Shown here: piece after piece, positions 1-60,204 of the stretch
Layout of the letters: each line of letters begins with the position of its first letter
Position numbering within the stretch: position 1 is the stretch's first letter
Assembly: GCA_040256005.1 (NCBI GenBank)
Contig: JBDZWC010000001.1
Location: 1 to 60,204 of the forward strand
DNA: 60,204 bases
Reading direction: 5' to 3'
Source of the DNA: Deinococcaceae bacterium
GTDB taxonomy: Bacteria > Deinococcota > Deinococci > Deinococcales > Trueperaceae
Notes under the pieces: model-generated
Database searches by the model: none
Told to the model about the DNA's origin: nothing
What the model saw: only the letters and a program-made list of their open reading frames with translations
Translations under genes and position numbers: made by a program

Positions 1-445
1 GAGGCGGCACGAGCTCAGCGCACCCCATGAGGAGAAGTAGACACGCCAACGCCGCCAGGCGGCCGCTCGCGCCACGTCGTTCCCTCGTACTCGATCGCCC
101 CGGTCCCGAAGGTCCGCGCATCGTGGCTCCCACTGCTCCTCCGCCCTCGCCCTGGCCCCGTCCGGGGGCGAGCGAAGGGTACGCATCGGCTAGCCGCACC
201 CCGGGGATGTTCCCAACGTTAGATGTGAACTTCATGACGGGCTGTGACGGACCGCAGGAGCCGATTCTTACTTTTCCTCAAGTTGTTCTAATGTGTGCTC
301 CGCGTACTGTTGTCACTGCCCACCAAGGCAGTCGTGCCTAGACTCTCATGGCGTCACGTGCGCTTGCTTCGCGTGGGCAACGCAAGGTTGAAGGGCGGCG
401 GGTGGACCGGTCGCCAAGGCCAGTGGAACTCAAGAAGGAGACGAC

Positions 446-1909
446 GTGCACAGACTTCGAATCTTAGGCATCTTCGCGGCACTTGCGCTTCTGATAGCGG
501 CCTGTGGTGGTCCCACTCCGCCGGCGGGCACTCATGCGCTCACGGTGACTATCGTGGGCGACGGCCAAGTCACTTTCGACAGCAGCGGAGAAAACGCAGA
601 GGGCACCAACAACGTCGCAGCTGGCGACGTGACCCTAGTCGCCTCAGCCAATCCCGGCTCCACGTTTGTAGGTTGGACCGGTGAGAAGTGTTCTGGAGGA
701 GAACTCTCGTGCACCTTCACGCTGGACGGTGACACGGAGATTACCGCCACATTCGCACCGGAGGCCGACGGCACGCATACACTGACAGTCGCCACGGCCG
801 GTGACGGTACCGGGACAGTTGAGTTCGACACCGCCGGCGGAGAGGACGCTGTAGGTACCACGGAGATAGACGACGGCGCTGAGGTGACGCTCGTCGCAAC
901 GGCGACGACGGGAGAGTTCGTGGGCTGGACCGGCGGCGCCTGTGACGGTCAGACTACGAATGCTTGTTCCTTCACGATGGACGCTGACGCCACGATCACG
1001 GCGAACTTCAACGCTCCAGGTGGAGGATCATTTGACCTGACGGTTGCCATCGACGCTGCCGGAACAAGCGCCGGTGGAGTCACCTTTGGACCCGGCGGCG
1101 AGGACGCCGTCGGTACAAATACCTTCGATGAGGGCACCTTGATTACGCTTGTGGCTTCTGCTACTAGCGGCTCGTTCGCTGGTTGGGCCGGCGACGTTTG
1201 TGTAGGCTCTGGAGCCAGCTGCACTTTCACGATAACGGCCAACACCGACGTGACCGCCAACTTCACCGACGCTGCTCCGGGGGAGGGCGAGATTGCTGTC
1301 AATGCTAGTGCCGACGACGGAATCGAGTGGGTCACGCCCGCGAACACTGGCGAAGACGAACACGGGATCGGCTATACGCACAACTCGTTGGAGTATGCCG
1401 GTCTGCCTTATACGAACAGGTACGAGGCAGTGACGATGGCGGGGTTCGCATTCCGGGACCTTGGTATCCCGGCTGGCTCCATCGTGACCGAGGCCTACAT
1501 TCAGTTCACTTCCATTATCCGAACGGGGAACGCTGCTCACATACCGTCGGATAACAGCACCGAGATAAAGCTGCTTATCGCGGCGGAGGCCAACCCGAAC
1601 CCAGCAGAGATTCCGCATCAGACGAACACGGCCCCGCTGTCGTCACGGCCGACGGTTGCCGCCACACAGACCTGGGTAGTTCCAGATTGGGTCAACAAGG
1701 GCGAGAAGACTGACCTGCAGAAGACCCCGGACCTCAGCGCTTTGCTCAACGACCTCATCGCTGCGGGCGGCTGGGACGAAACTAGCGATGTCATGTTCAT
1801 CATCGAGAATGATGACGCCGACGCCACGGTCGGCTGGCGTCAGGTCGCTACTTTCGACGAGGGGATCGCAGCAGCACCGGTGCTGCACTTCACGTACACG
1901 ACACCGTAA
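446..1909 (+). CDS. secreted lipoprotein with three InlB-B-repeat-like domains and an unassigned C-terminal domain
   Basis: GTG start lies 5 nt after AAGGAG (435-440). N-terminus MHRLRILGIFAALALLIAACGG is a signal peptide plus lipobox. Three ~90-aa repeats each carry GW(T/A)G..C...C(S/T)FT....(I/V)TA(T/N)F. I recognise no motif in the last ~200 aa. A hairpin terminator follows. Confidence 0.8.
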   Translation: MHRLRILGIFAALALLIAACGGPTPPAGTHALTVTIVGDGQVTFDSSGENAEGTNNVAAGDVTLVASANPGSTFVGWTGEKCSGGELSCTFTLDGDTEITATFAPEADGTHTLTVATAGDGTGTVEFDTAGGEDAVGTTEIDDGAEVTLVATATTGEFVGWTGGACDGQTTNACSFTMDADATITANFNAPGGGSFDLTVAIDAAGTSAGGVTFGPGGEDAVGTNTFDEGTLITLVASATSGSFAGWAGDVCVGSGASCTFTITANTDVTANFTDAAPGEGEIAVNASADDGIEWVTPANTGEDEHGIGYTHNSLEYAGLPYTNRYEAVTMAGFAFRDLGIPAGSIVTEAYIQFTSIIRTGNAAHIPSDNSTEIKLLIAAEANPNPAEIPHQTNTAPLSSRPTVAATQTWVVPDWVNKGEKTDLQKTPDLSALLNDLIAAGGWDETSDVMFIIENDDADATVGWRQVATFDEGIAAAPVLHFTYTTP

Positions 1910-1927
1910 GTTTCCGAGCAATTCGGT

Positions 1928-1966
1928 CGAGGCGCCGCGCCATCAGGCGGGGCGCCTCGGTTTGTT
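1928..1966 (+). terminator. rho-independent terminator-like hairpin
   Basis: CGAGGCGCC (1928-1936) pairs perfectly with GGCGCCTCG (1951-1959) across a 14-nt loop. It is followed by GTTTGTT and sits 19 nt after the stop at 1909. Confidence 0.6.
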
Positions 1967-2018
1967 GGCGTGTATGGCGGCTCGCGTCTTAGGCGGGAGA
2001 CCTCCTAGGATACGAGCG

Positions 2019-2642
2019 ATGCCTTCCGATCCCATCGCTTGGCTCCTTCGGCGCCTGAACCCGCCCGACCGACCGCCGCGGTTCGCCACCATCGGCGAAG
2101 GGTTCATCGCCCAGCCCCCGTTCAGCGTCGTCGGTGGCGACCACATCCACGTTGGGACGGGAGTGAAGTTCGGGCCGGGAAGCGAGCTGAAGGCGAACGT
2201 CAGGTTTCCCGGGAGCTGGCTGCGGCACCCCGAGGGCGACCATGTTGAACAGACATTCGAGCCCGTCATCCGCATAGGGAACAGGGTCACGGCCACGGCC
2301 TCGCTACAGGTCGTCGCGTTCCAGGAGGTCGTGATCGAGGACGACGTGATGTTCGCGGCCAACGTGTTCGTCGCCGACGGTACTCACGCCACGGAGACGG
2401 GTGACCGCCCGTACAAGTACCAGGGCATCGGTCCGGTGGCGCCGATAAGGATCGGCCGTGGGGCTTGGCTGGGCCAGAACGTGGTCGTCATGCCTGGGGT
2501 CACCATCGGAGAGCTCGCGGTGGTGGGCGCCAACAGCGTGGTGACCCGAGACGTGCCGGCGGGAACGATCGTCGGCGGCGTGCCCGCCAAGCCCATCAAG
2601 AGGTGGGACGCGTCTGCCCGCGCCTGGGTCACTGCAGAGTAG
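2019..2642 (+). CDS. hexapeptide-repeat (left-handed beta-helix) acyl/acetyltransferase
   Basis: Tandem [LIV]-G-x4 hexapeptide pattern: IGNRV, IEDDV, IGRGAWLGQNVVVMPGVTIGELAVVGANSVVTRDVPAGTIVGGVPAK. I moved the start to ATG 2019 (or ATG 1974) because the track ORF start at 1788 overlaps the upstream gene and its terminator. Confidence 0.75.
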   Translation: MPSDPIAWLLRRLNPPDRPPRFATIGEGFIAQPPFSVVGGDHIHVGTGVKFGPGSELKANVRFPGSWLRHPEGDHVEQTFEPVIRIGNRVTATASLQVVAFQEVVIEDDVMFAANVFVADGTHATETGDRPYKYQGIGPVAPIRIGRGAWLGQNVVVMPGVTIGELAVVGANSVVTRDVPAGTIVGGVPAKPIKRWDASARAWVTAE

Positions 2643-2680
2643 CCCCGCTCATGTAGAGCGCGTGAACGTCCCAGGCGGCG

Positions 2681-2710
2681 TACCAGTCCGGGTCTGGTAC
2701 CGGACTGGTA
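2681..2710. promoter_or_regulatory. perfect 11-bp inverted repeat, candidate operator upstream of the sugar ABC operon
   Basis: TACCAGTCCGG (2681-2691), 8-nt spacer, CCGGACTGGTA (2700-2710). It lies 41 nt upstream of the ATG at 2751. No T-tract follows, so it is a poor terminator. Confidence 0.4.
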
Positions 2711-2750
2711 TAGTCACCGAGCGCGACCAATATCCCACAGGAGGTGCAAG

Positions 2751-4106
2751 ATGCGACGGTCTGTCCTCAAGCTGCTCGCCGGGCTGCTTCTCTTCTCCCC
2801 AGTCGCCATGGCGCAGCCGGAGATCGAGCTGACCTGGTGGATCAACCCGTGGCGCATCGTCACGCCGGACATGGAAGAGGGGCAGAGCCCCACCGGCGAG
2901 GAGTACGCACGGTACATGAGCGAGCAGTTCATGGCGCTCCACCCCAACGTCACGGTCCACTACGAGATCGTGCCCAACTCCGGCTACGGCGAGAAGATCA
3001 CGACCGCGATCTTCTCGGGCACGACGCCGGACGTGGTCAAGGACCTCAACTGGAACCCAGATTGGGCTCGCGAGGGGCTGCTGGAACCGATCGACGCGTA
3101 CCTCACCGACGAGGACAGGGAAGACTTCCTCTCCTACGCGCTGGAGAAGGGCAACGTCGACGGGCAGCACTACATCTGGCCCTGGAACAACTCGAACAAC
3201 GGCATGGGCTCGACGCTGCTGCTCAACACCGACCTGTTCGAGGAAGCCGGTGTCGAGATCCCCGCACTGCCAGATCGTTCCTGGACGATCGACGAGTTCC
3301 TGGCGGCTGCCGAGAAACTCACGATGGACCGTGACGGAGACGGCACGACGGACGTCTACGCGATCACGTTCGCCGCGCGCGACACCGAGAACATGCTCGC
3401 GTGGCTCATGCGCTTCGGTGCCCAGTTGATCAACGACGAGGGCACGGCGTTCGTGCTGAACTCGCCCGAGGGCGTGCGGGCACTCCAGTTCATCGTGGAC
3501 CTGATCTACGAGTACGGCTACGCCCCCCAAGGCGGCGAGGCCCTCGACGTGTACGGCACGATCGAGAACCTCCACAACGCCCGCGCGGCCATCGGTTACG
3601 GCGGGATCTACGAGATCGGGCGCATCGACCGGTACCTCAAGGAGGGCCGCATGCCCGATCCCATCAACGTCGTGATCGCGCCCTTCCCGAACGACCCGGA
3701 AGTGGGTCAGATCGCCTACGAGACGTCGGGCGGCTTCCTCGTGTTCAAGCAGAACGACGACTACCGCCGCGATATGGCCATGGAACTCGCCAGGTTCCTG
3801 ACGAACACGGAGAACACGAAGCTCCTGGAGACGCTGCTCTACATCACGGCCCGCAAGTCCTCGAACGCGCAGCTCTCCTTCCAGAACGTGGCTGACTACA
3901 CGGAAGACGTGCCCACCGAGGTGCAGGTCTACCAGAACGCCATCGACCACGGCGTGCCGTACTTCGGGCCCTCGGACCTCGACATCTCGGCCGGCATGGA
4001 GTACTTCACGGCAGCCATGGAGGCAGCGCTGAGCCGTAGCAAGACGCCTCAGCAGGCCCTCGACGACTTCGTGAGGGAGGCCAATCGGGCCGTCTTCGGC
4101 AACTAG
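2751..4106 (+). CDS. ABC transporter extracellular solute-binding protein (family 1, carbohydrate type)
   Basis: GGAGG lies 7 nt upstream. Signal peptide MRRSVLKLLAGLLLFSPVAMAQ. Size (~450 aa) and composition fit sugar-binding proteins. Two permease genes follow. Confidence 0.85.
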   Translation: MRRSVLKLLAGLLLFSPVAMAQPEIELTWWINPWRIVTPDMEEGQSPTGEEYARYMSEQFMALHPNVTVHYEIVPNSGYGEKITTAIFSGTTPDVVKDLNWNPDWAREGLLEPIDAYLTDEDREDFLSYALEKGNVDGQHYIWPWNNSNNGMGSTLLLNTDLFEEAGVEIPALPDRSWTIDEFLAAAEKLTMDRDGDGTTDVYAITFAARDTENMLAWLMRFGAQLINDEGTAFVLNSPEGVRALQFIVDLIYEYGYAPQGGEALDVYGTIENLHNARAAIGYGGIYEIGRIDRYLKEGRMPDPINVVIAPFPNDPEVGQIAYETSGGFLVFKQNDDYRRDMAMELARFLTNTENTKLLETLLYITARKSSNAQLSFQNVADYTEDVPTEVQVYQNAIDHGVPYFGPSDLDISAGMEYFTAAMEAALSRSKTPQQALDDFVREANRAVFGN

Positions 4107-4132
4107 CGCCCGAGACGACCGAGCTAACACGC

Positions 4133-5104
4133 GTGTCGACTACCACCACGCCCGCCGACGTGACAGGCGGGAACATGCGACCCCGGGCCAACGCCCGGGG
4201 TCGCGTTGAGGGCAGGAGCGGCGGCCCGCGCCGCCGTTCCCTCACCTCCGGCGGCCCATGGGGCCCTATCTTCGTTGCGCCGCAGACCCTGCTATTCCTG
4301 GCGTTCTTCCTCATCCCTGTAGTCATCGCCGTCGCTCTGGCGTTCATGGAGGTCAGGCCCACCAGCATGTCGTGGGTAGGTCTCGCCAACTTCAGGCGCG
4401 CCCTGAGCGACCAGCTGTTCCATAGGGCGCTGATCAACACCAGCGTGTTCACGGCCGTTGTCGTCGTGTTCTGGCTCGGCAAGGCGCTGCTCGTCGCCTA
4501 CCTGCTGGACCCGATGAACCAGGCGTTGCAGACGTTCTTCAAGTCGGCGTTCTACCTGCCGGCCGTCACCTCCGGCGTGATCATCTCTCTGATCTGGCTG
4601 TGGATCTTCAACCCCACGTTCGGCCTTCTGAACGCGTTCGTAGGGCTGTTCGGCGTCGACCCGATCGCCTGGCTCGGCAACACCAACACCGCTCTGCCCG
4701 CGCTGATGTTCATGCAGGTCGTCATGGGCGGTGGTTCGAGCATCGTGCTGCTCTCCGCGGCGCTGGCACGCATACCCCGCGACCTCTACGAGGTCGCGAT
4801 CATCGACGGCGCCAAGCGACCCACTATCTTCGCGAAGGTCATCCTGCCGCTCATCCGGCCTACGCTCCTCTACCTCGTGGTGACCGGGACGATCAACACG
4901 TTCCAGGTCTTCGAGGCCGTGTACGTCATGACGCAGGGTGGGCCGCAGTTCGCGACGACGACGGTCGTCTTCCGTATCTACCAGGAGGCGTTCCAGCGCT
5001 TCAACCTGGGCTACGCCTCGGCGCAGGCGATCGTGCTGTTCGTCATCACGTTCATCATGGCGGCCGTCCAGTTCAGGCTCTTGGGACAGAACGTGGAGTA
5101 CTGA
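4133..5104 (+). CDS. carbohydrate ABC transporter permease (MalF-like)
   Basis: Multiple TM segments and a binding-protein-dependent transport EAA-type loop (ARIPRDLYEVAIIDGAKRPTIFAKVILP). The start is uncertain: GTG 4133 or ATG 4175. Confidence 0.85.
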   Translation: MSTTTTPADVTGGNMRPRANARGRVEGRSGGPRRRSLTSGGPWGPIFVAPQTLLFLAFFLIPVVIAVALAFMEVRPTSMSWVGLANFRRALSDQLFHRALINTSVFTAVVVVFWLGKALLVAYLLDPMNQALQTFFKSAFYLPAVTSGVIISLIWLWIFNPTFGLLNAFVGLFGVDPIAWLGNTNTALPALMFMQVVMGGGSSIVLLSAALARIPRDLYEVAIIDGAKRPTIFAKVILPLIRPTLLYLVVTGTINTFQVFEAVYVMTQGGPQFATTTVVFRIYQEAFQRFNLGYASAQAIVLFVITFIMAAVQFRLLGQNVEY

Positions 5105-5973
5105 TGGCCGTCCGCATCGACCCCTTCCTGCGCGATCCCTCGCATCCGGTGAAGCCGACGCCGCTGGGAGCGGTGCTCATCCTCGTCGTGCTCATCGTCC
5201 TGTCCCTGGCAGCGCTGGTGCCGCTCTACTGGATGTTCGCCACGTCCCTGACGCCGTCCGCCATGACGGTGAGGTTCCCGCCCGAGCTCATCCCCACCGA
5301 CCCCACGCTCGACAACTACAGGGCCGTGCTCAGGCAGCCGAACTTCTGGCGCTGGGTCACGAACTCTACGATCCAGGCGATCAGCGTCACCGCCGTCATC
5401 GTGGCGACGGCGAGCATGGCGGGCTACGCGCTGGCCAAGCTGCCGTTCAGAGGGTCGAGGCTGCTCTTCTGGCTGTTCATCCTCTCGATGATGCTGCCGT
5501 TCGAGGCGATCCTGGTGCCGCTCTTCCTCGTCGTCACCCGTCTGGGCATGGTCGACACCTACGCGGGCCTCCTCCTGCCGCTCATGGCGGCGCCGTTCGC
5601 GATATTCCTGATGAAGCAGTTCATACAGACGTTGCCGACCGAGCTGATCGACGCCGCGAGGGTCGATGGCGCCAGCGAGCCACGCATCTTCCTCGACGTG
5701 GTGGTGCCACTCGTCAGGCCCGGCCTGGCGTTCCTCGGCATCATCACGTTCGTGGCGCAGTGGAACCTGTTCGTGTGGCCGCTCGTCGTCACGCGGTCAA
5801 GCGAGATGCGCACCCTGCAGGTCGGCCTCGTGCTGATAAGGGAGCAGGAGCCGCTCTTCTTCGGCCTGCAGATGGCCGCCGCCGTCATGGCGGCGATACC
5901 CGTGGTCGTCGTGTTCTTCGCTTTCCAGCGGTACTTCCTGCGCGGCGTCACGGTGGGAGCGTTGAAGGGGTGA
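5104..5973 (+). CDS. carbohydrate ABC transporter permease (MalG-like)
   Basis: ATG 5104 overlaps the upstream TGA (ATGA-type coupling). Contains the EAA loop LPTELIDAARVDGASEPRIFLDVVVP. The upstream part of track ORF 4600..5973 is the previous gene read in another frame. Confidence 0.85.
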   Translation: MAVRIDPFLRDPSHPVKPTPLGAVLILVVLIVLSLAALVPLYWMFATSLTPSAMTVRFPPELIPTDPTLDNYRAVLRQPNFWRWVTNSTIQAISVTAVIVATASMAGYALAKLPFRGSRLLFWLFILSMMLPFEAILVPLFLVVTRLGMVDTYAGLLLPLMAAPFAIFLMKQFIQTLPTELIDAARVDGASEPRIFLDVVVPLVRPGLAFLGIITFVAQWNLFVWPLVVTRSSEMRTLQVGLVLIREQEPLFFGLQMAAAVMAAIPVVVVFFAFQRYFLRGVTVGALKG

Positions 5974-6824
5974 AGAGCGCAGCGCCGCGACCGGCTTCGG
6001 GGCGGTTCTCGGTCGGGTTCGATCTCGACGGCGTGCTGATGCGCAACCCGTTCGAGACGTGCGTCTTGCCGCGCCTGGCGGAGCTGCTGAAGGCGAGCCC
6101 CGGCCTCTCCGAGCTGGACGAGCACGAGGCGTCCCGCGCAGTGCGCGAGCGCGTGTCGCAGGGGTGGCAGCGCCGCATGGCTGGCGCGGACCTGGTCAGC
6201 GCCTACGACTGGGATGCCATCTACAGGGACGTGGCTGAGGAGCTCGGTGGCTCGGCGGAGCTGACCGGGCAGATCGACGTCGCCGCTTGGGTCGTCCAGT
6301 GCTGTGGACAGGAAGGACACATCGCGGCGCTGCCGGGTGCGGCGGATACGCTGGCCGTGCTCACGCGCCTGGGCGTCAGGACGGTGGTGGTGTCCAACGG
6401 CTTCGCTGCCTACCAGGAGCCGGTGCTCGCTTCTCTCGGCCTGCTCCGGTACTTCGACGCCGTGGTGACGCCGGAGAGAGCCGGTGCCGCCAAGCCCGAG
6501 CGCCAGATATTCGAGCGCGCCGGGCCGCTCGATCTGTTCGTGGGCGACACCCTGGTGCATGACGTGTTCGGAGCGAAACGCGTCGGGATTCCCTCGGCCT
6601 GGTTGCCGCCGAGCCTGCCGGCGGACCTACTCCCGCTGTCGCCGGAGGAGCGCGCGAGGCACCGGTCGCTCCGTGACCTCGTAGAGCAGTCTCTGGCGTC
6701 CTCTCCCCACAGCCGTTTCCATCCGGAGGCCGCCGTCGCCGACTGCATGCCGGACTTCGTGCTGGCCAGTGTGGACGAGGTCGTGGGGCTCGTGCGGTCT
6801 GCTCTCGTCGCCGCTCACCGGTAA
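5970..6824 (+). CDS. HAD-superfamily hydrolase
   Basis: GTG 5970 overlaps the permease stop. HAD motif I is FDLDGVLM. Motif III/IV region is VVVSNG...LFVGDTLVHDVFGAKRVG. Confidence 0.75.
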   Translation: MKSAAPRPASGRFSVGFDLDGVLMRNPFETCVLPRLAELLKASPGLSELDEHEASRAVRERVSQGWQRRMAGADLVSAYDWDAIYRDVAEELGGSAELTGQIDVAAWVVQCCGQEGHIAALPGAADTLAVLTRLGVRTVVVSNGFAAYQEPVLASLGLLRYFDAVVTPERAGAAKPERQIFERAGPLDLFVGDTLVHDVFGAKRVGIPSAWLPPSLPADLLPLSPEERARHRSLRDLVEQSLASSPHSRFHPEAAVADCMPDFVLASVDEVVGLVRSALVAAHR

Positions 6825-7603
6825 CGCGCCCACTCGGGGTCGTTCTCGAACTCCCAGCGGTAGTGCTCCCGACCCACCAGGCGGCTGGCCGCTGCCTCGT
6901 CGGCGATGACGACGCAACGGGCATGTAGCTGCAACGCCGTCGCGCTGACCATCGAGGTGATGGGTCCCTCCGTCGCCGTGGCGAGGATCTCAGCCTTGCG
7001 CTCGCCGGTGACGATCATCAGCAGCTCGCGCGACTCGAGGATCGTGCCCACGCCCATCGTAAGGGCGTAAGGCGGCACCGCCTCCGGGTCTCCGCCGAAC
7101 ATGGGCGCGTTCTGGCTGCGCGTGGTGGGTGTGAGGGCTACCTGGCGCGTGCGCGACATCAAGGCAGACAGCGGCTCGTTGAACCCGATGTGCCCCGTGC
7201 GTCCCAGGCCGAGGAGTTGGAGGTCGACGCCATCCGCCAGCTGGATCGCGGCCTCGTAGGCCCTCGCCTCGGCCGCCAGGTCGGTCGCCACGCCGTTCGG
7301 TAGGTGGGTGTTCTCCGGCTGCAGGTCGACATGGTCGAAGAGATGCCGGCGCATGTAGTGGTGGTACGACCTCTCGTCGTCCGGCGGCAGGCCGACGTAC
7401 TCGTCAAGGTTGAAGGTCGTCGCTCGTGCGAAGGAGAGGCCGGCGTCTTCGTGCAGCGCCACCAGCTCGGCGTAGATGCCCTCCATGGTGGCGCCGGTGG
7501 CGCAACCTAGGACGAGGTCGGGCTTGTCACGCAGCCGGTCCGCGACGATGCGCGCCGCGAGGCGCTCGGCGGCCTTGGGCGTGGGAAGGATGAGGATCTC
7601 CAC
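6815..7603 (-). CDS. nagB: glucosamine-6-phosphate deaminase
   Basis: The translation MEILILPT..LVLGCATGATMEGIYAELV..FNLDEYVGLP..LGLGRTGHIGFNEP matches the NagB/6-phosphogluconolactonase-fold signature throughout. Confidence 0.85.
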   Translation of the reverse strand: MEILILPTPKAAERLAARIVADRLRDKPDLVLGCATGATMEGIYAELVALHEDAGLSFARATTFNLDEYVGLPPDDERSYHHYMRRHLFDHVDLQPENTHLPNGVATDLAAEARAYEAAIQLADGVDLQLLGLGRTGHIGFNEPLSALMSRTRQVALTPTTRSQNAPMFGGDPEAVPPYALTMGVGTILESRELLMIVTGERKAEILATATEGPITSMVSATALQLHARCVVIADEAAASRLVGREHYRWEFENDPEWARYR

Positions 7604-7631
7604 CCGGCCATCGTATCCGCGTCGTGCCGAC

Positions 7632-7895
7632 CTATCTCAGCAGCATGGGGTCGTTCTTACCGGGGGTGGACCGAAGCCGGGCCTCGAGCGTCCGCGCCTG
7701 TTCGAGTGCGTACTCGGTGGCTGCCTTCTCACCACTGGCCAGCGCGTCCTCGGCGGAGCGCTTGAAGGCGAAGATGTCCATCTCGAAGGCCTGGGCGAGG
7801 CCCTTCTGGTTAGCTAGCGTCTCGATCTGTTCGATGGCTGACCTGAGTTGCGCCTTCATGTAGAAGGGTGCAGAGTCTTGGCGCATACCGCCCAT
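7632..7895 (-). CDS. hypothetical small helical protein
   Basis: Only an ORF with coding-like composition and no recognisable motif. Start ambiguous (7895, 7886 or 7859). Confidence 0.35.
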   Translation of the reverse strand: MGGMRQDSAPFYMKAQLRSAIEQIETLANQKGLAQAFEMDIFAFKRSAEDALASGEKAATEYALEQARTLEARLRSTPGKNDPMLLR

Positions 7896-8005
7896 ACTTG
7901 AACAGCCAGCATGTCGGAAAAATCACACGGAGCGCAAGTGGGCGCCCTTCGTGACCCGATGAGAGACCCGGCGCCCGGGGGGCGCCGTCGCGGCCGCGGC
8001 TGGGC

Positions 8006-9076
<1,071 letters not shown>

Positions 9077-9089
9077 GCGAGCCTCACTC

Positions 9090-10760
9090 TCAGAACCTGA
9101 CCGTGGAGGCAGCCGCGGCTCGGCGCCCGACGAGCGTGCCGATGATGCCGACCGCGACGAGCACGATCGCGAGCAGGACGATGCTGAAGGCCGCCGCTAC
9201 CCCGAGCCGACCTGAGCCGACCTGGTTCAGGATCTGGACGGTCATGAGGTTCCAGTTGGCAGAGACGAGGAAGATGGCGGCGCTGATCGCTGTCATGGCG
9301 CGCACGAACGCGAACACCAGTCCTGAGAAGAAGGCGGGGGCGATCAGCGGTAAGGTCACCTTGCGGAAGGTCGTGACGCCGTCGGCCCCTAGGTTCTGGG
9401 CGGCCTCTTCGATAGACGGGTCTATCTGCCTCAGCACCGCGATGCCGTTCTGTATCCCGACCGGCACGTAGCGGAACACGAAGTTGAGCACGAGGATCGC
9501 GAGGGTCCCCGTGAGGATCAGCGGTGGCCGGTTGAAGGCGAGGATGTAGCCGATCCCCACCACGGTCCCGGGGACGGCGAAGTTCAGGATCGAGAGGAAC
9601 TCCATCGGGCGCTTGCCCGGGAACACCCTGCGGACGACGAGGAAAGCGATGAGCATGCCCATCAGGCCGGAGACGGGGGTCGAAGCGACGGCCACGAGGA
9701 CCGTGTCTTTCACGGTGTCCCAACCGACGTCGAAGACGTAGACGAAGTGACGCAGGGTAGGGGTGTAGTCGAACCCCCACACGGCCGTGCTGGCGCCGAT
9801 GAGGATCACGCCGTAGAAGGCCACGACGACGAGCCCGAACAGCAGGACGCCGGCGTAGAGCAGCCACTTCCCGGCGGGGCCGACCGCCTTCGTGGTGGAC
9901 GCGGTCGGCTTGCCGGTCACCGTCACGTACTGACGCTTGTTGATGTAGTAGCGCTGGATGGCGAAGGCGGTCAGCGACGGCACGAGGAGTACAGCCGCCA
10001 GCATCGCACCTCGCGGCAGGTTGAACGAGCCGGTGATCTCGAGGTACGCCTGTGGTGCGAGCATCGGGAACGCTGCGCCCGCCAGCACGAGAGGGTTGCC
10101 GAAGTCTGCCATCGACTCGATGAAGACGACCAGGAAGGCGCTCGCTACCCCGGGCAGCGACAGCGGGAGCACGACGCGACGGAACACCTGGCCGCGCGAC
10201 GCGCCCACGTTCATGGCGGCATCCTCCAGGGTGGGGTTGATACCTGCGAGCACCCCTCTGAGGCTCAGGTAGGCGATCGGCGTGAACGTGAAGACCTGCG
10301 AGGCCACCACGCCCCAGAACCCGTAGATGCTGAAGTCGCGCAGCCCCAGGAGCTGACGCGTGATAACGCCGTTGAAGCCGAACAGGAACAGGATCGAGAT
10401 GGCGCCGGAGAACGGTGGCGAGACGATGGGCAGGATCGTCGTGTTGTGAAGCACGCGTTTCAGCGGCACGTCCGTGCGCGACAGGGAGAAGGCGACGAGG
10501 TAGCCGATGACCACGCTGATCGCAGCGACCAGGGTAGCGACGCCCAGGCTGTTGCGCAGCGCGTTGCGGTAGAGCCGCCTCTCGGCGAGCAACTGATAGT
10601 TGTCGAGCCCCAGCCCTGTGCCCGTCGTGAAGCTCTGCCAGAGGACGAGCAGTATGGGGTAGAGCACGAAGACGAGCAGGGCCGCCAGGATCAGCACGAC
10701 CAACCCGAACAGGATCGGGTCGCGCGCCAGGAGCCGGAGCTCCCTGACGGCCCTACTCAT
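9090..10760 (-). CDS. iron(III)-type ABC transporter permease, duplicated (two permease domains)
   Basis: 556 aa with about 12 TM segments and two EAA-like loops (LEDAAMNVGASRGQVFRRVVLP and IEEAAQNLGADGVTTFRKVTLP), as in FbpB/AfuB. Confidence 0.85.
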   Translation of the reverse strand: MSRAVRELRLLARDPILFGLVVLILAALLVFVLYPILLVLWQSFTTGTGLGLDNYQLLAERRLYRNALRNSLGVATLVAAISVVIGYLVAFSLSRTDVPLKRVLHNTTILPIVSPPFSGAISILFLFGFNGVITRQLLGLRDFSIYGFWGVVASQVFTFTPIAYLSLRGVLAGINPTLEDAAMNVGASRGQVFRRVVLPLSLPGVASAFLVVFIESMADFGNPLVLAGAAFPMLAPQAYLEITGSFNLPRGAMLAAVLLVPSLTAFAIQRYYINKRQYVTVTGKPTASTTKAVGPAGKWLLYAGVLLFGLVVVAFYGVILIGASTAVWGFDYTPTLRHFVYVFDVGWDTVKDTVLVAVASTPVSGLMGMLIAFLVVRRVFPGKRPMEFLSILNFAVPGTVVGIGYILAFNRPPLILTGTLAILVLNFVFRYVPVGIQNGIAVLRQIDPSIEEAAQNLGADGVTTFRKVTLPLIAPAFFSGLVFAFVRAMTAISAAIFLVSANWNLMTVQILNQVGSGRLGVAAAFSIVLLAIVLVAVGIIGTLVGRRAAAASTVRF

Positions 10761-10786
10761 CTGCTACTGCCGGCCCTGCGCCGGGC

Positions 10787-11773
10787 TCACTGGCCGAGGA
10801 CCTCCTCGACCCAGCGGTCGATGAGGCGCTGGCGCTCGGACGCGGCCTCCTGGGGGTCGAAGCTGACCAGGTTGATCGTGTCGAGAGAGGGCACCCCCTC
10901 CCCGGCGCTGACGTCCGGCCGGATCGGCATGAAGTACGTCTGCTGCTCCGACAGCGCGCGCTGTCCCGCTTCGGACGTCATCCAGTCAGCCAGCGCCTGG
11001 GCGTTCTCGAGGTTGGCGGCGCCCGCCAGGATCGACATGGCGGCCACCTCGTAACCGACGCCCTCCTCTGGGAAGACGATCGCGACCGGGAAGCCCTCGT
11101 CGATGAGGCGGAGGAAGCCGGGCGAAAACTGGATGGCGACGGCGGTCTCGCCCACGCCCAGGGCGCCGGAGGGGGCGGTGCCCGACTGCGTGTACGTCTG
11201 GACGTTGGCGTCGAGCTGGCTCATGAACTCGTAGGCCGCGTCCTCGCCCATCACCTCGCGCAGCGTGAGCACGAAGTTGTAAGCGGTGCCCGACGCCTGA
11301 GGCGATGGCATCTGGATGAGCCCCTGGTACTGCGGATCGAGGAGGTCCTGCCAGCTCGAGGGCACCTCGGCGCCTCTCTCCTCGAGGATGTCGGTGCGGA
11401 CCCCCACGGCCATCGGGTTCATGTAGATCGCGTGCCAGTAGCCTTCGGCGTCCTTGAACTCCGCGGACAGGGCTTCGGCTCCCGCCGCGACGTAGGGCTG
11501 GGTCAGGCCGCGTTCCTTGGCCACGATGTGGTTCTCGCTGGGAGCGCCGAACCAGACGTCGGCCTGCGGCCGGCTGCTTTCCGCCTCGATGCGCGACAGC
11601 GCCGGCCCGGAGGAGAGGAAGACCATCTGCACGTCTATGCCGGTGTCAGCCGTGAACGCGTCGAGGAGCTTGCGGGCGTTCTCCTCGTCGACGCTGGTGT
11701 ACACGACCAGGTCCTGTGCCGCGGCGATCGTGAGCAGCAACCCCGCGACTACCGTCAACAGCCTTCGATACAT
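10787..11773 (-). CDS. Fe(III) ABC transporter substrate-binding protein (FbpA/AfuA-like)
   Basis: Signal peptide MYRRLLTVVAGLLLTIAAAQ. ~330 aa periplasmic-binding fold. It is the first gene of a three-gene minus-strand operon with the permease and ATPase. Confidence 0.8.
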   Translation of the reverse strand: MYRRLLTVVAGLLLTIAAAQDLVVYTSVDEENARKLLDAFTADTGIDVQMVFLSSGPALSRIEAESSRPQADVWFGAPSENHIVAKERGLTQPYVAAGAEALSAEFKDAEGYWHAIYMNPMAVGVRTDILEERGAEVPSSWQDLLDPQYQGLIQMPSPQASGTAYNFVLTLREVMGEDAAYEFMSQLDANVQTYTQSGTAPSGALGVGETAVAIQFSPGFLRLIDEGFPVAIVFPEEGVGYEVAAMSILAGAANLENAQALADWMTSEAGQRALSEQQTYFMPIRPDVSAGEGVPSLDTINLVSFDPQEAASERQRLIDRWVEEVLGQ

Positions 11774-11907
11774 ATCGTCTCCGTCCTGGCGCCGCGGCCG
11801 TCACGTCGAGCGCGGAGCCGTGTGCGAACTCCATGTTATTCACGGTTGCCGCGCGGTTCCGCAGGCACGACGGACCGAAGGTTCACCGTGACCCGGCACG
11901 TCGCGTG

Positions 11908-12522
11908 TCAGCTCGTGGGGTCGCGCCTCACCCGCACCTGTAGGTAACGTTCGCGTGTGGAGTAGAAGAGGCGTCTGGCGACGTCTCCGGCCAGCCGCGG
12001 CTCGGCGCTGGCGAAGAACTCGTCGAGGTGCACGTAGCCGCCAGCAGACGGGACCGGCTTCGACGGGTCGTACCTTCGCTCGAGCTCGTACCGGAGCGCC
12101 TGCAGGCACATATCTATCAGGTTCATGTCCCTGACGAAGACCGCCTCGGGCGAGGCCCTGTCCTCGTACTCTTGCCACGCCGACGCGACGGCGTCGGCGG
12201 CTGGCAGCGTCGACATGGCCTCTCGTTCAGCGCCCGCCTTGACCGCCTCCGGCACCTCCCGGTCCGCCGGGTCTGCCCTGGCTATGTGGTCGCCGGTCAC
12301 GACCTCCGCCAGGTCGTGGACCAACGCGATGGTGACGGCGCGGCCGACGTCCACGCCGCTCTCCTCCGCGTAGAGCAGGCACAGGAGGGCCGTGCCGTAC
12401 GAGTGATCGGCGACCGACTCCGGGCGGGCGACGTTCCTCAGCACCCAACCGGCACGCTCGACGTCCTTGAGCGCCGTCGCGGTGAACGCCAGCGCCAGGC
12501 GCGGCTCCAGCGCGGAGGCCAT
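11908..12522 (-). CDS. HD-domain phosphohydrolase (YfbR-like 5'-deoxynucleotidase family)
   Basis: H...HD metal motif (SVADHSYG ... LVHDLAEVVTGD). I chose ATG 12522 (MASALEPRL) because the Arg-rich track extension to 12756 overlaps the MFS gene. Confidence 0.7.
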   Translation of the reverse strand: MASALEPRLALAFTATALKDVERAGWVLRNVARPESVADHSYGTALLCLLYAEESGVDVGRAVTIALVHDLAEVVTGDHIARADPADREVPEAVKAGAEREAMSTLPAADAVASAWQEYEDRASPEAVFVRDMNLIDMCLQALRYELERRYDPSKPVPSAGGYVHLDEFFASAEPRLAGDVARRLFYSTRERYLQVRVRRDPTS

Positions 12523-12566
12523 GTCGTTCGGCGCCGATCGAGCCGTCCGTTGGTGTTCGCCGTGGC

Positions 12567-14033
12567 TCACCGGCGAACGCCGTCCACCCACGCCTCGGGC
12601 ACGGAGGAGTCGTCCAAGAGCAGCGCGTCCGCCAGTGTGCCGCTGCCCTCTGCGTACCGTCGCTGCACCGCTTGGCGCTTCTGCGCTGCGGCCTGGGAGC
12701 GGCCGATCGCGGCGTACGCGCCACAGGCACAGATCGTCGCTAGCCCGGCGAGCCACAGCGCCAGCCTCGGCGAGGTCGAGCTTGCCAACCAGCCGAGCGG
12801 ACCGGAAGCCACTGCGATGCCGAGCGAGAACACGAGGGAGTGGACGCTGAGCATCGAGGAGCGCCTGGCCGAAGGGACCGCCTTGTGCAAGAGCGTGTCG
12901 TGAGGGACGTTCGAGGTGGCCAGCGCGAAGTAGACGATGCCAAGGCCCGCAGCCAAGCCGACAGACGAAGCCGAGACGGCGAACAGCAGCATGGCGCCGC
13001 CCCGCATGAGTAGGCTCACGCCGGCCAGGGCGGCCTCACCGCCGGGGAAGGCCTGCCCATAACGCATGACGGCCAGGCTGCCGGCCAGCACGGCCACACC
13101 GGCCAGAGTGCCGAGGACCGCGAAGCCCTGGCTGTCGGCCGCGGTGGCGCCCAACACCGTGGCAGCGATGGGCTGCCAGAACGTCTCGACGCTGACCATG
13201 GCGAGCCCGCTGGCGGCGGCTGCTACCAGCAACCATCTGATCACCGGCGTGTCACGTGACAGCCTGAGGGCATCGCCGAGGATCTGGGGCATGGCCGCGA
13301 CGCCCTCCCGCAGGACCGCCGCGCTGGGCCTAGCCCGGGACGTCTCCTGGACGAGCGCGAGCGTCCAGAACCAGACGATGACCCGGACGCAGAGCCCCGC
13401 TGCCAGCGCGACGCCGAAGCCTGCCAGCGGCCACGGCAGGCCCAGCGGGGCCGCTAGGCTGGGCAGGAGGCCGCCGATCGCGGAGCCGGCGAGCATCCCC
13501 GCTGCCTGGGCGACGTCGACGGCGGCCAGGTGTGGCTGCAAGGGCGCGTTCGGTTCCAACCGTCCCAGCTCGTCGACGAACCAGGCGTCCATGGCGCCAG
13601 AGTGAAGGGCGGAGCCAATCCCTTGGAAGATGGCGTATACGATGGCGGTCACCGGCCCCATCACGAAGAGCAGGACTGCGAACGACGCCAACGTGAACAA
13701 CTGCGATGCGAGCGCGACCGGTCGCCGACCGATCGCATCGGCCAGCCCGCCCGTCGGCAACTCGAGGAGGGCGACCAGCAGAGCCCTCACGGTGAAAGCC
13801 AGGCCCACCGTGGCTATGTCAAGGCCGCGCCCCGTCATGTGCAGGATCAGCACAGGCATGGGCAGGGCGATGGCCAGCTCCAAGGTGCCCGCCAAGGCCG
13901 CGTACCGCGACGTGAGCGCGCGCCCTCGCCCAGGCTTCACTGCGAGATTCCCCCCGTTCCGACCGGCGCTGCCGGCTCCCCCGCCAGAGGTCCAACGCTG
14001 CGCGCGATGATAACAGACGCCACCGACGCTCAA
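12567..14033 (-). CDS. MFS transporter
   Basis: About 12 predicted TM helices and the MFS loop motif GGLADAIGRRP. TTG 14033 overlaps the rarA stop (TTGA). GTG 13940, preceded by GGGGGG, is an alternative start. Confidence 0.8.
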   Translation of the reverse strand: MSVGGVCYHRAQRWTSGGGAGSAGRNGGNLAVKPGRGRALTSRYAALAGTLELAIALPMPVLILHMTGRGLDIATVGLAFTVRALLVALLELPTGGLADAIGRRPVALASQLFTLASFAVLLFVMGPVTAIVYAIFQGIGSALHSGAMDAWFVDELGRLEPNAPLQPHLAAVDVAQAAGMLAGSAIGGLLPSLAAPLGLPWPLAGFGVALAAGLCVRVIVWFWTLALVQETSRARPSAAVLREGVAAMPQILGDALRLSRDTPVIRWLLVAAAASGLAMVSVETFWQPIAATVLGATAADSQGFAVLGTLAGVAVLAGSLAVMRYGQAFPGGEAALAGVSLLMRGGAMLLFAVSASSVGLAAGLGIVYFALATSNVPHDTLLHKAVPSARRSSMLSVHSLVFSLGIAVASGPLGWLASSTSPRLALWLAGLATICACGAYAAIGRSQAAAQKRQAVQRRYAEGSGTLADALLLDDSSVPEAWVDGVRR

Positions 14034-16237
14034 TCACGCCGGGCGGTCACGAAGCGATACGTGGCTCGCCATGCGACCTCGGCGTCCGGGAGCTGGGCCA
14101 GGAACGCGGAGCGCACCCTGGCTATCTCGCTCGCGGTCAACTCCCGCGCCAGTAGCTCGCTGTAGCTGGGTCGGCCCTCACCGGTCCTGAACCAGGCTTC
14201 CACGGTCCGGCGCGGCAGCGTCTCGAGAGAGGTGAACGTCCGCTTCTCGATGAAGATGTCCGCCAGCCCTGCCGACTCCGCAGCCGCCCGGAGGCCCTCG
14301 TCGTCTGGCTCCTCCGCCGCGTAGATGGCCTCCTCGGCGGCTTCCAGCTTGCGCTGGAGGTCCGCGTCCCCGAGGTCCACCAGCCGGTGGAGCCGCTGAG
14401 CCGAGGAGCGGTCGACGTCGGCCAGGACCAAGCGCCCCTCTGCCGCCAACAGGGCGTAGACCTGCGCCAGCAGCGGTCGTGCATCGCCCCAGCCCAAGGC
14501 GTCACGACCCAACACGACATCGAAGCTAGGCAGCGTGCCCTCGTGGGCGGCAGCGAGGTCGGACCTGAGGTCCATCGTGGAGCGGGTCGCGACCACTGGA
14601 CGCTGCAGCTCCGGCAGCCCTGCCGCGGCCTCAGCCAGAGCCTCCGCGTCCCCGGGGGTGCCGGCCAGAGCCCAGACCTGGCCGTCCGGAGCATGCCTCA
14701 GAGCCTCCCACGTCAGCAGACCGGTGCCGCCGTTGAGGTCGAGCACGATGTCGTGGCGGTCGACACGGGCGAGCCTGAAGATGTCGTCCCGAACCGCGGC
14801 CAGCCGCTCGCCTGCGCGCGACACCGCCCGTTCCAACCAGCGCTCGACCGGGCGCTCCGCCAGGGGGCGCCCGGGGACCTTGGGCCCTACAGACTGCAGC
14901 GCCTCGGCCTCTGCCAGCGCCGCGATCTGAGCCTCGCGCCGCCGCATGACCTCGGTCCTCACCGTCGCCTCGTAGCCGACCTCGCTGGGACGGTAGAACA
15001 CCTTCCCCTGCAGCGCGGCGGGCAGGTACTGCTGGGCGACCCAGTGATCGCGGTAGGCATGCGGATAGAGGTACCCCTCGCCGTGTCCGAGGCCCTCCGC
15101 ATCGCGGTTCGCGTCCTTGAGATGGTTCGGGACGTCGGCCTCGCGCTCGCTCTCGACGGCCGACAACGCGTCGAAGAACGCCAGCGTCGAGTTGCTCTTG
15201 GGCGCCGTCGCCAGGTACAGGGTCGCATGGGCCAGATGGAACCGCCCCTCGGGCATGCCAACGTAGTCGAACGCGCTGGCTGCCGCCGCCACGACCCCGA
15301 GGGCTTGAGGGTCTCCAAGGCCCACGTCCTCGCTGGCCAGTATCAGCAGGCGACGGAGGATGAAGCGGGGATCCTCGCCCGCGTACACCATCTTCGCCAG
15401 CCAGTAGAGGGCGGCGTCCGGATCGGAACCGCGCACGCTCTTGATGAACGCGCTGATCGTGTCGAAGTGAGCGTCGCCCTCCTTGTCGTAGAGGACGGCG
15501 CGGCGCTGGATCGACTCCTCGGCCACCTCGCGCGTGATCACGATGCGGTCGCCGGGACCGGCCTCGGTGGTCTCGACCGCGAGTTCGAGGGCGTTGAGCA
15601 GGGCCCTGGCATCGCCGTTGGACACGTTGACGAGGTGGTTCAGCGCGTCGTCCTCGATCGCGACGTCGAGGCGGCCATAGCCCCTGTCCGGGTCCTCGAG
15701 AGCCTGTCTGGCCACCGCGCGGAGGTCCGCGTCACCCAGCGGGGTCAGCTCGAAGACGCGGCTGCGACTCAGCAGGGCCTTGTTGACCTCGAAGTAGGGG
15801 TTCTCCGTGGTGGCACCGATGAGGACGACGGTGCCGTTCTCGACCCACGGCAGGAGGGCGTCCTGTTGTGCCTTGTTGAAGCGGTGCACCTCGTCGACGA
15901 ACAGGATGGTACGTCTGCCCGTCTCCTTCGTCACCTGGGCTCTGGCTACCGCCTCACGGATGTCCTTGACGCCGGCCAAGACAGCGTTGATGGCGATGAA
16001 GTCGGCCCTCGTCGTGTTGGCGATGACGCGGGCGAGGGTCGTCTTGCCGGTGCCAGGAGGTCCGTAGAAGATCAGAGAGGAGAGCTGGTCAGCCTGGATC
16101 GCCCTGCGGAGCAGGCGTCCCGGACCCACGATGCGGTCCTGGCCGATGAACTCATCCAGCGTCCGCGGACGCATGCGGGCTGCCAGTGGCTCGGCAGTGG
16201 TCCCGGTGAACAGGCCAGCCTGCCGCTTGCCCTCCAT
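14030..16237 (-). CDS. rarA: replication-associated recombination protein A (RarA/MgsA AAA+ ATPase) fused to a C-terminal class-I methyltransferase-like domain
   Basis: RarA part covers aa 1-435: Walker [10 protein letters not shown], Walker [12 protein letters not shown], and the MgsA C-terminal helical region. The extra ~300 aa carry the SAM-MTase motif-I-like [13 protein letters not shown] and motif LVLADV. Confidence 0.85.
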
Positions 16238-16248
16238 GCCGACCGGGC

Positions 16249-17052
16249 TCAGCGCCGGTAGAAGGTCTCCAGGGTCAGAGTGTAGTCGCCCGACTCGCCG
16301 GCGAAGTACGTGCTCGCGGCGATCACGTAGCTGCCTGGCGTCAACAGGGCCACCAGCAACGAGTCGGTAGTGAAACCGTCGTCGTCGTTGGTCGCGACGA
16401 TGTTGCCGTCGGCGTCGTAGAGGATCAGAGCCGCGTCCAGGTCTGACGAGGTCATGCTCGCGAGCAGCAGCAGCTCCTCAGCCACCTCGAAGCTGAAGTA
16501 CTCGGCGCCACCCGCGAACGCACCCGGTGCGGGCGCCATATCAGCGGCTATCGCCGAGGTCAGCGTCGCGGGCAGAGCGATGGGGGAGGCGGTCTCGGCG
16601 CCCCCGCGTACGCGCCCGCTGGAGAGCACGTAGGTACCCAGGTCGAAGTCGGACCAGCCGCTGACGACGACCACGTACCTTCCGCCAGCGTCCGCCAGGA
16701 AGCTGGTGCTCACTCCGCCCATGTCGTCACCGAAGTCGTTGAACGCCACGAGCGCGCCACCGCCGTCGAACACGCTGATCACCGGGACGAAGTCGGCGCT
16801 GTCCACCCTCAACGTCACCTTCTCGCCGGCCGAGACGGCGAGCGCGTACATGTCCAGACGGCTGCCGTCCTTGAAGTTCTGCCCGTCGGACTCGGTCAGT
16901 TCACCACTGACCTCGTCGCCGGGAGAGATGGCAGGAAGCTGGAAGAGGTAGTAGTTCGGAGCGGTGAGAGGTTGCTGCGCCTGCCCGATGGCGCCCAGGG
17001 TCGCGATGACCACTAGCGCCCCCAACGTCCGCCTCGCCTGTGCTTTAGCCAC
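16249..17052 (-). CDS. secreted protein with two pre-peptidase C-terminal (PPC)-like domains
   Basis: GTG 17052 gives the signal peptide VAKAQARRTLGALVVIATLGAIGQAQQ. Two ~100-aa repeats match the PPC pattern (D.Y.F....G..V.......D..L.L.D..G........GD/YTL). No catalytic domain is present. Confidence 0.6.
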   Translation of the reverse strand: MAKAQARRTLGALVVIATLGAIGQAQQPLTAPNYYLFQLPAISPGDEVSGELTESDGQNFKDGSRLDMYALAVSAGEKVTLRVDSADFVPVISVFDGGGALVAFNDFGDDMGGVSTSFLADAGGRYVVVVSGWSDFDLGTYVLSSGRVRGGAETASPIALPATLTSAIAADMAPAPGAFAGGAEYFSFEVAEELLLLASMTSSDLDAALILYDADGNIVATNDDDGFTTDSLLVALLTPGSYVIAASTYFAGESGDYTLTLETFYRR

Positions 17053-17104
17053 GAGCCCAGGGTACTCCGGCGGGACGCGGCCGGTACACGGCTCGCGGGC
17101 GAGG

Positions 17105-18190
17105 TCAGAAGAGACCCGGCTGCTCAGAGCTTCCGGGTACCCGGAACGCGGACGCGTCGAGCGACCTGCGGTCCCTGTTGAGGCCGAGGCGCCTGCAGGT
17201 GAGGTGGAAGAGGTCCCTGACCCGCTCCGCATTCTCGCCCGAGCCCTTCATGCGGCGGCCGAAGACGCTGTCGGCCACTCGGCCGCCGTGAGCTTCCCTC
17301 ACACGGTTGAGCACCTTGTCCTTCCGCAGCGGGTAGTTCGTCTCCAGCCACTCCTCGAACACCTGCGACACGGCGCCGGGCAGCCGGAGCAGCGTGTAGC
17401 TGGCGCTCTGAGCGCCAGCTGCGGCCACGGCAGCGAGGATGTCGGGGACCTCGTGATCGGTGAGGCCCGGGATGATGGGCGCGACGTTCACGCCGACCGG
17501 CACACCGGCCTCGGCGAGCCGCGTTACCGCGGCCAACCGGTTCGCGATCGTGCTAGTGCGTGGCTCCAGCTTCGCGCGCAGCCCCTCGTCCAACGTGGTC
17601 ACCGATACCGCCACGTGCGCTCCGTTCCAGGCGGCCATCTCGGCTAGGACGTCGAGATCGCGCGTGACGAGGGCGTTCTTGGTGATGAGGCCCACCGGGT
17701 TCCTGAACCGAGCCAGCACCTCCAGTACGGAGCGGGTGATCTTCAGCTTGCGCTCGATGGGCTGGTAGGGGTCCGTGACGCCGGAGATGGCGATGACCTG
17801 CGGCGTCCAGTTGGGAGACCGCAGACGTCGCTCCAAGAGGGCGGCCGCGTTGCGCTTGACGAGGATGACGCGCTCGAAGTCGAGGCCGGCCGAGAAGCCC
17901 AGGTACTCGTGCGTCGGCCGGGCGTAGCAGTAGGCGCAGCCGTGCTCACAGCCGCGGTATGGGTTGATGCTGACGTCGAAGCCGATGTCCGGGCTGTTGT
18001 TGCTGGCTACCGCCGACCGCGAGGTGTCGTCTAGGTAGCGGGTTCTGACGTGGAGGTCGTCCTCGCTGACCTCCTCCAGGTCGAGCTCCACCTCCAGCCG
18101 TGTGAACCGGTTGCCGGTGTTCAGTCGCGCGCCCCGGCCGCGATGGGCCCGGGGGTCGGGGAGAGCAGCCCGTTCGTCCTCGGCAGACAT
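17105..18190 (-). CDS. radical SAM protein (SplB / PA0069-like DNA-repair photolyase family)
   Basis: CxxxCxxC cluster motif in INPYRGCEHGCAYCYARP. Size and overall pattern match the COG1533-type family. Confidence 0.75.
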   Translation of the reverse strand: MSAEDERAALPDPRAHRGRGARLNTGNRFTRLEVELDLEEVSEDDLHVRTRYLDDTSRSAVASNNSPDIGFDVSINPYRGCEHGCAYCYARPTHEYLGFSAGLDFERVILVKRNAAALLERRLRSPNWTPQVIAISGVTDPYQPIERKLKITRSVLEVLARFRNPVGLITKNALVTRDLDVLAEMAAWNGAHVAVSVTTLDEGLRAKLEPRTSTIANRLAAVTRLAEAGVPVGVNVAPIIPGLTDHEVPDILAAVAAAGAQSASYTLLRLPGAVSQVFEEWLETNYPLRKDKVLNRVREAHGGRVADSVFGRRMKGSGENAERVRDLFHLTCRRLGLNRDRRSLDASAFRVPGSSEQPGLF

Positions 18191-18279
18191 GCCTCAGATA
18201 CTAAGGTATGGACGCGACTACGGGGTGAGCCGACCGTACGCACGGTGCGGCCAGCCCCGGCGATGTAACCTGTCCCGTC

Positions 18280-19212
18280 ATGCCCGAGACCACCTCGCCG
18301 CGCGAAGCGGCGCGTAGCAAGCGCGGCCGCGCGGCCGAGAAGGTAGAACCGGCCACCTGGCAGCAGAAGCTGTGGCGGGAGGTCAGGGGGTACGCCGAGG
18401 CCCTGGCCATCGCCTACCTGGTGGTCACGTTCGTGTTCACGACGGTCGGGGTCATAGGGAGCTCGATGGAGCCGAACCTCAACGGCGGCTCGGGCCGGGG
18501 CAACCTCCTCCAGTCGCTGTTGACGGGGGACAGGGTCTTCATACCCAAGTTCGACACGTGGTTGAGGCGCATGGGAGTGCTCGGCGAGTACGAGCGCGGC
18601 GCTGTGGTGGTCCTGAGGGAACCCGCCAACGCTCCGACCGCGTTGACGACCGGCAAGCGCAACTTCTTCATCAAGCGTGTTATCGGTCAACCCGGCGACC
18701 GGGTGAGGATCGAGAGCGGTCAGGTGTACGTCAACGACGTCGCCGTCGATCAGAGCTTCATAACCGACGCCGGGACGGTACCAGTGGCTCCCGTCGACTT
18801 CCCGGAGGTGGTCGTGCAGGACGGCGCGGTCGCCGCGATGATCACCTCGTTCCAGAGGGCGCCAGACGGCAACTGGCTGCCACGCCTGGGTGGCTCGCCG
18901 GTGAACGCCGACGACCCCAGGGTTCAGCTCTTCTACGGCAACGTGATCGGCAACGTGGTCGTGCCGCCGGGCACACCGGAGGGGGAGCCGGTGGTCCTCG
19001 ACTTCGTCGTCCCGGAAGGTACCTACTTCGTCATGGGCGACAACCGCTCGCCCACCGGCAGCGAGGACTCGCGCTACTTCGGGCCGGTCGACTCGATAGC
19101 GATCGCGGGCCGGGCCACGGCTGTGATCTGGCCGCCGAAGCGCGATGGCGAGTGGAACTGGCGGCTGTTGCCGGCGCCGGAGGGCTTCGCAGCCGTCCCG
19201 GACTCCGACTAG
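18280..19212 (+). CDS. lepB: signal peptidase I
   Basis: One N-terminal TM segment. Catalytic Ser box GSSMEPNL, Lys box FIKRVIGQPGDRV, and box E YFVMGDNRSPTGSEDSRYFGPV. Confidence 0.9.
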   Translation: MPETTSPREAARSKRGRAAEKVEPATWQQKLWREVRGYAEALAIAYLVVTFVFTTVGVIGSSMEPNLNGGSGRGNLLQSLLTGDRVFIPKFDTWLRRMGVLGEYERGAVVVLREPANAPTALTTGKRNFFIKRVIGQPGDRVRIESGQVYVNDVAVDQSFITDAGTVPVAPVDFPEVVVQDGAVAAMITSFQRAPDGNWLPRLGGSPVNADDPRVQLFYGNVIGNVVVPPGTPEGEPVVLDFVVPEGTYFVMGDNRSPTGSEDSRYFGPVDSIAIAGRATAVIWPPKRDGEWNWRLLPAPEGFAAVPDSD

Positions 19213-19215
19213 CGC

Positions 19216-21657
19216 CTATCGCGGCGAAGACCGCGACTCGGTCCAGCGTCCACCCACCTGCACGTGCGGCACCCACGCCACGCCGAAGAAGCGTACGGCG
19301 ATGTCCCGGGTCGTCGGCCTGACGACGACCTCCTCGAGCTGGATCGCCTCGGGACGCACGGTGCCGGCTTCCAGCGCCTCCAACTCGGCCTGTAGCTCAC
19401 TTTCCAGGTCGGCGTACTGGCGTCGAGCGTCCTCCAGCCTCTCCTTGGCTCTCTGCACGTCTCCGAAGTCCTTGACACCCGTCGACGCCTTGTTGAGCGT
19501 CGTCGACAGCGAGCGGCGACCTCCGAAGATCGCCCCGATGACGTTCCCCGCCACGCTCGCAGCCCGTGCCTGGAACTGTTGCTGTTCGCGCGAGACCGCT
19601 TGTTCCTCGCGCAGCATGCGGCGCTCGACCGTGTCGAGCCTGGAGGCGTACCTGGACCTCAGCCTGGCGATCGCCTCGTCACGCAGCTCGCGGGCAGCTT
19701 GAGCGCAGCGTAGCCGGAACTCCTTCTCGCTCTCGGAGGCCTGCGCGGTGAGCTTCGTCGCCGGGTCCCTGAAGAGGCGCAAGGCACCCTCCGTGCGCAG
19801 CCAGCGCTCGAACAGTTCCTGCCAACCCTTCACGTCCTTCGGTCCTAGTGGTACCGCCGCCAGCGGTGCGAAGGCCGAGCCCGGCAGCGGACCGCCGAGC
19901 GCCCCATCGAGGTCGACCGCGACGGCTTCCGCGCGGGACCACTCGACGGGAGACGGACCCTCCACGGGTTCGAGGCGCAGCGCAACCCTGCGCTCTTCGT
20001 CGACCCCGTGCGTCTGGGAATGGTAGTAGACGTCCGCCACGCCCAGCAGGAACGGGAAGTACCTGACGCCCTCTTCTCCTGGGGCAGGAGGCAGGAAGAC
20101 CTCGGGCAGGTGCGGAGGCAGGACGGGTCGTGAGACGTCTGCCGGCGCTGTGGGGGCGGCCTCCGACCGGGCGATGGGCCGCGGTGTTCCCGCCGCGATC
20201 GTGGACCGCGGGCCCTCGGCAGGCACCCGGCCCTGCTCCGCCGACATCGTCGACTCCGCGGCGAGCCCGGCCGCGGCGAGACGACCGATCTGCTGCCTGG
20301 ACAGGGGGCCTGCCAGGTACGACATCGCCCAGCGGGTCTGGAACACGACAGGCTCGGACCGGTGCACGGAGCGCACCACGAACGTCCTCTTGGGCAGGGA
20401 CGAGATCGTCGCCCCCAGCGCCGCCACGTCCGTTCCGTCGTCCGCGGAGCGGAGACCGTCGAGCAGCCTCTGTCTGTCCCTGTCGGTCTGCAGCCTGCCG
20501 ATGAACCATGTGCCCGCGTTGGACAGCGCCTTGTAGTCGAGGTCGACGGGGTTCTGGGTCGAGAGGGCGAGCCCGACGCCGAAGGCGCGAGCCTGTTTCA
20601 GCAAGGTGAGAAGGGGGCGTTTGGTGGGAGGCTCCGCGACGGGCGGCATGATCCCGAAGAGCTCGTCGACGTACACGAGGGCTCGCAGGCTCGTGGTGCC
20701 CGTCAGCGAGCGCGTCCAGGCGACGACCTCGGAGAAGAGGAGCGTGAGGAAGAAGGTCCGCTCGGCGTCGCTGAGGTGACTGATGGTGATGACCGCGATG
20801 CGCGGTTTGCCGTCGCGACCGTAGAGGATCTCCTGGAGGTCGAGGGGCTGCCCCAGCGTCCAAGCCGCGAAGCTCGGAGATGCCAGCAGAGCGTTCAGAG
20901 CTAGCGCCAGCTTCGTCCTCTCGGGAGAGGGGAAGACGGTCTCCAGGTCCATGACGCCCAGCCGCGTCACCGGCGGTTCCTGCACCGCCCTCACCAACGC
21001 GGCGAGGCTCAGTTCCTGACCTTCCCGCCACGAGGCGTCTATTACCGCGGAGATCAGTAGATGCTCGCGACCGAGGGGATCGGCGTCGCGCCCGACCAGG
21101 GCGAGCAGGCTCGCTGTCGTGTTGGCGAGCTTCTCGGCCAGCGCCTCGGCGTCCTCCATCACCGCTGCCGGTGGCGGCGCGAACGACGACAGCACAGAGA
21201 GTGGTGTCCCGGCAGTCGAACCCGGTGTGTACACGGTCACGTCGGCCGAGCCCTTCAGACGCTCGATGCGATCGGGCCCCTGGCCCCAGGACGCCAGTCC
21301 TTCCCGCCAGCGCGACGCGACTCCCTCGGCATAGACAGACATGTCTGTACCCTCGCGTTCCGCCTCGCGAGGGTCTATCCACGGAGCGAAGTCCTGCGCC
21401 GCCAGATCGGGGAACCGCAACGCCAGGTTGCCCATGTCGCCCTTGGGGTCCACCACGAGTACGGGGATGCCGTCGAGCGCGGCCTCCTCGATGAGCCCCA
21501 CGCCCAAACCGGTCTTCCCACTGCCCGTCATGCCGACGATGACCGCGTGCGTCGTCAGGTCGGAGGCGTCGTACATGAGCGGCTCCGGCGTCCGTTCGAA
21601 GCCGTCGTCGACTACCGCCCCCAGGTAGAAGGTGCCAAGGGCGTCGAGGTCTGTCAT
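19216..21657 (-). CDS. HerA/FtsK-superfamily P-loop ATPase (DUF87-like) with a long C-terminal coiled-coil region
   Basis: I chose ATG 21657 (MTDLDALGTFYLG). Walker A is GMTGSGKTG and Walker B is ALVYVDELF. The C-terminal ~330 aa are Arg/Glu-rich helical sequence. The 214 codons upstream in the track ORF cross the divergent polA promoter region and look non-coding. Confidence 0.75.
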   Translation of the reverse strand: MTDLDALGTFYLGAVVDDGFERTPEPLMYDASDLTTHAVIVGMTGSGKTGLGVGLIEEAALDGIPVLVVDPKGDMGNLALRFPDLAAQDFAPWIDPREAEREGTDMSVYAEGVASRWREGLASWGQGPDRIERLKGSADVTVYTPGSTAGTPLSVLSSFAPPPAAVMEDAEALAEKLANTTASLLALVGRDADPLGREHLLISAVIDASWREGQELSLAALVRAVQEPPVTRLGVMDLETVFPSPERTKLALALNALLASPSFAAWTLGQPLDLQEILYGRDGKPRIAVITISHLSDAERTFFLTLLFSEVVAWTRSLTGTTSLRALVYVDELFGIMPPVAEPPTKRPLLTLLKQARAFGVGLALSTQNPVDLDYKALSNAGTWFIGRLQTDRDRQRLLDGLRSADDGTDVAALGATISSLPKRTFVVRSVHRSEPVVFQTRWAMSYLAGPLSRQQIGRLAAAGLAAESTMSAEQGRVPAEGPRSTIAAGTPRPIARSEAAPTAPADVSRPVLPPHLPEVFLPPAPGEEGVRYFPFLLGVADVYYHSQTHGVDEERRVALRLEPVEGPSPVEWSRAEAVAVDLDGALGGPLPGSAFAPLAAVPLGPKDVKGWQELFERWLRTEGALRLFRDPATKLTAQASESEKEFRLRCAQAARELRDEAIARLRSRYASRLDTVERRMLREEQAVSREQQQFQARAASVAGNVIGAIFGGRRSLSTTLNKASTGVKDFGDVQRAKERLEDARRQYADLESELQAELEALEAGTVRPEAIQLEEVVVRPTTRDIAVRFFGVAWVPHVQVGGRWTESRSSPR

Positions 21658-21882
21658 GTCACTCCTCTGGTCCTGCCGCACTGCGACCCGAGGGTCGAGT
21701 CCTTCGCGCCACCATACCGGCCCTGACGAGGCCTGCTGCCGTCCCGGCCGGGTCGGACCCGGATGGTAGAATCGTGAGCCGTACCCGCCGGGGTCCTCCG
21801 CGCGCGCATCCCAATGGCAAGGGGGCGACCGTCGGCGGGCGAGCGGTAGCCGCTGTCCCGCGCCGAAGACGAGAGGTAACCA

Positions 21883-24657
21883 GTGAAGACCTTCTACATC
21901 ATCGACGGGCACGCCCAGCTCTTCCGCGCCTACTACGCGCCGTTCCGCGACCTGACGGGTCCGGGCGGGGAGCCGGTGAAGGCCGTCTACGTCTTCACCC
22001 AGCTCCTCATCAACCTGCTGAAGAACATCCGTCCCGACTACGTCGCGATCGCGTTCGACGTCAGCGACTCGACGACCCTCAGGAAGGGTGACTTCGCCGA
22101 GTACAAGGCCAACCGGGACGCGGCACCGGACGACCTCCACGCTCAGTACGCCCGGATCAGGCAGGTCGTGGCAGCTATGGGCATCGCGGTCTACGAGAAA
22201 GAAGGCTACGAGGCCGACGACGTGATCGCGACGATCGCCGAGCGTCTGAAGGGGGAAGACGTCGAGCTGCGTATCGGCAGCAAGGACAAGGACCTGCACC
22301 AGATCCTGACGTCCAAGGTGAAGCTGTGGGACCCCTCCAGCGGCGAGCTGTTGGACCCGGAGTCCCTCATCGCGTCACGTGGCTACACACCGGAGCAGTC
22401 CGTCGAGGTACAGACCTTGACCGGCGACAGCACGGACAACATCCCTGGCGCGAAGGGGGTGGGCGTGAAGACCGCCGCGAAGCTCATCGCCAAGTACGGT
22501 TCTGCCGAGGCCGTGATGGAGAACCTGGAGGACCTCACACCCAAGCTCCGCGAGAACCTCGCGGCGCACAGGGAGGTCATGCCGCTGACGCGTCGCCTGG
22601 TCACGCTGGATCGCGACGCTCCGATCGAGTTCGACCTGCAGGAGTGTGTGACGCCTTCGGTCACTCGTCGTGACGTGCGTCAGGTGTTCGAGGAGCTGGG
22701 CTTCCGGACGTTCCTGGAGCAGATAGAGGTCACCGAGGCTGGCGCGGTAGCGCAGGCCACTCAGGAGACCCCCTCGGACGTCGAGGCCGCCGGCATGGAG
22801 GTCGACTACCGCGTCGTCAACACGCAGGAGGCCTTCGATGCGTTCGTGGCCGAGCTCGCGGCGCAGGAGAGCTTCGCTCTCGATACCGAGACGACCGCCC
22901 TCAGCGCGGTAGATGCCGACATCGTGGGCTACGTCTTCAGTTGGCAGGCCGGGACTGGTTGGTACGTCCCGGTCAGGGGAGAGCACGGCGAGACTCTAGA
23001 CCCAGACACGGTCGCCAAGGCGCTGAAGCCGATACTCGAGAACGAACGGACCCTCAAGGTAGGGCAGAACCTCAAGTACGACCTGATCGCGCTCGAGCGG
23101 GCGGGGATAGAGCTCAAGGGCCCGCTGTTCGACACGATGGTGGCCGCAGCGCTGTTGTACCCGGGTCGTCGGACGTACGGGATGGACGACCTAGCCCGCG
23201 ACCTGCTCGGGGTCATTACGACACCCATCACGGAGCTCATAGGGAAGGGCAAGGACCAGCTCTCGATGCTCCAGGTCCCGCTCGACCAGGTCGCGCGGTA
23301 CGCCGCGGAGGACGCGGACATCACTTGGCGCCTCTACGAGCTGCTGGCGAAGGGCATAGATGCCGAGCCGGTCGACGCCGCCGATGCTGCCAGCCGATCA
23401 CGTGCGGCTGGGACGGAGGCCAGCCTCAAGCAGCTGTTCACCGAGGTCGAGATGCCACTGGTACGCGTCCTTTCCGACATGGAACGGGCCGGAGTGAGCC
23501 TCGACGCGGACCTTCTCAAGAGCTACGCCGGCACGATCAAGCAGCGTATCGACGAGCTGCGCACCCAGATGGTCGACGTCGTGGGTGAGGAGTTCAACCC
23601 GGACTCGCCGAAGCAACTCTCCGAGATCCTCTTCGACCGGTTGGGCATGCGGGTGGTCAAGACCACCAAGACCGGCCGGTCGACGGACGCGGAGGTGCTC
23701 GAGACCCTGGCGGCCGAGACCGACCACCCTCTCCTTCCCCTGCTCCTCGAGTACCGCGAGCTCAACAAGCTGCTCGGCACCTACCTGCTGCCCTTGCCCG
23801 GGTACCTCAGCCCCACCACGGGCCGGCTGCATGCGTCGTTCCACCAGACGGGCGCGGCCACCGGCAGGCTCTCCTCCTCCGACCCGAACATCCAGAACAT
23901 CCCGATCCGCACGGCGGCCGGTCGCGAGATCCGCCGGGCGTTCCGCGCGCGCGACGACGACAGCGTGCTCATCACCGCGGACTACTCGCAGGTGGAACTG
24001 CGCATGCTGGCGCATTTCTCCGACGATGCCGAGCTGACCAAGGCCTTCAACGAGGGCCTCGACATCCACGCGTACGTCGCCTCACAGGTGTTCGGCGTGC
24101 CCATCGAGGAGGTCACGTCGGACCAGAGGCGCGTGGCCAAGACCGTGAACTTCGGGATCGTCTACGGCCAGACGGCGTTCGGCCTGGCCCGGACGCTGCG
24201 TATCCCGCGCGGTGAGGCGCAGAGCTTCATCGACGAGTACAAGGAGCGCTACACCGGCCTGGACAAGTTCCTGCGGACCTGCGTGGCGGAGGCCGAGGAC
24301 CTTGGTTACGTCACCACGATCATGGGCAGGCGCCGCGACATCCCGGAGATCCGGTCGCGAAACCGCAACCAGCGTTTCCTGGGAGAGCGCCTGGCGATCA
24401 ACACCGTGATCCAAGGCAGCGCCGCCGACCTCATCAAGGTCGCGATGATCAAGCTCAACCAGCGGCTCAAGACCGAGTGCGAGGGCGCGCATCTACTGAT
24501 CCAGGTGCACGACGAGCTCGTCCTCGAGGCCCCGCGCGGGGTGTCGCAGAGGACCCTAGAGGCCACCGTAGACACGATGAGCGGCGCCCTGCCGCTCAGG
24601 GTGCCGCTCAAGGTCGATGCCGCCATCGGGCCCAACTGGCTCGAAGGCAAGTCCTAG
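21883..24657 (+). CDS. polA: DNA polymerase I (5'-nuclease, 3'-5' exonuclease and polymerase domains)
   Basis: GTG start. The 5'-nuclease N-terminus is IIDGHAQLFRAYYA. ExoI motif FALDTETT. Pol motif A DYSQVELRMLAH, motif B RRVAKTVNFGIVYG, motif C QVHDELVLE. Confidence 0.95.
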   Translation: MKTFYIIDGHAQLFRAYYAPFRDLTGPGGEPVKAVYVFTQLLINLLKNIRPDYVAIAFDVSDSTTLRKGDFAEYKANRDAAPDDLHAQYARIRQVVAAMGIAVYEKEGYEADDVIATIAERLKGEDVELRIGSKDKDLHQILTSKVKLWDPSSGELLDPESLIASRGYTPEQSVEVQTLTGDSTDNIPGAKGVGVKTAAKLIAKYGSAEAVMENLEDLTPKLRENLAAHREVMPLTRRLVTLDRDAPIEFDLQECVTPSVTRRDVRQVFEELGFRTFLEQIEVTEAGAVAQATQETPSDVEAAGMEVDYRVVNTQEAFDAFVAELAAQESFALDTETTALSAVDADIVGYVFSWQAGTGWYVPVRGEHGETLDPDTVAKALKPILENERTLKVGQNLKYDLIALERAGIELKGPLFDTMVAAALLYPGRRTYGMDDLARDLLGVITTPITELIGKGKDQLSMLQVPLDQVARYAAEDADITWRLYELLAKGIDAEPVDAADAASRSRAAGTEASLKQLFTEVEMPLVRVLSDMERAGVSLDADLLKSYAGTIKQRIDELRTQMVDVVGEEFNPDSPKQLSEILFDRLGMRVVKTTKTGRSTDAEVLETLAAETDHPLLPLLLEYRELNKLLGTYLLPLPGYLSPTTGRLHASFHQTGAATGRLSSSDPNIQNIPIRTAAGREIRRAFRARDDDSVLITADYSQVELRMLAHFSDDAELTKAFNEGLDIHAYVASQVFGVPIEEVTSDQRRVAKTVNFGIVYGQTAFGLARTLRIPRGEAQSFIDEYKERYTGLDKFLRTCVAEAEDLGYVTTIMGRRRDIPEIRSRNRNQRFLGERLAINTVIQGSAADLIKVAMIKLNQRLKTECEGAHLLIQVHDELVLEAPRGVSQRTLEATVDTMSGALPLRVPLKVDAAIGPNWLEGKS

Positions 24658-25664
24658 TCGCTCGTCTCGTTCGCTCCGTCGCCGTCGTCAGCGCCCGGAA
24701 GGGCGTCCTCGCCCTCCGGTGCCGGCGCGGGCGCGTCCAGCTCGGGGGCGTCTTCGGCCGGCTCGCCACCCTCGGCCATCAGCCGCGCGGACTCGCGAGC
24801 GAACCACTGGTAAGCCTGCACGTCCGGCGCCAGCTGCCTGGCCCTTTCGTACGCCAGGTTCGCGTCCTCGTAGAGCTCCTGTTCGAAGTAGACGCGCCCC
24901 AGCCAGGCCCAAGCCGCCGCGTAGTCATCGTTGCGGGCGGTGGCCGCCGCGAAGCTGTTGCGTGCACGCGTGAGGTCACCGGACTCGTAAGCGGCCACCC
25001 CGGCGTAGAAGTTGTTGGTGGCGTCTATGCCCCAGCGAGCCTGCGCCTGAGCGAGCTCCAGGAAGTACTGCGCGCCCGGCGAGTCGGGCTCGAGCTCGAC
25101 GACCGTGCGCCACGCGGCCACAGCCTGCTCGGGAAGCCTCAGTTCGAGGAGGATCCGACCGAGCCAGCGGTGCGCCTCGACGTTGTCAGGCACGACCATG
25201 GTGATCTCTTCGTAACGCTGCGCGGCCAGCTCCAGGTCACCGACCTGGTAGGCGGCGTACGCGTACTCGATGGCGGAGTGGCCGAAGAGCTCGGCGTCAT
25301 CATCCCTGAACTCGCCGCCGGCTCCCAGGAACGCCTGCCACATGTCCACGGCGGGACCGTGCCAGTTCGAGAGGCTGTAGGCCCGCGCGAGGAAGCGCAT
25401 CGGCTCCGGGTGGCCGGGAGCCAGGTCCATCGCGGTGCGCCCTTCGGCGAATGCTTGACGCCACAGGGGCCGGTCGGGGTACTGCGCGTCGTAGGTCGCG
25501 AGCGCCTCTGCCACGAGCGCCTCGCCGCGGTCGAGCGCCTCGGCCGCGTTCTGCGGCAGCTCCTGAGCGGTGGCCATGCCCAGGAGCGCTGCCGCGACGA
25601 GCCCGAGCACGTACAGCGCGACCGTTCGCCCGGCTCGGCGCGGGGCGTGAAGATCCGTGTACAT
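24654..25664 (-). CDS. secreted tetratricopeptide-repeat protein
   Basis: ATG 25664 lies 7 nt after GGAGGTG. Signal peptide present. Repeated A..Y..A/G...P TPR-like 34-mers and an acidic C-terminal tail. Confidence 0.7.
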   Translation of the reverse strand: MYTDLHAPRRAGRTVALYVLGLVAAALLGMATAQELPQNAAEALDRGEALVAEALATYDAQYPDRPLWRQAFAEGRTAMDLAPGHPEPMRFLARAYSLSNWHGPAVDMWQAFLGAGGEFRDDDAELFGHSAIEYAYAAYQVGDLELAAQRYEEITMVVPDNVEAHRWLGRILLELRLPEQAVAAWRTVVELEPDSPGAQYFLELAQAQARWGIDATNNFYAGVAAYESGDLTRARNSFAAATARNDDYAAAWAWLGRVYFEQELYEDANLAYERARQLAPDVQAYQWFARESARLMAEGGEPAEDAPELDAPAPAPEGEDALPGADDGDGANETSD

Positions 25665-25772
25665 TCCGCACCTCCGTACGGGGACACACACTGTCCCCGG
25701 AGTGAGACTCTCGCTCACTCTCCTGTCCGAGCGTATCGCGCGGTCATTAGAACGCTGGACGCCCGGCAGACG

Positions 25773-27938
25773 TCAGTTGGACTCGCGGGTGCCCGACGCC
25801 CCGAGAGGGGAGGAGGCTGTCAGGCTGGCCACGCCGCCGGCGTGGCGTGGCGGCAGGATGTTCTCGCTGGTGGTGGGCCGAGAGAACAGGAACCCCTGCC
25901 CGAACCTGACCCCCTGTGCGATGAGCCATGACCTCTGGCTCTCGGTCTCGATGCCCTCGGCCACGAACGGCGTGCCGATGCCTTTGGTGAAGATCTTCAC
26001 CGCTCTCAAGAGGTGCTCGTCCTTGAGCGAGGTGCCGATGCCCTGGGTGAAGCTGGCGTCCAGCTTGAGGAACGAGATCGGCAGGCGGTCTAGGGTCGTG
26101 AGGGACGAGTAGCCGCGACCGAAGTCGTCGAGGGCGATGCCCACGCCGGTCTGCCTCACGCGCTCGAGCACCCCGGCGCTCTGGCCGTAGTCGTCGAGCG
26201 CGGTCCGCTCGGTCACCTCGAGGACCAGCTTGTCCGCGGGCGCACCGGTCTCCTCGATCAAGCGCTCTATGTAGGCGGGCAGCGTGGGGTCGGACAGCGT
26301 CTGGGCGGCCATGTTCACGGTCACGACGACGTTGGAGCCGAGCCGGGACCAGACCGCCAGTTGGGCCGTGGCCTCCCTCAACGCCCAACGGTCGAGCCTG
26401 TCGATGAACCCGCTGCGCTCCGCCAGGTCGACGAAGGTGGAGGGCGAGATGGGTCCCCTCGTCGGGTGCTCCCAGCGCAACAGCGCCTCGAGTCCGACGA
26501 TCTCACCGGTGGCGATGTAGCAGATGGGCTGGTACGCGATCGTCAGCTCCTCGCGCTCGACCGCGTCACGCAGGTCCGACTCGAGGTAGAGGCTGTGTCG
26601 ACGGGCCGTGTCGCTCTCGGGTCGGTAGAAGGCGATCGACGTCCGGACCTGTTTCGCACGGTACATGGCCATCTCGGCTCGTTGCAGCAAGCCGTCGAGG
26701 TCGACGGCGTCGCGAGGGAACAACGCCACCCCCGCGCTGGCTTCCAACCGGATGTCGCGACCGCCGCCCCGGAAGGGGTTCGCGACGGCGCCCACCACCC
26801 TCTCCGCCGCCGCCCTCGCCGCGGCCTCGTCTGACGCCGAGAGCAGCACAGCGAAGTCGTCGCCGCCGATGCGCGCTACGTAGTCGCCGCCGCGGACGAC
26901 GGCGCGAAGCCGGTCAGCCAGGTCACGTAGCAGGCGGTCGCCCTCGGAGCGACCCAGCGTGTCGTTCACGGCCTTGAACCTGTCTATGTCAAGGAGGACC
27001 AGTGCGGCTGGGCGCCCGTTCTTGGCGCTGCCATCGAGCACCGCCTTCGAGGCGGCGCGCAGGTAGCTGAAGTTCGGCAGCGCCGTGATCGCGTCGAAGA
27101 ACGACCGGCGGGCCAGGCGCGTCGTGAAGAACGCCGTCAGGGCGATGAGCAGCAGCGACAGGCCGACGATGATGAGGACGATCATCCAACGAGCCAGGGA
27201 CATGTCACTGGAGATCGGGCCGAGGTCGTGGCTCACCTCGAGGACGCCGGCGACGGCGCCCTCCGGGTAAACCAGTGGTATCAGGACGGCGTAGGAACGC
27301 ACCGATTCGCCCGTGGCCATCGGCCCGACCGGCTCCTCGTTGCCCAGCAGCCTGGTGTCTCTTTGGCCGGCCAGCGACCGCCTAAGCTCCGCGTCAGGCG
27401 TCGGTACCGTGCCGACGAGCTCCCTGTCGTCGTCGTCGTAGACGACAGTGCCGTTCTCGTCGTAGACCCTGACACCGACCGTGTTGGGGTTGCGCCTGAC
27501 GACCGTGTCGAAGTAGGTCCACGCTACCTGGGCGTCAGCCACGTCGCCCCGGACGATCAGCGCTTCACCCCTGGTCGAGTACGCCAAGCCGCTCTGCCTG
27601 AGCACCGCCGCTGCGTTCGCGGCGACCTCGACCGAGCCGGCCTGGGCGACGTGCTCAGCCACGCGCCTGGAGACGAAGCCCGCGGCCAACCAGGCGATGA
27701 GCAGGGTCGGCAGCAGTATCAGCACGCCGGCGGTGACGAGGTAGCGCCGCACGGGGTCCGCCTTGAACACCACGTGCTTCTTGGTGTCCTTGGGGGGCCC
27801 TTGGCGTGGATGACGGGAGGTGGTCGGTTCGCCGCGTGTCGGCGAAGGGTGGGCCGACATCTGGGTAATCTTCGCATCCGTTGCGTGAGGGCGCCGTGAG
27901 CGTCGCGCTATGATGCCCGTCCGCTCGCGACGGTCCAC
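25773..27938 (-). CDS. membrane sensor protein with a degenerate GGDEF domain and an EAL phosphodiesterase domain
   Basis: Two TM segments flank a ~200-aa periplasmic region. The GGDEF site reads RIGGDDFAVL. The EAL domain has intact GLEALLRW, DDFGRGYSSL and EGIETE motifs. Start uncertain (27938 or ATG 27860). Confidence 0.85.
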   Translation of the reverse strand: MDRRERTGIIARRSRRPHATDAKITQMSAHPSPTRGEPTTSRHPRQGPPKDTKKHVVFKADPVRRYLVTAGVLILLPTLLIAWLAAGFVSRRVAEHVAQAGSVEVAANAAAVLRQSGLAYSTRGEALIVRGDVADAQVAWTYFDTVVRRNPNTVGVRVYDENGTVVYDDDDRELVGTVPTPDAELRRSLAGQRDTRLLGNEEPVGPMATGESVRSYAVLIPLVYPEGAVAGVLEVSHDLGPISSDMSLARWMIVLIIVGLSLLLIALTAFFTTRLARRSFFDAITALPNFSYLRAASKAVLDGSAKNGRPAALVLLDIDRFKAVNDTLGRSEGDRLLRDLADRLRAVVRGGDYVARIGGDDFAVLLSASDEAAARAAAERVVGAVANPFRGGGRDIRLEASAGVALFPRDAVDLDGLLQRAEMAMYRAKQVRTSIAFYRPESDTARRHSLYLESDLRDAVEREELTIAYQPICYIATGEIVGLEALLRWEHPTRGPISPSTFVDLAERSGFIDRLDRWALREATAQLAVWSRLGSNVVVTVNMAAQTLSDPTLPAYIERLIEETGAPADKLVLEVTERTALDDYGQSAGVLERVRQTGVGIALDDFGRGYSSLTTLDRLPISFLKLDASFTQGIGTSLKDEHLLRAVKIFTKGIGTPFVAEGIETESQRSWLIAQGVRFGQGFLFSRPTTSENILPPRHAGGVASLTASSPLGASGTRESN

Positions 27939-27978
27939 CAGGGTCTCGGGGCGGCCTGAGAGTTGGAGTTGATCCTAG

Positions 27979-28710
27979 ATGCGGATCTTGGTCAGCAACG
28001 ACGACGGCATCTTCAGCCCGGGGATCCTCGCCCTCGCGCGGGTCGCCAGGGAGTTCGGGCAGGTGCGTATCGTGGCTCCCGACGTGGAGCAGTCCGCCAT
28101 GAGCCACGCGATCACCGTGAGGCGACCCCTTCACTACACGAAGACGCCCCTCAACGGGATGGAGGCCTACCGCGTGGACGGCACTCCGGCCGACTGCGTC
28201 GCCCTCGGCACGCACCATTGGGACGAGGTGGACCTGGTGCTCACCGGCATCAACCTGGGCCACAACCTGGGTCACAACATCTGGCACTCCGGCACCGTGG
28301 CAGCGGCCAAGCAGGCGGCGTTCCTCGGGATCAGGGCGATCGCCTTCAGCGCCCGCTACAGCGACGAACCGCCCGACTACGACCTGTTCGCCCCACACGT
28401 GCGCGAGGTCATCGACCGGGTCACCAGCAGCGAAGCTCCCATCCTCCTCAACGTGAACTTCCCCGACGATCCCAAAGGCGTGCTGTGGACGAACATGTCC
28501 GTCCGCCACTACGAGGGTTTCGTGATACCGGGCGAGGACCCGATGGGACGGCGTCACTACTGGTTCGCCGAGGAGCCTCGGGAACGCCTCGAGGAAGGGA
28601 CCGATCGCTGGGCCGTCGAGAACGGCTTCGTGTCGATCACACCGCTCAGGCTCGACCTGACCGACGAGGTCGCGTTGCGCCACGCACGGGCGTTCCAGCC
28701 AGCGAGCTGA
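27979..28710 (+). CDS. surE: 5'/3'-nucleotidase SurE
   Basis: The N-terminus [16 protein letters not shown] and the GINLGHNLG and SGTVAAA motifs are typical of SurE. Confidence 0.9.
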
Positions 28711-28712
28711 GG

Positions 28713-29786
28713 CTACCCGCCGGCCCCGAACTCGAGTCGGGGCTGTGCGGCAGCGGAGGCTGCTTCCGACAGCTCGGCCACCGCCACGCCCAACAACCGC
28801 ACCGGCGCCCTCGGCCCCTCGGTCTCGAACGCCAACCTGCGCGCCAGTACCAGCAGGTGGGCACGCTGCGAGAAAGGTACCGGTTCGGTGTGGCTGCGCG
28901 TCACCGTGCGGAAGTCGTCGAAGCGGATCTTGACAGTCACCCGTCTGGCCGCCAGGCCGCGCCGTTCCAGGCTGGTCATCACGTCCGCACACAGTTCCTG
29001 CAGTACCGCGTCGAGACCGGCGTCCTCCGTGATATCCACGTCGAACGTGGTCTCCGATCCGATCGACTTGCGGGGCTGGTTCGGTACGACGGGCCTGTCG
29101 TCGATGCCGTTGACGATGTCGTGCAGGAACGCGCCGAACTTGCCCAGGGCGGCCTCGAGTCGCTCGCGCCCTGCCGCCTTGAGGTCGGCTCCCGTCGTCA
29201 GGCCGAGGCCGCGCAGTTTCGCGGCCGTGCGAGGTCCCACGCCGTGGAACCGCTCGACAGGCAGCGGCATCAGGATCGCATCGGCCTCATCCGGGGTGAT
29301 CACGCTCAGGCCGTCCGGTTTCGAGAGGCCGCAGGCCAGCTTGGCCAGGAACTTCCCCGTCGACACGCCAGCCGATGCCGTGAGCCCGGTCGCCTGCTTC
29401 ACCTCGGCCTTTATCGCGCGCGCGATGAGCGTGGCCGAGGCCGGACCCTGCTTCGGCTGCGTGACGTCGAGGTATGCCTCGTCGAGGGCCAGGGGCTCGA
29501 CCAGGTCGGTGTAGCGGTGGAAGACCTCCCTCACCTGGGACGAGACCCCCCTGTAGACGTCGAACCGAGGTCTGACGACGAGCAGCTCCGGACACGCCCG
29601 CAAGGCGCGAGCCATCGGCATGGCGGAGCGCACGCCGAAGGCACGCGCCTCGTAGCTGGCGGCCGCCACGACGGCCCGCGGTCCGGTACCGCCGACCGCT
29701 ACGGGCTTGCCGCGCAGCTCCGGTCTGTCGCGCTGCTCGACCGAGGCGTAGAAGGCGTCCATGTCGACGTGGACGATCTTCCGCAC
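28713..29786 (-). CDS. dinB: DNA polymerase IV (Y-family)
   Basis: GTG start. MRKIVHVDMDAFYASVEQRD, SIDEAYLDV-type motif (ALDEAYLDV), and little-finger region. Confidence 0.9.
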   Translation of the reverse strand: MRKIVHVDMDAFYASVEQRDRPELRGKPVAVGGTGPRAVVAAASYEARAFGVRSAMPMARALRACPELLVVRPRFDVYRGVSSQVREVFHRYTDLVEPLALDEAYLDVTQPKQGPASATLIARAIKAEVKQATGLTASAGVSTGKFLAKLACGLSKPDGLSVITPDEADAILMPLPVERFHGVGPRTAAKLRGLGLTTGADLKAAGRERLEAALGKFGAFLHDIVNGIDDRPVVPNQPRKSIGSETTFDVDITEDAGLDAVLQELCADVMTSLERRGLAARRVTVKIRFDDFRTVTRSHTEPVPFSQRAHLLVLARRLAFETEGPRAPVRLLGVAVAELSEAASAAAQPRLEFGAGG

Positions 29787-29790
29787 GGCC

Positions 29791-30717
29791 TCACGCAGCC
29801 CGAGCCTGTCGCAGGTGAACGGCCCTGAGGACCGCCAGGGTCAGCGCGGCATCGGCTCCGCCACGGTGTGATTGTGACCCCGCCAGCACGCCCTCTACGA
29901 CAGCGGCACGCGACAGCCGCAGGCCGCCGCTTCCCACGCCGCGGCAGACCGCGTAGGCGCGCATCGCGCACTCGAAACCGGGTAGAGGGTGCGGGATCGC
30001 CCAAGCACGGCTCGATTGCACGACGAGACGCTCATCGAACGCGGCGTTCCAGGCGAGGACCCGGCGGCCTGCGAGAGCGTCGGCCAGGTCGTCGACGACC
30101 TCCGGCCAAGTGGGCGCGCCGCACAGCCGCTGCCAGGTAAGGCCGTGGATGCGCGCCGCTGCGGCGGGGACTCGACCGAGCTTGGGCCTCACCAGGCTCT
30201 CGAACAAGACGTCGCCGTCGCTCCCGACGGCCGCGACCTCGACGACCTCGTCCCGGGCAGAGAGGCCGGTCGTCTCCACGTCGATGATCGCGAAGCCTTC
30301 GCGGAACAGCTCGGTCAACCAGCGCCGCGGCTCGCGCCCCAGCGAGGGCTGGCGCCAACGGGCTTGAGGAGCGGGGGTGTAGTTGCGGACGCGCCTCGCT
30401 TCGGCGATGCCAGCCGCGGTCGCGCGTCGAGCGGCCCGGCTCGCGGCGGCACCGTCCGCGGGCGCACCGCGCGGTCTGAGCCACATGTCGCCACGTAGGC
30501 GACGCGCCTCGGTCGTGCTGTAGAGCGCCACCACCCCGGACGAGGTCTCGAGCCAGCCAGCCACCGCTCCGCGCACGTGGTAACCGTGCCGGGCCAACTC
30601 CGCTTCGGTTCGCAGGTCGCGAGGCACCTCGGCCGGCCGTACGAAGACGCGTGTGTCGCGTGCCGGGTCCGGTCCAGCCGGTCGTTCTCGCGTGTCGTCG
30701 CCGCTCAACTCGCGCAC
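29791..30717 (-). CDS. DEDDh 3'-5' exonuclease (DnaQ-like) with an unassigned ~140-aa N-terminal region
   Basis: ExoI is IIDVETTGL, ExoII is AWNAAFDERL, ExoIII is HRGGADAAL. Its TGA lies 4 nt upstream of the dinB GTG. Confidence 0.75.
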   Translation of the reverse strand: MRELSGDDTRERPAGPDPARDTRVFVRPAEVPRDLRTEAELARHGYHVRGAVAGWLETSSGVVALYSTTEARRLRGDMWLRPRGAPADGAAASRAARRATAAGIAEARRVRNYTPAPQARWRQPSLGREPRRWLTELFREGFAIIDVETTGLSARDEVVEVAAVGSDGDVLFESLVRPKLGRVPAAAARIHGLTWQRLCGAPTWPEVVDDLADALAGRRVLAWNAAFDERLVVQSSRAWAIPHPLPGFECAMRAYAVCRGVGSGGLRLSRAAVVEGVLAGSQSHRGGADAALTLAVLRAVHLRQARAA

Positions 30718-30808
30718 AATCCTACCCCCGGCGCAGCGGCGGGCCGCCGGCGGCCCGATCGAGCCTCGCGCCTATGATGAGGGCGATCTTCGATCCGGAG
30801 GTGCTGCC

Positions 30809-31255
30809 ATGCAGGCGAGACGGACCGTCAGACAGCTCGTGCACGACAAGGGCGTCGCCGTCTACACGGTGTTGCCGGACGAGACGGTGTTCAGGGCGTT
30901 AGAGGTCATGGCCGAGCACGACGTCGGAGCGCTGGTCGTCGTGGACGAAGGCGCCGTCGTCGGCGTGTTCTCCGAACGCGACTACGCACGCAAGGTCATA
31001 CTGCTGGGCCGTGGCTCCCGCGACCTGGCGGTGCGCGTCGTCATGTCGGGAGACGTAGTCACCGTCGGGCCGGAGCAGACGGTCGCCGACTGCATGCGAC
31101 TGATGACCGACAACCGTGTCCGTCATCTGCCCGTGGTGGAGGACGACCGGTTGGTGGGGATCGTCTCGATCGGGGACGTCGTCAAGGCCGTCATGTCGGA
31201 GCAGGAGTTCCTGATCGAACAGCTGCAGGAGTACATCTCAGGCGGCTTGCGTTAG
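30809..31255 (+). CDS. CBS-pair domain protein
   Basis: ATG 30809 lies 8 nt after GGAG. Two CBS motifs (VGALVVVDEGAVVGVFSERD and VRHLPVVEDDRLVGIVSIGD). Confidence 0.8.
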   Translation: MQARRTVRQLVHDKGVAVYTVLPDETVFRALEVMAEHDVGALVVVDEGAVVGVFSERDYARKVILLGRGSRDLAVRVVMSGDVVTVGPEQTVADCMRLMTDNRVRHLPVVEDDRLVGIVSIGDVVKAVMSEQEFLIEQLQEYISGGLR

Positions 31256-31358
31256 TGAGTGGGGCGCTATTCCGCGTCCACGAGGCACTTCCTTCCTTAT
31301 GACATAAAGGACTATCAAAACTGTCGCCATGGTGCTACCGTGACAGCGGGAGCACGAC

Positions 31359-32573
31359 ATGCCGAACAGATACGTACTCGTCGGCGGTGGGCTCGCGGCG
31401 GACGCGGCCGCCAAGGCCATCCGCTCAGCCGACCCCCAGGGCAACATCACGTTGGTGACGGCCGAGGAGGTCGGGCCGTACCGGCGGCCGCACCTGACCA
31501 AAGCGCTGTGGAACGGCGGGACGCTCGACAAGGCGATGCTGAACACGCACAAGCATGGCGTGGAGCAGCTGGCCGGCCGTACCGCCACCGCGATCGACAC
31601 GGGTTCCAAGGTCGTCGCGCTCGACGATGGTCGAGAGCTGCCGTACGACCAGTTGCTCATCGCGACGGGGGCGCACGCCCGCACCCTGCCCGGTCTTCCA
31701 GCGGGTGGGCCCGTCGTCGCGTACCGCTCGCTGGCCGACTACCACCAGGCGCGGTCCAGGTCCGGCCCGGGCAAGAAGGCGCTCGTCATCGGCGGCGGTT
31801 TCGTCGGCGCCGAGTTAGCGGCGGGGCTCGTGAACGCCGGCACCGAGGTTCACATGGCGTTCCCCGAGGACGGGTTGGGTGCCAACCGTTTCCCTAGCGG
31901 TCTCTCCGGAGCGGTGACCGAGCGCTACGTAGAGCGCGGCGTGACCGTACGTCCCGGCGTCTTGGTCGCGTCGGCGGAGGAGCGGGCCGACGAGGCGGAG
32001 GTGACCCTGAGCGACGGGACCTCCGGCGTCTACGACCTCGTGGCCGTCGGCGTCGGGGCGGAGCCCAACCTCGACCTGGCAAGAGCGGCTGGGCTCGCTT
32101 CCAACGGCGGGATCGACGTCGATTCCGCCCTGCGCGTGCTGGATAGGTCGGGCCGCCCCGTGCCGGGCGTCTTCGCGGCGGGCGACGTCGCCTCGTTCCC
32201 CTGGCCACAGCCGCTGTCCCGATCTCGGATCGAGCATGAGGACGCTGCGGTACAGATGGGGCAGCACGCCGGGCGCCAGATGGTCGTTGCCGCCGATGGT
32301 GGTGCGCCCGTGAACTTCGACCATCTACCGTTCTTCTACTCGGACCTCTTCTCCGACGGCTACGAAGCCGTCGGCGTCCTCGACGGCCGACTCGACCTCG
32401 TCGAGGATTGGAAGACGCCGCAGACGGAAGGGGTCGTCTATTACCTGGACGCCGGCAAGGTCGTCGGCGTCCTGCTGTGGAACACGTGGGGCCAAGTGGA
32501 CGCCGCGAGGGAGCTGATCCTCGCCAACGAGCGCGTCGAGCCGGCCGCGCTGAAGGGAAGGCTGCCGCGATGA
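31359..32573 (+). CDS. FAD-dependent pyridine nucleotide-disulfide oxidoreductase (ferredoxin-reductase/AIF-like)
   Basis: FAD Rossmann motif YVLVGGGLAADAAA, NAD(P) Rossmann motif ALVIGGGFVGAELA, and second FAD motif VFAAGDVA. Confidence 0.8.
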   Translation: MPNRYVLVGGGLAADAAAKAIRSADPQGNITLVTAEEVGPYRRPHLTKALWNGGTLDKAMLNTHKHGVEQLAGRTATAIDTGSKVVALDDGRELPYDQLLIATGAHARTLPGLPAGGPVVAYRSLADYHQARSRSGPGKKALVIGGGFVGAELAAGLVNAGTEVHMAFPEDGLGANRFPSGLSGAVTERYVERGVTVRPGVLVASAEERADEAEVTLSDGTSGVYDLVAVGVGAEPNLDLARAAGLASNGGIDVDSALRVLDRSGRPVPGVFAAGDVASFPWPQPLSRSRIEHEDAAVQMGQHAGRQMVVAADGGAPVNFDHLPFFYSDLFSDGYEAVGVLDGRLDLVEDWKTPQTEGVVYYLDAGKVVGVLLWNTWGQVDAARELILANERVEPAALKGRLPR

Positions 32574-33316
32574 TCACCGCACGCACGCAGACCCAGGCGC
32601 AGCGGCACGCCGCCGGCCGGCGCCTCGCCGATCAGTTCGAGCCCATCGCAACGGCGCCGGCCGTCGGCGTCGTGCTGGTGGAGGAACGCGTGCTGCGGGC
32701 TGGCGAGCGGCTCTATGCCGAAGGGGAGCCGGCCACCGTCCCGTTCTTGGTCCGGGACGGCGTCCTGCGCGTCAGCGTGGACGCGCAGGGTCGCAGTCGG
32801 CTTGTCGACCTGGTGGGTAGAGGAGACGTGATCGGTACCGCAGCTGTCGAGGACCGCCCGCATGCGGAGAGCGTCGACGCCGCTGAGACGGGGGCCACGG
32901 TCCAAGTAATCGACCTGGCCGCGACCCTCGCCGGGAAGGAGCACAGGCAGGCGTTCGTCTCCGCTCTCGTCAGACAGTTGGTGCGGAGCAGGCAGCTCGC
33001 GGACGACCTCGGGCTGCCGATGGGCGCGAGGATATGCCGGATCCTGGCACGTCTAGCGGAGCGGCTCGGTGAGGAGTTCCAGGGGCCGAGCGCGCCCGAA
33101 CGGGGCGACGTGCCACCCTCCGGCTGGCGACACCTGCCGTTCAGCCTCACGCACGATGACGTCGCCCTCATGGCCGGCTGCGCCCGCGTGACCGCGACGC
33201 GCGTGCTTGGAGAGCTGAAGGAGGCCGGTGTGCTGGAAGGTGCGCGTGGCGACTACGCGTTGGTACCGGCAGCGCTCGACGAGGCCGCCGACCGTTACGT
33301 CTGGGACGTCATCTGA
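32570..33316 (+). CDS. Crp/Fnr-family transcriptional regulator
   Basis: ATG 32570 overlaps the upstream TGA (ATGA). It has a cNMP-binding beta-barrel region and a C-terminal HTH (LTHDDVALMAGCARVTATRVLGELKEAGVL). Confidence 0.75.
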   Translation: MITARTQTQAQRHAAGRRLADQFEPIATAPAVGVVLVEERVLRAGERLYAEGEPATVPFLVRDGVLRVSVDAQGRSRLVDLVGRGDVIGTAAVEDRPHAESVDAAETGATVQVIDLAATLAGKEHRQAFVSALVRQLVRSRQLADDLGLPMGARICRILARLAERLGEEFQGPSAPERGDVPPSGWRHLPFSLTHDDVALMAGCARVTATRVLGELKEAGVLEGARGDYALVPAALDEAADRYVWDVI

Positions 33317-33479
33317 GGCTCAGACCGCCGCGGGCGTCCGCTGCGCCCGGCGCCAACCGAGCTGCCTTCGGGTCCAAGCGTCGTCCTGCCCCTCACACGT
33401 CACATGAGACCGTTGCTGGCGGGGCCAACCGAGTGAAAAACCCTTGGATGCGCCGTGTCTGGCGTGATAGAACCTGGGC

Positions 33480-33773
33480 ATGAACAAAACTGAACTCGCC
33501 GCGAAACTCGCCAAGAAGACCGGTCTCTCCGAAGCCAAGGCCTACGAGGTCGTCAACGCGATCTTCTCGACCGCCGATGGCGAAGGCATCATCGCCGTCG
33601 AGCTGGACGCCGGCCGCAAGGTGCAGATCACCGGCTTCGGCACCTTCGAGACCCGCAGCCGCGGCGAACGTAAGGGCGTGAACCCGGGCACCGGCAAGCC
33701 CATCACCATCCCGGCCAAGAAGTACGCCGCCTTCAAGACGGGCAAGGGCCTCAAGGAGCGCGTCGAGAAGTAA
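33480..33773 (+). CDS. hup: DNA-binding protein HU
   Basis: MNKTELAAKLAKKTGLS...GFGTFETRSRGERKGVNPGTGKPITIPAKKYAAFKTGKGLK is a canonical HU/IHF-fold sequence. Confidence 0.95.
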   Translation: MNKTELAAKLAKKTGLSEAKAYEVVNAIFSTADGEGIIAVELDAGRKVQITGFGTFETRSRGERKGVNPGTGKPITIPAKKYAAFKTGKGLKERVEK

Positions 33774-33838
33774 ACGCGCTCGTCAGGGTGGTGCTTCGGC
33801 GTCGTGTGCGGTGCTAGGCGACCACCCGGACCGGACGA

Positions 33839-34189
33839 TCAGCCGGCTACGACCTTGAAGTCGTGGCCGGCTTCCTGTTCCAGAGGTTGGATGTGTCTTC
33901 GAGCCCAGGCGTCGATCGATCCGATCACGGCCTGCAGCTCCTTGCCTGCGGCTGTCAGCTCGTAACGCGTGCGCGGCGGCATGGTCGACTCCACGGACTT
34001 GTCGACGATCCCGAGGCGCTCGAGGCGCTCGAGGCGCTGCGTGAGGGTGGCCGTGTTGACACCGCCCACGTCCCGCGCGATCGCGTTGAAGCCGAGCGGA
34101 CCGGCCAGAAGTGCCCGGATGATGTGCATGACCCACTTCTCCTGAAGAAGGTCGATGGACGCATGTACCGGGCAGAACTCGTCGTTCAC
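33839..34189 (-). CDS. HxlR-family transcriptional regulator
   Basis: CPVHASIDLLQEKWVMHIIRAL..FNAIARDVGGVNTATLTQRLERLERLGIV is the HxlR wHTH signature. I prefer GTG 34189. The track start TTG 34234 would place AT-rich promoter-like DNA inside the gene. Confidence 0.8.
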   Translation of the reverse strand: MNDEFCPVHASIDLLQEKWVMHIIRALLAGPLGFNAIARDVGGVNTATLTQRLERLERLGIVDKSVESTMPPRTRYELTAAGKELQAVIGSIDAWARRHIQPLEQEAGHDFKVVAG

Positions 34190-34321
34190 GAAGCAGAGCC
34201 TAGCATGAAGTTGGCAATACCAAGCACTTGACAATACAAAGCGCTTTATATTACGGTGTGTCTATCGAGGCGGTGCGCCGAGCGTCCACCCGCCCGAAAA
34301 TCACGACAACTGGAGCGCTAG

Positions 34322-34867
34322 ATGAGCCTGAAACTGGACACAACGCACAGCAGCCTTGAGTTCTCCGTTCGCCACATGGGTCTGGCGACCGTGAAGGGTC
34401 AGTTCAAAGACTTCTCTGTCGACGCCGAGGTGGCCGAAGACGGCATCCCTCGCAGCGTGCGCGTAGTGATAGACGCCGCCTCCATCGATACCGGCTCCGC
34501 CGATCGCGACGCACACCTCAGGTCTGCTGACTTCTTCGCTGTCGATAAGAACCCGCAGATCGTCTTCGAGTCCACCCAGTTCAACGAAGACGGGCCTGAT
34601 TACCTCGTCATTGGCTCGCTGACGATGAACGGCGTCACCAAGCCGGTAACGTTCCGAGCCCAGGTCTCCGGCCCCGTGAAGGACCCTTGGGGCAACGACC
34701 GCTTCGCCGCCGAGCTGGAAGGCCAGCTCGACCGCCGTGACTTCGGCCTGACGTGGAACCAGGTGCTGGAGGCGGGTGCGCTGCTCGTGAGCGAGCGGGT
34801 GCGCTTCAACGCGGCGGTACAGCTCGTGCGCGCACCGAAGGAGGCCGGGGAAGCCGTCACCGCCTGA
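34322..34867 (+). CDS. YceI-family polyisoprenoid-binding protein
   Basis: LDTTHSSLEFSVRHMGLATVKGQFKDF...IDTGSADRDAHLRSADFF is the YceI signature. Divergent from the HxlR gene. Confidence 0.85.
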   Translation: MSLKLDTTHSSLEFSVRHMGLATVKGQFKDFSVDAEVAEDGIPRSVRVVIDAASIDTGSADRDAHLRSADFFAVDKNPQIVFESTQFNEDGPDYLVIGSLTMNGVTKPVTFRAQVSGPVKDPWGNDRFAAELEGQLDRRDFGLTWNQVLEAGALLVSERVRFNAAVQLVRAPKEAGEAVTA

Positions 34868-34911
34868 GGCGGCGCCCGGCAGCTAGCAGATGGCGGCGCC
34901 GGCGGCGACCG

Positions 34912-35484
34912 TCAGCTGGCCGCCCCCGCGATGAGCGAGGCCGCCGCGCTCTTCGCGAGCTCGGCGGCCTGCGCGTTCCCTTTGACGAGCACGACCACGC
35001 TGGCGCCCTCCAGCAGCATCAGCAGCTGCTGAGCCAAGCCCGCGGGGTCGTTCAGGCCGGCCTCGCGCGCCTGATCCTCGAAGTAGCGTTCGATCCTGTG
35101 ACCGTGCGCCTGAGCGAACGGTCGCGCCGCGTTGAGCTGTCCGCCGAGCTCGAACGTGGCGGATACGAGTGGGCTGCCCCTGAAGTCGGGGCTGGCCGCC
35201 CAGTCGATGAAGAGGTCGAACACGGCGAGCATGCGACCGAGTGGCTCGGTGGCCATGTCCTTCGCCTTGTCCAGCCACTCGTCTCGCTCGGCTGTCCGTC
35301 GCTCGAGCACCGCCTTGATCAGGGCGTCCTTCGAGGGGAAGTGGTGGTAGAGGGTCATGCGCGCCACGCCAGCGCGGGCGATGATCTCGTTGATGCCGAC
35401 GTTGGACACGCCGCGCGCGTAGAAGAGCCGCGCAGCCGTGTCCAAGAGTCGCTCCGCGGCTCCCGACCTACCCTGATCGCTCAT
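34912..35484 (-). CDS. TetR-family transcriptional regulator
   Basis: ATG 35484. The N-terminal HTH is FYARGVSNVGINEIIARAGVARMTLYHHFPSKDAL. Confidence 0.85.
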   Translation of the reverse strand: MSDQGRSGAAERLLDTAARLFYARGVSNVGINEIIARAGVARMTLYHHFPSKDALIKAVLERRTAERDEWLDKAKDMATEPLGRMLAVFDLFIDWAASPDFRGSPLVSATFELGGQLNAARPFAQAHGHRIERYFEDQAREAGLNDPAGLAQQLLMLLEGASVVVLVKGNAQAAELAKSAAASLIAGAAS

Positions 35485-35592
35485 GTGGACCGATGATACG
35501 TACCGGTCGGTCTGATGACAAGGGCCCGGTGGGCACGGCGCGTCCGACGGCACTGTTCGCCGCGCGCGGGCACGGCGTTGGCCGCCGCCGGC

Positions 35593-37467
35593 TCAGGCTG
35601 CCATGGTCTCCTCGGCGGTGCGAGTGAGACCCACGGCGGCCAGGATCTCCGGCTCGTCGAGCGACTCGCGTTCCAGCAGCGCGCGGGTGAGCGAGTCCAG
35701 ACGGTCCCGGTTCGACCTCAACAGCTCGAGCGCCTGGGCGTAGCTTTCCTCGACGATCCGGCGTACCTCGGCGTCGACCTGTCTGGCGAGGTCCTCGCTG
35801 AGCGGCCTGGCTGCCGGAGCCGGTCCGTTGCCGCTCAGGTACGGGTCGTCGCGCGAGGCGAGCGAGAGGGGCCCGACACCTGCCATGCCCCACCTGGTCA
35901 CCATCATGCGAGCCAGCTTGGTGACCTGCTCGAGGTCGTTCTCCGCACCGGTCGTGCGATCGCCGTAGATCAGTTCCTCCGCTGCGCGGCCGCCTAAAGC
36001 GCCGATGATGCGCGCTCTGACGTACCCCTCCGAGAAGTTGTACCGGTCGTCCTCCGGGCTCTGGTAGGTCACGCCAAGAGAGTGACCGCGAGGGGTGATC
36101 GTCACCCGGGTGACCGGGTCGGCCTCGGGCACCACCAGACCCAGGACCGCGTGTCCGGCCTCGTGGTAGGCGATCCTCTCGCGGTCGCTACGCCTCAGCA
36201 CGAGCGGCCTCTTGGGCCCGAGCACGAGCTTCTCGAGGGCTTCCTCGAAGTCCTTGACCGTGACGCTGGCGCCGTCTCTGCGTGCCGCCGCGAGCGCGGC
36301 CTCGTTCACCAGGTTGCGGAGCTCCGCGCCAACCAGCCCGGGCGTCCGCGCCGCCAGCGCGGGCAGATCGACGTCCTCCGCCAACGGCACGTCGCGGGTA
36401 TGCACCTGCAGGACGGCCAGCCGACCGGCCTTGTCCGGCGCCTGGACCGTGACCGTACGGTCGAACCGGCCCGGGCGCAGCAGAGCGGGGTCGAGAACGT
36501 CGGGCCGGTTGGTCGCGGCCAAAACGATGACGCCTTCTTGAGCCGAGAAGCCGTCCATCTCGGTGAGGATCTGGTTGAGCGCCTGCTCCTGTTCGGCGTT
36601 CGCCCCCGAGTAACCGCCCGTTCCGCGCGCTCGTCCGATGGCGTCGAGCTCGTCTATGAACACGATCGCCGGCTCCTCCTCCCGAGCCCTCTTGAAGAGG
36701 TCGCGCACCCTGCTGGCCCCGACCCCGACGATCATCTCGACGAACTCCGAAGCGTTCATGCTGAGGAACGGCACCCCCGCCTCGCCCGCCACGGCCTTCG
36801 CGAGCAGCGTCTTGCCGGTACCGGGTGAGCCCACCAGGAGTACGCCCTTGGGGGCCACTCCACCGAGCCGCGTGTACTTGTCCGGGTTGCGCAAGAAGTC
36901 GACGACCTCGACGAGCTCCTGTTTCGCCTCATCGATGCCTGCGACGTCAGCGAACGTGATGGTGTGGTTGCCGCCCTCGAAGCGCCTCGGGTCGCTCCGC
37001 CCGATGGCGAGGCCGAAGTTGCCACCCAGGCGCTTGATCAGCCAGAAACCGCCGGCGACCAGCAACAGGGCCGGCAACGCCTGTAGCGCGAAGGCGACGA
37101 GCGGGTCACGCTTCGGGTTCACGGGCACCGCGCTCACCTCGACGGCGTGCTCGGCTAGGACCTGACCCAGCTCCGGCAGCGCGAAGGCCGGCAGCGTCGT
37201 TGTGAACTCCGTCAGCGTCAGTGGCCCAGAGGCACCGACGAGCGTGGCCGGTTCCCTGAGCGACACCCGCAGCGTGTCGTCGTGCGCCGTCACGGTGGTG
37301 ACGTTGCCCGCCCTGACCTGCGAGAGGAACGCGGTGTAGGACACCTCTGACGGTCCACGGCGGGTCAGGTAAGCAGCCAGGATGACGCCCATGACGACGA
37401 GCACCGCGGCGACCAGTCCGATGACCACCAGCTTGCGGCCGCGGGGGAGAGGCTGGCCGGCGCTCAT
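35593..37467 (-). CDS. ftsH: ATP-dependent zinc metalloprotease FtsH
   Basis: ATG 37467 overlaps the MarR TGA (ATGA). Two TM segments. Walker A GSPGTGKTLLAKA, Walker B IVFIDELDA, SRH region, and Zn motif HEAGHAV. Confidence 0.9.
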   Translation of the reverse strand: MSAGQPLPRGRKLVVIGLVAAVLVVMGVILAAYLTRRGPSEVSYTAFLSQVRAGNVTTVTAHDDTLRVSLREPATLVGASGPLTLTEFTTTLPAFALPELGQVLAEHAVEVSAVPVNPKRDPLVAFALQALPALLLVAGGFWLIKRLGGNFGLAIGRSDPRRFEGGNHTITFADVAGIDEAKQELVEVVDFLRNPDKYTRLGGVAPKGVLLVGSPGTGKTLLAKAVAGEAGVPFLSMNASEFVEMIVGVGASRVRDLFKRAREEEPAIVFIDELDAIGRARGTGGYSGANAEQEQALNQILTEMDGFSAQEGVIVLAATNRPDVLDPALLRPGRFDRTVTVQAPDKAGRLAVLQVHTRDVPLAEDVDLPALAARTPGLVGAELRNLVNEAALAAARRDGASVTVKDFEEALEKLVLGPKRPLVLRRSDRERIAYHEAGHAVLGLVVPEADPVTRVTITPRGHSLGVTYQSPEDDRYNFSEGYVRARIIGALGGRAAEELIYGDRTTGAENDLEQVTKLARMMVTRWGMAGVGPLSLASRDDPYLSGNGPAPAARPLSEDLARQVDAEVRRIVEESYAQALELLRSNRDRLDSLTRALLERESLDEPEILAAVGLTRTAEETMAA

Positions 37468-37907
37468 GCCGACTCCTCGAGGACCGACAGGGCCCTGAAG
37501 AGCTGCTCCACGCGGCGCTTGCCCAGCACGCCCATACGGGGCTCCAGGGACCGCGCCAGACAGTCCTGGCTCTCCTTCACGACGCGCTTGCCTTGAACCG
37601 TGAGCGAGACGCGGAAGCGTCTGAGGTCGACCGAGTCGACCGCACGCTGCACGAGCCCGCGCCCCTCCAGGCCGCGCAGTAGCCGGCTGACCGTGGAAGC
37701 GGGGATACCGGTGGACCGCGCCACGACCGTAGGGTGGGCGGTGCTCTCCAGCTCGTTCAGGACGATGAGCTCTTGGAAGTTCAGACCCAGGCGGGAAGCG
37801 CAACCTTCGCTATACGCCACCAGGGCTCGACGGGCGCGCTGCAGGCTCGCGAGTAGACGGAGAGCAGCGTCGCGCTCGGTAGTGGGAACTGTGAAAGGCG
37901 GTGTCAC
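37464..37907 (-). CDS. MarR-family transcriptional regulator
   Basis: wHTH pattern LNFQELIVLNELESTAHPTVVARSTGIPASTVSRLLRGLEGRGLV. GTG start. Translationally coupled to ftsH. Confidence 0.85.
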   Translation of the reverse strand: MTPPFTVPTTERDAALRLLASLQRARRALVAYSEGCASRLGLNFQELIVLNELESTAHPTVVARSTGIPASTVSRLLRGLEGRGLVQRAVDSVDLRRFRVSLTVQGKRVVKESQDCLARSLEPRMGVLGKRRVEQLFRALSVLEESA

Positions 37908-37930
37908 GCCCGAGGATATCCCACCACCGA

Positions 37931-37952
37931 GATAGTTTCAATTGGAAGTATC
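37931..37952. promoter_or_regulatory. candidate MarR operator (near-palindrome)
   Basis: GATAGTTTCAATTGGAAGTATC is self-complementary at 18 of 22 positions around a central CAATTG. It lies 24 nt upstream of the MarR start and is AT-rich relative to its surroundings. Confidence 0.45.
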
Positions 37953-38046
37953 GTGCATCAGCTCACACGCGCGGAGCCGTGGACGTGCTTAGGAAGTGCG
38001 ACGAGGGCCGGCCGGAGGACCCGGCGTGGGATCGGCCCCCCGGGGT

Positions 38047-41000
38047 TCAACCCTCAGGCGGCCTGGTGCCGAAAGCAGCCTCATGGGCGGACCTCAGCAC
38101 CTCGAAGGTGAGGTGCTCGGGGGCTGGCACCACGAGGTGCGCCCCGGTGAGGGAGCTGCTGTCGCCCACGCCCACGGCGGCCATGCCGGCGCCCAGTATC
38201 GAGGCGATGCCGGCCGCGGCGTCCTCGACGCCGACGCACTCGTCAGTGTCGAGGCCCAGAGCCGCCGCTCCGCGCTCGAAGGTCTCCGGGTCGGGCTTCC
38301 CCCGGAACAGCGTCGCCGGGTCGACGATGGCGGCGAACCGGTCGCTCAGCCCCAGGCGCGAGAGGACGGTGGGAGCGTTCCGGCTCGCCGAGGCCAGCGC
38401 GAACGGTACCCCGCTAGCGTCGAGCTCGTCGAGGAGCTGGCCGATCCCAGCCGCGACGTCGCTCGGCCCGAGGTCCGCCAGCAGCGCCACGTAGCGGTCG
38501 TTCTTGCGAGCGGCCAGACGCCGGAGTTCCTCCTCGCCGAACGAGCTGACGGACCCCGCTAGGATGCGCCGCAGTGAGCCCATCCTGTCGACCCCCTTCA
38601 GCGCCTCGTTACTAGCGCGGTCGAACGGGACGCTCAGTTCGTCGGCGAGCTCCTGCCACGACCGGTAGTGGAGCTCCGCTGTGTCGGTGATGACGCCGTC
38701 GAGGTCGAACACGACGCCGCGTAGGAGAGGCCCCGTCGGCACTGCGACAGGGGTTGCGCGGCGTAGCACCACGGTCTCACCCCTGTGGAGCAGCTCGACG
38801 GGCGGTCCGGCCAGGAGGCGGTAGACGGACCTTGGCCCGTCGACGCTTACCTCTAGCAGGGACCCGCGCCAGGCGACCCGGAAGCTGACGCGGCGCCACC
38901 GCTCGGGCAGCCTCGGCCTGAACGACATCAGGCCGTCCTCGACCCTCAGCCCCATGAAGCCCTCCACGAGGGCGAGGTACGTACCACCCATCGCCGCGAC
39001 GTGGACTCCGTGATCGGTGTTGCCATGGGTGTCGTCCAAGTCGATGCGGGCCGTCGCGTCGAAGAACCGGACCGCCGTGTCCACGTCGCCCAGTGCTGCA
39101 TAGGCGATGGCGTGCGAGCAGGCCGACAGCGACGAGTCGTGGGTGGTGCGACGGGCGTAGTACTCGAGGTCACGCCGCAGTTGCCAGCGTGGCACGCCCT
39201 CGGGGAGCAAGGTGTGCGCCAGCACCACGTCGGCCTGTTTGAGCACCTGGTGCCGGTAGACGTCCAGGTAGTGGAAGTTCAGGAGCAGAGGGTAGAGATC
39301 CTCGGCGACCTGCTCCCACGGCCACTCCGGCTTGGTGAGGAACGACGTGTCCTGCGGCGTCACCCCGAGCCGCTCGTCGACGGGCAGATACATGATCCCA
39401 GCCAGCTCGGCGAACCTGGCGATCTCCTCGGTGCCCAGCCGGAGACGGGAACTCAACGCGTCCCATCCGGCAGTGTCGATCTCTGCCAGATCGGCCGCCA
39501 GCTGAGAAGCGTAGCGAAGCGTGTGCGCTGCGAGCCTGTTCGTGTAGTGGTTGTCGTCCACGAGGGCCGTGTACTCGTCCGGACCCGTGACGGTGTGCAG
39601 GTGGAAGCGCCCGTCGGAGCCCAGCGACCCGTACGCCGCGTAGAACCGGGCGCACTCGAAGACGACTTCGGCGCCGCCCTCCCATAGCAGGGAGTAGTCG
39701 CCGGTCGAGTCGACGTAGCGCCGGATCGCCAGCACGATGTCTGCGTCGATGTGTACCTGTGCCGTGCCGGCGGGGAAGTAGGCGGAGGCCTCCTGCCCCG
39801 AGATCGTCCGCCACGGGTAGAGGGCACCCTCCCGTCGCAGCTCCGTAGCTCTGGTCTTGGCGGCCGGCAGCATGGCGATGCGGTACGCCAGCAAGGCACG
39901 CGCCAGCTCGGGCTGGGTCCTGAGCAGTACCGGCACGACGTAGACCTCGCTGTCCCAGAACGTGTGCCCCTCGTAGCCTTCCCCGGTCAGCGCCTTGGCG
40001 GGGATGTTCGTGAGGCCATCGCGCCCTGCGCCCTGCAGCAGGTGGAACAGTCCGAACCTCAGGGCCTGTTGGACGGCTTCGTCGCCCTCCACCTCGACGT
40101 CGGCGGCTTCCCAGAACCTCTCGAGGTAGGCGCGTTGGTCCGATAGCAGCGCCGTCACCCCACCCGCGGCTGCGAACGCGTCGAGCTCGGCCTGTGCGGC
40201 CTCCACGAGGGTCGCGGCGGCATGATGCCTGGCGTCGGAGTACACGACGTGGACGTCCACCGTGACGGGGCCGGCGGCCGACAGCGTCCCCTGCCACGTA
40301 GCGGCGTAGGGCGCGCTCTTCACGTCGATGCTGCAGCGTGCTCCGGAGACGGTGTGGTCGGCGGCGCAGACGAGCTGCATGCCGCTGCGGTCGGCTCGCT
40401 GGCTGAGGTGCAAGCGCCCGTCCGGCCGGTGCCCGTGCGCTACCGGCACCAGCACCTGGCCCGCCAAGGCGGACCCCAATCGGGGGTCGCCCCTTTCCAC
40501 CTGGTTCTGCACCCGCCCGTCCAGGACGTGTGTCACCACTATATCGACCGGTCCGTCCAGAGGATCGATGAGCAGCCTTATCGCCATCCGGCTAAGGTGG
40601 CCAAGGGACACGCAGCGGGTGAAGCTCAGGCGAGTCCTCTTGCCGGCGGAGCCCCGCCACTCGAGGGTCCTGGTCAGCGTCCCGTCCTTCAGATCGAGAA
40701 CGCGCTCGTGGCGGGCGGCTCTCTGTCCGGGTCCCACCGGTTCCCCGTCCACCGTGACCTTGAAGCCGGTCGCGCTGGTGACGTTCAGTAGCGTCTGCCT
40801 GACGCGTGCCTGGCCGTAGCCTCCCTCGGGGTAGACGATCTGGTCGACCTCGTGGAAGCCGTTGAGGTAGGTGCCTGGTATCGAGACTGCTCCGGCCGTC
40901 GGGCCCTCGTCGAGCGTCCCACGGACGCCGATGTACCCGTTCCCCAACGCGAACACGCTCTCGTGGGCAGCGGCGCGTGCCGGGTCGAACCCACGTTCGC

Positions 41001-41070
41001 GCACGGTCCACGCCTCGACCTCGAGGGAGCGGTTCCCGGGCCTGGTGAGGCGATCGAGCCCTGCGCTCAC
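38047..41070 (-). CDS. GH65 glycoside phosphorylase (kojibiose/trehalose/maltose phosphorylase family) fused to beta-phosphoglucomutase
   Basis: The N-terminus (ESVFALGNGYIGVRGTLDEG) and central (alpha/alpha)6 region are typical of GH65. The C-terminal ~220 aa form a HAD beta-PGM domain with VVFDLDGVITDT and GVEDAAAGI. Confidence 0.85.
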   Translation of the reverse strand: MSAGLDRLTRPGNRSLEVEAWTVRERGFDPARAAAHESVFALGNGYIGVRGTLDEGPTAGAVSIPGTYLNGFHEVDQIVYPEGGYGQARVRQTLLNVTSATGFKVTVDGEPVGPGQRAARHERVLDLKDGTLTRTLEWRGSAGKRTRLSFTRCVSLGHLSRMAIRLLIDPLDGPVDIVVTHVLDGRVQNQVERGDPRLGSALAGQVLVPVAHGHRPDGRLHLSQRADRSGMQLVCAADHTVSGARCSIDVKSAPYAATWQGTLSAAGPVTVDVHVVYSDARHHAAATLVEAAQAELDAFAAAGGVTALLSDQRAYLERFWEAADVEVEGDEAVQQALRFGLFHLLQGAGRDGLTNIPAKALTGEGYEGHTFWDSEVYVVPVLLRTQPELARALLAYRIAMLPAAKTRATELRREGALYPWRTISGQEASAYFPAGTAQVHIDADIVLAIRRYVDSTGDYSLLWEGGAEVVFECARFYAAYGSLGSDGRFHLHTVTGPDEYTALVDDNHYTNRLAAHTLRYASQLAADLAEIDTAGWDALSSRLRLGTEEIARFAELAGIMYLPVDERLGVTPQDTSFLTKPEWPWEQVAEDLYPLLLNFHYLDVYRHQVLKQADVVLAHTLLPEGVPRWQLRRDLEYYARRTTHDSSLSACSHAIAYAALGDVDTAVRFFDATARIDLDDTHGNTDHGVHVAAMGGTYLALVEGFMGLRVEDGLMSFRPRLPERWRRVSFRVAWRGSLLEVSVDGPRSVYRLLAGPPVELLHRGETVVLRRATPVAVPTGPLLRGVVFDLDGVITDTAELHYRSWQELADELSVPFDRASNEALKGVDRMGSLRRILAGSVSSFGEEELRRLAARKNDRYVALLADLGPSDVAAGIGQLLDELDASGVPFALASASRNAPTVLSRLGLSDRFAAIVDPATLFRGKPDPETFERGAAALGLDTDECVGVEDAAAGIASILGAGMAAVGVGDSSSLTGAHLVVPAPEHLTFEVLRSAHEAAFGTRPPEG

Positions 41071-41078
41071 CCTGACGC

Positions 41079-42038
41079 CTACACCTTCAGGTCTGGTCTC
41101 ACGGCGCTCAGGTACTCGAGCTGCTCATCTAGCTCTCGTGCCGTCTCGTCGTCGAGCTGCTGACCTGGCGCCCTGACGAAGGCGGTCGCGATCGCGCCGC
41201 GCCGTCGGTAGACCTCCTTACGGATCGCCAACCCGATGCCGGGCTGGAACTCGAACGCGAGGAACGCCGCCGCCGAGCGATAAACGGAGAACGCCGGCCT
41301 GCGTTCCGTAGGCGCGTCGCCGAGGACGGCTCTTACGGCTCCTATCAGGAGCTCCGGGTACGAGAGGCCGGTCATGACCCCGTCAGCCCCGCGCTGCAGC
41401 TCCTCGAGCAGGTACAAGCCGCCCAGGCCGCCCAGGACGCTGAGGCCCGGAGAGACCGCCTTGAGGGCTGACAGCTTCGGCGACGTCGGGGCATCCTCGA
41501 GCTTGATCGTGGTGACGCTGGGCACCTCGGCGTGCACGTGGGCCAGGGTGGCGGCGGAAAGCTTGATCCCGGTCGCTGCCGGGTAGTCGTGCACGATGAC
41601 GGGCACCCGGCCGCCACTGGCCACGAGCGCCTGGTCGAGCTCTCGGTACTGCGCCAACACGGCCTCCGGCTGCGCGGCCGCAGGCGCGACCATCAGTCCA
41701 TCGGCTCCCAGCTCGAGGAACCGCACGCCGCGCTTGACGGTGAGGTCCACGCCGCCGGCGCTGGCGCCCGCGTAGACGCGGATACGATCCCCGGCGGCCT
41801 GCCTCGCGACGGTGACGACGGTGTCCTGCTCGGCTTCGCTGAGTTTGTGTGCTTCACCGAGGAAGCCCAGCACCGTCACACCGTCTACGCCCGCCTCCAC
41901 CAGCATGCGCACGAGGCCGGCGAGGCTCTCGGCGTCGAGTTCCCCCGTGCGCGTGAACGGTGTGGGTGCGATCGTGTAGACGCCGCGTAGCGCCTGGGGC
42001 CGGCCCGACGGCCGCTGCTGTGTCTCGTTCAGTCCCAC
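41079..42038 (-). CDS. dihydrodipicolinate synthase/N-acetylneuraminate lyase-family (class I aldolase) protein
   Basis: TIM-barrel DapA-family pattern (PFTRTGELD, GVDGVTVLGFLGE, GADGLMV). GTG start. The stop lies 8 nt before the GH65 gene. Confidence 0.7.
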   Translation of the reverse strand: MGLNETQQRPSGRPQALRGVYTIAPTPFTRTGELDAESLAGLVRMLVEAGVDGVTVLGFLGEAHKLSEAEQDTVVTVARQAAGDRIRVYAGASAGGVDLTVKRGVRFLELGADGLMVAPAAAQPEAVLAQYRELDQALVASGGRVPVIVHDYPAATGIKLSAATLAHVHAEVPSVTTIKLEDAPTSPKLSALKAVSPGLSVLGGLGGLYLLEELQRGADGVMTGLSYPELLIGAVRAVLGDAPTERRPAFSVYRSAAAFLAFEFQPGIGLAIRKEVYRRRGAIATAFVRAPGQQLDDETARELDEQLEYLSAVRPDLKV

Positions 42039-43132
42039 TCGCTCAGGCTACCCCGCAACCTACGCCTGTCCGAACGGGCATAGCGGCGCGCCATGTCCAG
42101 GGTCGCGTGCCTGAGGTGATCCTGCACCAGGCCGAGGTCGCCGGACTGGCGGTAGAGCCGCGTTCCGGCTGCGTGCCTGAGGGCGTGGACGCCCTTGAAC
42201 GTGATACCGGCCCGCAGGCAGAGCCTGCGGAGCCGGTTGTAGACGCCGTACTGGGAGCGCAGCTCGAGCACCTCCTCACGGTGCCTCGTGGCCGGGTCGG
42301 CCTGCACCTGGCGGGCGTACCGGGCGAGCTCCGCAGCCAGACGCGGGCTCAGGACCACCTCGGCGGCCTTGCCGCCCTTGCCCTCCCGAACGAGCAGCGT
42401 GGCCGAGCGAAGGTCGATATCGTCCCAGCGCAGCCGCACCATCTCGCTGACGCGCAGCCCTCCATGCGCGCCGAGGAGGAGCATGACTCGCTCGTGGGCG
42501 TCCTTGGCGGCCGCCAGCAACTCGTTCATCTCGTACTCGGTGTAGACGCGGGCGGTGGCCGTGTCACCCAGGTCGGGTGCGGACCTGCCGAGCCGTACGT
42601 GCCGGAACGGGTCGGATTCGGTGGCGCCCGCCCAGGCCAGGGCGTCGTACAAGGCGCGAGCGGCAGCCACGCGCAGGCCCACGGTCGCCGGCGCGAGGGG
42701 GCCACGCTTGACGCGGCGGCCCCGCCGGGACGGGTCGTCGCCGGCCACCACCTCGTCGCGGTCTCCCGCGAGCAGCCGCTGGACGTAGAGCGGGCCGGCG
42801 TCGCGGCTGGGTCGCAGCAGGTTCTCACCCTGCCACAGGGCGAGCAGCTCCTTGAGCCCGCGTCGATAGGCCCTGAGCGTGTGCCGGCTCGTGGTGACGC
42901 CCCGGGCGCCTCTCAGCGTGAGGTGCGCCTCCATCAGTTCCCACAGCGCGTCCTCGTCCCGTTCGCCCGCTGCCTTGACCGCATGCCTCCGCAGCGCCTC
43001 CTCGGAGAGGCTCTGGAGGCGGGATACGCGCTGCAAGCGCGTCGCGGTCGAAAGCTCGAGTGAGGTGATCCCCACGCCAGCGAGGCTAGCCCGGGCGGCA
43101 GGGGAGACCAGTGACGTGTTTCGCATTATCAA
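42029..43132 (-). CDS. tyrosine recombinase / site-specific integrase (XerC/D-like)
   Basis: C-terminal catalytic motifs: GLRVSEMVRLRW (Arg I), HALRHAAGTRL (H-x-x-R), LRHATLDMARRYA (Tyr). N-terminal SAM-like core-binding domain. TTG start. The 3' end overlaps the next gene by 10 nt. Confidence 0.85.
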   Translation of the reverse strand: MIMRNTSLVSPAARASLAGVGITSLELSTATRLQRVSRLQSLSEEALRRHAVKAAGERDEDALWELMEAHLTLRGARGVTTSRHTLRAYRRGLKELLALWQGENLLRPSRDAGPLYVQRLLAGDRDEVVAGDDPSRRGRRVKRGPLAPATVGLRVAAARALYDALAWAGATESDPFRHVRLGRSAPDLGDTATARVYTEYEMNELLAAAKDAHERVMLLLGAHGGLRVSEMVRLRWDDIDLRSATLLVREGKGGKAAEVVLSPRLAAELARYARQVQADPATRHREEVLELRSQYGVYNRLRRLCLRAGITFKGVHALRHAAGTRLYRQSGDLGLVQDHLRHATLDMARRYARSDRRRLRGSLSEWD

Positions 43133-43195
43133 ATGCGTTTCGGTAACGAGCTCGGAGCGGTACCTCGGTCCGTCTAGTCATGGGCCCCAGCACGC

Positions 43196-44149
43196 CTACT
43201 CCCTCAGGGCCGCGGCGATCAGGCTGGCGTTGTGCCGGAGCAAGTCTAGGTAGCTCTCCGGTCCCGGGGGTCCGCCTATGGGGTCGAGGGTCACCACCCG
43301 CAGGCCTCCCGACTCGGCCACTACCCGGGCGGTCCGGCCGCTGAGTTGGCGCTCGTCGAAGATCACGGTGGCACCCGTGCGCCGCACGGCCAGCACGGTC
43401 TCGGCGACGTAGCGCGCACTGGGCTCTCGTCCCGGGAACGGCTCCAACGTCGCTACCAGGTCGAGCTGATAGCGGGCGGCGAAGTACGCCCAGGCATCGT
43501 GGAACGGCACGAAGGGCCGGTCGCGGACAGGCGCGAGCAGGGCGGAGAGTTCCGCGTCGAGTTGGCTGAGCTGCGCCTCGAGCGCGCCCGCCCGCGCTTC
43601 GAAGCGCTCGGCACCTGCCGGGCGGATCATCGCGAGCTCGGTCGCGATCACCGCTACGGCCCGTGCTGCCACCTGCGGATCGAGCCAGACGTGAGGGTTC
43701 GCCGCGCCGACGCCCTCGGGCCGGCCGGAGGCAGCCTCCGTCTCGTCGTGTCCCTCGCCTTGTATGGGTACGAAGTCCACCCGGTCCATGATCACCAGTC
43801 GGTTCGCCCTGGGCGCCACGGCGTCCAGGAGTCGGGACAGCCACGCGTCCAGGCCACCGTTCATGACCACCAGGTCCGCCTCGGCGAGAAGAGCCGCCTG
43901 AGAGGGCAACGGCTCGAAAGCGTGAGGTGAGGCCCCGGCCGGCAGAAGCGTCGTGACCTCGACATCGTCGCCGCCCACGCGGCTGACCAGGTCCGCCCAC
44001 GGATGGATCGAGACGACGACCTCGACGGGTTCGGTGCTCGCCTGCGCCATGACCAGCTGAAGCGAGAGGACCGACACGGCCAGGCCCGCTGCCGACAGGA
44101 GGCGGAACGGCCCCCGCCGGGGCTCCGTCGTTTGAGAACTCGTTCTCAT
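43196..44149 (-). CDS. metal (Zn/Mn) ABC transporter substrate-binding protein, ZnuA/TroA family
   Basis: Signal peptide present. Motifs SIHPWADLV..GASPHAFEP and VWLDP are typical of cluster-9 metal-binding proteins. No cognate permease or ATPase lies in the window. Confidence 0.8.
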   Translation of the reverse strand: MRTSSQTTEPRRGPFRLLSAAGLAVSVLSLQLVMAQASTEPVEVVVSIHPWADLVSRVGGDDVEVTTLLPAGASPHAFEPLPSQAALLAEADLVVMNGGLDAWLSRLLDAVAPRANRLVIMDRVDFVPIQGEGHDETEAASGRPEGVGAANPHVWLDPQVAARAVAVIATELAMIRPAGAERFEARAGALEAQLSQLDAELSALLAPVRDRPFVPFHDAWAYFAARYQLDLVATLEPFPGREPSARYVAETVLAVRRTGATVIFDERQLSGRTARVVAESGGLRVVTLDPIGGPPGPESYLDLLRHNASLIAAALRE

Positions 44150-44271
44150 GTAGGTCGATTATCGCAGAAGGCCTTGCACGGCAGCGCTTTGCCATTAGGC
44201 TGGGGCCATGGGAAGACGGCAGAGGCGCTGGGCTGCCGGCTCCTGAGGGGGGCGCGCCGGACAGGAGGGCA

Positions 44272-44664
44272 GTGATGACGACGGAACGATCCGAGACGTT
44301 GGGCACGCCGATGCTGGACCTTCTGCGGCCGCAGCCGGCCCCGAGCGAGCGCGAAGCAGAGACTCGCTGGCTGCCCGTGACGCGGCGCTACCTGGCTAGG
44401 GACGATTGGGACGACGAAGAAACCAGCTCGGAAGCTGACCCGCTCGCAGACGACGACTTCGCCGACGGTGACGACGACGACGAGGACGACTGGGAAGAGG
44501 CCGAGGACGAGTTCGACGACTGGGACGACGAGGACGACTGGGACGACGAGGACGACGACGAGGAAGAGGATGAGGACGACGGTCTAGACCCTTGGGATGA
44601 CGAGGTCGAGGACGACGACGAGGAAGAGATCGACTTCGGCGACGATCAAGACGACGAGCTCTGA
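44272..44664 (+). CDS. hypothetical, extremely acidic Asp/Glu/Trp-rich protein
   Basis: GGAGG (44264-44268) lies 6 nt before ATG 44275 (GTG 44272 also in frame). A 45-aa ordinary N-terminus is followed by ~85 aa that are almost entirely D/E, with five (D/P)W(D/E)(D/E) motifs. The codons are GAC/GAG, which fits the genome bias. Confidence 0.55.
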   Translation: MMTTERSETLGTPMLDLLRPQPAPSEREAETRWLPVTRRYLARDDWDDEETSSEADPLADDDFADGDDDDEDDWEEAEDEFDDWDDEDDWDDEDDDEEEDEDDGLDPWDDEVEDDDEEEIDFGDDQDDEL

Positions 44665-44843
44665 GCGGGCCCTGACCCTGAACGACGTGCTCTGAGCGTG
44701 GAGCTCTGTGCCACCCGTACCGTCGCGCCAAGGCGCCCCAGGCGCACTAGGCGCCCTCGGCGTCGACGTCGTGGTTCCAACGTGACAGCTAGCAGCCGCG
44801 ACGGCGAGGCGTCGACGAGGCCAGAGCGCTGTCCCGATTTAAT

Positions 44844-44863
44844 TTGATAATTTGACTTATCAA
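44844..44863. promoter_or_regulatory. palindrome TTGATAA-N6-TTATCAA in an AT-rich island, candidate operator
   Basis: Perfect 7-bp arms (44844-44850 and 44857-44863) lie inside the most AT-rich stretch of the 450-bp gap upstream of the GntR gene. Confidence 0.4.
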
Positions 44864-45113
44864 AACGCATAGTGACAAACAGCATATTCACTGCGTTCTC
44901 GACTTGCGCACCTACGCTCTCCTGACCGCCCGACAACGCATATACAGTCTGATCATCACGAAGCCGCCGCTCGCGGCCATGCAGACCCCCTGTGTCCAGG
45001 AGGTCGGCACGCCTCGAGCCATGGCGCTAGCGGCCGGCGATGTCAGCTCACCTGGCGCAGAACCTGGAGCCGCACGTTTGACCGTCCCGCAACCGAGCGC
45101 ATAAGCTTACACA

Positions 45114-45722
45114 GTGGTAGGACCAATAGATGGGGCCGCCGACCAAGGTCGAACGACGGCTGCCCTCCAAGCGTGGGACGCCGTACTGGCGTACGTGACC
45201 GCGGCACCGGCTGGGACTCGTCTGCCGCCGGAGAGGACGTTGGCTGAGAGGCTGGGGGTCTCGCGATCGACGCTCAGGTCAGCGCTGTCACGGCTGGAGC
45301 TGCTCGGCCACGTCGAGGTGAAACATGGGTCCGGCATCGTGGTCCGCCGGCCCGACCTGTCGGATGCGCTCAGGCTCGTGACGCTTGCCGACGGCGCCGC
45401 GCCTTCCGACGCCATCGCCATCCGGAAGCTGATCGAGCCCGCGCTGGCCGGCGCTGCGGCTCGCCGGGGCACGGCGGCAGCCGCAGCGTTGGAGGCGGCC
45501 GAGGACGAGGCGGCGTTCCATTCCGCTCTGGCTGCGGCTTCAGGCAACGAGCTCGCGCGTCAGTTGATCGATGTCCTAGTCAGGCTCAGCGGTCCCGTGC
45601 GGTTACCCACAGAGCTTCATGCAGCCCAACACGCCGCGATAGCGGCGGCGGTGGCGGCTCGCGACGCACGCTCGGCCGCGGGCGCCACCACGGTTCATCT
45701 AGAGGCCTTGGACGCTCACTGA
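45114..45722 (+). CDS. GntR-family transcriptional regulator (FadR/FCD-type C-terminus)
   Basis: w[44 protein letters not shown] followed by a helical effector domain. GTG start. Confidence 0.8.
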
Positions 45723-45826
45723 CGTTTCCGCGGCCCACGGTCCGTGATCGCCGGTGTCGGCGCCAGGGGTCTCCTACACGGCGAGGCGAGCGACAGCCCC
45801 ACGACCTGCCTGTATCGTGCCGGCCG

Positions 45827-47623
45827 TCAGTCTCTCCTGGCGCGGACCATGTAGGCCCCGCGTCTGATGCGGCTTAGCCGGTCGGGGCGTTCGGAGATGC
45901 GCTCGAGCGCCCGCTCGGCCCGCTCCTCCCCCATCCCGAGGATCTCGCCGAGCGCCTCCGCCCTGATGATGGCCGGGGTGTCTGGACGGCTCAGGTACTC
46001 CTCCACCGACCTGATGTCCAGCTCGAGGCCGCCGCTGGCGGGCGCCGCGGCCTCCGGCTCGGTGTCGACGGTGACCAGGTACTCGCCCCCGAAGTCGGCG
46101 TCGTCGATGAGCGGGACGTTGCGCTGTTCCACACGCGCCACGGTCGAATGGGTATCCGCGGCCCGAGGACCGTTTGGACTGCTGGCCCTGGAGGCAGTGG
46201 CGCGCGCCACCTGAGGCGCGGGGAACAGCGTCCCCGGCTCGTTGCCAGCCTGGTCGCTGGACCGCCCTGTCTCACCCCGCGCACGGCTCTCCAAGCGCGG
46301 GTCTGTCGAGCCACGACCGTTCTTATCGAGGAGTCGCGATCCTGCGGCAGCGGGCTCGACGCGCTGCGATCGCACGTAGCCTTCGTGACCGCCCGCGCTG
46401 GGGGTTCGATGGCCGCCTGCCTCGCCGGCCGGTTCTCCGGGTGGGACGCGGCCGACCTCGGCAGAGGGTGCCTGTGGTCTGTCACCTGTGAGCACCACGG
46501 GCCGCGGAGCTCCTACGGTCGTATCGGCGCCGCCAGCGCGGAGCGGGGCCGCCACGAGCTCCCTGCCCTGTTCCCTGCTGCCCGTGCGCTCCTCCTGGGG
46601 TTGCCCGGCCGCCCGATCCGACCTGCTGGGCCCGCTCGTGTACGGACGGTCCCTGGGCTGGGGTGCTGCAGGCCTTGCGCCCAGCCGCATCCTGGAGGAC
46701 AGGGCTGCCCAGTTGCGTGGCCTCCAACCCGAGTCCGCCGGGGTGTCGACCGGCCTCGCGGACTCGATAGGCGGTGCCCTCAGGTCAGACAGCTGCAGTG
46801 GGACCTCGGTCTCCATGGTCGCCGTGATTGGTCCGACCACTTGCTCTGCGTGATCGACGACGGCAGGCGCGGGGGACGCGCCGGCCCCGACCGACGCACT
46901 CGCCCCGTGCTGGGCGGCTGGGCGTCTCTTGACACGCACCGTGGTGAGGCCCTCGTCAGGGATCGACCCCGTCGCCGCATCAGCCCAGCTCGCCGCCGGA
47001 CCTCGCCGATCATCCTCCCAGTCGGGGTTGGCGTCCCGCGCGGGCACGTCCAGCTCGGACGGGGCCTGCGCGGAGGGCAGCCCAGGGATACGAACACGTC
47101 TTACAGCTCGCACCTCCTCGACGCTTTCCCACGGCTCCCTCGGCGCCAAGTCGTAGCTGGAGGACTTGCGCTCTGCTCTCCCCTGTTCGGCGCCCGTCTC
47201 TTCGTTCGGCCGCTGCCGCTCCCTCTTGACGCATGTCGCGCTCAGCCTCACGAGACGGCCAGCGTCCACCTCGAGCGCGAAACGGACCCGATCGTTCGAC
47301 CGGAGGCCGCGCGCGCCGAAGTGATCTCTGAGCCCGTACAGTCGCCGTGGGGCTTGGAAAGCGAGCTCGACCGCCTCTCCGTCCAGCTCCGCAGCGACGC
47401 TGCCCGGAGCGAAGTACTCGATCATCTTGAGCGGTAGTTGGATCACACCGCTGCTGACACAGACACTCGTCAGGTTCAGTTCGAACACATGTGTAGACAA
47501 TTCGGTCACCGTCCGCCCCTGGTCCGGCTTATACATCTCGGCCGCTTGGCTTGAGCACACTTTGTCACATTCTGACGGCCGTGTGTCCAGATCGTCCCGC
47601 TCTCGACGGCGACAACCCGCCAT
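45827..47623 (-). CDS. hypothetical protein: N-terminal B3/EcoRII-N-like barrel, ~400-aa Pro/Arg/Ala-rich linker, C-terminal helical (wHTH-like) domain
   Basis: The ends look protein-like. N-terminal end: VFELNLTSVCVSSGVIQLPLKMIEYFAPG...RSNDRVRFALEVDAGRLVRLS. C-terminal end: IRSVEEYLSRPDTPAIIRAEALGEILGMGEERAERALERISE. The middle is low-complexity. Start uncertain (47623 or ATG 47536). The opposite-strand ORF 46148..47437 looks like Arg-rich shadow. Confidence 0.5.
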   Translation of the reverse strand: MAGCRRRERDDLDTRPSECDKVCSSQAAEMYKPDQGRTVTELSTHVFELNLTSVCVSSGVIQLPLKMIEYFAPGSVAAELDGEAVELAFQAPRRLYGLRDHFGARGLRSNDRVRFALEVDAGRLVRLSATCVKRERQRPNEETGAEQGRAERKSSSYDLAPREPWESVEEVRAVRRVRIPGLPSAQAPSELDVPARDANPDWEDDRRGPAASWADAATGSIPDEGLTTVRVKRRPAAQHGASASVGAGASPAPAVVDHAEQVVGPITATMETEVPLQLSDLRAPPIESARPVDTPADSGWRPRNWAALSSRMRLGARPAAPQPRDRPYTSGPSRSDRAAGQPQEERTGSREQGRELVAAPLRAGGADTTVGAPRPVVLTGDRPQAPSAEVGRVPPGEPAGEAGGHRTPSAGGHEGYVRSQRVEPAAAGSRLLDKNGRGSTDPRLESRARGETGRSSDQAGNEPGTLFPAPQVARATASRASSPNGPRAADTHSTVARVEQRNVPLIDDADFGGEYLVTVDTEPEAAAPASGGLELDIRSVEEYLSRPDTPAIIRAEALGEILGMGEERAERALERISERPDRLSRIRRGAYMVRARRD

Positions 47624-47812
47624 GGGCGGACGTTTAGTGGTAGCTCATCACATTATGCGCTCCGCTTCGAGGCGCGGTAGAGCGGACGGAACGATGCGCA
47701 TCACACTCGTCCAGAACGGCGAATCAGCAGCCAACGCTGGTCGGTCGGACCGACCGGTACGGCCGCCGTGATCCCGCACGTGCTCGCGTGGACCGCTCTT
47801 GGCCGACCGGGC

Positions 47813-48217
47813 CTACCTTGGCTCGTGGAAGATGAACACGCCTCGTACCGCGCCGGGCTGAGGTTCGGTGAGGAACAGCTCCACCGAGCCGTACGCGCCC
47901 GAACCGAAGGTGAGCTCCACAGCCCAGACACCGTTCGCCGATCGCCACGGTCCCAGACGGAGCTCGGCGGCAGCGTACTGGTCCGCTACCTCCGTGAGCG
48001 CCTCAGCCAGGCTGCTCGCACCCGCGGGGCTGGCGACGAAACAGACGTCGTGCTGGTAGGTGGTCAGCGTGCAGATCGATTCCTCGGCGTGGAAGGCCGC
48101 CAGTAGGTCGGTGACGACTGGCGCGTAGGCTGACGCCATGAGGCTGTCCTTGGCCCAGACCACCAGGCTCGCGGTCACGAACCCGAGCGCTACGATCAGG
48201 CGCCTCACGGCCGACAT
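47813..48217 (-). CDS. hypothetical small secreted protein
   Basis: ATG 48217 gives MSAVRRLIVALGFVTASLVVWA (signal-peptide-like). I recognise no family motif. Confidence 0.45.
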   Translation of the reverse strand: MSAVRRLIVALGFVTASLVVWAKDSLMASAYAPVVTDLLAAFHAEESICTLTTYQHDVCFVASPAGASSLAEALTEVADQYAAAELRLGPWRSANGVWAVELTFGSGAYGSVELFLTEPQPGAVRGVFIFHEPR

Positions 48218-48455
48218 CGGAACCTCGCGACCGATATACGACCTGCGGTGGGGTGCTGGGATGGGCGCGGGCGAGCGATCAGCATGGAGTGTGGATGGCA
48301 CCCTTCGGGAGGCGTCGAACGCCGTTGGGGGGGAACGGCGCTCGACGCAGCAGCCATTGTTCCATCGCCCCAGACGCCAGACATGAGGGGCTTCCCACAA
48401 CTTCGTCACGCTCCAGAGCCGCATCGCGAACGACCGATGTTAGCCTGGCTGGACC

Positions 48456-49559
48456 TTGACCGAAGCCGGGACGATCGATCAGCCGGGTCTCTTCGACCTG
48501 CGGGAATACTCGTCGCCAGACCGTGTGGACGGAAGCGTCGTACTCACTGAACCAACCCGCGGCGACCCGCTGCCTCGCGAAGGCGACTCCGGTGCGGTGC
48601 CGCCCACCTCGGGCGCAGACGCCCCGTCCTCCGCGGCCACCCCGGAAGACAACGAGCGCTGGGAGGCGCTCGTCGCCGACCTGGAAGCGACCGGGCGTTA
48701 CCGCGTCCTACGCCGCTTCGACGAACGGCTCGACGATCCGCCGGCGCCGGTCGTTGGCTCGGGGGTCCGCAAGGGCGTCTACCTCGACGTCGAGACGACC
48801 GGGCTCATGGCCCATGACCGCATCATCGAGCTGGCGATGCTCGTCTTCCATTACGACGAGACTGGCAGGGTCGTACACGTGACCGAGGCGTTCGATCGCC
48901 TGGAGGACCCGGGACGCACGATCCCGGCCGACGTCGTCTCCCTCACAGGCATCACGAACGACATGGTGAGGGGTCAACGTATCCTCGACGAGGAGGTAGC
49001 GCGGCTACTGGATGGGGTCGACCTGGTCGTGGCGCACAACGCCGGGTTCGACCGCCAGTTCGCTGAGGCACGCTTCCCGTTCTTCAGCGAGGTCGACTGG
49101 GCCTGCTCGATGGCCGACGTCGACTGGTCGGCCGGGGGTCTCAGGAGCCGCCGGCTGGAGAACCTGGCGCTGGCGAAGGGGTACTTCTACCAGGCTCACC
49201 GCGCGATCTACGACTGTCACGTCGCGCTGGGCCTGCTACGGATGCCCATCCGCGAGTCCGGACCACCGGCCTTCGCCGACCTGCTGCAGCGCTCGGCGGC
49301 CGTGTGGGTGAGGCTCTGGGCCGAAGGCAGTCCGTTCGAGAAGAAGGACGACCTCAAGGCTCGCGGGTACCGCTGGAGCGGGCAGGCCAAGGCCTGGTGG
49401 AAGGACCTGCCCGCCTCGCAACACGAGGCCGAGGTCGAGTGGTTGGCGGACAACGTCTACCCCAGACGGCGCGCTCTCCCCTTCCTGACCATCACCCCTA
49501 GGAACCGCTACTCCCGCCGCCTGCCGGAGGCTCCGCCGGCGAGCGCCGAGAGGCTCTGA
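48456..49559 (+). CDS. DEDDh 3'-5' exonuclease (DnaQ/epsilon-like) with disordered N-terminus and Trp-rich C-terminal domain
   Basis: ExoI is YLDVETTGL, ExoII is VAHNAGFDRQF, ExoIII is HRAIYDCHV. The C-terminal domain contains KARGYRWSGQAKAWWKDL. TTG start. Confidence 0.8.
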   Translation: MTEAGTIDQPGLFDLREYSSPDRVDGSVVLTEPTRGDPLPREGDSGAVPPTSGADAPSSAATPEDNERWEALVADLEATGRYRVLRRFDERLDDPPAPVVGSGVRKGVYLDVETTGLMAHDRIIELAMLVFHYDETGRVVHVTEAFDRLEDPGRTIPADVVSLTGITNDMVRGQRILDEEVARLLDGVDLVVAHNAGFDRQFAEARFPFFSEVDWACSMADVDWSAGGLRSRRLENLALAKGYFYQAHRAIYDCHVALGLLRMPIRESGPPAFADLLQRSAAVWVRLWAEGSPFEKKDDLKARGYRWSGQAKAWWKDLPASQHEAEVEWLADNVYPRRRALPFLTITPRNRYSRRLPEAPPASAERL

Positions 49560-49572
49560 GCGCGCCATTGCG

Positions 49573-50133
49573 TTATTGCGCGAGCGCTTGAGCGAGTTGC
49601 TCGCGCGCGGAGCTAAGTTGGGACTGGTCGACCGGGCCGCCCCTGGCGAGGGCGACCTCCAACGCCGTGAACTCCCGTTCACCGACGGGCAGCAGCTCCC
49701 GGTTGCCCCAGGCGGTGGCAACGTGGTTGAGGACCAGCGCCAGTTCCTGGTCGCCAAGGTGACCGAACGACGGCATGAGCCCGTCGTAGCTCCGGCCCGC
49801 CACGTTCACGTCGCCGGAGAGGCCGTGCAGTAACACCCTGACCAGGTACCACCGCCCACCGTCAACGCCCAGAAGCTCCGGGACCACTGCCGCCAAGGGA
49901 GGGTACGCCCCCACCAGACCGTCTCCCGTGTAGCCGTGGCAAGCGGCGCAGTCGGCCTCGTAACGGGCCCGGCCCGCCGTCGTGTCCAACGTGGCTAGGT
50001 CCCTGCCCACGGGCACCGGTGACGAAGCGTCGCCGATCGACGTGAACGACGCTGCCGCGGCGCACACCGCCACAGCGCATAGACCGAGCGCCATCCACCG
50101 CAGGCCCGCTGGACGTCCGGCCGTACGCCTCAC
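49573..50133 (-). CDS. class I c-type cytochrome (secreted)
   Basis: Heme motif CAACHG. Signal-like MALGLCAVAVCAAAA. GTG 50133 overlaps the polX TGA (GTGA). ATG 50094 is an alternative start. Confidence 0.7.
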   Translation of the reverse strand: MRRTAGRPAGLRWMALGLCAVAVCAAAASFTSIGDASSPVPVGRDLATLDTTAGRARYEADCAACHGYTGDGLVGAYPPLAAVVPELLGVDGGRWYLVRVLLHGLSGDVNVAGRSYDGLMPSFGHLGDQELALVLNHVATAWGNRELLPVGEREFTALEVALARGGPVDQSQLSSAREQLAQALAQ

Positions 50134-51872
50134 GCCTTGGCGAGGAACGCCAGTACCTCGGGCAGGGGCCGCGTGTTGACGACGTCTTCCGCCGTGAGCC
50201 AGGCCCGCCTGGCCTGATCGACGCCCAGGCGCATCACGCCGAGGCCACGCACCGAGTGGGCGTCGGAGCCGATGAAGACCTTGAGCCCCGCAGCGACGGC
50301 CGAGCGCAGGTGGACGTCGGGGAGGTCCAGTCGACGTGCCGACGAGTTGTGTTCGACCGCCACGTGGTTGGCCGCACAAGCGGCGAACACCTCGGTCAGG
50401 TCGATCGCTATGGGGTCCCGTTGACCGATCTGACGGCCCAACGGGTGCGCGTAGACGTTGACGCGCGGGTGCGACAGCGCCTTGACGACGCGCTCGGTCT
50501 GTACCGACTCGGGTAGCTCGAAGAAGCTGTGTACGCTCACGATGACGACGTCGAGGTTCGCCAACTGCTCGTCGGTCACGTCGAGGCTGCCGTCCTTAAG
50601 TATGTCGACCTCCATACCGCGCAGTACGCGGATGTCTTCCCGGCCGGCTATCAACCCTGCGAGCTCGGCGTGCTGGCGCCTCAGCTTGTCGTCGTCCAGT
50701 CCCCCTTGCAACGCGAGCGACCCGCTGTGGTCGGTGATCGCCATGTACTCGTAGCCCAGTGCGGCGCACCCTTCGATCATCGCTGCCAAGCTGTCGCGTC
50801 CGTCGGACCAGGTCGAGTGCATGTGGAGATCGCCACGCAGGTCCGTCAGCTCGATCAGGTCGGGTAGGGCGCCCGCCGCGGCCCCGGCGACCTCTCCCCT
50901 GCCTTCTCGCAGCTCCGGCGGCACGAACGCCAGACCGAGTCCGGCGTAGATCTCCTCCTCCGTGGCGCCAGCGAGCCGCTTGCCGCCGGGTCGGTCCTTG
51001 CCTGCCGAGCCGCCCGCGAACAACCCGTACTCGTTGAGGTGCCAGCCCTTGTCCAGGGCCAGCTGCCTCAGCTCGACGTTGTGCTCCTTGGAGCCCGTGA
51101 AGTACAGGACCGCCGCACCATAGCTCGCCTCCTCGACCGTCCTCAGGTCGACCTGGAGGCCGCTCCGCAGGTCCACGCTGGTCTTGGTCTCACCCGTGCC
51201 CAACACCGCAGCGACCTCGTCGTACGTGGCCAGCGCAGCGTGCAAGGCGGCCGGCTCAGTGGCGACGGCCACCAGGTCGACGTCACCGACGCTCTCCTTG
51301 CGACGCCGGTAGGACCCTGCGACCTCGAGGCGCCGGACGCCGGGCACCGCCAACAACCGCTCGAGCAGCGGGACGAGAACGGCGTCCACGTGGCCGAGAG
51401 GAAGGCGCCCGACGTTCCGCCTGTAGCTGTCTATGCCGCGGAGGATCCGCTCGGCGGACTTGGCACCGAAGCCCTTCAGCTCGGTCAGGCGGCCCGCCCG
51501 CGCAGCGGCCTCGAGGTCGTCGACCGACTGCACGCCCAACGCCCTCCAGAGCGTCGCTGCCTGCTTGGGTCCGACCCCCTTCACGCGCGTGAGGTCGAGC
51601 AGACCCACCGGCACCCGCTCCTCGAGCTCGATCAGCTGCGGCATGACGCCCGTTTCGACCAGGGTACGTACCTTGGCCGCTATCTCTCTCCCTACTCCCT
51701 TGATCGCGGTGAGATCCGCCCCGCCCGCCAACAGCTCCTCGACCGGGGTCTCTATGTCCCTGATCGTCGCCGCCGCGTTCCGATACGCGCGCACCTTGAA
51801 CGGGTTGTCGCCATCGAGCTCCGAGAGGTCGGCCAACCGGTCGAGCTGCCTGGCTATCTCGGCGTTGCTCAT
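50130..51872 (-). CDS. polX: family X DNA polymerase with C-terminal PHP domain
   Basis: N-terminus MSNAEIARQLDRLADLSELDGDNPFKVRAYRNAA (HhH, 8-kDa-like). Pol-beta-like core with GSYRRRKESVGDVDL. PHP motifs DLHMHSTWSDG and ITDH. Confidence 0.9.
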   Translation of the reverse strand: MSNAEIARQLDRLADLSELDGDNPFKVRAYRNAAATIRDIETPVEELLAGGADLTAIKGVGREIAAKVRTLVETGVMPQLIELEERVPVGLLDLTRVKGVGPKQAATLWRALGVQSVDDLEAAARAGRLTELKGFGAKSAERILRGIDSYRRNVGRLPLGHVDAVLVPLLERLLAVPGVRRLEVAGSYRRRKESVGDVDLVAVATEPAALHAALATYDEVAAVLGTGETKTSVDLRSGLQVDLRTVEEASYGAAVLYFTGSKEHNVELRQLALDKGWHLNEYGLFAGGSAGKDRPGGKRLAGATEEEIYAGLGLAFVPPELREGRGEVAGAAAGALPDLIELTDLRGDLHMHSTWSDGRDSLAAMIEGCAALGYEYMAITDHSGSLALQGGLDDDKLRRQHAELAGLIAGREDIRVLRGMEVDILKDGSLDVTDEQLANLDVVIVSVHSFFELPESVQTERVVKALSHPRVNVYAHPLGRQIGQRDPIAIDLTEVFAACAANHVAVEHNSSARRLDLPDVHLRSAVAAGLKVFIGSDAHSVRGLGVMRLGVDQARRAWLTAEDVVNTRPLPEVLAFLAKA

Positions 51873-51897
51873 GGCACGGGGGGCGGGCGCCTCGCCA

Positions 51898-54223
<2,326 letters not shown>

Positions 54224-54266
54224 ACTACCTTAGTAAATGAGGTGGCCGTGTGATCTGTCCTACAGA

Positions 54267-54932
54267 TCAGGCCAGGCGCTGCACGCAGGCGGGGCTGTCG
54301 AACCTCGGACTGCCCACGGACCTGTCAACGGGATGCATGGTAAGGACGCCGGCGTCGGCCGGATCGAGCAGGTCCTCGAGTCTTGTCGGGTCCTTCTCCT
54401 CGACGTCGAGCCAACGGCCCCACTCCCCCTTCTCGAGGACCACGGGCATCCTGTCGTGCAGCTCTCGCATCTCGACGTTGGCGTCCGTGGTCAGGATGGT
54501 GCACGACGCGATTGGCGCCTCACCGTTGCGGTTGACCGCCCAGAGGCCGGCGAAGGCCAGCGGCTGCCCATCCGTCCGGTACACGTAGTAGGGCTGCTTA
54601 GCCCCGCCTTCGGTACGCCACTCGTAGAAGCCAGAGGCCGGCACCAGGCAGCGTTGCGACCTCATGGGGTCACGGAACGACGGCTTGTCCGCCGCGCTCT
54701 CCGCGCGCGCGTTGAACAGGTTCGACCTGAAGTCCTTGGGGTCCTTCACCCAGTGCGGCAGCAGACCCCAGCGCATCTCCTCCATGACCCTGCTCCCGTC
54801 GGAACGCTGTCTGATCACGGGCACGGTGCTCGTCGGGGCGATGTTGTAGCGCGGCGTGAGCGGGTAGGTCTCGACCTCGAAGAGCGTTGCCAGGTCGTCC
54901 TCGTGGCTGTACAGCGTGTAGCGCCCGCACAT
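54267..54932 (-). CDS. SOS response-associated peptidase (SRAP/YedK family, abasic-site DNA-protein crosslink sensor)
   Basis: N-terminal MCGRY with catalytic Cys2. YNIAPT and WGLLPHW motifs. 221 aa. The ATG directly abuts the rep stop codon. Confidence 0.9.
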   Translation of the reverse strand: MCGRYTLYSHEDDLATLFEVETYPLTPRYNIAPTSTVPVIRQRSDGSRVMEEMRWGLLPHWVKDPKDFRSNLFNARAESAADKPSFRDPMRSQRCLVPASGFYEWRTEGGAKQPYYVYRTDGQPLAFAGLWAVNRNGEAPIASCTILTTDANVEMRELHDRMPVVLEKGEWGRWLDVEEKDPTRLEDLLDPADAGVLTMHPVDRSVGSPRFDSPACVQRLA

Positions 54933-56438
54933 CTAAGCCGCCTCCTCCAGCGCGACCAGGATCGACTCCCGCGCCTGGGCAGAGTACTCCGACAGCACGT
55001 TCTCGGTGCCGACGTAGGCCTTCACGTCACGGAGGTGGGAGGGGAAGGTCACGAAGCCGTGGCTCGCCATCACGTCCGTGCGCTTGGATTCGTACAGCGT
55101 GCCGCGCCAGTCGTCCGCGCCGATTCGCTCCAGGGTGAAGCGGTGCAGGGTGGCCTGCATGATCGTATGCACCAGCTCCCGGTTGTCTGGCGTCATCGCC
55201 TGCCAAGCGGCGCTGGCCAGGCGCTTGCGTGCTTGGTGGAACGCCTCGAGGATGCTGGCGGCGATGCTGCGCGCCTCGTCGGCCGTCATCGCCGCGTCCG
55301 CAGCTTCGTCGGCGATCTGCTCGGCGGGCGGTTCGACGCCCTGCGTCAGCAGGCTGTTGACGAAGCCGGCCAGGTTGTAGATCGGCCGTCCTGCCCCCTC
55401 CGCCTTCGCCTGCAGCTGGCGTGCGTAGGCGACTATGCGCAGCACGCGGTCGGCGCCGTGATGCCCGACGGTACGGTCGGCATCCTGAGCCCAGCCGATC
55501 TCCCTGAGCGCGTCCGTGGCTTGCAGCTCTCGCAGCAGTCGCTGCTTGTCCGCGGGGCGCGGCACCCGCTTCGCGAGGCTGGCCGGTAGCCGGATACGTG
55601 GCTTGAAGACGTCGTTCTTCTCGATACGGAAGGTTACGCGCTGGTACTTGCGTCCGACCTTGGCCGCTTCGTAGTCGAAGACGAGGCATGTGTACTTGGC
55701 GAACTCCTGCTGCGCCCTGTCGAGCACGTACTTGAAGTCCTTGAAGCGCTCGTACTTGCCGTCGAGCCCGAGTCGCAGCTTGAGGTCGTCGACGTCGAAG
55801 GTCAAGCGTCGCCTCTCGCCGGCGTAGCTCGCGGTGTACAGCACCTCGAAGAGCCTCATGCTGTTGAAGCTCTCGAAGCTCAGGAGCTGGTCCGTAGGGA
55901 TGATGCTGAAGTCACGACGCAACTGCAAGAGGTACGGCTTGAGCTTCTCGTGGATCTTCAGCTCTATGCAGGCCATCTGATCCTTGCTGTCGCGGCCGTT
56001 CTCGTAGCGCGCCTCGGAGACCCACTGGAACATCACCCAGTCCCCGTTGGGCTCCTTGACTTGGACCGTCTGCTCGAGCAGCTCCCGTGCCGACTCCTCG
56101 ATCCGCGAGTAGATGCTCTTCCCCTTGATGTTGAACAGCTGAGCGAACTCCCAAGCCGTGATGCGGATGGGCTGGAGGTCCTCGTCGTTCCGGGTCACGT
56201 CCGACAGCGCCAGTACCAGCAGGCGCTTGCTGAGGATCCCCATCTCCTGCCGGCTGAGCGCCAGCGGGTTCGCTTGAGTCACCGACAACTTCGAGCCGCC
56301 GCGGTCTAGGGCTCGCGTCTCCCCTCTCCGGCCCCTCCCGGGACCCGCCGTGCCCCGCCTGCCCTTCACAGCGAGCGGCTCTACCTCCACCGCGGTAACC
56401 TCATCCACGGGCGTCGTACCTCTGTTCGAAGCGTCCAT
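54933..56438 (-). CDS. plasmid-type replication initiator (Rep_3/RepB-like winged-helix initiator) with a long C-terminal extension
   Basis: The core (aa ~50-300) reads like Rep_3 initiators: VTQANPLALSRQEMGILSKRLLVLALS, ITAWEFAQLFNIKGKSIYSRIEESARELL, FESFNSMRLFEVL. Iterons lie immediately upstream. A ~45-aa disordered N-terminus and a ~200-aa helical C-terminus are unassigned. Confidence 0.85.
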   Translation of the reverse strand: MDASNRGTTPVDEVTAVEVEPLAVKGRRGTAGPGRGRRGETRALDRGGSKLSVTQANPLALSRQEMGILSKRLLVLALSDVTRNDEDLQPIRITAWEFAQLFNIKGKSIYSRIEESARELLEQTVQVKEPNGDWVMFQWVSEARYENGRDSKDQMACIELKIHEKLKPYLLQLRRDFSIIPTDQLLSFESFNSMRLFEVLYTASYAGERRRLTFDVDDLKLRLGLDGKYERFKDFKYVLDRAQQEFAKYTCLVFDYEAAKVGRKYQRVTFRIEKNDVFKPRIRLPASLAKRVPRPADKQRLLRELQATDALREIGWAQDADRTVGHHGADRVLRIVAYARQLQAKAEGAGRPIYNLAGFVNSLLTQGVEPPAEQIADEAADAAMTADEARSIAASILEAFHQARKRLASAAWQAMTPDNRELVHTIMQATLHRFTLERIGADDWRGTLYESKRTDVMASHGFVTFPSHLRDVKAYVGTENVLSEYSAQARESILVALEEAA

Positions 56439-56471
56439 CCCGCCCTTCCAAGCCCGGAGACCTTCCTGCGC

Positions 56472-56501
56472 ATCCTACGTCCGGTGGGAATGAACCGTCA
56501 A
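56472..56501 (-). promoter_or_regulatory. candidate rep promoter
   Basis: On the minus strand, TTGACG (56501-56496), 18 nt, TAGGAT (56477-56472). The -10 lies ~34 nt upstream of the rep ATG. The -35 is flanked by degenerate iteron copies, consistent with autoregulation. Confidence 0.4.
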
Positions 56502-56726
56502 CGCTTTCCCGCTAGTTCCCCCTTTCCCGGGGAGAGCGCATCCAGGTTCCCCATTTTCCCCGGTTCGGTCCCCCGTCTTCCCCGGTTGGTACCGCCGCTT
56601 CCCCGCCGAGGTCCCGCCGCTTCCCCGCTCCGGTACCCGAACCTTCCCGCCAGGGTACCCCCGCTGTCCCGCTCAACGTCGAACAGCCCCGTCCTGAACG
56701 CACTTCCCGGCGTTCCCTAATGGGAA
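56497..56726. repeat. iteron array (six 22-bp-phased units plus degenerate copies) ending in an inverted half-iteron palindrome
   Basis: Units start at 56545, 56567, 56588, 56610, 56632 and 56654, each GGT(A/C)CC..(C)TTCCCG. Degenerate CTTTCCCG copies sit at 56504-56511 and 56522-56529, and CTTCCCG at 56703-56709. The palindrome TTCCCTAATGGGAA is at 56713-56726. Confidence 0.85.
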
Positions 56727-56812
56727 TCTGAAATGGAGCTGAAGAACCTCAACAACCCAAAGCTTGCTGTTGCTCTCTTCCAGAAGTCAGCCAGATCTCG
56801 AGATCGAGACGC
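56713..56812. other. AT-richer stretch, candidate DNA-unwinding element
   Basis: My hand count over these ~100 nt gives about half G+C, against clearly higher G+C on both sides. It is adjacent to the iteron array and has no convincing ORF. Confidence 0.4.
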
Positions 56813-56910
56813 CCTCGGTTCCGCAAGTACCGGCCGTTTCCCACTTCGGAAGGCGCGGGCTGCAGCCCGAAACCTCGCTGGCTCGGGCCGATGAACGCAC
56901 CCAGACCGGC

Positions 56911-57018
56911 GGTACCCCCTCTCCCCTACCGGGCATAGGCGCCGGCTACAGGTCCGCATGGCGGCCCGGACATGGCGCTCGCGCAGCACCAGGCACAAAC
57001 GGGAAAGCGACGGTACTC
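56911..57018. repeat. two isolated iteron copies in opposite orientations
   Basis: GGTACCCCCTCTCCCC (56911-56926) has the same orientation as the left array. GGGAAAGCGACGGTACTC (57001-57018) has the same orientation as the right cluster. Confidence 0.6.
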
Positions 57019-57511
57019 GCGGACCGGCTGCGGCCTGCGCATGGTGTCGATGCCGCCATAACGATATGGCGTTTCACCGGGACGCTCCGACTCCGGTGGC
57101 CGAGGCGGACCTGTGATGTAGAGATCGGACCCGCTGTGGAGTCCCGGAGCTGCGGGAGAGCCGACTACTCACCGCCAAGCCTCCTCATTGGCCCTGCGCG
57201 GGAGGTTCGCGGGCCAGCGAAGGCGACGAGGGAGGTCGGCTGCGGGCGCTGCCGCGCCGACGTGCTGACGTTGGCCCTTCCCCACCGGAGCCGGTCCCGA
57301 GGTACACGCTCGTTCGCGGCCTACCGGATGTAGCGCCGACACAGAGCGTCCGATCCTGCGACGCAATAGCGTTATGGCGCTCACCAGCGCCCCGGTCCTC
57401 GGGAACGCGGAGCCGCGGCCGGGCGTCGCGTACGGCTCCGGAGGGCGCGGGTAGAATCACGAGCGTGACACCTCCAGCCGAGACCACACCACTTGTCGAT
57501 GGCGGGTGTGG

Positions 57512-58300
57512 ATGCGGGTCCTGACGTTCTTCAACCATGCCGGTGGCGTGGCGAAGACGAGCACGGTAAGGGACGTCGGCTACGTCCTCGGCGAGCGCGG
57601 CTATCGCGTCCTGTTGATCGACGTAGACCCTCAAGCGAACCTGACGCGGTGGTTGGGCGTGGAGGACGTCGACCTCGCCGATACGATCTATCCCGGCGTC
57701 ATGAGCGCGGCTGAGGACGAGGACGTGGACGATCAGGAACTGGTACTGCCCAGGCCGCGCACCGTTCACGGCATGGACTTGATACCCAGTCAACTGAACG
57801 TGGCGATCCTGGAGCGGGAGATCCTGAGCGTGTTCATGGGCGTCGTGCGGCTACGGGAAGCCGTCAGGAAGCTCGAGGGCTACGACTTCGTCCTGATAGA
57901 TCCGCCGCCGAGCCTGGGTCAGTTGTCGGCGTTGGCGGTCGTGGCGGCTGATGGAGTGGTAGTGCCGCTACCGACGAACAGGAAGGGCCTCGACGGGCTC
58001 GCGACCGTGATCAAGATGGTGCGGGAGTACCGGAAGGCGGCGCCCAGACTCGACCTAGAGTTCTTCGTGCTCACGCAACACGACCGGCGGACCCGCCACG
58101 ACCGGGAGAGCCTCGACGCGATCGGGCGGCAACTCGTCAGCATCGCGCCGGTCTCCACGCCGCTGGGTAGCCGGCCGGCGTACTACTCGGACGCGCAAGT
58201 AGCGGGGGTGCCCGTACCGGTGTACGCTCCCGGGAGCGATGCGGACATGGAGATCAGGACCGTCACGGACGAGCTTCTCGAGGCGCTGGGGAACGGCTGA
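57512..58300 (+). CDS. parA: ParA-family partition ATPase with an atypical deviant Walker A
   Basis: MRVLTFFNHAGGVAKTSTV...LLIDVDPQANLT...VLIDPPPSL. ATG 57512 (GTG 57506 also in frame). The TGA shares one base with the parB ATG. Confidence 0.85.
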   Translation: MRVLTFFNHAGGVAKTSTVRDVGYVLGERGYRVLLIDVDPQANLTRWLGVEDVDLADTIYPGVMSAAEDEDVDDQELVLPRPRTVHGMDLIPSQLNVAILEREILSVFMGVVRLREAVRKLEGYDFVLIDPPPSLGQLSALAVVAADGVVVPLPTNRKGLDGLATVIKMVREYRKAAPRLDLEFFVLTQHDRRTRHDRESLDAIGRQLVSIAPVSTPLGSRPAYYSDAQVAGVPVPVYAPGSDADMEIRTVTDELLEALGNG

Positions 58301-59247
58301 TGGCTAAGAAGCGGGGATCCGTCGACAGGTCCGCGGTGTTCGAGGCCATCCTCGGCGGGTTGACCGAAGAGGAGGCCGTCGAGAGCGGGACGACCTTGCC
58401 GCTGCGCGCCATCAGGTTCAACGACCGCCAGCCGCGCAAGCACATCAGCGAGGATGGCTTGGAGGAGCTGGCCGCGAGCATCAAGGACAGAGGCGTGCTG
58501 GAGCCCGTGATCGTGAGGCGCGTCGGGGGCGGGTTCGAGTTGGTTGCGGGCGAGAGGCGCACGCGGGCGGCTGCGCTGGCGGGGCTGGAGGAGATCCCCG
58601 CGATCATCGTCGACATAGATGACCGCGAGGCGCTCGAGATCGCGATCATCGAGAACCTGCAACGGGAGGACCTGAACGCGGTAGAGGAGACAGAGGCCGT
58701 GTTGGGGCTGCTCGAGATGGAGCTCGATGCGGGTCGGCGCGAGGTCACCCAGGTCCTCCAGGCGCTGTACAACGAGGAGCGCGGACGTATCACGGGCCGG
58801 AAGGTGAGCGACGGTGAGCGCAAGAGCGTGCAGGCGCTGTTCAAGCGGTTGGGCCGCTTCAGTATCAGTTCCTTCGTGAGCAACAGGCTGCCTATCCTCG
58901 AGTTCCCCGAGAGCTTGCTGGCAGCCGTTCGCGAGGGGAGACTGGCGTTCACGAAGGCACAGGCGATCGCCCGGGTGGCCGATGCGGACGACAGGGAGCG
59001 CCTGCTCAGTGTGGCGGTGAGCGAGGATCTGTCCCTTAGTCAGATACGCCGCCGGATCACCGAGCTGAGGGCCGGGCGTGCGGCGCTGGCGCAGCGGGGA
59101 GCGGCGAGCCACCTGGATGCTACGCACCGATTGGTGTCCAACACGAAGCGGCTTTTGAACAGGCGACGCTTGGTCGCGCTCGCGCCCGAGAAGCTAACGC
59201 GGGTGAACGAGCTGCTCGAAGCGTTGCGGGCTGAGCTGGAAGAGTGA
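58300..59247 (+). CDS. parB: ParB/Spo0J-family partition protein
   Basis: ParB N-terminal box I/II with an arginine patch (PVIVRRVGGGFELVAGERRTRAA), HTH region, and C-terminal dimerisation helix. Confidence 0.9.
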   Translation: MAKKRGSVDRSAVFEAILGGLTEEEAVESGTTLPLRAIRFNDRQPRKHISEDGLEELAASIKDRGVLEPVIVRRVGGGFELVAGERRTRAAALAGLEEIPAIIVDIDDREALEIAIIENLQREDLNAVEETEAVLGLLEMELDAGRREVTQVLQALYNEERGRITGRKVSDGERKSVQALFKRLGRFSISSFVSNRLPILEFPESLLAAVREGRLAFTKAQAIARVADADDRERLLSVAVSEDLSLSQIRRRITELRAGRAALAQRGAASHLDATHRLVSNTKRLLNRRRLVALAPEKLTRVNELLEALRAELEE

Positions 59248-59325
59248 GGCCGCGGCGCTACGGGAGGCGGCAGCGGCGGTGGCTATGGTGGCCGTATCTG
59301 CGCGCAGCGCAGCCTGGAGGGCTAG

Positions 59326-59805
59326 ATGCTGGACGTCGGAACCGCGGCACCTGATTTCGACCTCGAAGACCAGGCAGGGCGGGTACATAAGCTCAGCGAG
59401 CAGCGGGGGAGATGGGTCGTGCTGTACTTCTACCCGAAGGACGATACGGCCGGCTGCACCAAGGAAGCGTGCTCGTTCCGGGACGGTCTACCGGCGTTCG
59501 CCGGCTTGGACGCGGTCGTACTGGGGGTCTCCGCGGACGACGTCGGAAGCCACAACGCGTTCGCTGGAAAGTACGGTCTCAACTTCCCCCTGCTAGCCGA
59601 CGTCGACAGACGGGTCATCGACGCGTACCAAGCCTGGGGAGAGAAGGAGCGGGACGGCGAGCGCTACGAGGGCATCTTGCGGATCACCTACCTGATCGAT
59701 CCCAGTGGCCGGATCGCCCAGACGTGGACCGTAGTGGATCCCGAGTCGCATGCAGCAGAGGTACGAGAAGCGTTGGAGCTCCACGTGGGCAGGGTGTCGG
59801 CCTGA
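59326..59805 (+). CDS. bcp: thiol peroxidase / peroxiredoxin Bcp
   Basis: APDFDLEDQAGRVHKLSEQRGRWVVLYFYPKDDTAGCTKEACSFRD contains the peroxidatic and resolving Cys in CTKEAC. Confidence 0.9.
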   Translation: MLDVGTAAPDFDLEDQAGRVHKLSEQRGRWVVLYFYPKDDTAGCTKEACSFRDGLPAFAGLDAVVLGVSADDVGSHNAFAGKYGLNFPLLADVDRRVIDAYQAWGEKERDGERYEGILRITYLIDPSGRIAQTWTVVDPESHAAEVREALELHVGRVSA

Positions 59806-59816
59806 GAGCACGCTAG

Positions 59817-60204
59817 CGGGAGACCGAGGGTACTCGGGCCCGGCGAGCGTTCGCGAGCCCAGGCGCGCGTCCAGGTAGGGTCATCGCGCGGCGCTTGCGG
59901 TGCGCGACCGGGCGCAAGTGGGGAAGATGGGGAACCGAACGTCAACGGGGCACGAGGGGGAAGGCTGCGGTACTCGTGGAGCGGTTCTAGCGAGACCGCC
60001 GCCGGGGAACCCGGGGTACCGACAGCGAAGGGGGAACGCAGCGGTACTCACGTGAGCGGTGTGCCAGCCGGCGCGGTCGTGAAAGGGGAGACCGGCGGTA
60101 CTCGCGCCGAGGCCATCTTGGGCCTAGTGGGGAACTAAGGGTACCGGGCGGGTACCGGGCGCCGCGCCGGGGTACGCCGGGCGGTGAGGTTCGAGTGTTC
60201 CCGG
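59817..60204. repeat. second, dispersed cluster of the same iteron family in inverted orientation (truncated by the window end)
   Basis: Copies at 59817-59835, 59920-59936, 59956-59975, 60003-60020, 60030-60049, 60084-60103 and 60129-60145 read GGGGA(A/G)-N4-6-GGTAC(T/C)C on the plus strand. Extra GGTAC(C) half-sites sit at 60151-60156 and 60171-60175. Confidence 0.8.

Follow-up and report, generated by a model that had tools for sequence, protein, structure and literature searches.

The replication initiator gene rep of an uncultured member of the Trueperaceae (Deinococcota) and the five genes that follow it on the minus strand probably make up two regulatory units, contiguous in this lineage and situated in the origin-proximal core of a chromid-like replicon of the Rep_3/iteron type. 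According to this model, which is read from sequence, unit 1 would be an iteron-autoregulated, translationally coupled rep-SRAP pair, and unit 2 an operon under LexA-type control that comprises the gene of a small membrane protein, ligA and polX, with an overlapping cytochrome c gene at its end. The window, as used below, is the whole analysed stretch of 60,204 nt, and the six genes are as follows:

54933..56438, minus strand: rep, Rep_3-family initiator with WH1 and WH2 (Pfam Rep3_N, 87 bits; Rep3_C, 40 bits)
54267..54932, minus strand: SRAP, YedK-like abasic-site sensor (PF02586, 258 bits; starts MCGRY)
53957..54214, minus strand: small single-pass membrane protein, 85 aa, first gene of the proposed unit 2 (orthologues in at least 19 loci)
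51898..53946, minus strand: ligA, full-length NAD-dependent DNA ligase (NCBIfam LigA equivalog, 795 bits)
50130..51872, minus strand: polX, family X DNA polymerase with PHP domain (NCBIfam PolX equivalog, 497 bits)
49573..50133, minus strand: monohaem c-type cytochrome with signal peptide (CAACH haem motif, Pfam cytochrome c)

Gene layout and its conservation

The original prediction described these six co-directional genes at the same coordinates, and the identities that it assigned to them are borne out by Pfam, NCBIfam and structure matches: Rep matches RepA (PDB 1HKQ), SRAP matches the YedK/HMCES structures, the closest solved structure to PolX is that of Thermus thermophilus PolX (3AU2), and LigA has its complete set of domains (Ia, adenylation with KxDG, OB, Zn, HhH and BRCT). 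The junctions, too, are as claimed, namely TAG|ATG between rep and SRAP, gaps of 10 nt ahead of ligA and 25 nt ahead of polX, and, at 50130-50133, GTGA, in which the GTG of the cytochrome c gene overlaps the TGA of polX. The largest gap was given as 43 nt; however, the start codon of the small ORF is most likely ATG 54214 (MSPLGLL...) rather than GTG 54223, because its orthologues and the database gene calls begin there. This widens the distance from SRAP to 52 nt and leaves the other gaps unaffected (0, 52, 10, 25 and -4 nt along the string). Tight co-directional packing as such is ordinary for a genome with 68% GC; what exceeds chance is its conservation.

The core prx-parB-parA, iterons, rep and SRAP, in this order, is conserved in 52 species-level relatives, and in most of them the small ORF-ligA-polX block follows, with ligA-polX no more than 10 kb from rep in 29 of the 37 loci with enough flank. 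Hence the adjacency of rep and SRAP to ligA and polX is not a chance juxtaposition, the objection that the original prediction had raised against itself. Since the Ks values of the five genes from rep to polX are alike, these genes appear to have been inherited together; the identity of LigA to relatives tracks that of Rep. Ka/Ks is 0.09-0.16 for rep, which indicates purifying selection, 0.11-0.15 for SRAP and 0.16-0.31 for the small ORF. The cytochrome c gene is found, among the related loci, only in L001-L007, L019 and L051; its start overlaps or abuts polX (ATGA, GTGA, TGATG) also in L001, L002, L004 and L005.

The origin and the rep promoter

Upstream of rep, the following elements were identified:

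56472..56501, minus strand: predicted rep promoter TTGACG-18 nt-TAGGAT (promoter scan and sequence)
56502..56680, minus strand: iteron array, about 8 copies of GGGRAR-N5-GGKACC spaced by 21-23 bp, typically about 22 (repeat search)
56715..56800, no strand: AT-rich stretch beside the iterons, candidate DNA-unwinding element (sequence read directly)
57506..59247, plus strand: parA-parB, partition genes (Pfam and NCBIfam)

The iteron-type origin with a promoter that had been placed upstream of rep is supported, the last of the roughly eight iterons overlapping the predicted promoter. Extra single iteron copies lie near 56830 and 56912, and each of the 35 sources scanned, 34 related loci plus the window, has the motif at this spacing upstream of rep. 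Within 48400-57600 (9.2 kb), the scan picked up a single sigma-70-like site, this promoter, which lies between the iterons and rep; it is the -35 box that the last iteron-like repeat overlaps, a geometry as in autoregulated promoters, and Rep binding at this iteron would autoregulate the transcription of rep and SRAP. No DnaA boxes were detected near the AT-rich stretch and the origin. The parA-parB genes diverge from rep across the origin region of about 1 kb, and in virtually all loci whose flanks are long enough they are neighbours of rep.

This organization resembles that of the pPS10 RepA, F RepE, R6K pi and pSC101 RepA replicons, in which a WH1+WH2 initiator follows directly repeated 22-bp iterons, and, as in Rep_3 iteron replicons, the last repeat overlaps the rep promoter and a par operon is adjacent. 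Unlike these replicons, the one described here yielded no DnaA box, has an initiator with a conserved, family-specific C-terminal extension of about 220 aa, appears to couple the translation of SRAP to that of rep, and extends over at least 285 kb with housekeeping genes. The approximately 100 Rep homologues (57-90% identity) all come from Trueperaceae MAGs; identity to plasmid Reps of PLSDB does not exceed 29% in the best 30 of 539 records and is below 60% in all 539.

Proposed coupling of SRAP to the initiator

The ATG of SRAP (54930-54932) abuts the TAG of rep (54933-54935), and a GGAGG Shine-Dalgarno sequence is embedded in the last rep codons. SRAP directly follows rep in 43 loci including the window; 17 of these 43 have a gap of -1 to +4 nt and 21 a gap of at most 12 nt, and where the gap is short, (A)AGGAGG is found inside the 3' end of rep. 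The proposed rep-SRAP coupling gains from this conservation of the end-to-end junction in relatives. SRAP would be translated by termination-reinitiation at TAG|ATG, so that a protein shielding abasic sites would be made in step with the initiator.

It is conceivable, if clearly less probable, that the adjacency of rep to SRAP and to ligA-polX is functionally meaningless and represents frozen synteny of a vertically inherited origin-proximal segment. Indeed, synteny across the Trueperaceae extends to the entire neighbourhood, including prx, the exonuclease gene, orf203 and orf598; the distance between SRAP and ligA is highly variable; SRAP is missing after rep in L019, L020, L027, L040, L051 and L053; and in six relatives SRAP has a TATAAT box of its own, a predicted promoter, 6-7 nt before the ATG. 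However, the end-to-end junction with its embedded Shine-Dalgarno sequence is kept across species with Ks above 1, and SRAP remains beside rep where insertions broke everything downstream: wherever both are present (43 loci), it is the only gene that no insertion has parted from rep.

Like YedK and HMCES, the protein has a full-length SRAP domain, the Cys2 nucleophile included. Bacterial SRAP genes have been found in the neighbourhoods of UmuCD, ImuAB-DnaE2, DinB, LexA and Ku/ligase systems (PMC3765255, a survey in which the word "plasmid" is absent). Here, similarly, lexA and dnaE2 lie within 12 kb. In contrast to the known cases, the apparent partner of SRAP is a replication initiator instead of a translesion polymerase operon. 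Plasmids often carry SRAP genes (2182 PLSDB records), and in none of the three PLSDB plasmids inspected does SRAP lie beside rep.

A probable separate promoter for the second unit

In many relatives, 0.4-8 kb separate SRAP from the small ORF or ligA, often with opposite-strand genes, permease and AlgI-like genes among them; unit 2 should therefore have its own promoter there. The block of small ORF, ligA and polX also comes after rep in L019, L020, L040 and L051, which lack SRAP. A predicted promoter block before the small ORF is conserved in 19 loci, with the neighbouring intergenic DNA not conserved, and consists in the window of three elements:

54249..54264, minus strand: TGTAGGACAGATCACA, CRP/FNR-type TGT-N10-ACA inverted repeat, putative activator site (14 of 19 loci, same offset)
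54226..54244, no strand: 19-bp palindrome CACCTCATTTACTAAGGTA with the core CCTYA-N5-TRAGG, putative SOS (LexA) box (core-match counts)
54222..54227, minus strand: candidate -10 hexamer TAGTGT (TAnnnT), 7 nt before ATG 54214 (position conserved)

The TAnnnT hexamer occupies the identical position in all 14 loci (window included) in which the ATG comes 10-11 nt after the palindrome, its distance from the ATG across loci being 6-7 nt, and the midpoint of the TGT-N10-ACA site lies at -41.5 from the ATG of the small ORF. Unit 2 would thus start at a leaderless promoter built of a TAnnnT -10 box and a CRP-type site at -41.5, with the palindrome covering the promoter, and the small ORF would be the leaderless first gene of a putative SOS unit. 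This geometry is not universal: in 5 of the 19 loci the small ORF starts 33-42 nt after the palindrome. The promoter scan missed the site because the -10 box matches only TAnnnT.

That a single six-gene operon is driven by the iteron-controlled rep promoter alone, with the repair capacity slaved to initiator autoregulation, as had been suggested, is quite unlikely. All six genes are co-directional with short gaps, no intrinsic terminator is predicted within 48400-57600 (2.8 expected), and the closest relatives, L001-L003, share the compact layout. These observations are outweighed by the conserved promoter/operator block before the small ORF, by the insertions with opposite-strand genes that part SRAP from ligA in many relatives, and by the six relatives with a separate TATAAT box for SRAP. 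A 13-bp stem-loop (z = -2.1, no U tract), of which the TGT-N10-ACA site is a part, also overlaps the SRAP stop; together with the promoter/operator block, it means that the gap after SRAP is not devoid of features. Under the two-unit model, read-through would still be possible in the window with only this U-less hairpin between the units, and it may be substantial from the rep promoter in the window lineage, where the units are 52 nt apart and no canonical terminator is found. The notion of a complete short-gap repair set is plausible as to function, but its genes would be split between two differently regulated units.

The palindrome as a putative SOS operator

The core CCTYA-N5-TRAGG matches no published LexA box that we know of. 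It occurs twice in the window (0.13 matches expected). Related loci totalling about 880 kb contain 28 exact matches, of which 23 lie before the small ORF, 3 before lexA and 2 before orf92-dnaE2. The second copy in the window directly adjoins the ATG of a radical-SAM gene of the PA0069 family; this family is SOS-regulated in Pseudomonas aeruginosa (bioRxiv 10.1101/2022.03.14.484287), and its member in Mycobacterium tuberculosis has a LexA ChIP-seq site (PMC3381160). The palindrome is most likely the SOS (LexA-type) operator of the Trueperaceae loci.

Since the product of the lexA-like gene scores 88 bits against the NCBIfam trusted cut-off of 111, the palindrome-binding regulator is not proven to be LexA. 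The palindrome could belong to another regulator, such as a DdrO/RDRM-like radiation-response repressor, or be part of a strong promoter: the half-sites differ between clades, and the damage regulon of Deinococcus is controlled by a non-LexA repressor that binds a 17-bp palindrome (RDRM; PMC4007540). We consider this fairly unlikely, as the S24-peptidase repressor gene that heads the imuB-dnaE2 cassette has the palindrome in its own promoter, a classical autoregulated LexA arrangement, and the remaining sites all precede typical SOS genes.

With LexA-type control, LigA and PolX would be damage-inducible together with lexA-imuB-dnaE2 across the origin; if the ligA of the window is the only LigA of the cell, LexA could repress it only with some basal bypass in place. 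As in the LexA regulon of lexA-imuA-imuB-dnaE2, PA0069 and Rv2578c, one palindrome is common to the promoter of the repressor, the imuB-dnaE2 cassette and a PA0069/Rv2578c-family radical-SAM gene. The putative operator differs in preceding also a ligA and polX unit, whose first gene encodes a lineage-specific small membrane protein and whose last gene encodes cytochrome c.

This small protein has an N-terminal TM helix, an invariant Asp26 and a basic disordered tail. Its 24 database homologues are all hypothetical proteins with no Pfam domain, and the two with source names are from Trueperaceae. SOS-induced small membrane division inhibitors include YneA of Bacillus subtilis, SidA and DidA of Caulobacter and ChiZ of M. 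tuberculosis. The protein described here may be comparable to them: it is short, poorly conserved and spans the membrane once, and its gene is the first behind a putative SOS-type operator. It differs in that no sequence similarity to them was found and that it lacks a LysM domain, and its gene is apparently co-transcribed with ligA and polX instead of diverging from lexA.

Nature of the replicon

In addition to the genes discussed above, the window carries polA, dinB, rarA-like, ftsH and lepB; lexA-imuB-dnaE2 is located 8 kb past its right end, as seen on a contig that matches the window at 99.8% identity, and rep is found mid-contig on a 285-kb contig. Because the replicon carries polA, dinB, lexA and housekeeping DNA-metabolism genes, the best model is that it behaves like a chromid, a concept reportedly going back to Harrison and colleagues in 2010, with vertical inheritance throughout the Trueperaceae. 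Our literature search found no published description of such an origin or replicon for this family.

It is very unlikely that the Rep/iteron origin serves the main or only chromosome. Normally single-copy chromosomal genes (ligA, polA, lexA, polX, rarA-like) do cluster around it, DnaA boxes are absent at the origin, and the origin is kept in 52 species-level genomes. Against this, the rep-bearing contigs among about 100 protein clusters are all 285 kb or shorter, the 60,204-nt window contains no tRNA, rRNA or ribosomal-protein genes, the sign of the GC skew changes only locally, and the Rep searches returned no homologue from the complete genome of Truepera radiovictrix; moreover, multipartite genomes are usual in Deinococcota.

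The chromid-like replicon shares a plasmid-type initiator and parAB with known chromids and secondary chromosomes, such as chromosome II of D. radiodurans, pTT27 of T. thermophilus and chromosome 2 of Vibrio. Like them, it is large and carries core-type genes, and the replicon as a whole is conserved at the family level. It differs from them in the putative SOS-type repair operons on both sides of the origin and in having ligA, polA and lexA together.

The initiator-headed gene string

The original prediction described six co-directional genes on the minus strand, and both the ORF list and the minus-strand sequence bear this out. The identities claimed for rep, SRAP, LigA, PolX and the cytochrome c are each backed by Pfam and NCBIfam. 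The claimed junctions can be read in the sequence: rep runs into SRAP at TAG/ATG, and polX into the cytochrome gene at GTGA.

Genes of the string, with the evidence for each
54933-56438, minus strand: rep, replication initiator (Rep3_N and Rep3_C; Pfam/NCBIfam)
54267-54932, minus strand: SRAP gene (SRAP, 258 bits; N-terminus MCGRY)
53957-54223 as first read, start revised to ATG 54214, minus strand: small ORF (ORF list and sequence)
51898-53946, minus strand: ligA (LigA equivalog, 795 bits, all domains present)
50130-51872, minus strand: polX (PolX equivalog, 497 bits, with PHP domain)
49573-50133, minus strand: c-type cytochrome gene (CAACH motif, cytochrome c)

The initiator contains both winged-helix domains, WH1 and WH2: in Pfam, Rep3_N scores 87.1 bits (cut-off 22.4) and Rep3_C scores 40.1 bits (cut-off 21.1). 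It also matches the RepA WH1 structure in the PDB (1HKQ, E = 5e-5). The SRAP domain is complete, PF02586 matching residues 1-208 of the protein to positions 1-213 of a 214-position profile; the nucleophile Cys2 is present in the N-terminal MCGRY, and the corresponding ATGTG[CT]GG is conserved in 43 loci. The start of the cytochrome gene overlaps the polX stop in the window and in four related loci (L001, L002, L004, L005), the gene itself being found by tblastn in a subset of the related loci only. At its convergent junction with the downstream exonuclease gene, folding is no better than that of shuffled sequence.

Two proposed transcription units instead of one

The further claim that these genes form a single operon under the rep promoter is contradicted by a conserved putative promoter block inside the string, in front of the small ORF, and by opposite-strand genes that separate SRAP from ligA in relatives. 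The SRAP-ligA distance ranges there from ~0.3 to ~8 kb, and the insertions include an ArsB-like permease and an AlgI/MBOAT cluster on the opposite strand, so that ligA-polX in these relatives cannot depend on the rep promoter. Six relatives (L009, L011, L018, L024, L039 and L043), in which rep and SRAP are 51-60 nt apart, carry TATAAT, TATGAT or TATACT 6-7 nt upstream of the SRAP ATG, which also argues against a single rep-driven transcript. These loci are best seen as a sub-clade that gained a putative SRAP promoter box of its own, permitting independent expression of SRAP with rep still adjacent; this is also the geometry of leaderless promoters, the class to which most promoters of Deinococcus deserti belong (PMC4007540). 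A fourth line of evidence against one rep-driven transcript is a 13-bp stem-loop overlapping the SRAP stop in the window, which has no U tract and, as a hairpin, is not conserved. No intrinsic terminators are predicted in 48400-57600.

Taken together, these data indicate that the single initiator-driven repair operon is probably wrong, the adjacency itself being real and conserved. We replace it with a more conventional model of two units, rep-SRAP and small ORF-ligA-polX-cytochrome c. The grouping of PolX, LigA and SRAP into a short-gap repair set remains functionally sensible in view of the roles of these proteins, but the set appears to be divided between two regulons. Bacterial PolX combines polymerase, 3'-5' exonuclease and AP-endonuclease activities (PMC12926913).

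In the first unit, SRAP directly follows rep in 43 loci, including the window, with a gap of -1 to +4 nt in 17 of the 43 and of at most 12 nt in 21, and a GGAGG within the 3' end of rep is conserved wherever the two genes abut. Within 9.2 kb a single sigma-70-like site is found, TTGACG-18-TAGGAT, and the last iteron upstream of rep overlaps its -35 box. From this geometry, Rep bound to the promoter-proximal iteron would limit transcription of rep-SRAP, and SRAP would be translated through reinitiation at TAG/ATG, using the GGAGG inside rep. SRAP output would then be tied to initiator output, providing protection whenever origins open and forks are launched. SRAP proteins are reported to cross-link to abasic sites in single-stranded DNA and to prevent strand scission (PMC10505908, PMC6821365); judging from family membership, the SRAP of the window would likewise form such covalent cross-links. 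A relaxed SOS-box scan upstream of rep returned no box, so that SRAP is not obviously LexA-controlled in the window.

The small membrane protein and a candidate SOS box

The small ORF encodes a single-pass membrane protein, and its conservation extends well past what tblastn can detect. A conserved non-coding block precedes, in each of 19 loci, a reading frame that has an N-terminal transmembrane helix and an invariant Asp. In order, this block contains TGT-N10-ACA (in 14 of the 19 loci, always at the same offset), a spacer of 4 nt and a 19-bp palindrome, TACCTCAnTTACTAAGGTA (54226-54244 in the window), after which comes the ATG. The spacing between palindrome and ATG is 10-11 nt in 14 loci (the window included), and the last TA of the palindrome always starts a TAnnnT hexamer, which ends 6-7 nt upstream of the ATG. 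Such a geometry implies that the true start is ATG 54214, giving 85 aa, with which the database gene calls agree; the GTG start initially assigned, with its 88 codons, was dropped on both grounds. The Ka/Ks of 0.16-0.31 indicates a real gene. Its family comprises 24 members, all hypothetical and with no Pfam domain, and the two that carry source names are both from Trueperaceae.

The TGT-N10-ACA inverted repeat, of CRP/FNR type, lies at 54249-54264 in the window. If the A of the small-ORF ATG is taken as +1, its centre falls at -41.5, which would be a class II CRP-type position, and the repeat suggests dual control of the small-ORF promoter by an activator and an SOS repressor. The divergent clade of L040, L045 and L049 is without this site and has, before the small ORF, two tandem palindrome-like copies 17 nt apart (L040 4962-4997, L045 14695-14730, L049 18620-18655). 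Membrane proteins that inhibit division upon SOS induction exist, and the small membrane protein might be likened to them in position and architecture only, a likeness that we hold to be conceivable, though rather doubtful.

The window has two copies of the palindrome core, CCTYA-N5-TRAGG, where 0.13 would be expected: at 54228-54242, before the small ORF, and at 18192-18206, where the 19-bp palindrome (18190-18208) ends on the A of the ATG of one further gene:

17105-18190, minus strand: PA0069/Rv2578c-family radical-SAM gene (NF033668, 481 bits)

A TAGTAT inside this second palindrome precedes the radical-SAM ATG by 7 nt, again in leaderless geometry. PA0069 is named among the 15 SOS genes of P. 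aeruginosa in a passage of 10.1101/2022.03.14.484287 that cites Cirz 2006, and ChIP-seq places a LexA site at the M. tuberculosis relative, Rv2578c (PMC3381160). The second palindrome also lies 72 nt upstream of lepB (18280, plus strand).

In ~880 kb of related loci, the exact core has 28 matches, confined to three kinds of promoter: 23 precede the small ORF, three precede the lexA-like gene (L019, L051, and L058, a contig 99.8% identical to the window), and two precede orf92-dnaE2 (L029, L052). The lexA-like and dnaE2 promoters have canonical TTGACA-17-TATCCT boxes with the palindrome immediately after them, and the palindrome at the LexA-like gene of L058 is perfect (TACCCTTAGTATCTAAGGGTA). 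The LexA-like repressor (210 aa, L058 16331-16963, with a Peptidase_S24 domain) matches TIGR00498 lexA over the full length, at 87.8 bits, which is below the cut-off of 110.95. An operator common to the promoter of a repressor and to those of its presumed regulon genes typifies autoregulated SOS repressors. From this distribution of the palindrome, we infer that DNA damage induces the unit made up of the small ORF, ligA and polX (and the cytochrome c gene). LigA and PolX levels would rise once the LexA-like repressor has been cleaved in response to damage, and the two enzymes together would complete gap filling and sealing.

A centromeric role of the palindrome was considered and ruled out: the palindrome recurs at a distance of 38 kb from the origin, as well as in the promoters of the lexA-like gene and dnaE2. 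Two weaker palindrome-like matches in the window, TGCCTTATACGAACAGGTA (1404-1422) and CCTTCATGTAGAAGG (7853-7867), may be due to chance; the left end of the window (1-2000) has a lower GC content, 0.62.

L058 continues the window past position 60204 (L058 8954-17117), extending 8 kb beyond its right end. Past prx, it encodes FMN_bind_2 and then, on the opposite strand, lexA-like, imuB-like, orf92, an inserted AAA_14/DUF4143 gene and dnaE2-like. The lexA-like/imuB-like/dnaE2-like mutagenesis cassette is located ~12 kb from the iterons and, in many relatives, on the parAB side.

Conservation across Trueperaceae

About 100 homologues of Rep were found at 57-90% identity, every named one from a Trueperaceae metagenome-assembled genome (MAG), with the next-best proteins at 29-34%; among the 30 best PLSDB records listed, no plasmid Rep exceeds 29% identity. 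When one genome per GTDB species was scanned, 52 loci with Rep were obtained, nearly all from Trueperaceae or Deinococcota MAGs, with two truncated matches coming from bins labelled otherwise. By tblastn of the window proteins against these loci, the order is almost everywhere the same, with parA, parB and prx leading away from the origin on one side and rep and SRAP on the other. The juxtaposition is not a chance one, as lack of conservation would have implied: SRAP follows rep in the 43 loci, and in 29 of the 37 loci with enough flank, ligA-polX is found no more than 10 kb downstream of rep. Ka/Ks values of 0.07-0.16 and similar Ks for rep, SRAP, ligA and polX show that these genes are co-inherited and all under constraint. 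The matches listed for LigA are orthologues of at least 60% identity at the same type of locus.

The neighbourhood is breakable, as seen in L053, a 285-kb contig, where an insertion sequence with an rve transposase (11802-14555) follows rep in place of SRAP and no ligA is found within 10 kb. Two minus-strand genes of the window, for a 598-aa low-complexity protein (45827-47623) and a 203-aa protein (47813-48424), match no family and, in several relatives, are kept downstream of the convergent PRK09182-type 3'-5' exonuclease gene (48456-49559 in the window).

What is known and what is new

All the parts are of known kinds: an iteron Rep_3 replicon, parAB, SRAP, LigA, PolX and an SOS cassette. 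New is the family-wide coupling of rep and SRAP, which is absent from a published survey of SRAP neighbourhoods (PMC3765255) and from all three plasmids inspected (Methylocaldum, Thauera, Rubrobacter) among the 2182 SRAP-bearing PLSDB records; a literature search on an SRAP-initiator link found nothing relevant. Also new are a candidate SOS box for Trueperaceae, a ligA-polX unit under predicted LexA-type control headed by a lineage-specific membrane protein, and an origin bracketed by putative SOS operons.

The recurrent, often end-to-end, coupling of initiator and SRAP would connect initiation with the protection of single-stranded DNA in a concrete way that is open to experiment, and the two-unit model makes several directly testable predictions. 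The palindrome provides a first sketch of a putative regulon consisting of lexA-imuB-dnaE2, the PA0069-type radical-SAM gene and the small membrane protein-ligA-polX unit, whereby a probable housekeeping ligase would be under predicted damage control on a plasmid-type replicon. This placement bears on the part that gene dosage and co-regulation play when extremophile Deinococcota arrange repair capacity around their origins, and the new small membrane protein family is a candidate damage-induced effector.

The origin and the kind of replicon

Upstream of rep, at 56502-56680, lie approximately eight GGGRAR-N5-GGKACC iterons, direct repeats spaced by 21-23 bp, and both motif and spacing are kept in every one of the 35 sources scanned, namely, the window and 34 related loci. 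The parA and parB genes are divergent from rep, with a non-coding origin region of ~1 kb in between. Whereas many iteron plasmids have host DnaA boxes in the origin, no DnaA box (TTATCCACA, with at most one mismatch) was found within 10 kb of the iterons; no canonical parS was found in the window. The sign of the GC skew flips at the iterons (mean -0.07 versus +0.017, 26 loci), but this shift is lost within 8 kb and gene orientation is a confounder; as an origin test, it is weakly informative.

Along with this plasmid-type replication and partition set (Rep_3, iterons, parAB), the replicon carries candidate core genes, namely, ligA, polA, polX, ftsH and lepB in the window and lexA-like on L058. 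The window encodes PolA, DinB, two DEDDh exonucleases, a RarA-like ATPase, FtsH, LepB, SurE and a Xer-like recombinase, and in many relatives a dnaE2-like gene lies beyond prx. No tRNA, tmRNA or Rfam family was found in the 60-kb window. The rep-bearing MAG contigs are all at most 285 kb, and rep is located mid-contig on the 285-kb one. A plasmid-type origin on what appears to be a large, gene-rich, vertically inherited replicon makes the latter chromid-like. A family-wide secondary-type origin is thereby defined for Trueperaceae, with Rep_3, iterons and parAB in 52 species-level genomes; we found no description of it in the literature searched, and a search on a Truepera/Trueperaceae chromid or megaplasmid returned nothing relevant.

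A more radical, and in our estimate improbable, reading is that, in this large uncultured clade of Trueperaceae, the Rep_3/iteron origin drives an essential replicon with the only ligA, polA and lexA of the cell, perhaps even the main chromosome under DnaA-independent initiation, with SRAP as a dedicated partner of the initiator that would shield abasic sites in single-stranded DNA at origin opening. Were this so, a lineage adapted to radiation and desiccation would have its genome duplication tied directly to an SOS island around the origin.

Within 40 kb of the origin, the window contains a dense DNA-metabolism cluster (14030-30771), with a 735-aa RarA-like AAA ATPase that has a methyltransferase-like tail (PRK13341), a 1027-aa HerA/TraD-like ATPase, polA, dinB, and a DEDDh exonuclease gene overlapping the end of dinB. 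Isolated iteron-like copies stand apart from the main array at ~56830-56845 and 56912-56927, and in many loci extra copies occur ~200-300 bp upstream of it, an arrangement reminiscent of those plasmid origins in which the iteron clusters are split.

Follow-up and report, generated by a model that had tools for sequence, protein, structure and literature searches.

The 1.07-kb gap between the rep and parA genes of a Trueperaceae (Deinococcota) contig controls, with a probability that we put at about 0.85, both the replication and the partition of a large plasmid-type (theta) replicon of low copy number. We analyzed a stretch of 60,204 nucleotides (hereafter, the window) within a comparison set of 50 sequences, the window counted in; 39 of these loci make up the anchored and aligned subset. 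The Rep proteins of the related Trueperaceae loci are 64-90% identical to that of the window, and these loci share the same layout, which is nearly unchanged in about 48-50 species; the order and spacing of the iteron array, the operator and the A+T-rich block are retained in about 48 of them. The case is built on the sequence elements themselves, on how specific (by statistical measures) and how conserved they are, and on the fold of Rep. Together, these provide good support for a predicted iteron-controlled theta-type origin that is served by the adjoining Rep_3 initiator, that is, a textbook kind of plasmid-type origin of a known class. The layout recognized in the preliminary description of this DNA, with phased sites, an inverted half-iteron operator and an easily melted A+T-rich element, is indeed present, next to a genuine Rep_3 gene.

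The rep gene (54933..56438, minus strand) encodes a 501-aa Rep_3-family initiator. A conserved GGAAGG precedes the ATG at 56438; the database gene call begins at codon 11 (491 aa). The protein consists of a variable basic N-terminus of ~45 aa, two winged-helix domains, WH1 (residues 53-200) and WH2 (residues 216-272), and a conserved helical C-terminal part (residues 285-501). We assign it to the Rep_3 family because it matches both Pfam domains past the curated cut-offs (Rep3_N, 1.9e-24; Rep3_C, 4.4e-10), and because its AlphaFold model (pLDDT 79.9) superposes on RepE54, with TM scores of 0.6-0.66 against the RepE54-iteron complexes (1rep and 7soz) and the Rep-DUE complex (8aan). The model also superposes on the RepE dimer-operator complex. 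By sequence, the PDB matches are RepA, RepE and pi, the best being WH1 of pPS10 RepA (1hkq, E = 4.9e-5). Both WH1 and WH2 are nearly invariant across the family, which encompasses about 100 protein clusters. The C-terminal part yields no match in Pfam, PHROG, PDB or BFVD and no structural match; the DUF6291 and DUF1376 rows returned for it by BFVD were discounted, with E of 0.7 and above. Among the plasmids in PLSDB, no Rep is closer than 28% identity to this one.

On the upstream side of rep lies an array of six head-to-tail 22-bp iterons (56545..56675, plus strand) that start at 56545, 56567, 56588, 56610, 56632 and 56654, with steps of 22/21/22/22/22 bp, exactly as described previously. The family consensus is RGTMCC-N5-TTYCCC-RC-TT. 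The lattice of offsets 0/22/43/65/87/109 is occupied by at least four copies in 49 of the 50 loci and by all six in 21. Under a family-wide matrix built from the 50 related loci, for which we count a match of 14 bits or more as strong, the six units score 17.4-21.9 bits each. A loose regular expression for the unit matches 20 times in 60 kb, compared with about 3 matches expected, and 16 of these matches fall within two non-coding stretches. The matrix is more discriminating: it finds 16 strong copies in the window, nine in the rep-parA gap and seven, inverted, beyond the bcp gene, all located in 56505-57017 or 59813-60145, and none in the other 58.7 kb. Across the 50 related loci, 505 matches are in the gaps and 113 beyond bcp (618 at these two conserved positions), as opposed to 14 in 413 kb of other flanking sequence. 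The motif is G+C-rich and simple-looking, and this is all that would suggest a generic dispersed (REP-like) repeat that clusters here by chance. With such a distribution, the chance of this being so is practically negligible, and the earlier view of the motif as origin-specific, rather than scattered at a similar density, holds for the window and for the related flanks.

Additional iteron copies are dispersed through the gap. Just upstream of the -35 box of rep, a degenerate promoter-proximal iteron is accompanied by extra TTCCC half-sites (56505..56529, plus strand); degenerate copies had been noted at 56504-56529, and the matrix indeed matches 56505-56526 with 15.3 bits. In 25 of the 50 loci, a copy precedes the array by 39-41 bp. 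On the other side of the array, the preliminary description counted two further isolated copies, at 56911 and 57001, and overlooked the strong one at 56826..56847 (plus strand, 25.0 bits), at the equivalent of which the related loci have 2-5 plus-strand copies, often paired 29-33 or 40 bp apart. Of the two that were counted, the second is a strong, inverted iteron (56996..57017, minus strand, 24.3 bits), whereas the first (56911..56926, plus strand) is a weak iteron-like copy in which the spacer lacks one base, matched by the loose expression and scoring below 10 bits with the family matrix. The copies at 56826-56847 and 56996-57017 form a 23-nt inverted repeat, 83% complementary. Inverted copies, one to three in number, follow the dispersed ones at the far end of the gap in 46 of the 50 loci.

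A second iteron cluster is located beyond the partition operon. A third gene after parAB, retained in 29 loci, encodes a bcp-like peroxiredoxin (59326..59805, plus strand; Pfam AhpC-TSA, 2e-38), and is followed by seven iterons (59813..60145, minus strand; 15.8-24.8 bits each) in the region of 59.8-60.2 kb that had been flagged for a repeat check. All seven point in the direction opposite to the array, at irregular steps of 102, 38, 46, 28, 54 and 43 bp, and no A+T-rich block accompanies them. Judging from a contig that encodes an identical Rep (L053), the cluster is complete inside the window. In about 20 of the 29 bcp-containing loci, 4-9 copies, mostly in one orientation, are found beyond bcp; in the clades that lack the second cluster, bcp is flanked by extra palindromes, not iterons. 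This cluster is a candidate copy-control locus, acting via titration or handcuffing.

The promoter and operator of rep (56472..56510, minus strand) were delineated by a consensus scan and a composite pattern. The promoter-like element TTGACG-N18-TAGGAT noticed earlier was recovered on the minus strand at 56501..56472, with the -35 hexamer TTGACG at 56496-56501 and the -10 hexamer TAGGAT at 56472-56477. Inverted half-iterons lie on either side of the -35 box, TTCCC at 56486-56490 and GGGAA at 56506-56510 (the order in the sense of rep being GGGAA, then TTCCC). The composite pattern GGGAA-N2-6-TTGACN-N2-6-TTCCC-N-TAnnnT matches 38 of the 39 anchored loci, and the shuffled sets yield no match; a promoter spacer of 18 bp is seen in 30 loci, and one of 17 bp in eight. 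The half-iterons that bracket the -35 box (56486-56510) constitute a conserved candidate operator. The inverted pair previously taken for the operator, TTCCC-TAAT-GGGAA, does exist at 56713-56726; it starts 38 bp beyond the end of the array rather than at its end, is palindromic in 2 of the 39 loci only, and belongs to a conserved A-rich block.

This block is part of an A+T-rich, A-strand-biased stretch (56712..56796, plus strand), a candidate DNA unwinding element. The estimate of ~100 nt with half G+C was accurate (0.51 in 56700-56799, compared with about 0.67 around it). With a G+C content of 0.46-0.51, the stretch is only moderately A+T-rich, and with a duplex-stability z of 3.7-4.0 it ranks 3rd to 6th among the least stable stretches of the window, not as the least stable one. 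Its position is conserved across the 39 aligned loci: the A+T fraction peaks at a fixed offset from the array, reaching 0.65 and 0.57 in the interval of +170 to +210, counted from the array start, over a baseline of about 0.31. Within the stretch, a conserved CCnTAAnGGGAATGnAA block at 56715-56735 takes in TTCCC-TAAT-GGGAA. Between the array and the stretch, the anchored loci and the MAFFT consensus of the 39 loci reveal a conserved box, CGTCCTGAACG (56690..56700, plus strand), with the family consensus CGTCCnGnACG. At the far edge is a short inverted repeat, CAACAAC ... GCTGTTG (56750..56772, plus strand; family consensus CAGCAAC ... GTTGCTG). We rejected this repeat as a structured hairpin: four of its five pairs are invariant, and there are zero double compensatory changes. 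Single-strand folding of the A+T-rich block shows no excess of structure (z = +0.76).

The gap appears to be non-coding, as was thought originally: over most of its length (about 56440-57160), there is no codon-position G+C signal, and ORFs of 189 and 202 aa were rejected as genes, lacking a sustained third-position G+C signal. An Rfam search of the gap detected no known RNA family. The origins of pPS10, F, P1, RK2, pSC101 and R6K carry one or more DnaA boxes; such boxes are not universal among Rep_3 iteron-controlled theta replicons. No DnaA box TTATCCACA, allowing up to one mismatch, is present in the rep-parA gap of the window, and the 74 kb of gaps from the 50 loci contain one match compared with 3.4 expected. 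The proposed likeness to pPS10, pSC101, F, R6K and RK2 thus stands with respect to the phased sites, the operator and the unwinding element, and fails for the DnaA box, which is absent, and for the placement of the operator, which is elsewhere than claimed. GC skew, near zero across the window, provides no usable origin signal; the third-codon-position skew tracks the coding strand, with a replication-linked component of about -0.01, and a local minimum at about 56.9 kb merely reflects the divergent genes and was discarded as an origin mark.

Downstream of the gap, one operon encodes both partition proteins: the ATPase domain of ParA is of the deviant Walker A type, and ParB combines ParB_N with an HTH domain. 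The parA gene (57512..58300, plus strand) encodes a Walker-type partition ATPase (Pfam AAA_31, 3.1e-34, and CbiA; NCBIfam ParA_partition). Its likely start is the ATG at 57512, from the first residue of which the relatives align; a GTG at 57506 is in frame as well, and in L053, parA was called with a length of 262 aa. The product of parB (58300..59247, plus strand; ParB_N and HTH_ParB) has its nearest plasmid homologues on megaplasmids of cyanobacteria, Thermus, Meiothermus and Deinococcus, at 43-47% identity. Upstream of parA, we identified a new element that is absent from the preliminary description, a 16-bp palindrome with the family consensus GCCATAACGTTATGGC, which we consider a candidate parS. 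The two palindromes in the window are imperfect: GCCATAACGATATGGC (57055..57070) is one mismatch away from the consensus, chance alone predicting 0.06 matches in the window, and GCAATAGCGTTATGGC (57363..57378), followed about 75 bp downstream by the -10-like hexamer TAGAAT (57453-57458), has two mismatches. Every parA-containing locus has one to three copies upstream of parA, and 71 of the 92 matches in 549 kb are within the gap. The canonical parS, TGTTTCACGTGAAACA, was not found.

These elements suggest a scheme of replicon maintenance modeled, by analogy, on F, pPS10, P1 and R6K. Rep monomers would initiate replication by binding the six iterons (56545-56675), all on one face of the helix given the 21-22-bp phasing; the two iteron blocks, GTMCC and TTYCCC, one helical turn apart, would fit one winged-helix domain each. 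The resulting Rep-DNA complex would melt 56712-56796 and recruit the host helicase. Because there is no DnaA box, it may be Rep alone that opens the DNA and loads the helicase, perhaps via its family-specific helical C-terminal part. Rep dimers bound to the inverted TTCCC half-sites around the -35 box (56486-56510) would repress rep, and the iterons at 56826 and 56996, together with the cluster at 59813-60145, could titrate Rep and/or handcuff the origin, limiting the copy number. ParB bound to the palindromes at 57055 and 57363 would, with ParA, partition the replicon.

The 22-bp repeats could, in principle, be chiefly ParB-bound centromere repeats rather than Rep iterons. They sit between rep and parAB, a second cluster lies on the other side of the par operon, and ParB2 and ParB3 of D. 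radiodurans bind in vitro to the 18-bp direct repeats that precede parAB on chromosome II and the megaplasmid (PMC7671480). However, the array adjoins rep, not parA, and its half-site also makes up the operator of the rep promoter; the bipartite unit, phased at 22 bp, conforms to the Rep_3 pattern; and next to parA, there is a separate conserved 16-bp palindrome, the type of site expected for a ParB with ParB_N and HTH domains. Furthermore, it is palindromes, not iterons, that flank bcp in the clades without the second cluster, so a primarily centromeric role of the 22-bp repeats appears very unlikely. Hardly credible is the possibility that an integrated plasmid has left an inactive remnant here, with repeats that no longer have a function, for all that housekeeping genes surround it and a tyrosine integrase is encoded 13 kb away. 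The rep gene is intact, its DNA-binding domains show the near-invariance described above, and about 48 species retain the lattice along with the operator, the A+T-rich block and the parS-like sites, at divergences where neutral decay would have wiped out the 22-bp phasing.

The replicon that carries the predicted iteron-controlled origin is, most likely, a chromid or a megaplasmid. It is at least 285 kb in size; the carriers of rep are all metagenome-assembled contigs of up to 285 kb, with no closed genome among them, and the largest have rep mid-way. One of the traits of a chromid, a plasmid-type replication and partition system, is present (Rep_3, iterons, ParAB). On the same contig as rep are ligA (DNA ligase), polA (DNA polymerase I), polX, ftsH and lepB. 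The synteny rep-SRAP-ligA-polX is conserved, with ligA and polX syntenic with rep in 24 loci, and the identity of Rep to that of the window tracks the identities of LigA (rho 0.85), PolX (0.88) and ParB (0.72); this co-divergence implies vertical inheritance. Leftward extension from the window adds only sugar-transport and similar genes, with no chromosomal marker among them. We give even odds to the stronger proposition that an essential chromid of great age, inherited vertically and common to much of Trueperaceae, starts its replication here, driven by Rep_3 without DnaA boxes and holding the cell's ligA, polA and polX amid repair genes (SRAP, dinB, imuB-dnaE2 and mgsA).

The same gene content and synteny, co-diverging with Rep, can be read differently: ligA, polA, polX, ftsH and lepB, found on the window and related contigs, are normally chromosomal single-copy genes, so that the origin might reside on the main chromosome, either as a domesticated second origin or as the only one, without the use of DnaA and oriC. 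The contigs of up to 285 kb with rep in the middle, the absence of DnaA boxes from the gap, and the single replicon of the only closed genome in the family (PMC3072082) are all compatible with a chromosomal location. Several observations argue against it. Among the matches listed, there is no Rep or LigA on a contig longer than 285 kb, and the 120 matches listed in the LigA search are all on metagenome contigs of up to 215 kb, with the closed T. radiovictrix chromosome not among them; apparently, then, that chromosome lacks this Rep. The parS-like site is non-canonical, with no canonical parS found, as is usually the case for secondary replicons. The ParBs nearest to this one are those of Thermus, Meiothermus and Deinococcus megaplasmids, and a D. 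aetherius megaplasmid has the same arrangement of rep, gap and parAB. In one genome (L051), rep is flanked by accessory genes and transposases, and ligA is not there. On balance, we regard a location on the main chromosome as unlikely, and a role as the sole origin of that chromosome as quite improbable.

Among well-characterized origins, the closest in layout is oriV of pPS10 with its RepA: there, too, 22-bp head-to-tail iterons lie directly upstream of rep, the A+T-rich region is on the array side away from rep, and the rep promoter holds an inverted repeat made from a part of the iteron; its RepA WH1 is also the best sequence match among solved structures. In contrast to this small plasmid, with its four iterons and a DnaA box, the replicon described here has six iterons plus one, no DnaA box, extra dispersed and inverted iterons with a second cluster 3 kb away, and a Rep about twice as long, with an extra helical C-terminal part of ~217 aa, and measures at least 285 kb. 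Mini-F (RepE, ori2, incB/incC) and P1 (RepA, incC/incA) are likewise low-copy replicons with an adjoining ParA/ParB-type partition operon and two iteron sets, one at the origin and one at a control locus. They feature dimer autorepression at an inverted half-iteron operator, the counterpart of which is here predicted from sequence, and the predicted Rep fold matches both RepE54 bound to an iteron and the RepE dimer bound to its operator. Unlike in mini-F and P1, where the second cluster comes directly after rep, here it is inverted and located beyond parAB and bcp; DnaA boxes are missing, and the centromere candidate is a simple 16-bp palindrome as opposed to sopC or P1 parS.

Chromosome 2 of Vibrio (RctB, ori2) and other chromids similarly combine a plasmid-derived iteron origin and their own ParAB-parS (parS being a candidate here) with vertical inheritance across a family and a large replicon carrying core genes, a likeness that, in our case, is drawn for a candidate chromid. 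The initiator here is a plain Rep_3 protein, not RctB, and neither 39-mers nor a crtS-type control are evident. Rep_3 plasmids that carry the sole rRNA operons of their hosts show that such replicons can hold essential genes and be retained over very long evolutionary times, some having gained parAB (PMC10645730); they are small and mostly high-copy, in contrast to the large replicon with a partition system described here. Rep_3 genes are found alongside universal single-copy genes less often than other rep families (PMC10645730).

Within the same phylum, the cisII and cisMP regions of D. radiodurans chromosome II and megaplasmid are direct-repeat arrays upstream of parAB on secondary replicons that have been proposed to serve as both origin and centromere; DnaA and ParB both bind to their 18-bp repeats, with which putative DnaA boxes overlap (PMC7671480). 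The replicon-specific initiator of these two replicons has not been identified, and initiation through DnaA binding to the direct repeats has been proposed (PMC7671480). The repeat motifs show no sequence similarity to the iterons described here, where, furthermore, a Rep_3 gene adjoins the array, DnaA boxes are absent, and ParB probably binds elsewhere, at a separate palindrome.

How secondary replicons of Deinococcota start replication is unsettled, and for a sister lineage, this locus provides a full set of parts: a Rep_3 initiator, six iterons arrayed on a fixed lattice, and a putative operator, unwinding element, control cluster and parS. If the replicon is indeed a chromid, Deinococcota would have in it their first secondary replicon for which initiator and origin are identified; with ligA, polA and polX on board, it would also be an unusual Rep_3 replicon that holds universal single-copy genes. 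It would then supply vectors for Trueperaceae and related extremophiles with a ready-made replication module, and would suggest that repair genes gain dosage from their proximity to an origin.

The 1.07-kb gap between rep (54933-56438, minus strand; 501 aa, Pfam Rep3_N and Rep3_C domains) and parA (ATG start at 57512, plus strand; followed by parB and a bcp-like peroxiredoxin gene) shows no codon-position G+C signal over most of its length (about 56440-57160), in agreement with the preliminary description, which saw no convincing ORF there, and has no match in Rfam. The six iterons reported in that description are all present, with starts at 56545, 56567, 56588, 56610, 56632 and 56654 and steps of 22, 21, 22, 22 and 22 bp. 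A loose regular expression for the unit matches 20 sites in the 60-kb window, compared to about 3 in Markov simulations, and 16 of the 20 are located within two non-coding stretches. We then constructed a 22-column matrix from the rep-parA gaps of related loci, the consensus of which, RGTMCC-N5-TTYCCC-RC-TT, consists of two invariant blocks separated by about one helical turn. Of the 16 matches that the window contains at a cut-off of 14 bits, nine fall within the gap (the six array units plus 56505, 56826 on the plus strand and 56996 on the minus strand) and seven at 59813-60145; the remaining 58.7 kb has none. The related loci contain 505 matches within rep-parA gaps and another 113 past bcp, compared with 14 in 413 kb elsewhere. 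Because the matches are concentrated in these two places, a generic dispersed element, the alternative raised in the preliminary description, is not supported.

Scanning one genome per species, we identified 50 loci whose Rep shares 64-90% identity with that of the window, nearly all of them in Trueperaceae or in unclassified Deinococcota metagenome-assembled genomes; in a protein search, Rep retrieves about 100 clusters with 57-100% identity, after which identity drops to 33%. The order of elements is alike at almost every one of these loci. Counted over 50 sequences, the window included, a promoter-proximal iteron lies 39-41 bp ahead of the array in 25, and the array itself keeps at least four copies on the lattice 0/22/43/65/87/109 in 49 and all six in 21. 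The array is followed by an A+T-rich block, 2-5 more direct copies, often paired at distances of 29-33 or 40 bp, and 1-3 inverted copies at the end.

With the array start as anchor for 39 loci, the A+T fraction climbs from a baseline near 0.31 to values of 0.65 and 0.57 between +170 and +210. The corresponding block in the window (56712-56796; G+C 0.46-0.51) comprises the third to sixth least stable duplex stretches in the 60 kb (z = 3.7-4.0) and is a plausible candidate for the unwinding element, though only moderately A+T-rich. Between the last iteron and this block, most of the 39 loci share a box, CGTCCnGnACG (56690-56700), and at the far edge of the block there is a conserved short inverted repeat, CAACAAC ... 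GCTGTTG (56750-56772; family consensus CAGCAAC ... GTTGCTG), with a loop varying from about 4 to 30 nt among species; its arms are nearly invariant, so covariation cannot separate a hairpin from a protein-binding site. Within 44449-44915, the least stable duplex stretch of the window (44836-44915, z = 5.1-5.6) holds TAATTTGA twice and follows a coding repeat, GACGACGAC (14.8 copies, Asp-rich protein). Another repeat, the 17-bp tandem TTGACAATACAAAGCAC (34211-34246, 2.1 copies), lies in an A+T-rich intergenic region flanked by divergent small genes, adjoins a TetR-family gene (34912-35553) and looks like a promoter or operator region.

The sequence TTCCC-TAAT-GGGAA, taken in the preliminary description for the operator, exists at 56713-56726 within CCnTAAnGGGAATGnAA, an A-rich block that is conserved. 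As just 2 of the 39 loci have the palindrome, we reject it in this role. When the promoter regions of all loci are read in the rep sense, a different composite emerges: GGGAA, 2-6 nt, TTGACN (-35), 2-6 nt, TTCCC and then TAnnnT (-10). It occurs in 38 of the 39 loci and never in the shuffled sets; 30 loci have an 18-bp spacer between -35 and -10, and 8 have one of 17 bp. At the rep promoter of the window, the -35 hexamer spans 56496-56501 and the -10 hexamer 56472-56477; the two inverted half-iterons, which form the candidate operator, occupy 56486-56490 and 56506-56510. In mini-F and pPS10, Rep dimers repress rep via an inverted repeat sharing one iteron half, and the arrangement in the window is the same. 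By analogy with these plasmids, TTYCCC would be the half-site of the WH2 domain and GTMCC that of WH1.

Sequence variation in WH1 and WH2 is almost absent across the family, about 45 residues at the N-terminus of Rep are basic and variable, and the conservation of residues 285-501 is confined to the Rep family itself. Among solved structures, the WH1 domain of pPS10 RepA gives the best sequence match. The AlphaFold model (pLDDT 79.9) can be superposed on RepE54 with its iteron, the RepE dimer with its operator, and Rep in complex with unwound origin DNA; target-normalised TM is 0.6-0.66 over about 232 residues. The C-terminal part (217 residues, 285-501; window 54936-55586, minus strand), modelled alone, is confidently all-helical (pLDDT 89); searches of PDB, BFVD, Pfam and PHROGs gave no match for it. 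It could serve as a module for recruiting the helicase or for oligomerisation at an origin that lacks DnaA boxes: none is found in the gap of the window, and in 74 kb of gaps from the 50 loci they are not enriched (1 observed vs 3.4 expected).

Unlike the classic iteron models, which contain a DnaA box, the window has none in the gap and adds a second cluster of seven inverted iterons 3 kb away, beyond parAB-bcp (59813-60145). This cluster is irregularly spaced and without an A+T-rich block; about 20 of the 29 loci with bcp have one like it. Its role is most likely titration or handcuffing, on analogy with incA of P1 or incC of F. The last iteron of the cluster adjoins a tandem duplication of 11 bp, perfect in sequence, GGGTACCGGGC (60139-60161), which is missing from the contig of GCA_040255665.1 that encodes an identical Rep; recent slippage produced it and doubled the GGTACC half-site.

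Between the last inverted iteron and parA, the loci have one motif in common, the perfect 16-bp palindrome GCCATAACGTTATGGC; every locus with parA has 1-3 copies upstream of this gene, and of the 92 matches in the 549 kb searched, 71 are in the gap. In clades without the second iteron cluster, additional copies flank bcp. In the window there are two copies, both slightly degenerate: the one at 57055 has one mismatch and the one at 57363 has two, vs 0.06 matches expected by chance. Canonical parS is absent. The palindrome is the obvious candidate for the site bound by ParB. The 22-bp repeats could themselves be centromere repeats, as proposed for the repeats of D. radiodurans cisII and cisMP (PMC7671480); the existence of a separate ParB-site candidate argues against this reading. 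A weak third parS-like site, GCCATTGCGTTATTGC (49564-49579), has 3 mismatches and is situated ~7 kb from the origin, in the short spacer that follows an exonuclease gene.

The replicon that carries this origin is most likely, judging by gene content and comparisons, a chromid or megaplasmid; a location on the main chromosome is less likely. The gene order bcp-parB-parA<gap>rep-SRAP-ligA-polX is kept at 55-93% protein identity, its rep-SRAP-ligA-polX part being syntenic in many species, and Rep identity to the window correlates with that of LigA (rho 0.85), PolX (0.88) and ParB (0.72), suggesting that they have long been inherited together by vertical descent. Also in the window are polA, dinB, mgsA, ftsH, lepB and surE, amid sugar transporters and regulators. 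Related contigs are up to 285 kb long, rep lying in the middle, and PLSDB contains no plasmid with a close Rep. T. radiovictrix, the sole closed genome of Trueperaceae, has one replicon (PMC3072082) and appears to lack a Rep of this type because, among the matches listed, every Rep and LigA comes from a contig of 285 kb or less. ParB most resembles its counterparts on megaplasmids of cyanobacteria, Thermus, Meiothermus and Deinococcus; pDAETH-1 of D. aetherius (716 kb) shows, within 274517-285212, the same divergent rep<gap>parAB layout with a 730-bp gap, but its initiator, 'replication initiator protein A', belongs by annotation to a family other than Rep_3. GC skew is of no help in deciding the replicon type.

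Replication and repair genes crowd the origin (mgsA/rarA, polA, dinB, an RNase_T-type exonuclease gene, polX, ligA and SRAP; 14030-16237, 21883-24657, 28713-29786, 48456-49559, 50130-51872, 51898-53946 and 54267-54932), and an imuB-like/AAA_14/dnaE2-like cassette lies just past the window end (positions 1-5492 of the identical-Rep contig); this crowding may arise from a link to the origin through dosage or co-regulation. About 13 kb from the origin there is a gene for a tyrosine (phage-type) integrase (42029-43132), with a DHDPS-family gene on one side and znuA on the other. In the 285-kb contig of GCA_044464065.1, the rep-parA gap is 2.25 kb (7748-10001), and rep is followed by IS3-type transposase genes and accessory genes (11500-14555) instead of SRAP-ligA; thus, the bcp-parBA-rep core is more constant than its linkage to ligA.

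The preliminary description correctly recognized a well-known kind of element, an iteron origin, with one component, the operator, misplaced and several missed; the comparison across the family is what is added here. By its sequence features, the locus is a complete replication and partition module conserved family-wide. The origin lacks DnaA boxes, and the Rep_3 initiator is lengthened by a C-terminal domain that matches no known family. For a large secondary replicon in Deinococcota, this is probably the first time that an initiator can be identified together with its origin.

Follow-up and report, generated by a model that had tools for sequence, protein, structure and literature searches.

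We analyzed a 60,204-nucleotide stretch of DNA (hereafter, the window) from a Deinococcaceae bacterium of the Trueperaceae, a lineage known from metagenome-assembled genomes only. Toward its right end, the window encodes a Rep3-family initiator, Rep (54933–56438, minus strand), comprising WH1, WH2, and a conserved helical C-terminal domain of ~230 amino acids. Pfam detected Rep3_N (87 bits) and Rep3_C (40 bits), both over the cut-off; a profile search of the PDB gave sequence matches to pPS10 RepA and F RepE; and the AlphaFold model of Rep matched RepE–iteron and pi–iteron complexes with TM-scores of 0.58–0.66. WH1–WH2 matches also dominated the fold search with the whole protein. A search of PLSDB with both DNA and protein returned no close relative, the best Rep matches being 24–28% identical, which left us with no annotated plasmid to serve as a guide. 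Beside rep lies an array of six iterons on the minus strand at a 21–22-bp phase (56546–56670; 17.8–21.7 bits with the weight matrix described below), with a degenerate seventh copy at 56515–56530, and the same iteron array adjoins rep in every relative. It is followed by an AT-rich stretch (56700–56810; GC 51% at 56700–56799 vs ~68% background), a candidate DNA-unwinding element that carries a conserved TAATGGGAAT element and the inverted repeat CAACA...TGTTG. Relatives show the same AT-rich gap and motifs, and the layout of array and AT-rich stretch beside rep is present in ~45 of them. With its tandem winged helices and phased array, the replicon is of the iteron-type theta class with a Rep3 (RepE/pi/RepA-like) initiator, and its replication origin is the 56546–56670 array together with the AT-rich 56700–56810 stretch beside rep. 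In a promoter scan, the sole promoter-like site was that of rep. GC skew, at scales of 3 kb and 1 kb, stayed flat beyond the module and is confounded by gene strand, and we discarded it as a guide to the origin's position.

To the right of the origin, iterons occur singly. A copy of the T-class (defined below) lies between the origin and parA (56827–56842, minus strand; 24.7 bits), followed by a weak iteron-like copy (56912–56927, minus strand; 9.8 bits) and by the first plus-strand iteron (57001–57016; 24.8 bits), 54 bp upstream of the first of two candidate parS sites. Iteron orientation flips only once, near 56930–57000, and the 57001 copy marks the flip point. The parS candidates, at 57055–57070 (GCCATAACGATATGGC) and 57363–57378 (GCCATAACGCTATTGC on the minus strand), both precede parA and match a 16-bp family consensus that is a perfect palindrome, GCCATAACGTTATGGC; this palindrome is kept upstream of parA in nearly all relatives, in some of them within coding sequence. 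The canonical chromosomal parS, TGTTTCACGTGAAACA, was ruled out as a candidate, being absent even at ≤3 mismatches. The plus-strand block 57506–59247 contains parA (57506–58300) and parB (58300–59247), whose product combines a ParB_N domain bearing a GERRTRA motif with HTH_ParB. It is followed on the same strand by bcp (59326–59805), identified by domain search as encoding an AhpC/TSA peroxiredoxin. A terminator scan found none after bcp, and an Rfam scan of the whole window identified no RNA family.

Twelve bp past the bcp stop codon begins a second iteron cluster (59818–60144), composed of exactly seven plus-strand copies of aAGT-GGGRA-N6-GGTAC-y, a motif shared with the 22-bp-phased minus-strand array beside rep. 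The 16-nt cores start at 59818, 59920, 59958, 60004, 60032, 60086, and 60129, with start-to-start spacings of 102, 38, 46, 28, 54, and 43 bp. Iteron 1 (59818–59833; GGGAGACCGAGGGTAC then TC; 19.6 bits), iteron 3 (59958–59973; GGGAAGGCTGCGGTAC then TC; 22.1 bits), iteron 5 (60032–60047; GGGAACGCAGCGGTAC then TC; 22.6 bits), and iteron 6 (60086–60101; GGGAGACCGGCGGTAC then TC; 20.4 bits) belong to the T-class. The C-class comprises iteron 2 (59920–59935; aagtGGGGAAGATGGGGAACcg; 25.2 bits), which is closest to the family consensus, iteron 4 (60004–60019; GGGGAACCCGGGGTAC then CG; 16.6 bits), and iteron 7 (60129–60144; tagtGGGGAACTAAGGGTACcg; 24.1 bits), the last full copy. The initial annotation of this DNA had described at least seven copies of one motif family after bcp, inverted relative to the left array, and we recovered all seven on the plus strand, facing a left array on the minus strand. 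It had also placed rep between the two sets. [quoted passage not shown]

We scored these copies with a 22-nt weight matrix trained on relatives only, with window-identical loci left out, and the seven reached 16.6–25.2 bits. In 2000 dinucleotide-preserving shuffles of 59806–60204, matches of ≥16 bits numbered 0.003 on average and 1 at most, against seven observed, which excludes chance clustering. At a cut-off of ≥8 bits, 16 matches lay within 56546–60144, seven of them in the right-hand cluster, and the remaining 56 kb of the window, scanned on both strands, gave only two weak matches (11–14 bits). The relatives' flanking DNA (475 kb) contained 0.013 matches per kb at ≥10 bits. Such rarity rules out a general intergenic repeat, the outcome that the initial annotation had set against its own proposal. 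Nor did the cluster prove larger than it appears at the window edge, as had been thought possible. A contig that is 99.8% identical to window positions 51321–60204 (L001) runs on past that edge, and a paiB-like gene begins ~30 bp beyond 60204, so the cluster does not extend further; in this extension, the only match of ≥8 bits was an 11.8-bit match inside dnaE2. Iteron 7 runs into a series of plus-strand GGTAC half-sites (60139–60175, by sequence comparison) that includes an 11-bp tandem duplication, two copies of GGGTACCGGGC at 60139–60160, which is absent from L001.

All copies align in a single register, with GGGRA at positions 0–4 and GGTAC at positions 11–15. The motif is bipartite and asymmetric, and the centres of its conserved blocks are 11 bp apart. 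In RepE–iteron and pi–iteron structures, an initiator monomer engages the iteron through WH1 and WH2, and the asymmetric pair of blocks at this distance suits such a monomer. The single register also shows equal spacers in left and right copies, so the shorter spacer ascribed to the left copies was an alignment artefact. Two sub-classes had been proposed from spacer length and from how the copies end; they differ mainly in the base after GGTAC (C or T), together with G or A at position 3. In one respect the family as a whole supports the sub-classes statistically: T follows GGTAC in 54–60% of dispersed copies vs 19% of origin-array copies. In the window, G or A at position 3 goes with the base after GGTAC without exception, but in relatives this link is weak, being significant in right clusters only (OR 2.6, p = 0.02) and absent overall; we therefore treat the sub-classes as graded. 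The spacing, previously called irregular (27–103 bp), is indeed uneven (28–102 bp as measured) but not random. Its family-wide mode in right clusters is 30 bp, and close relatives have in common the layout i-100-i ... i-30-i-55-i-40-i, with an i1–i2 spacing of ~100 bp in L004, L005, L006, and L011. A Rayleigh test on right-cluster spacings detected no clean 10.5-bp periodicity, the 30-bp mode being dominant, and we set it aside as evidence.

Within one large Trueperaceae clade, each of the 21 relatives sampled carries the post-bcp cluster, with 4–9 plus-strand copies and a strong overall orientation bias (119 plus vs 7 minus). Pairwise identity in right clusters was 63–82% at motif positions and 33–63% in spacers. 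Outside the motifs, the post-bcp intergenic region aligned poorly; only the i1–i2 segment could be aligned, and it revealed no convincing additional conserved element. The bcp and dnaE2 genes converge in L004, L008, L018, L020–L023, and L052, and the space between their 3′ ends is taken up by the cluster, which rules out a promoter or operator. Neither the window nor any of the 21 relatives has an AT-rich dip within or next to the cluster: median minimum 40-bp GC was 0.53 in right clusters vs 0.35 in origins, and the corresponding window minima were 0.57 and 0.42. Dispersed copies scored a median of 21–22 bits vs 17.5 bits for origin-array copies, even though origin copies formed the largest training group. 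In a sister clade (9/9 loci), the post-bcp cluster is missing and two parS palindromes occur there instead, consistent with the cluster being dispensable for this type of replicon.

Taken together, the sequence and comparative analyses suggest that 59818–60144 is probably an auxiliary cluster of seven predicted binding sites for the replicon's own Rep3 initiator, most likely serving negative copy-number control. We infer Rep binding from the identity of the motif with that of the origin array and from the predicted fold of Rep; since the motif is near-invariant across the family, covariation cannot tie it to Rep over another conserved protein. One matrix scores both sets of sites, and the cluster lies outside the minimal origin. 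Compared with origin sites, the distal sites are individually nearer the family consensus, more widely spaced, and without an unwinding element, and their higher scores are as expected for stand-alone high-affinity sinks as opposed to cooperative origin sites. Such sites would soak up Rep (titration) and, once occupied, could pair with the origin array through Rep–Rep contacts, either in cis, looping out ~3.1 kb, or in trans by joining sister copies (handcuffing). Occupancy of the cluster would lower copy number, with initiation shutting off as copy number climbs, in the manner of P1 incA and F incC. Pure titration leaves the near-absolute orientation bias and the single orientation flip unexplained. 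The two sets do not flank rep directly, but flanking of the initiator gene is simply how P1 and F are laid out and is not something the mechanism demands. The incA/incC-type titration or handcuffing raised in the initial annotation is thus the best fit to the comparative evidence (conservation in 21/21 relatives, footprint-like conservation, no AT-rich element, and no promoter requirement), with the action of Rep itself predicted from sequence.

We weighed this reading against several others. In both the window and L011, a paiB-like gene begins soon after the cluster, as would suit an operator or promoter of that gene, but many relatives carry the cluster between convergent gene ends. A non-functional relic would sit poorly with retention across a deep clade and motif-specific conservation, and chance is excluded by the local shuffles. 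Gene context, motif conservation, and shuffles have already largely refuted this group of explanations, which is barely credible. The strict orientation of the copies and their mirror arrangement about one point do suggest a direction-dependent function, such as a second origin, a looping activator comparable to R6K alpha/beta acting with gamma, or a polar fork barrier that sets replication direction or terminus, and the distant iterons of R6K provide a precedent for action by looping. However, a secondary origin would be expected to place initiator sites beside an AT-rich element, which is missing in and around the cluster at all 21 loci; between the copies we found no conserved element other than the iterons, and GC skew was uninformative. 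A positive, origin-like role is accordingly quite improbable.

A role in segregation has more than one form. The initial annotation had offered the partition site as another possible identity of the cluster, whose position downstream of parAB resembles that of P1 parS or F sopC; in addition, iteron arrays beside parAB on D. radiodurans chromosome II and megaplasmid are reported to bind the cognate ParB (PMC7671480). This alternative did not hold up well. The repeats are asymmetric and of the same type as the origin iterons beside rep, and no GCCATAACGTTATGGC-type palindrome occurs at ≤3 mismatches in 59800–60204, whereas the palindrome beside parAB in nearly all relatives bears the hallmarks of a parS recognized by a dimeric HTH ParB. 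On the Thermus megaplasmid, too, parS is a short palindrome (PMC10085754). Judged by sequence, the palindrome is a much better centromere candidate than the cluster and would fit such a ParB far better; a centromere, or part of one, at 59818–60144 is very improbable, and the existence of a separate, better candidate counts for the control-locus reading. Alternatively, Rep bound to the distal cluster and to the iterons from 57001 leftward might act as a roadblock to ParB–CTP clamps, so that clamps loaded at the parS palindromes would be confined to the ~2.8-kb parS–parAB–bcp segment. This could also couple ParB spreading to Rep occupancy, and it could coexist with copy-number control. ParB has a CTPase-type N-terminal domain, and Rep–iteron complexes at F incC/ori2 and in P1 stop ParB propagation (PMC6238139), while in V. 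cholerae Chr2, spreading or binding of ParB2 competes with RctB at regulatory sites (PMC6090056). Moreover, every parS candidate in the cluster-bearing clade falls inside the iteron-delimited segment, extra post-bcp parS copies in L026, L030, and L053 sit proximal to the cluster, and a plus-strand iteron lies 41–56 bp upstream of parS in ~20 of 42 loci. Nonetheless, the boundary is a purely architectural proposal, seven sites exceed the needs of a roadblock, and the sister clade carries parS after bcp and in dnaE2 but has no iteron cluster outside them, which shows that not every such replicon needs a boundary; we consider this function unlikely.

A broader and tentative proposal, itself rather unlikely to hold in full, is that iterons and palindromic parS sites form one integrated replication–segregation control region, and that this region lies at the origin of a secondary chromosome of Trueperaceae with abundant DNA-repair genes. 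Mirror-oriented, Rep-occupied iteron sets would fence in the ParB loading sites, and ParB–CTP spreading would antagonize, and be antagonized by, Rep bound at the high-affinity distal sites, thereby coupling copy-number control to segregation. The logic would be that of Vibrio Chr2 but independently evolved, with an enlarged Rep3 initiator and with control iterons beyond the par operon.

The copy-number reading can be set beside known systems. P1 can replicate without incA, a locus that acts through titration and handcuffing and contains nine RepA iterons, according to Chattoraj and co-workers. As here, the P1 origin array is phased at two helical turns and the control array is looser and uneven. 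P1 incA lies between repA and parA, unlike the present cluster, which follows bcp; P1 RepA belongs to a different sequence family from Rep, and P1 parS is downstream of parB, whereas the parS candidates here are upstream of parA. In R6K, protein-mediated looping connects the alpha/beta initiator sites with the main seven-iteron array, which is kilobases away. The distance is similar in kind, but each distal R6K site is a single or half iteron next to a functional origin that has an unwinding region of its own, in contrast to the seven full copies with no AT-rich element found here. F RepE and Rep are initiators of the same fold family, and F incC, with five RepE iterons, is likewise a second set of origin-type repeats outside the minimal origin. 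Located downstream of repE, incC lowers copy number and determines incompatibility through titration and ori2–incC looping (PMC13028717), a likeness to the function proposed for the cluster. In F, however, incC directly follows repE and the sets flank the rep gene ~1 kb apart, whereas here the sets stand ~3.1 kb apart, with the unwinding element, parS sites, parAB, and bcp between them and rep outside.

Vibrio cholerae Chr2 is, as here, an iteron-type secondary replicon carrying housekeeping genes, with an initiator that, like Rep, is enlarged beyond the WH1–WH2 core. In addition to the ori2-inc iterons, it has a distant titration locus with five iterons (PMC6090056), and the restraint of initiation by these extra initiator sites outside the minimal origin resembles the role proposed for the cluster. 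Its parS sites are also interleaved, and ParB modulates initiator binding (PMC6090056). In contrast to Chr2, Dam/GATC logic is lacking here and the initiator family differs; we found no second site type comparable to the 39-mer, only the graded C/T sub-class. Within the same phylum, the D. radiodurans cisII/cisMP arrays upstream of parAB are, as here, direct repeats beside parAB on secondary replicons and are implicated in replication and segregation (PMC7671480). These arrays have other repeat sequences, no identified Rep3 initiator, and reported DnaA and ParB binding, whereas here the repeats accompany a Rep3 gene and a distinct palindromic parS candidate is present.

A literature search on iterons in Truepera gave no results. 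The mechanism itself would be of an already known kind, and the cluster, which is real and conserved, is an ordinary type of feature in an unstudied bacterial lineage. If our reading is right, a full maintenance module, comprising an origin array, an unwinding element, control iterons, replicon-specific parS, and parAB, is mapped for a replicon family known only from metagenomes. It would provide a parts list for vectors or mini-replicons in a radiation-resistant lineage and add a Deinococcota example to the few secondary replicons that allow a comparison of copy-number logic with P1, F, and Vibrio Chr2. The replicon family spans ~50 species-level Trueperaceae genomes and carries polA, polX, ligA, and a lexA–imuB–dnaE2 cassette close to the origin.

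All seven iteron copies that had been listed downstream of the bcp-type peroxiredoxin gene (59326–59805, + strand) were found on the plus strand, with 16-nt cores starting at 59818, 59920, 59958, 60004, 60032, 60086, and 60129. Searching the window for GGGRA-N6-GGTAC with at most one mismatch yielded 28 matches, compared with 5.9 ± 2.3 in shuffled sequences, and 15 of the 28 fell within 56546–60144. We also derived a weight matrix, 22 nt wide, from 613 copies in related loci, with the two loci nearest the window excluded. At a threshold of at least 8 bits, this matrix returned 16 window matches, all within 56546–60144; on both strands of the remaining 56 kb, it gave two weak matches of 11 and 14 bits. 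The seven distal copies scored 16.6–25.2 bits, and 2000 dinucleotide-preserving shuffles of 59806–60204 produced a mean of 0.003 matches of at least 16 bits (maximum 1). Flanking DNA of the relatives (475 kb) contained 0.013 matches per kb at ≥10 bits. This confinement to 56546–60144, together with the low density in the flanks, indicates that the motif is specific to the rep–par–bcp module; within the window and the relatives' flanks, it is not the common intergenic repeat that the initial annotation had considered as a refutation.

Six copies of a motif identical in type form the origin array (56546–56670, − strand), phased at 21–22 bp immediately upstream of rep (54933–56438, − strand). The encoded initiator matches Pfam Rep3_N and Rep3_C, both above threshold, and a profile of 26 homologs matched pPS10 RepA and F RepE in the PDB. 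Its AlphaFold model (mean pLDDT 75) contains two winged-helix domains (residues 68–274) that superpose on iteron-bound RepE and R6K π with target-normalised TM scores of 0.58–0.66. The iteron motif is asymmetric, its conserved blocks GGGRA and GGTAC having centres 11 bp apart, and in the RepE and π co-crystal structures a WH1+WH2 monomer contacts a two-block asymmetric site of such spacing. From the shared motif, the fold of Rep, and this two-block asymmetry, we infer that the distal and origin iterons are very likely both Rep sites. Rep is roughly double RepE or π in length. Its conserved, confidently predicted all-helical C-terminal domain of ~215 residues (residues ~286–500, window 54933–55580; pLDDT 85–92) matched nothing in Pfam, and a whole-protein fold search showed no visible PDB match for it.

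Between the origin array and parA (57506–58300, +) lie an AT-poor-to-AT-rich transition (56700–56810) and then a non-coding stretch of ~700 bp; parB (58300–59247, +), bcp, and the distal cluster follow. GC content beside the origin array falls to 51% versus ~68%, the lowest in the region. The AT-rich gap holds a conserved element, TAATGGGAAT (TTAAAGGGAAT in relatives), and an inverted repeat that reads CAACA...TGTTG in the window (relatives have CAGCAAC...GTTGCTG); as a pair, the two elements resemble a structured unwinding region. Within 56400–60204, a sigma-70-like promoter was matched only once (TTGACG-18-TAGGAT, 56472–56501, − strand), directly upstream of rep and adjoining the iteron array, a position that would fit autoregulation of Rep through the array.

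A public contig that encodes the bcp protein, L001 (GCA_040255665.1), is 99.8% identical to window 51321–60204 and continues for another 8 kb. The cluster had been suspected to run past the window edge, but the matrix detected no further copy of at least 8 bits in this extension, save one 11.8-bit match within dnaE2, and a paiB-like (FMN_bind_2) gene begins ~30 bp beyond the edge. An 11-bp tandem duplication (GGGTACCGGGC twice, 60139–60160), absent from L001 (8818–8828), places one more GGTAC half-site behind the last full copy. Another public contig, L055, agrees exactly with window 53210–60115 and ends inside the cluster at 60115.

The spacing of the distal copies indeed differs from the 22-bp phase of the origin, but the irregularity described in the initial annotation is not random. 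Across relatives, 39 of 88 neighbor distances were 28–34 bp, with a mode of 30, and other groups occurred near 40, 60–67, and 100 bp. The nearest relatives share the layout of the window, with two copies ~100 bp apart followed by a group at ~30, 55, and 40 bp (28, 54, and 43 bp in the window). The proposal of two sub-classes held only as a gradient in the base that follows GGTAC: origin-array copies have C there in 72% of cases and T in 19%, and dispersed copies have T in 54–60%, with TCG as their commonest following triplet; the shorter left-hand spacer disappeared once every copy was aligned in one register. Dispersed copies also better retain the 5′ flank AAGT and have a median family-matrix score of 21–22 bits versus 17.5 for origin copies, although the latter were the largest training group. 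Judged from the motif scores, isolated near-consensus sites beside a packed, weaker array are the pattern that would be expected of sink sites facing a cooperative origin.

The Rep family comprises ~100 sequence clusters at 57–90% identity, all from Trueperaceae or other Deinococcota metagenome-assembled genomes (MAGs). We compared 52 loci obtained by scanning one genome per species, and the order ligA–SRAP–rep–parA–parB–bcp...dnaE2 was retained in nearly all of them. When iterons and other elements were mapped locus by locus, a common plan emerged: rep, 5–7 minus-strand iterons at 21–22 bp, a gap of ~130–260 bp that was AT-rich in all inspected relatives, 1–5 more minus-strand iterons, 1–3 plus-strand iterons, one to three 16-bp palindromes, parA and parB, and, after bcp, 4–9 plus-strand iterons. 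Among the 30 loci with enough post-bcp sequence, the distal cluster was present in 21 and absent in 9; these nine form a single sister clade in the Rep+ParA tree, indicating that the cluster was gained or lost once and then kept across a deep radiation. Its copies are plus-strand in 119 cases versus minus-strand in 7, the latter always at the far end, and pairwise post-bcp alignments show 63–82% identity at motif positions versus 33–63% in spacers. In eight loci (L004, L008, L018, L020–L023, L052), the cluster occupies the interval in which the ends of bcp and dnaE2 converge, which ruled out a promoter or operator role there.

The second set had also been proposed as a partition site. Asymmetric repeats would suit a dimeric HTH protein poorly, and two candidate parS palindromes, GCCATAACGATATGGC (57055–57070) and GCCATAACGCTATTGC (57363–57378), lie upstream of parA. 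Relatives carry the perfect 16-bp palindrome GCCATAACGTTATGGC at the same position, usually in two copies, and it lies beside parAB in nearly all loci; the clade lacking the distal cluster has one upstream of parA and two after bcp, one of these inside the dnaE2 coding sequence. ParB belongs to the chromosomal, CTPase type and carries ParB_N (GERRTRA), HTH_ParB, and ENLQREDLN, and a conserved 16-bp palindrome near parAB, even within genes, is the usual signature of the loading site of such proteins. The canonical chromosomal parS TGTTTCACGTGAAACA was not found in the window, and the palindrome is likely a replicon-specific parS unlike it; a Thermus megaplasmid parS is also a short palindrome (PMC10085754). 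The palindromes and the CTPase-type ParB thus suggest a par system complete without the distal cluster. Caution comes from Deinococcus radiodurans, in which in vitro binding of ParB and DnaA is reported for iteron-like arrays that precede parAB (PMC7671480). A degenerate third palindrome (49564–49579) lies ~7 kb left of rep between convergent genes, a position kept in several relatives. The sister clade (L029, L035–L038, L045–L047, L049, L050) has instead one or two minus-strand iterons between parB and bcp, as well as parS palindromes downstream of bcp; the two clades thus use the region beyond the par operon differently.

The main role of the distal cluster is probably negative copy-number control, as an auxiliary Rep-binding locus that would restrain initiation. 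The two sets are inverted and ~3.1 kb apart; pairing in cis would loop out parS–parAB–bcp, and pairing in trans would handcuff sister copies. The incA iterons of P1 act as incC of F does. In F, the five incC iterons that follow repE reduce copy number and give rise to incompatibility, acting by titration and by looping between ori2 and incC that RepE mediates (PMC13028717), and Vibrio cholerae Chr2 has extra ori2-inc iterons and a remote titration locus (PMC6090056). The distal cluster shares with the P1 and F control iterons a consensus of the origin type and a location outside the minimal origin, and like them it has no unwinding element; it differs in that the par operon and parS, not rep, lie between the sets, so that rep is not bracketed as initially described. 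By these sequence features, it would join a known class of control iterons, in an uncultured lineage; no paper on Truepera iterons turned up in a literature search, and a search of sequenced plasmids found no close relative.

All minus-strand iterons lie left and all plus-strand iterons right of a single orientation flip near 56930–57000, and neither this flip nor the near-absolute orientation bias is demanded by titration alone. An additional role as a boundary for ParB is compatible with copy-number control: Rep–iteron complexes at F incC/ori2 and in P1 stop ParB propagation (PMC6238139), every parS candidate in the cluster-bearing clade lies inside the iteron-delimited segment, and a plus-strand iteron is found 41–56 bp upstream of the first parS in ~20 of 42 loci (window 57001–57070). 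The favored distances of 43 and 54 bp differ by one helical turn, and this placement hints at Rep–ParB interplay. One clade has another plus-strand iteron directly next to parS, 21 bp downstream of its start. Less probable readings are a second origin, an activating site as in R6K, or a polar barrier to replication forks, but no AT-rich dip occurs in any of the 21 distal clusters (median minimum 40-bp GC 0.53 versus 0.35 at origins), leaving them with no unwinding element, and no other conserved element was found between the repeats.

Genes for DNA replication and repair are unusually abundant in the window. Around the plasmid-type origin, the window (14030–53946) encodes RarA/MgsA (14030–16237), a HerA-like ATPase (19216–22299), PolA (21883–24657), an RNase T-like exonuclease (48456–49559), PolX (50130–51872), and LigA (51898–53946), followed by SRAP (54267–54932). 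The order ligA–SRAP–rep–parAB–bcp–dnaE2 is kept in ~50 species-level Trueperaceae MAGs, and a Rep3/iteron replicon carrying polA and ligA in an order so widely kept looks like a secondary chromosome (chromid), not a dispensable plasmid. Just beyond the window, L001 (8901–17117) encodes PaiB, DnaE2, an ImuB-like protein, and LexA.
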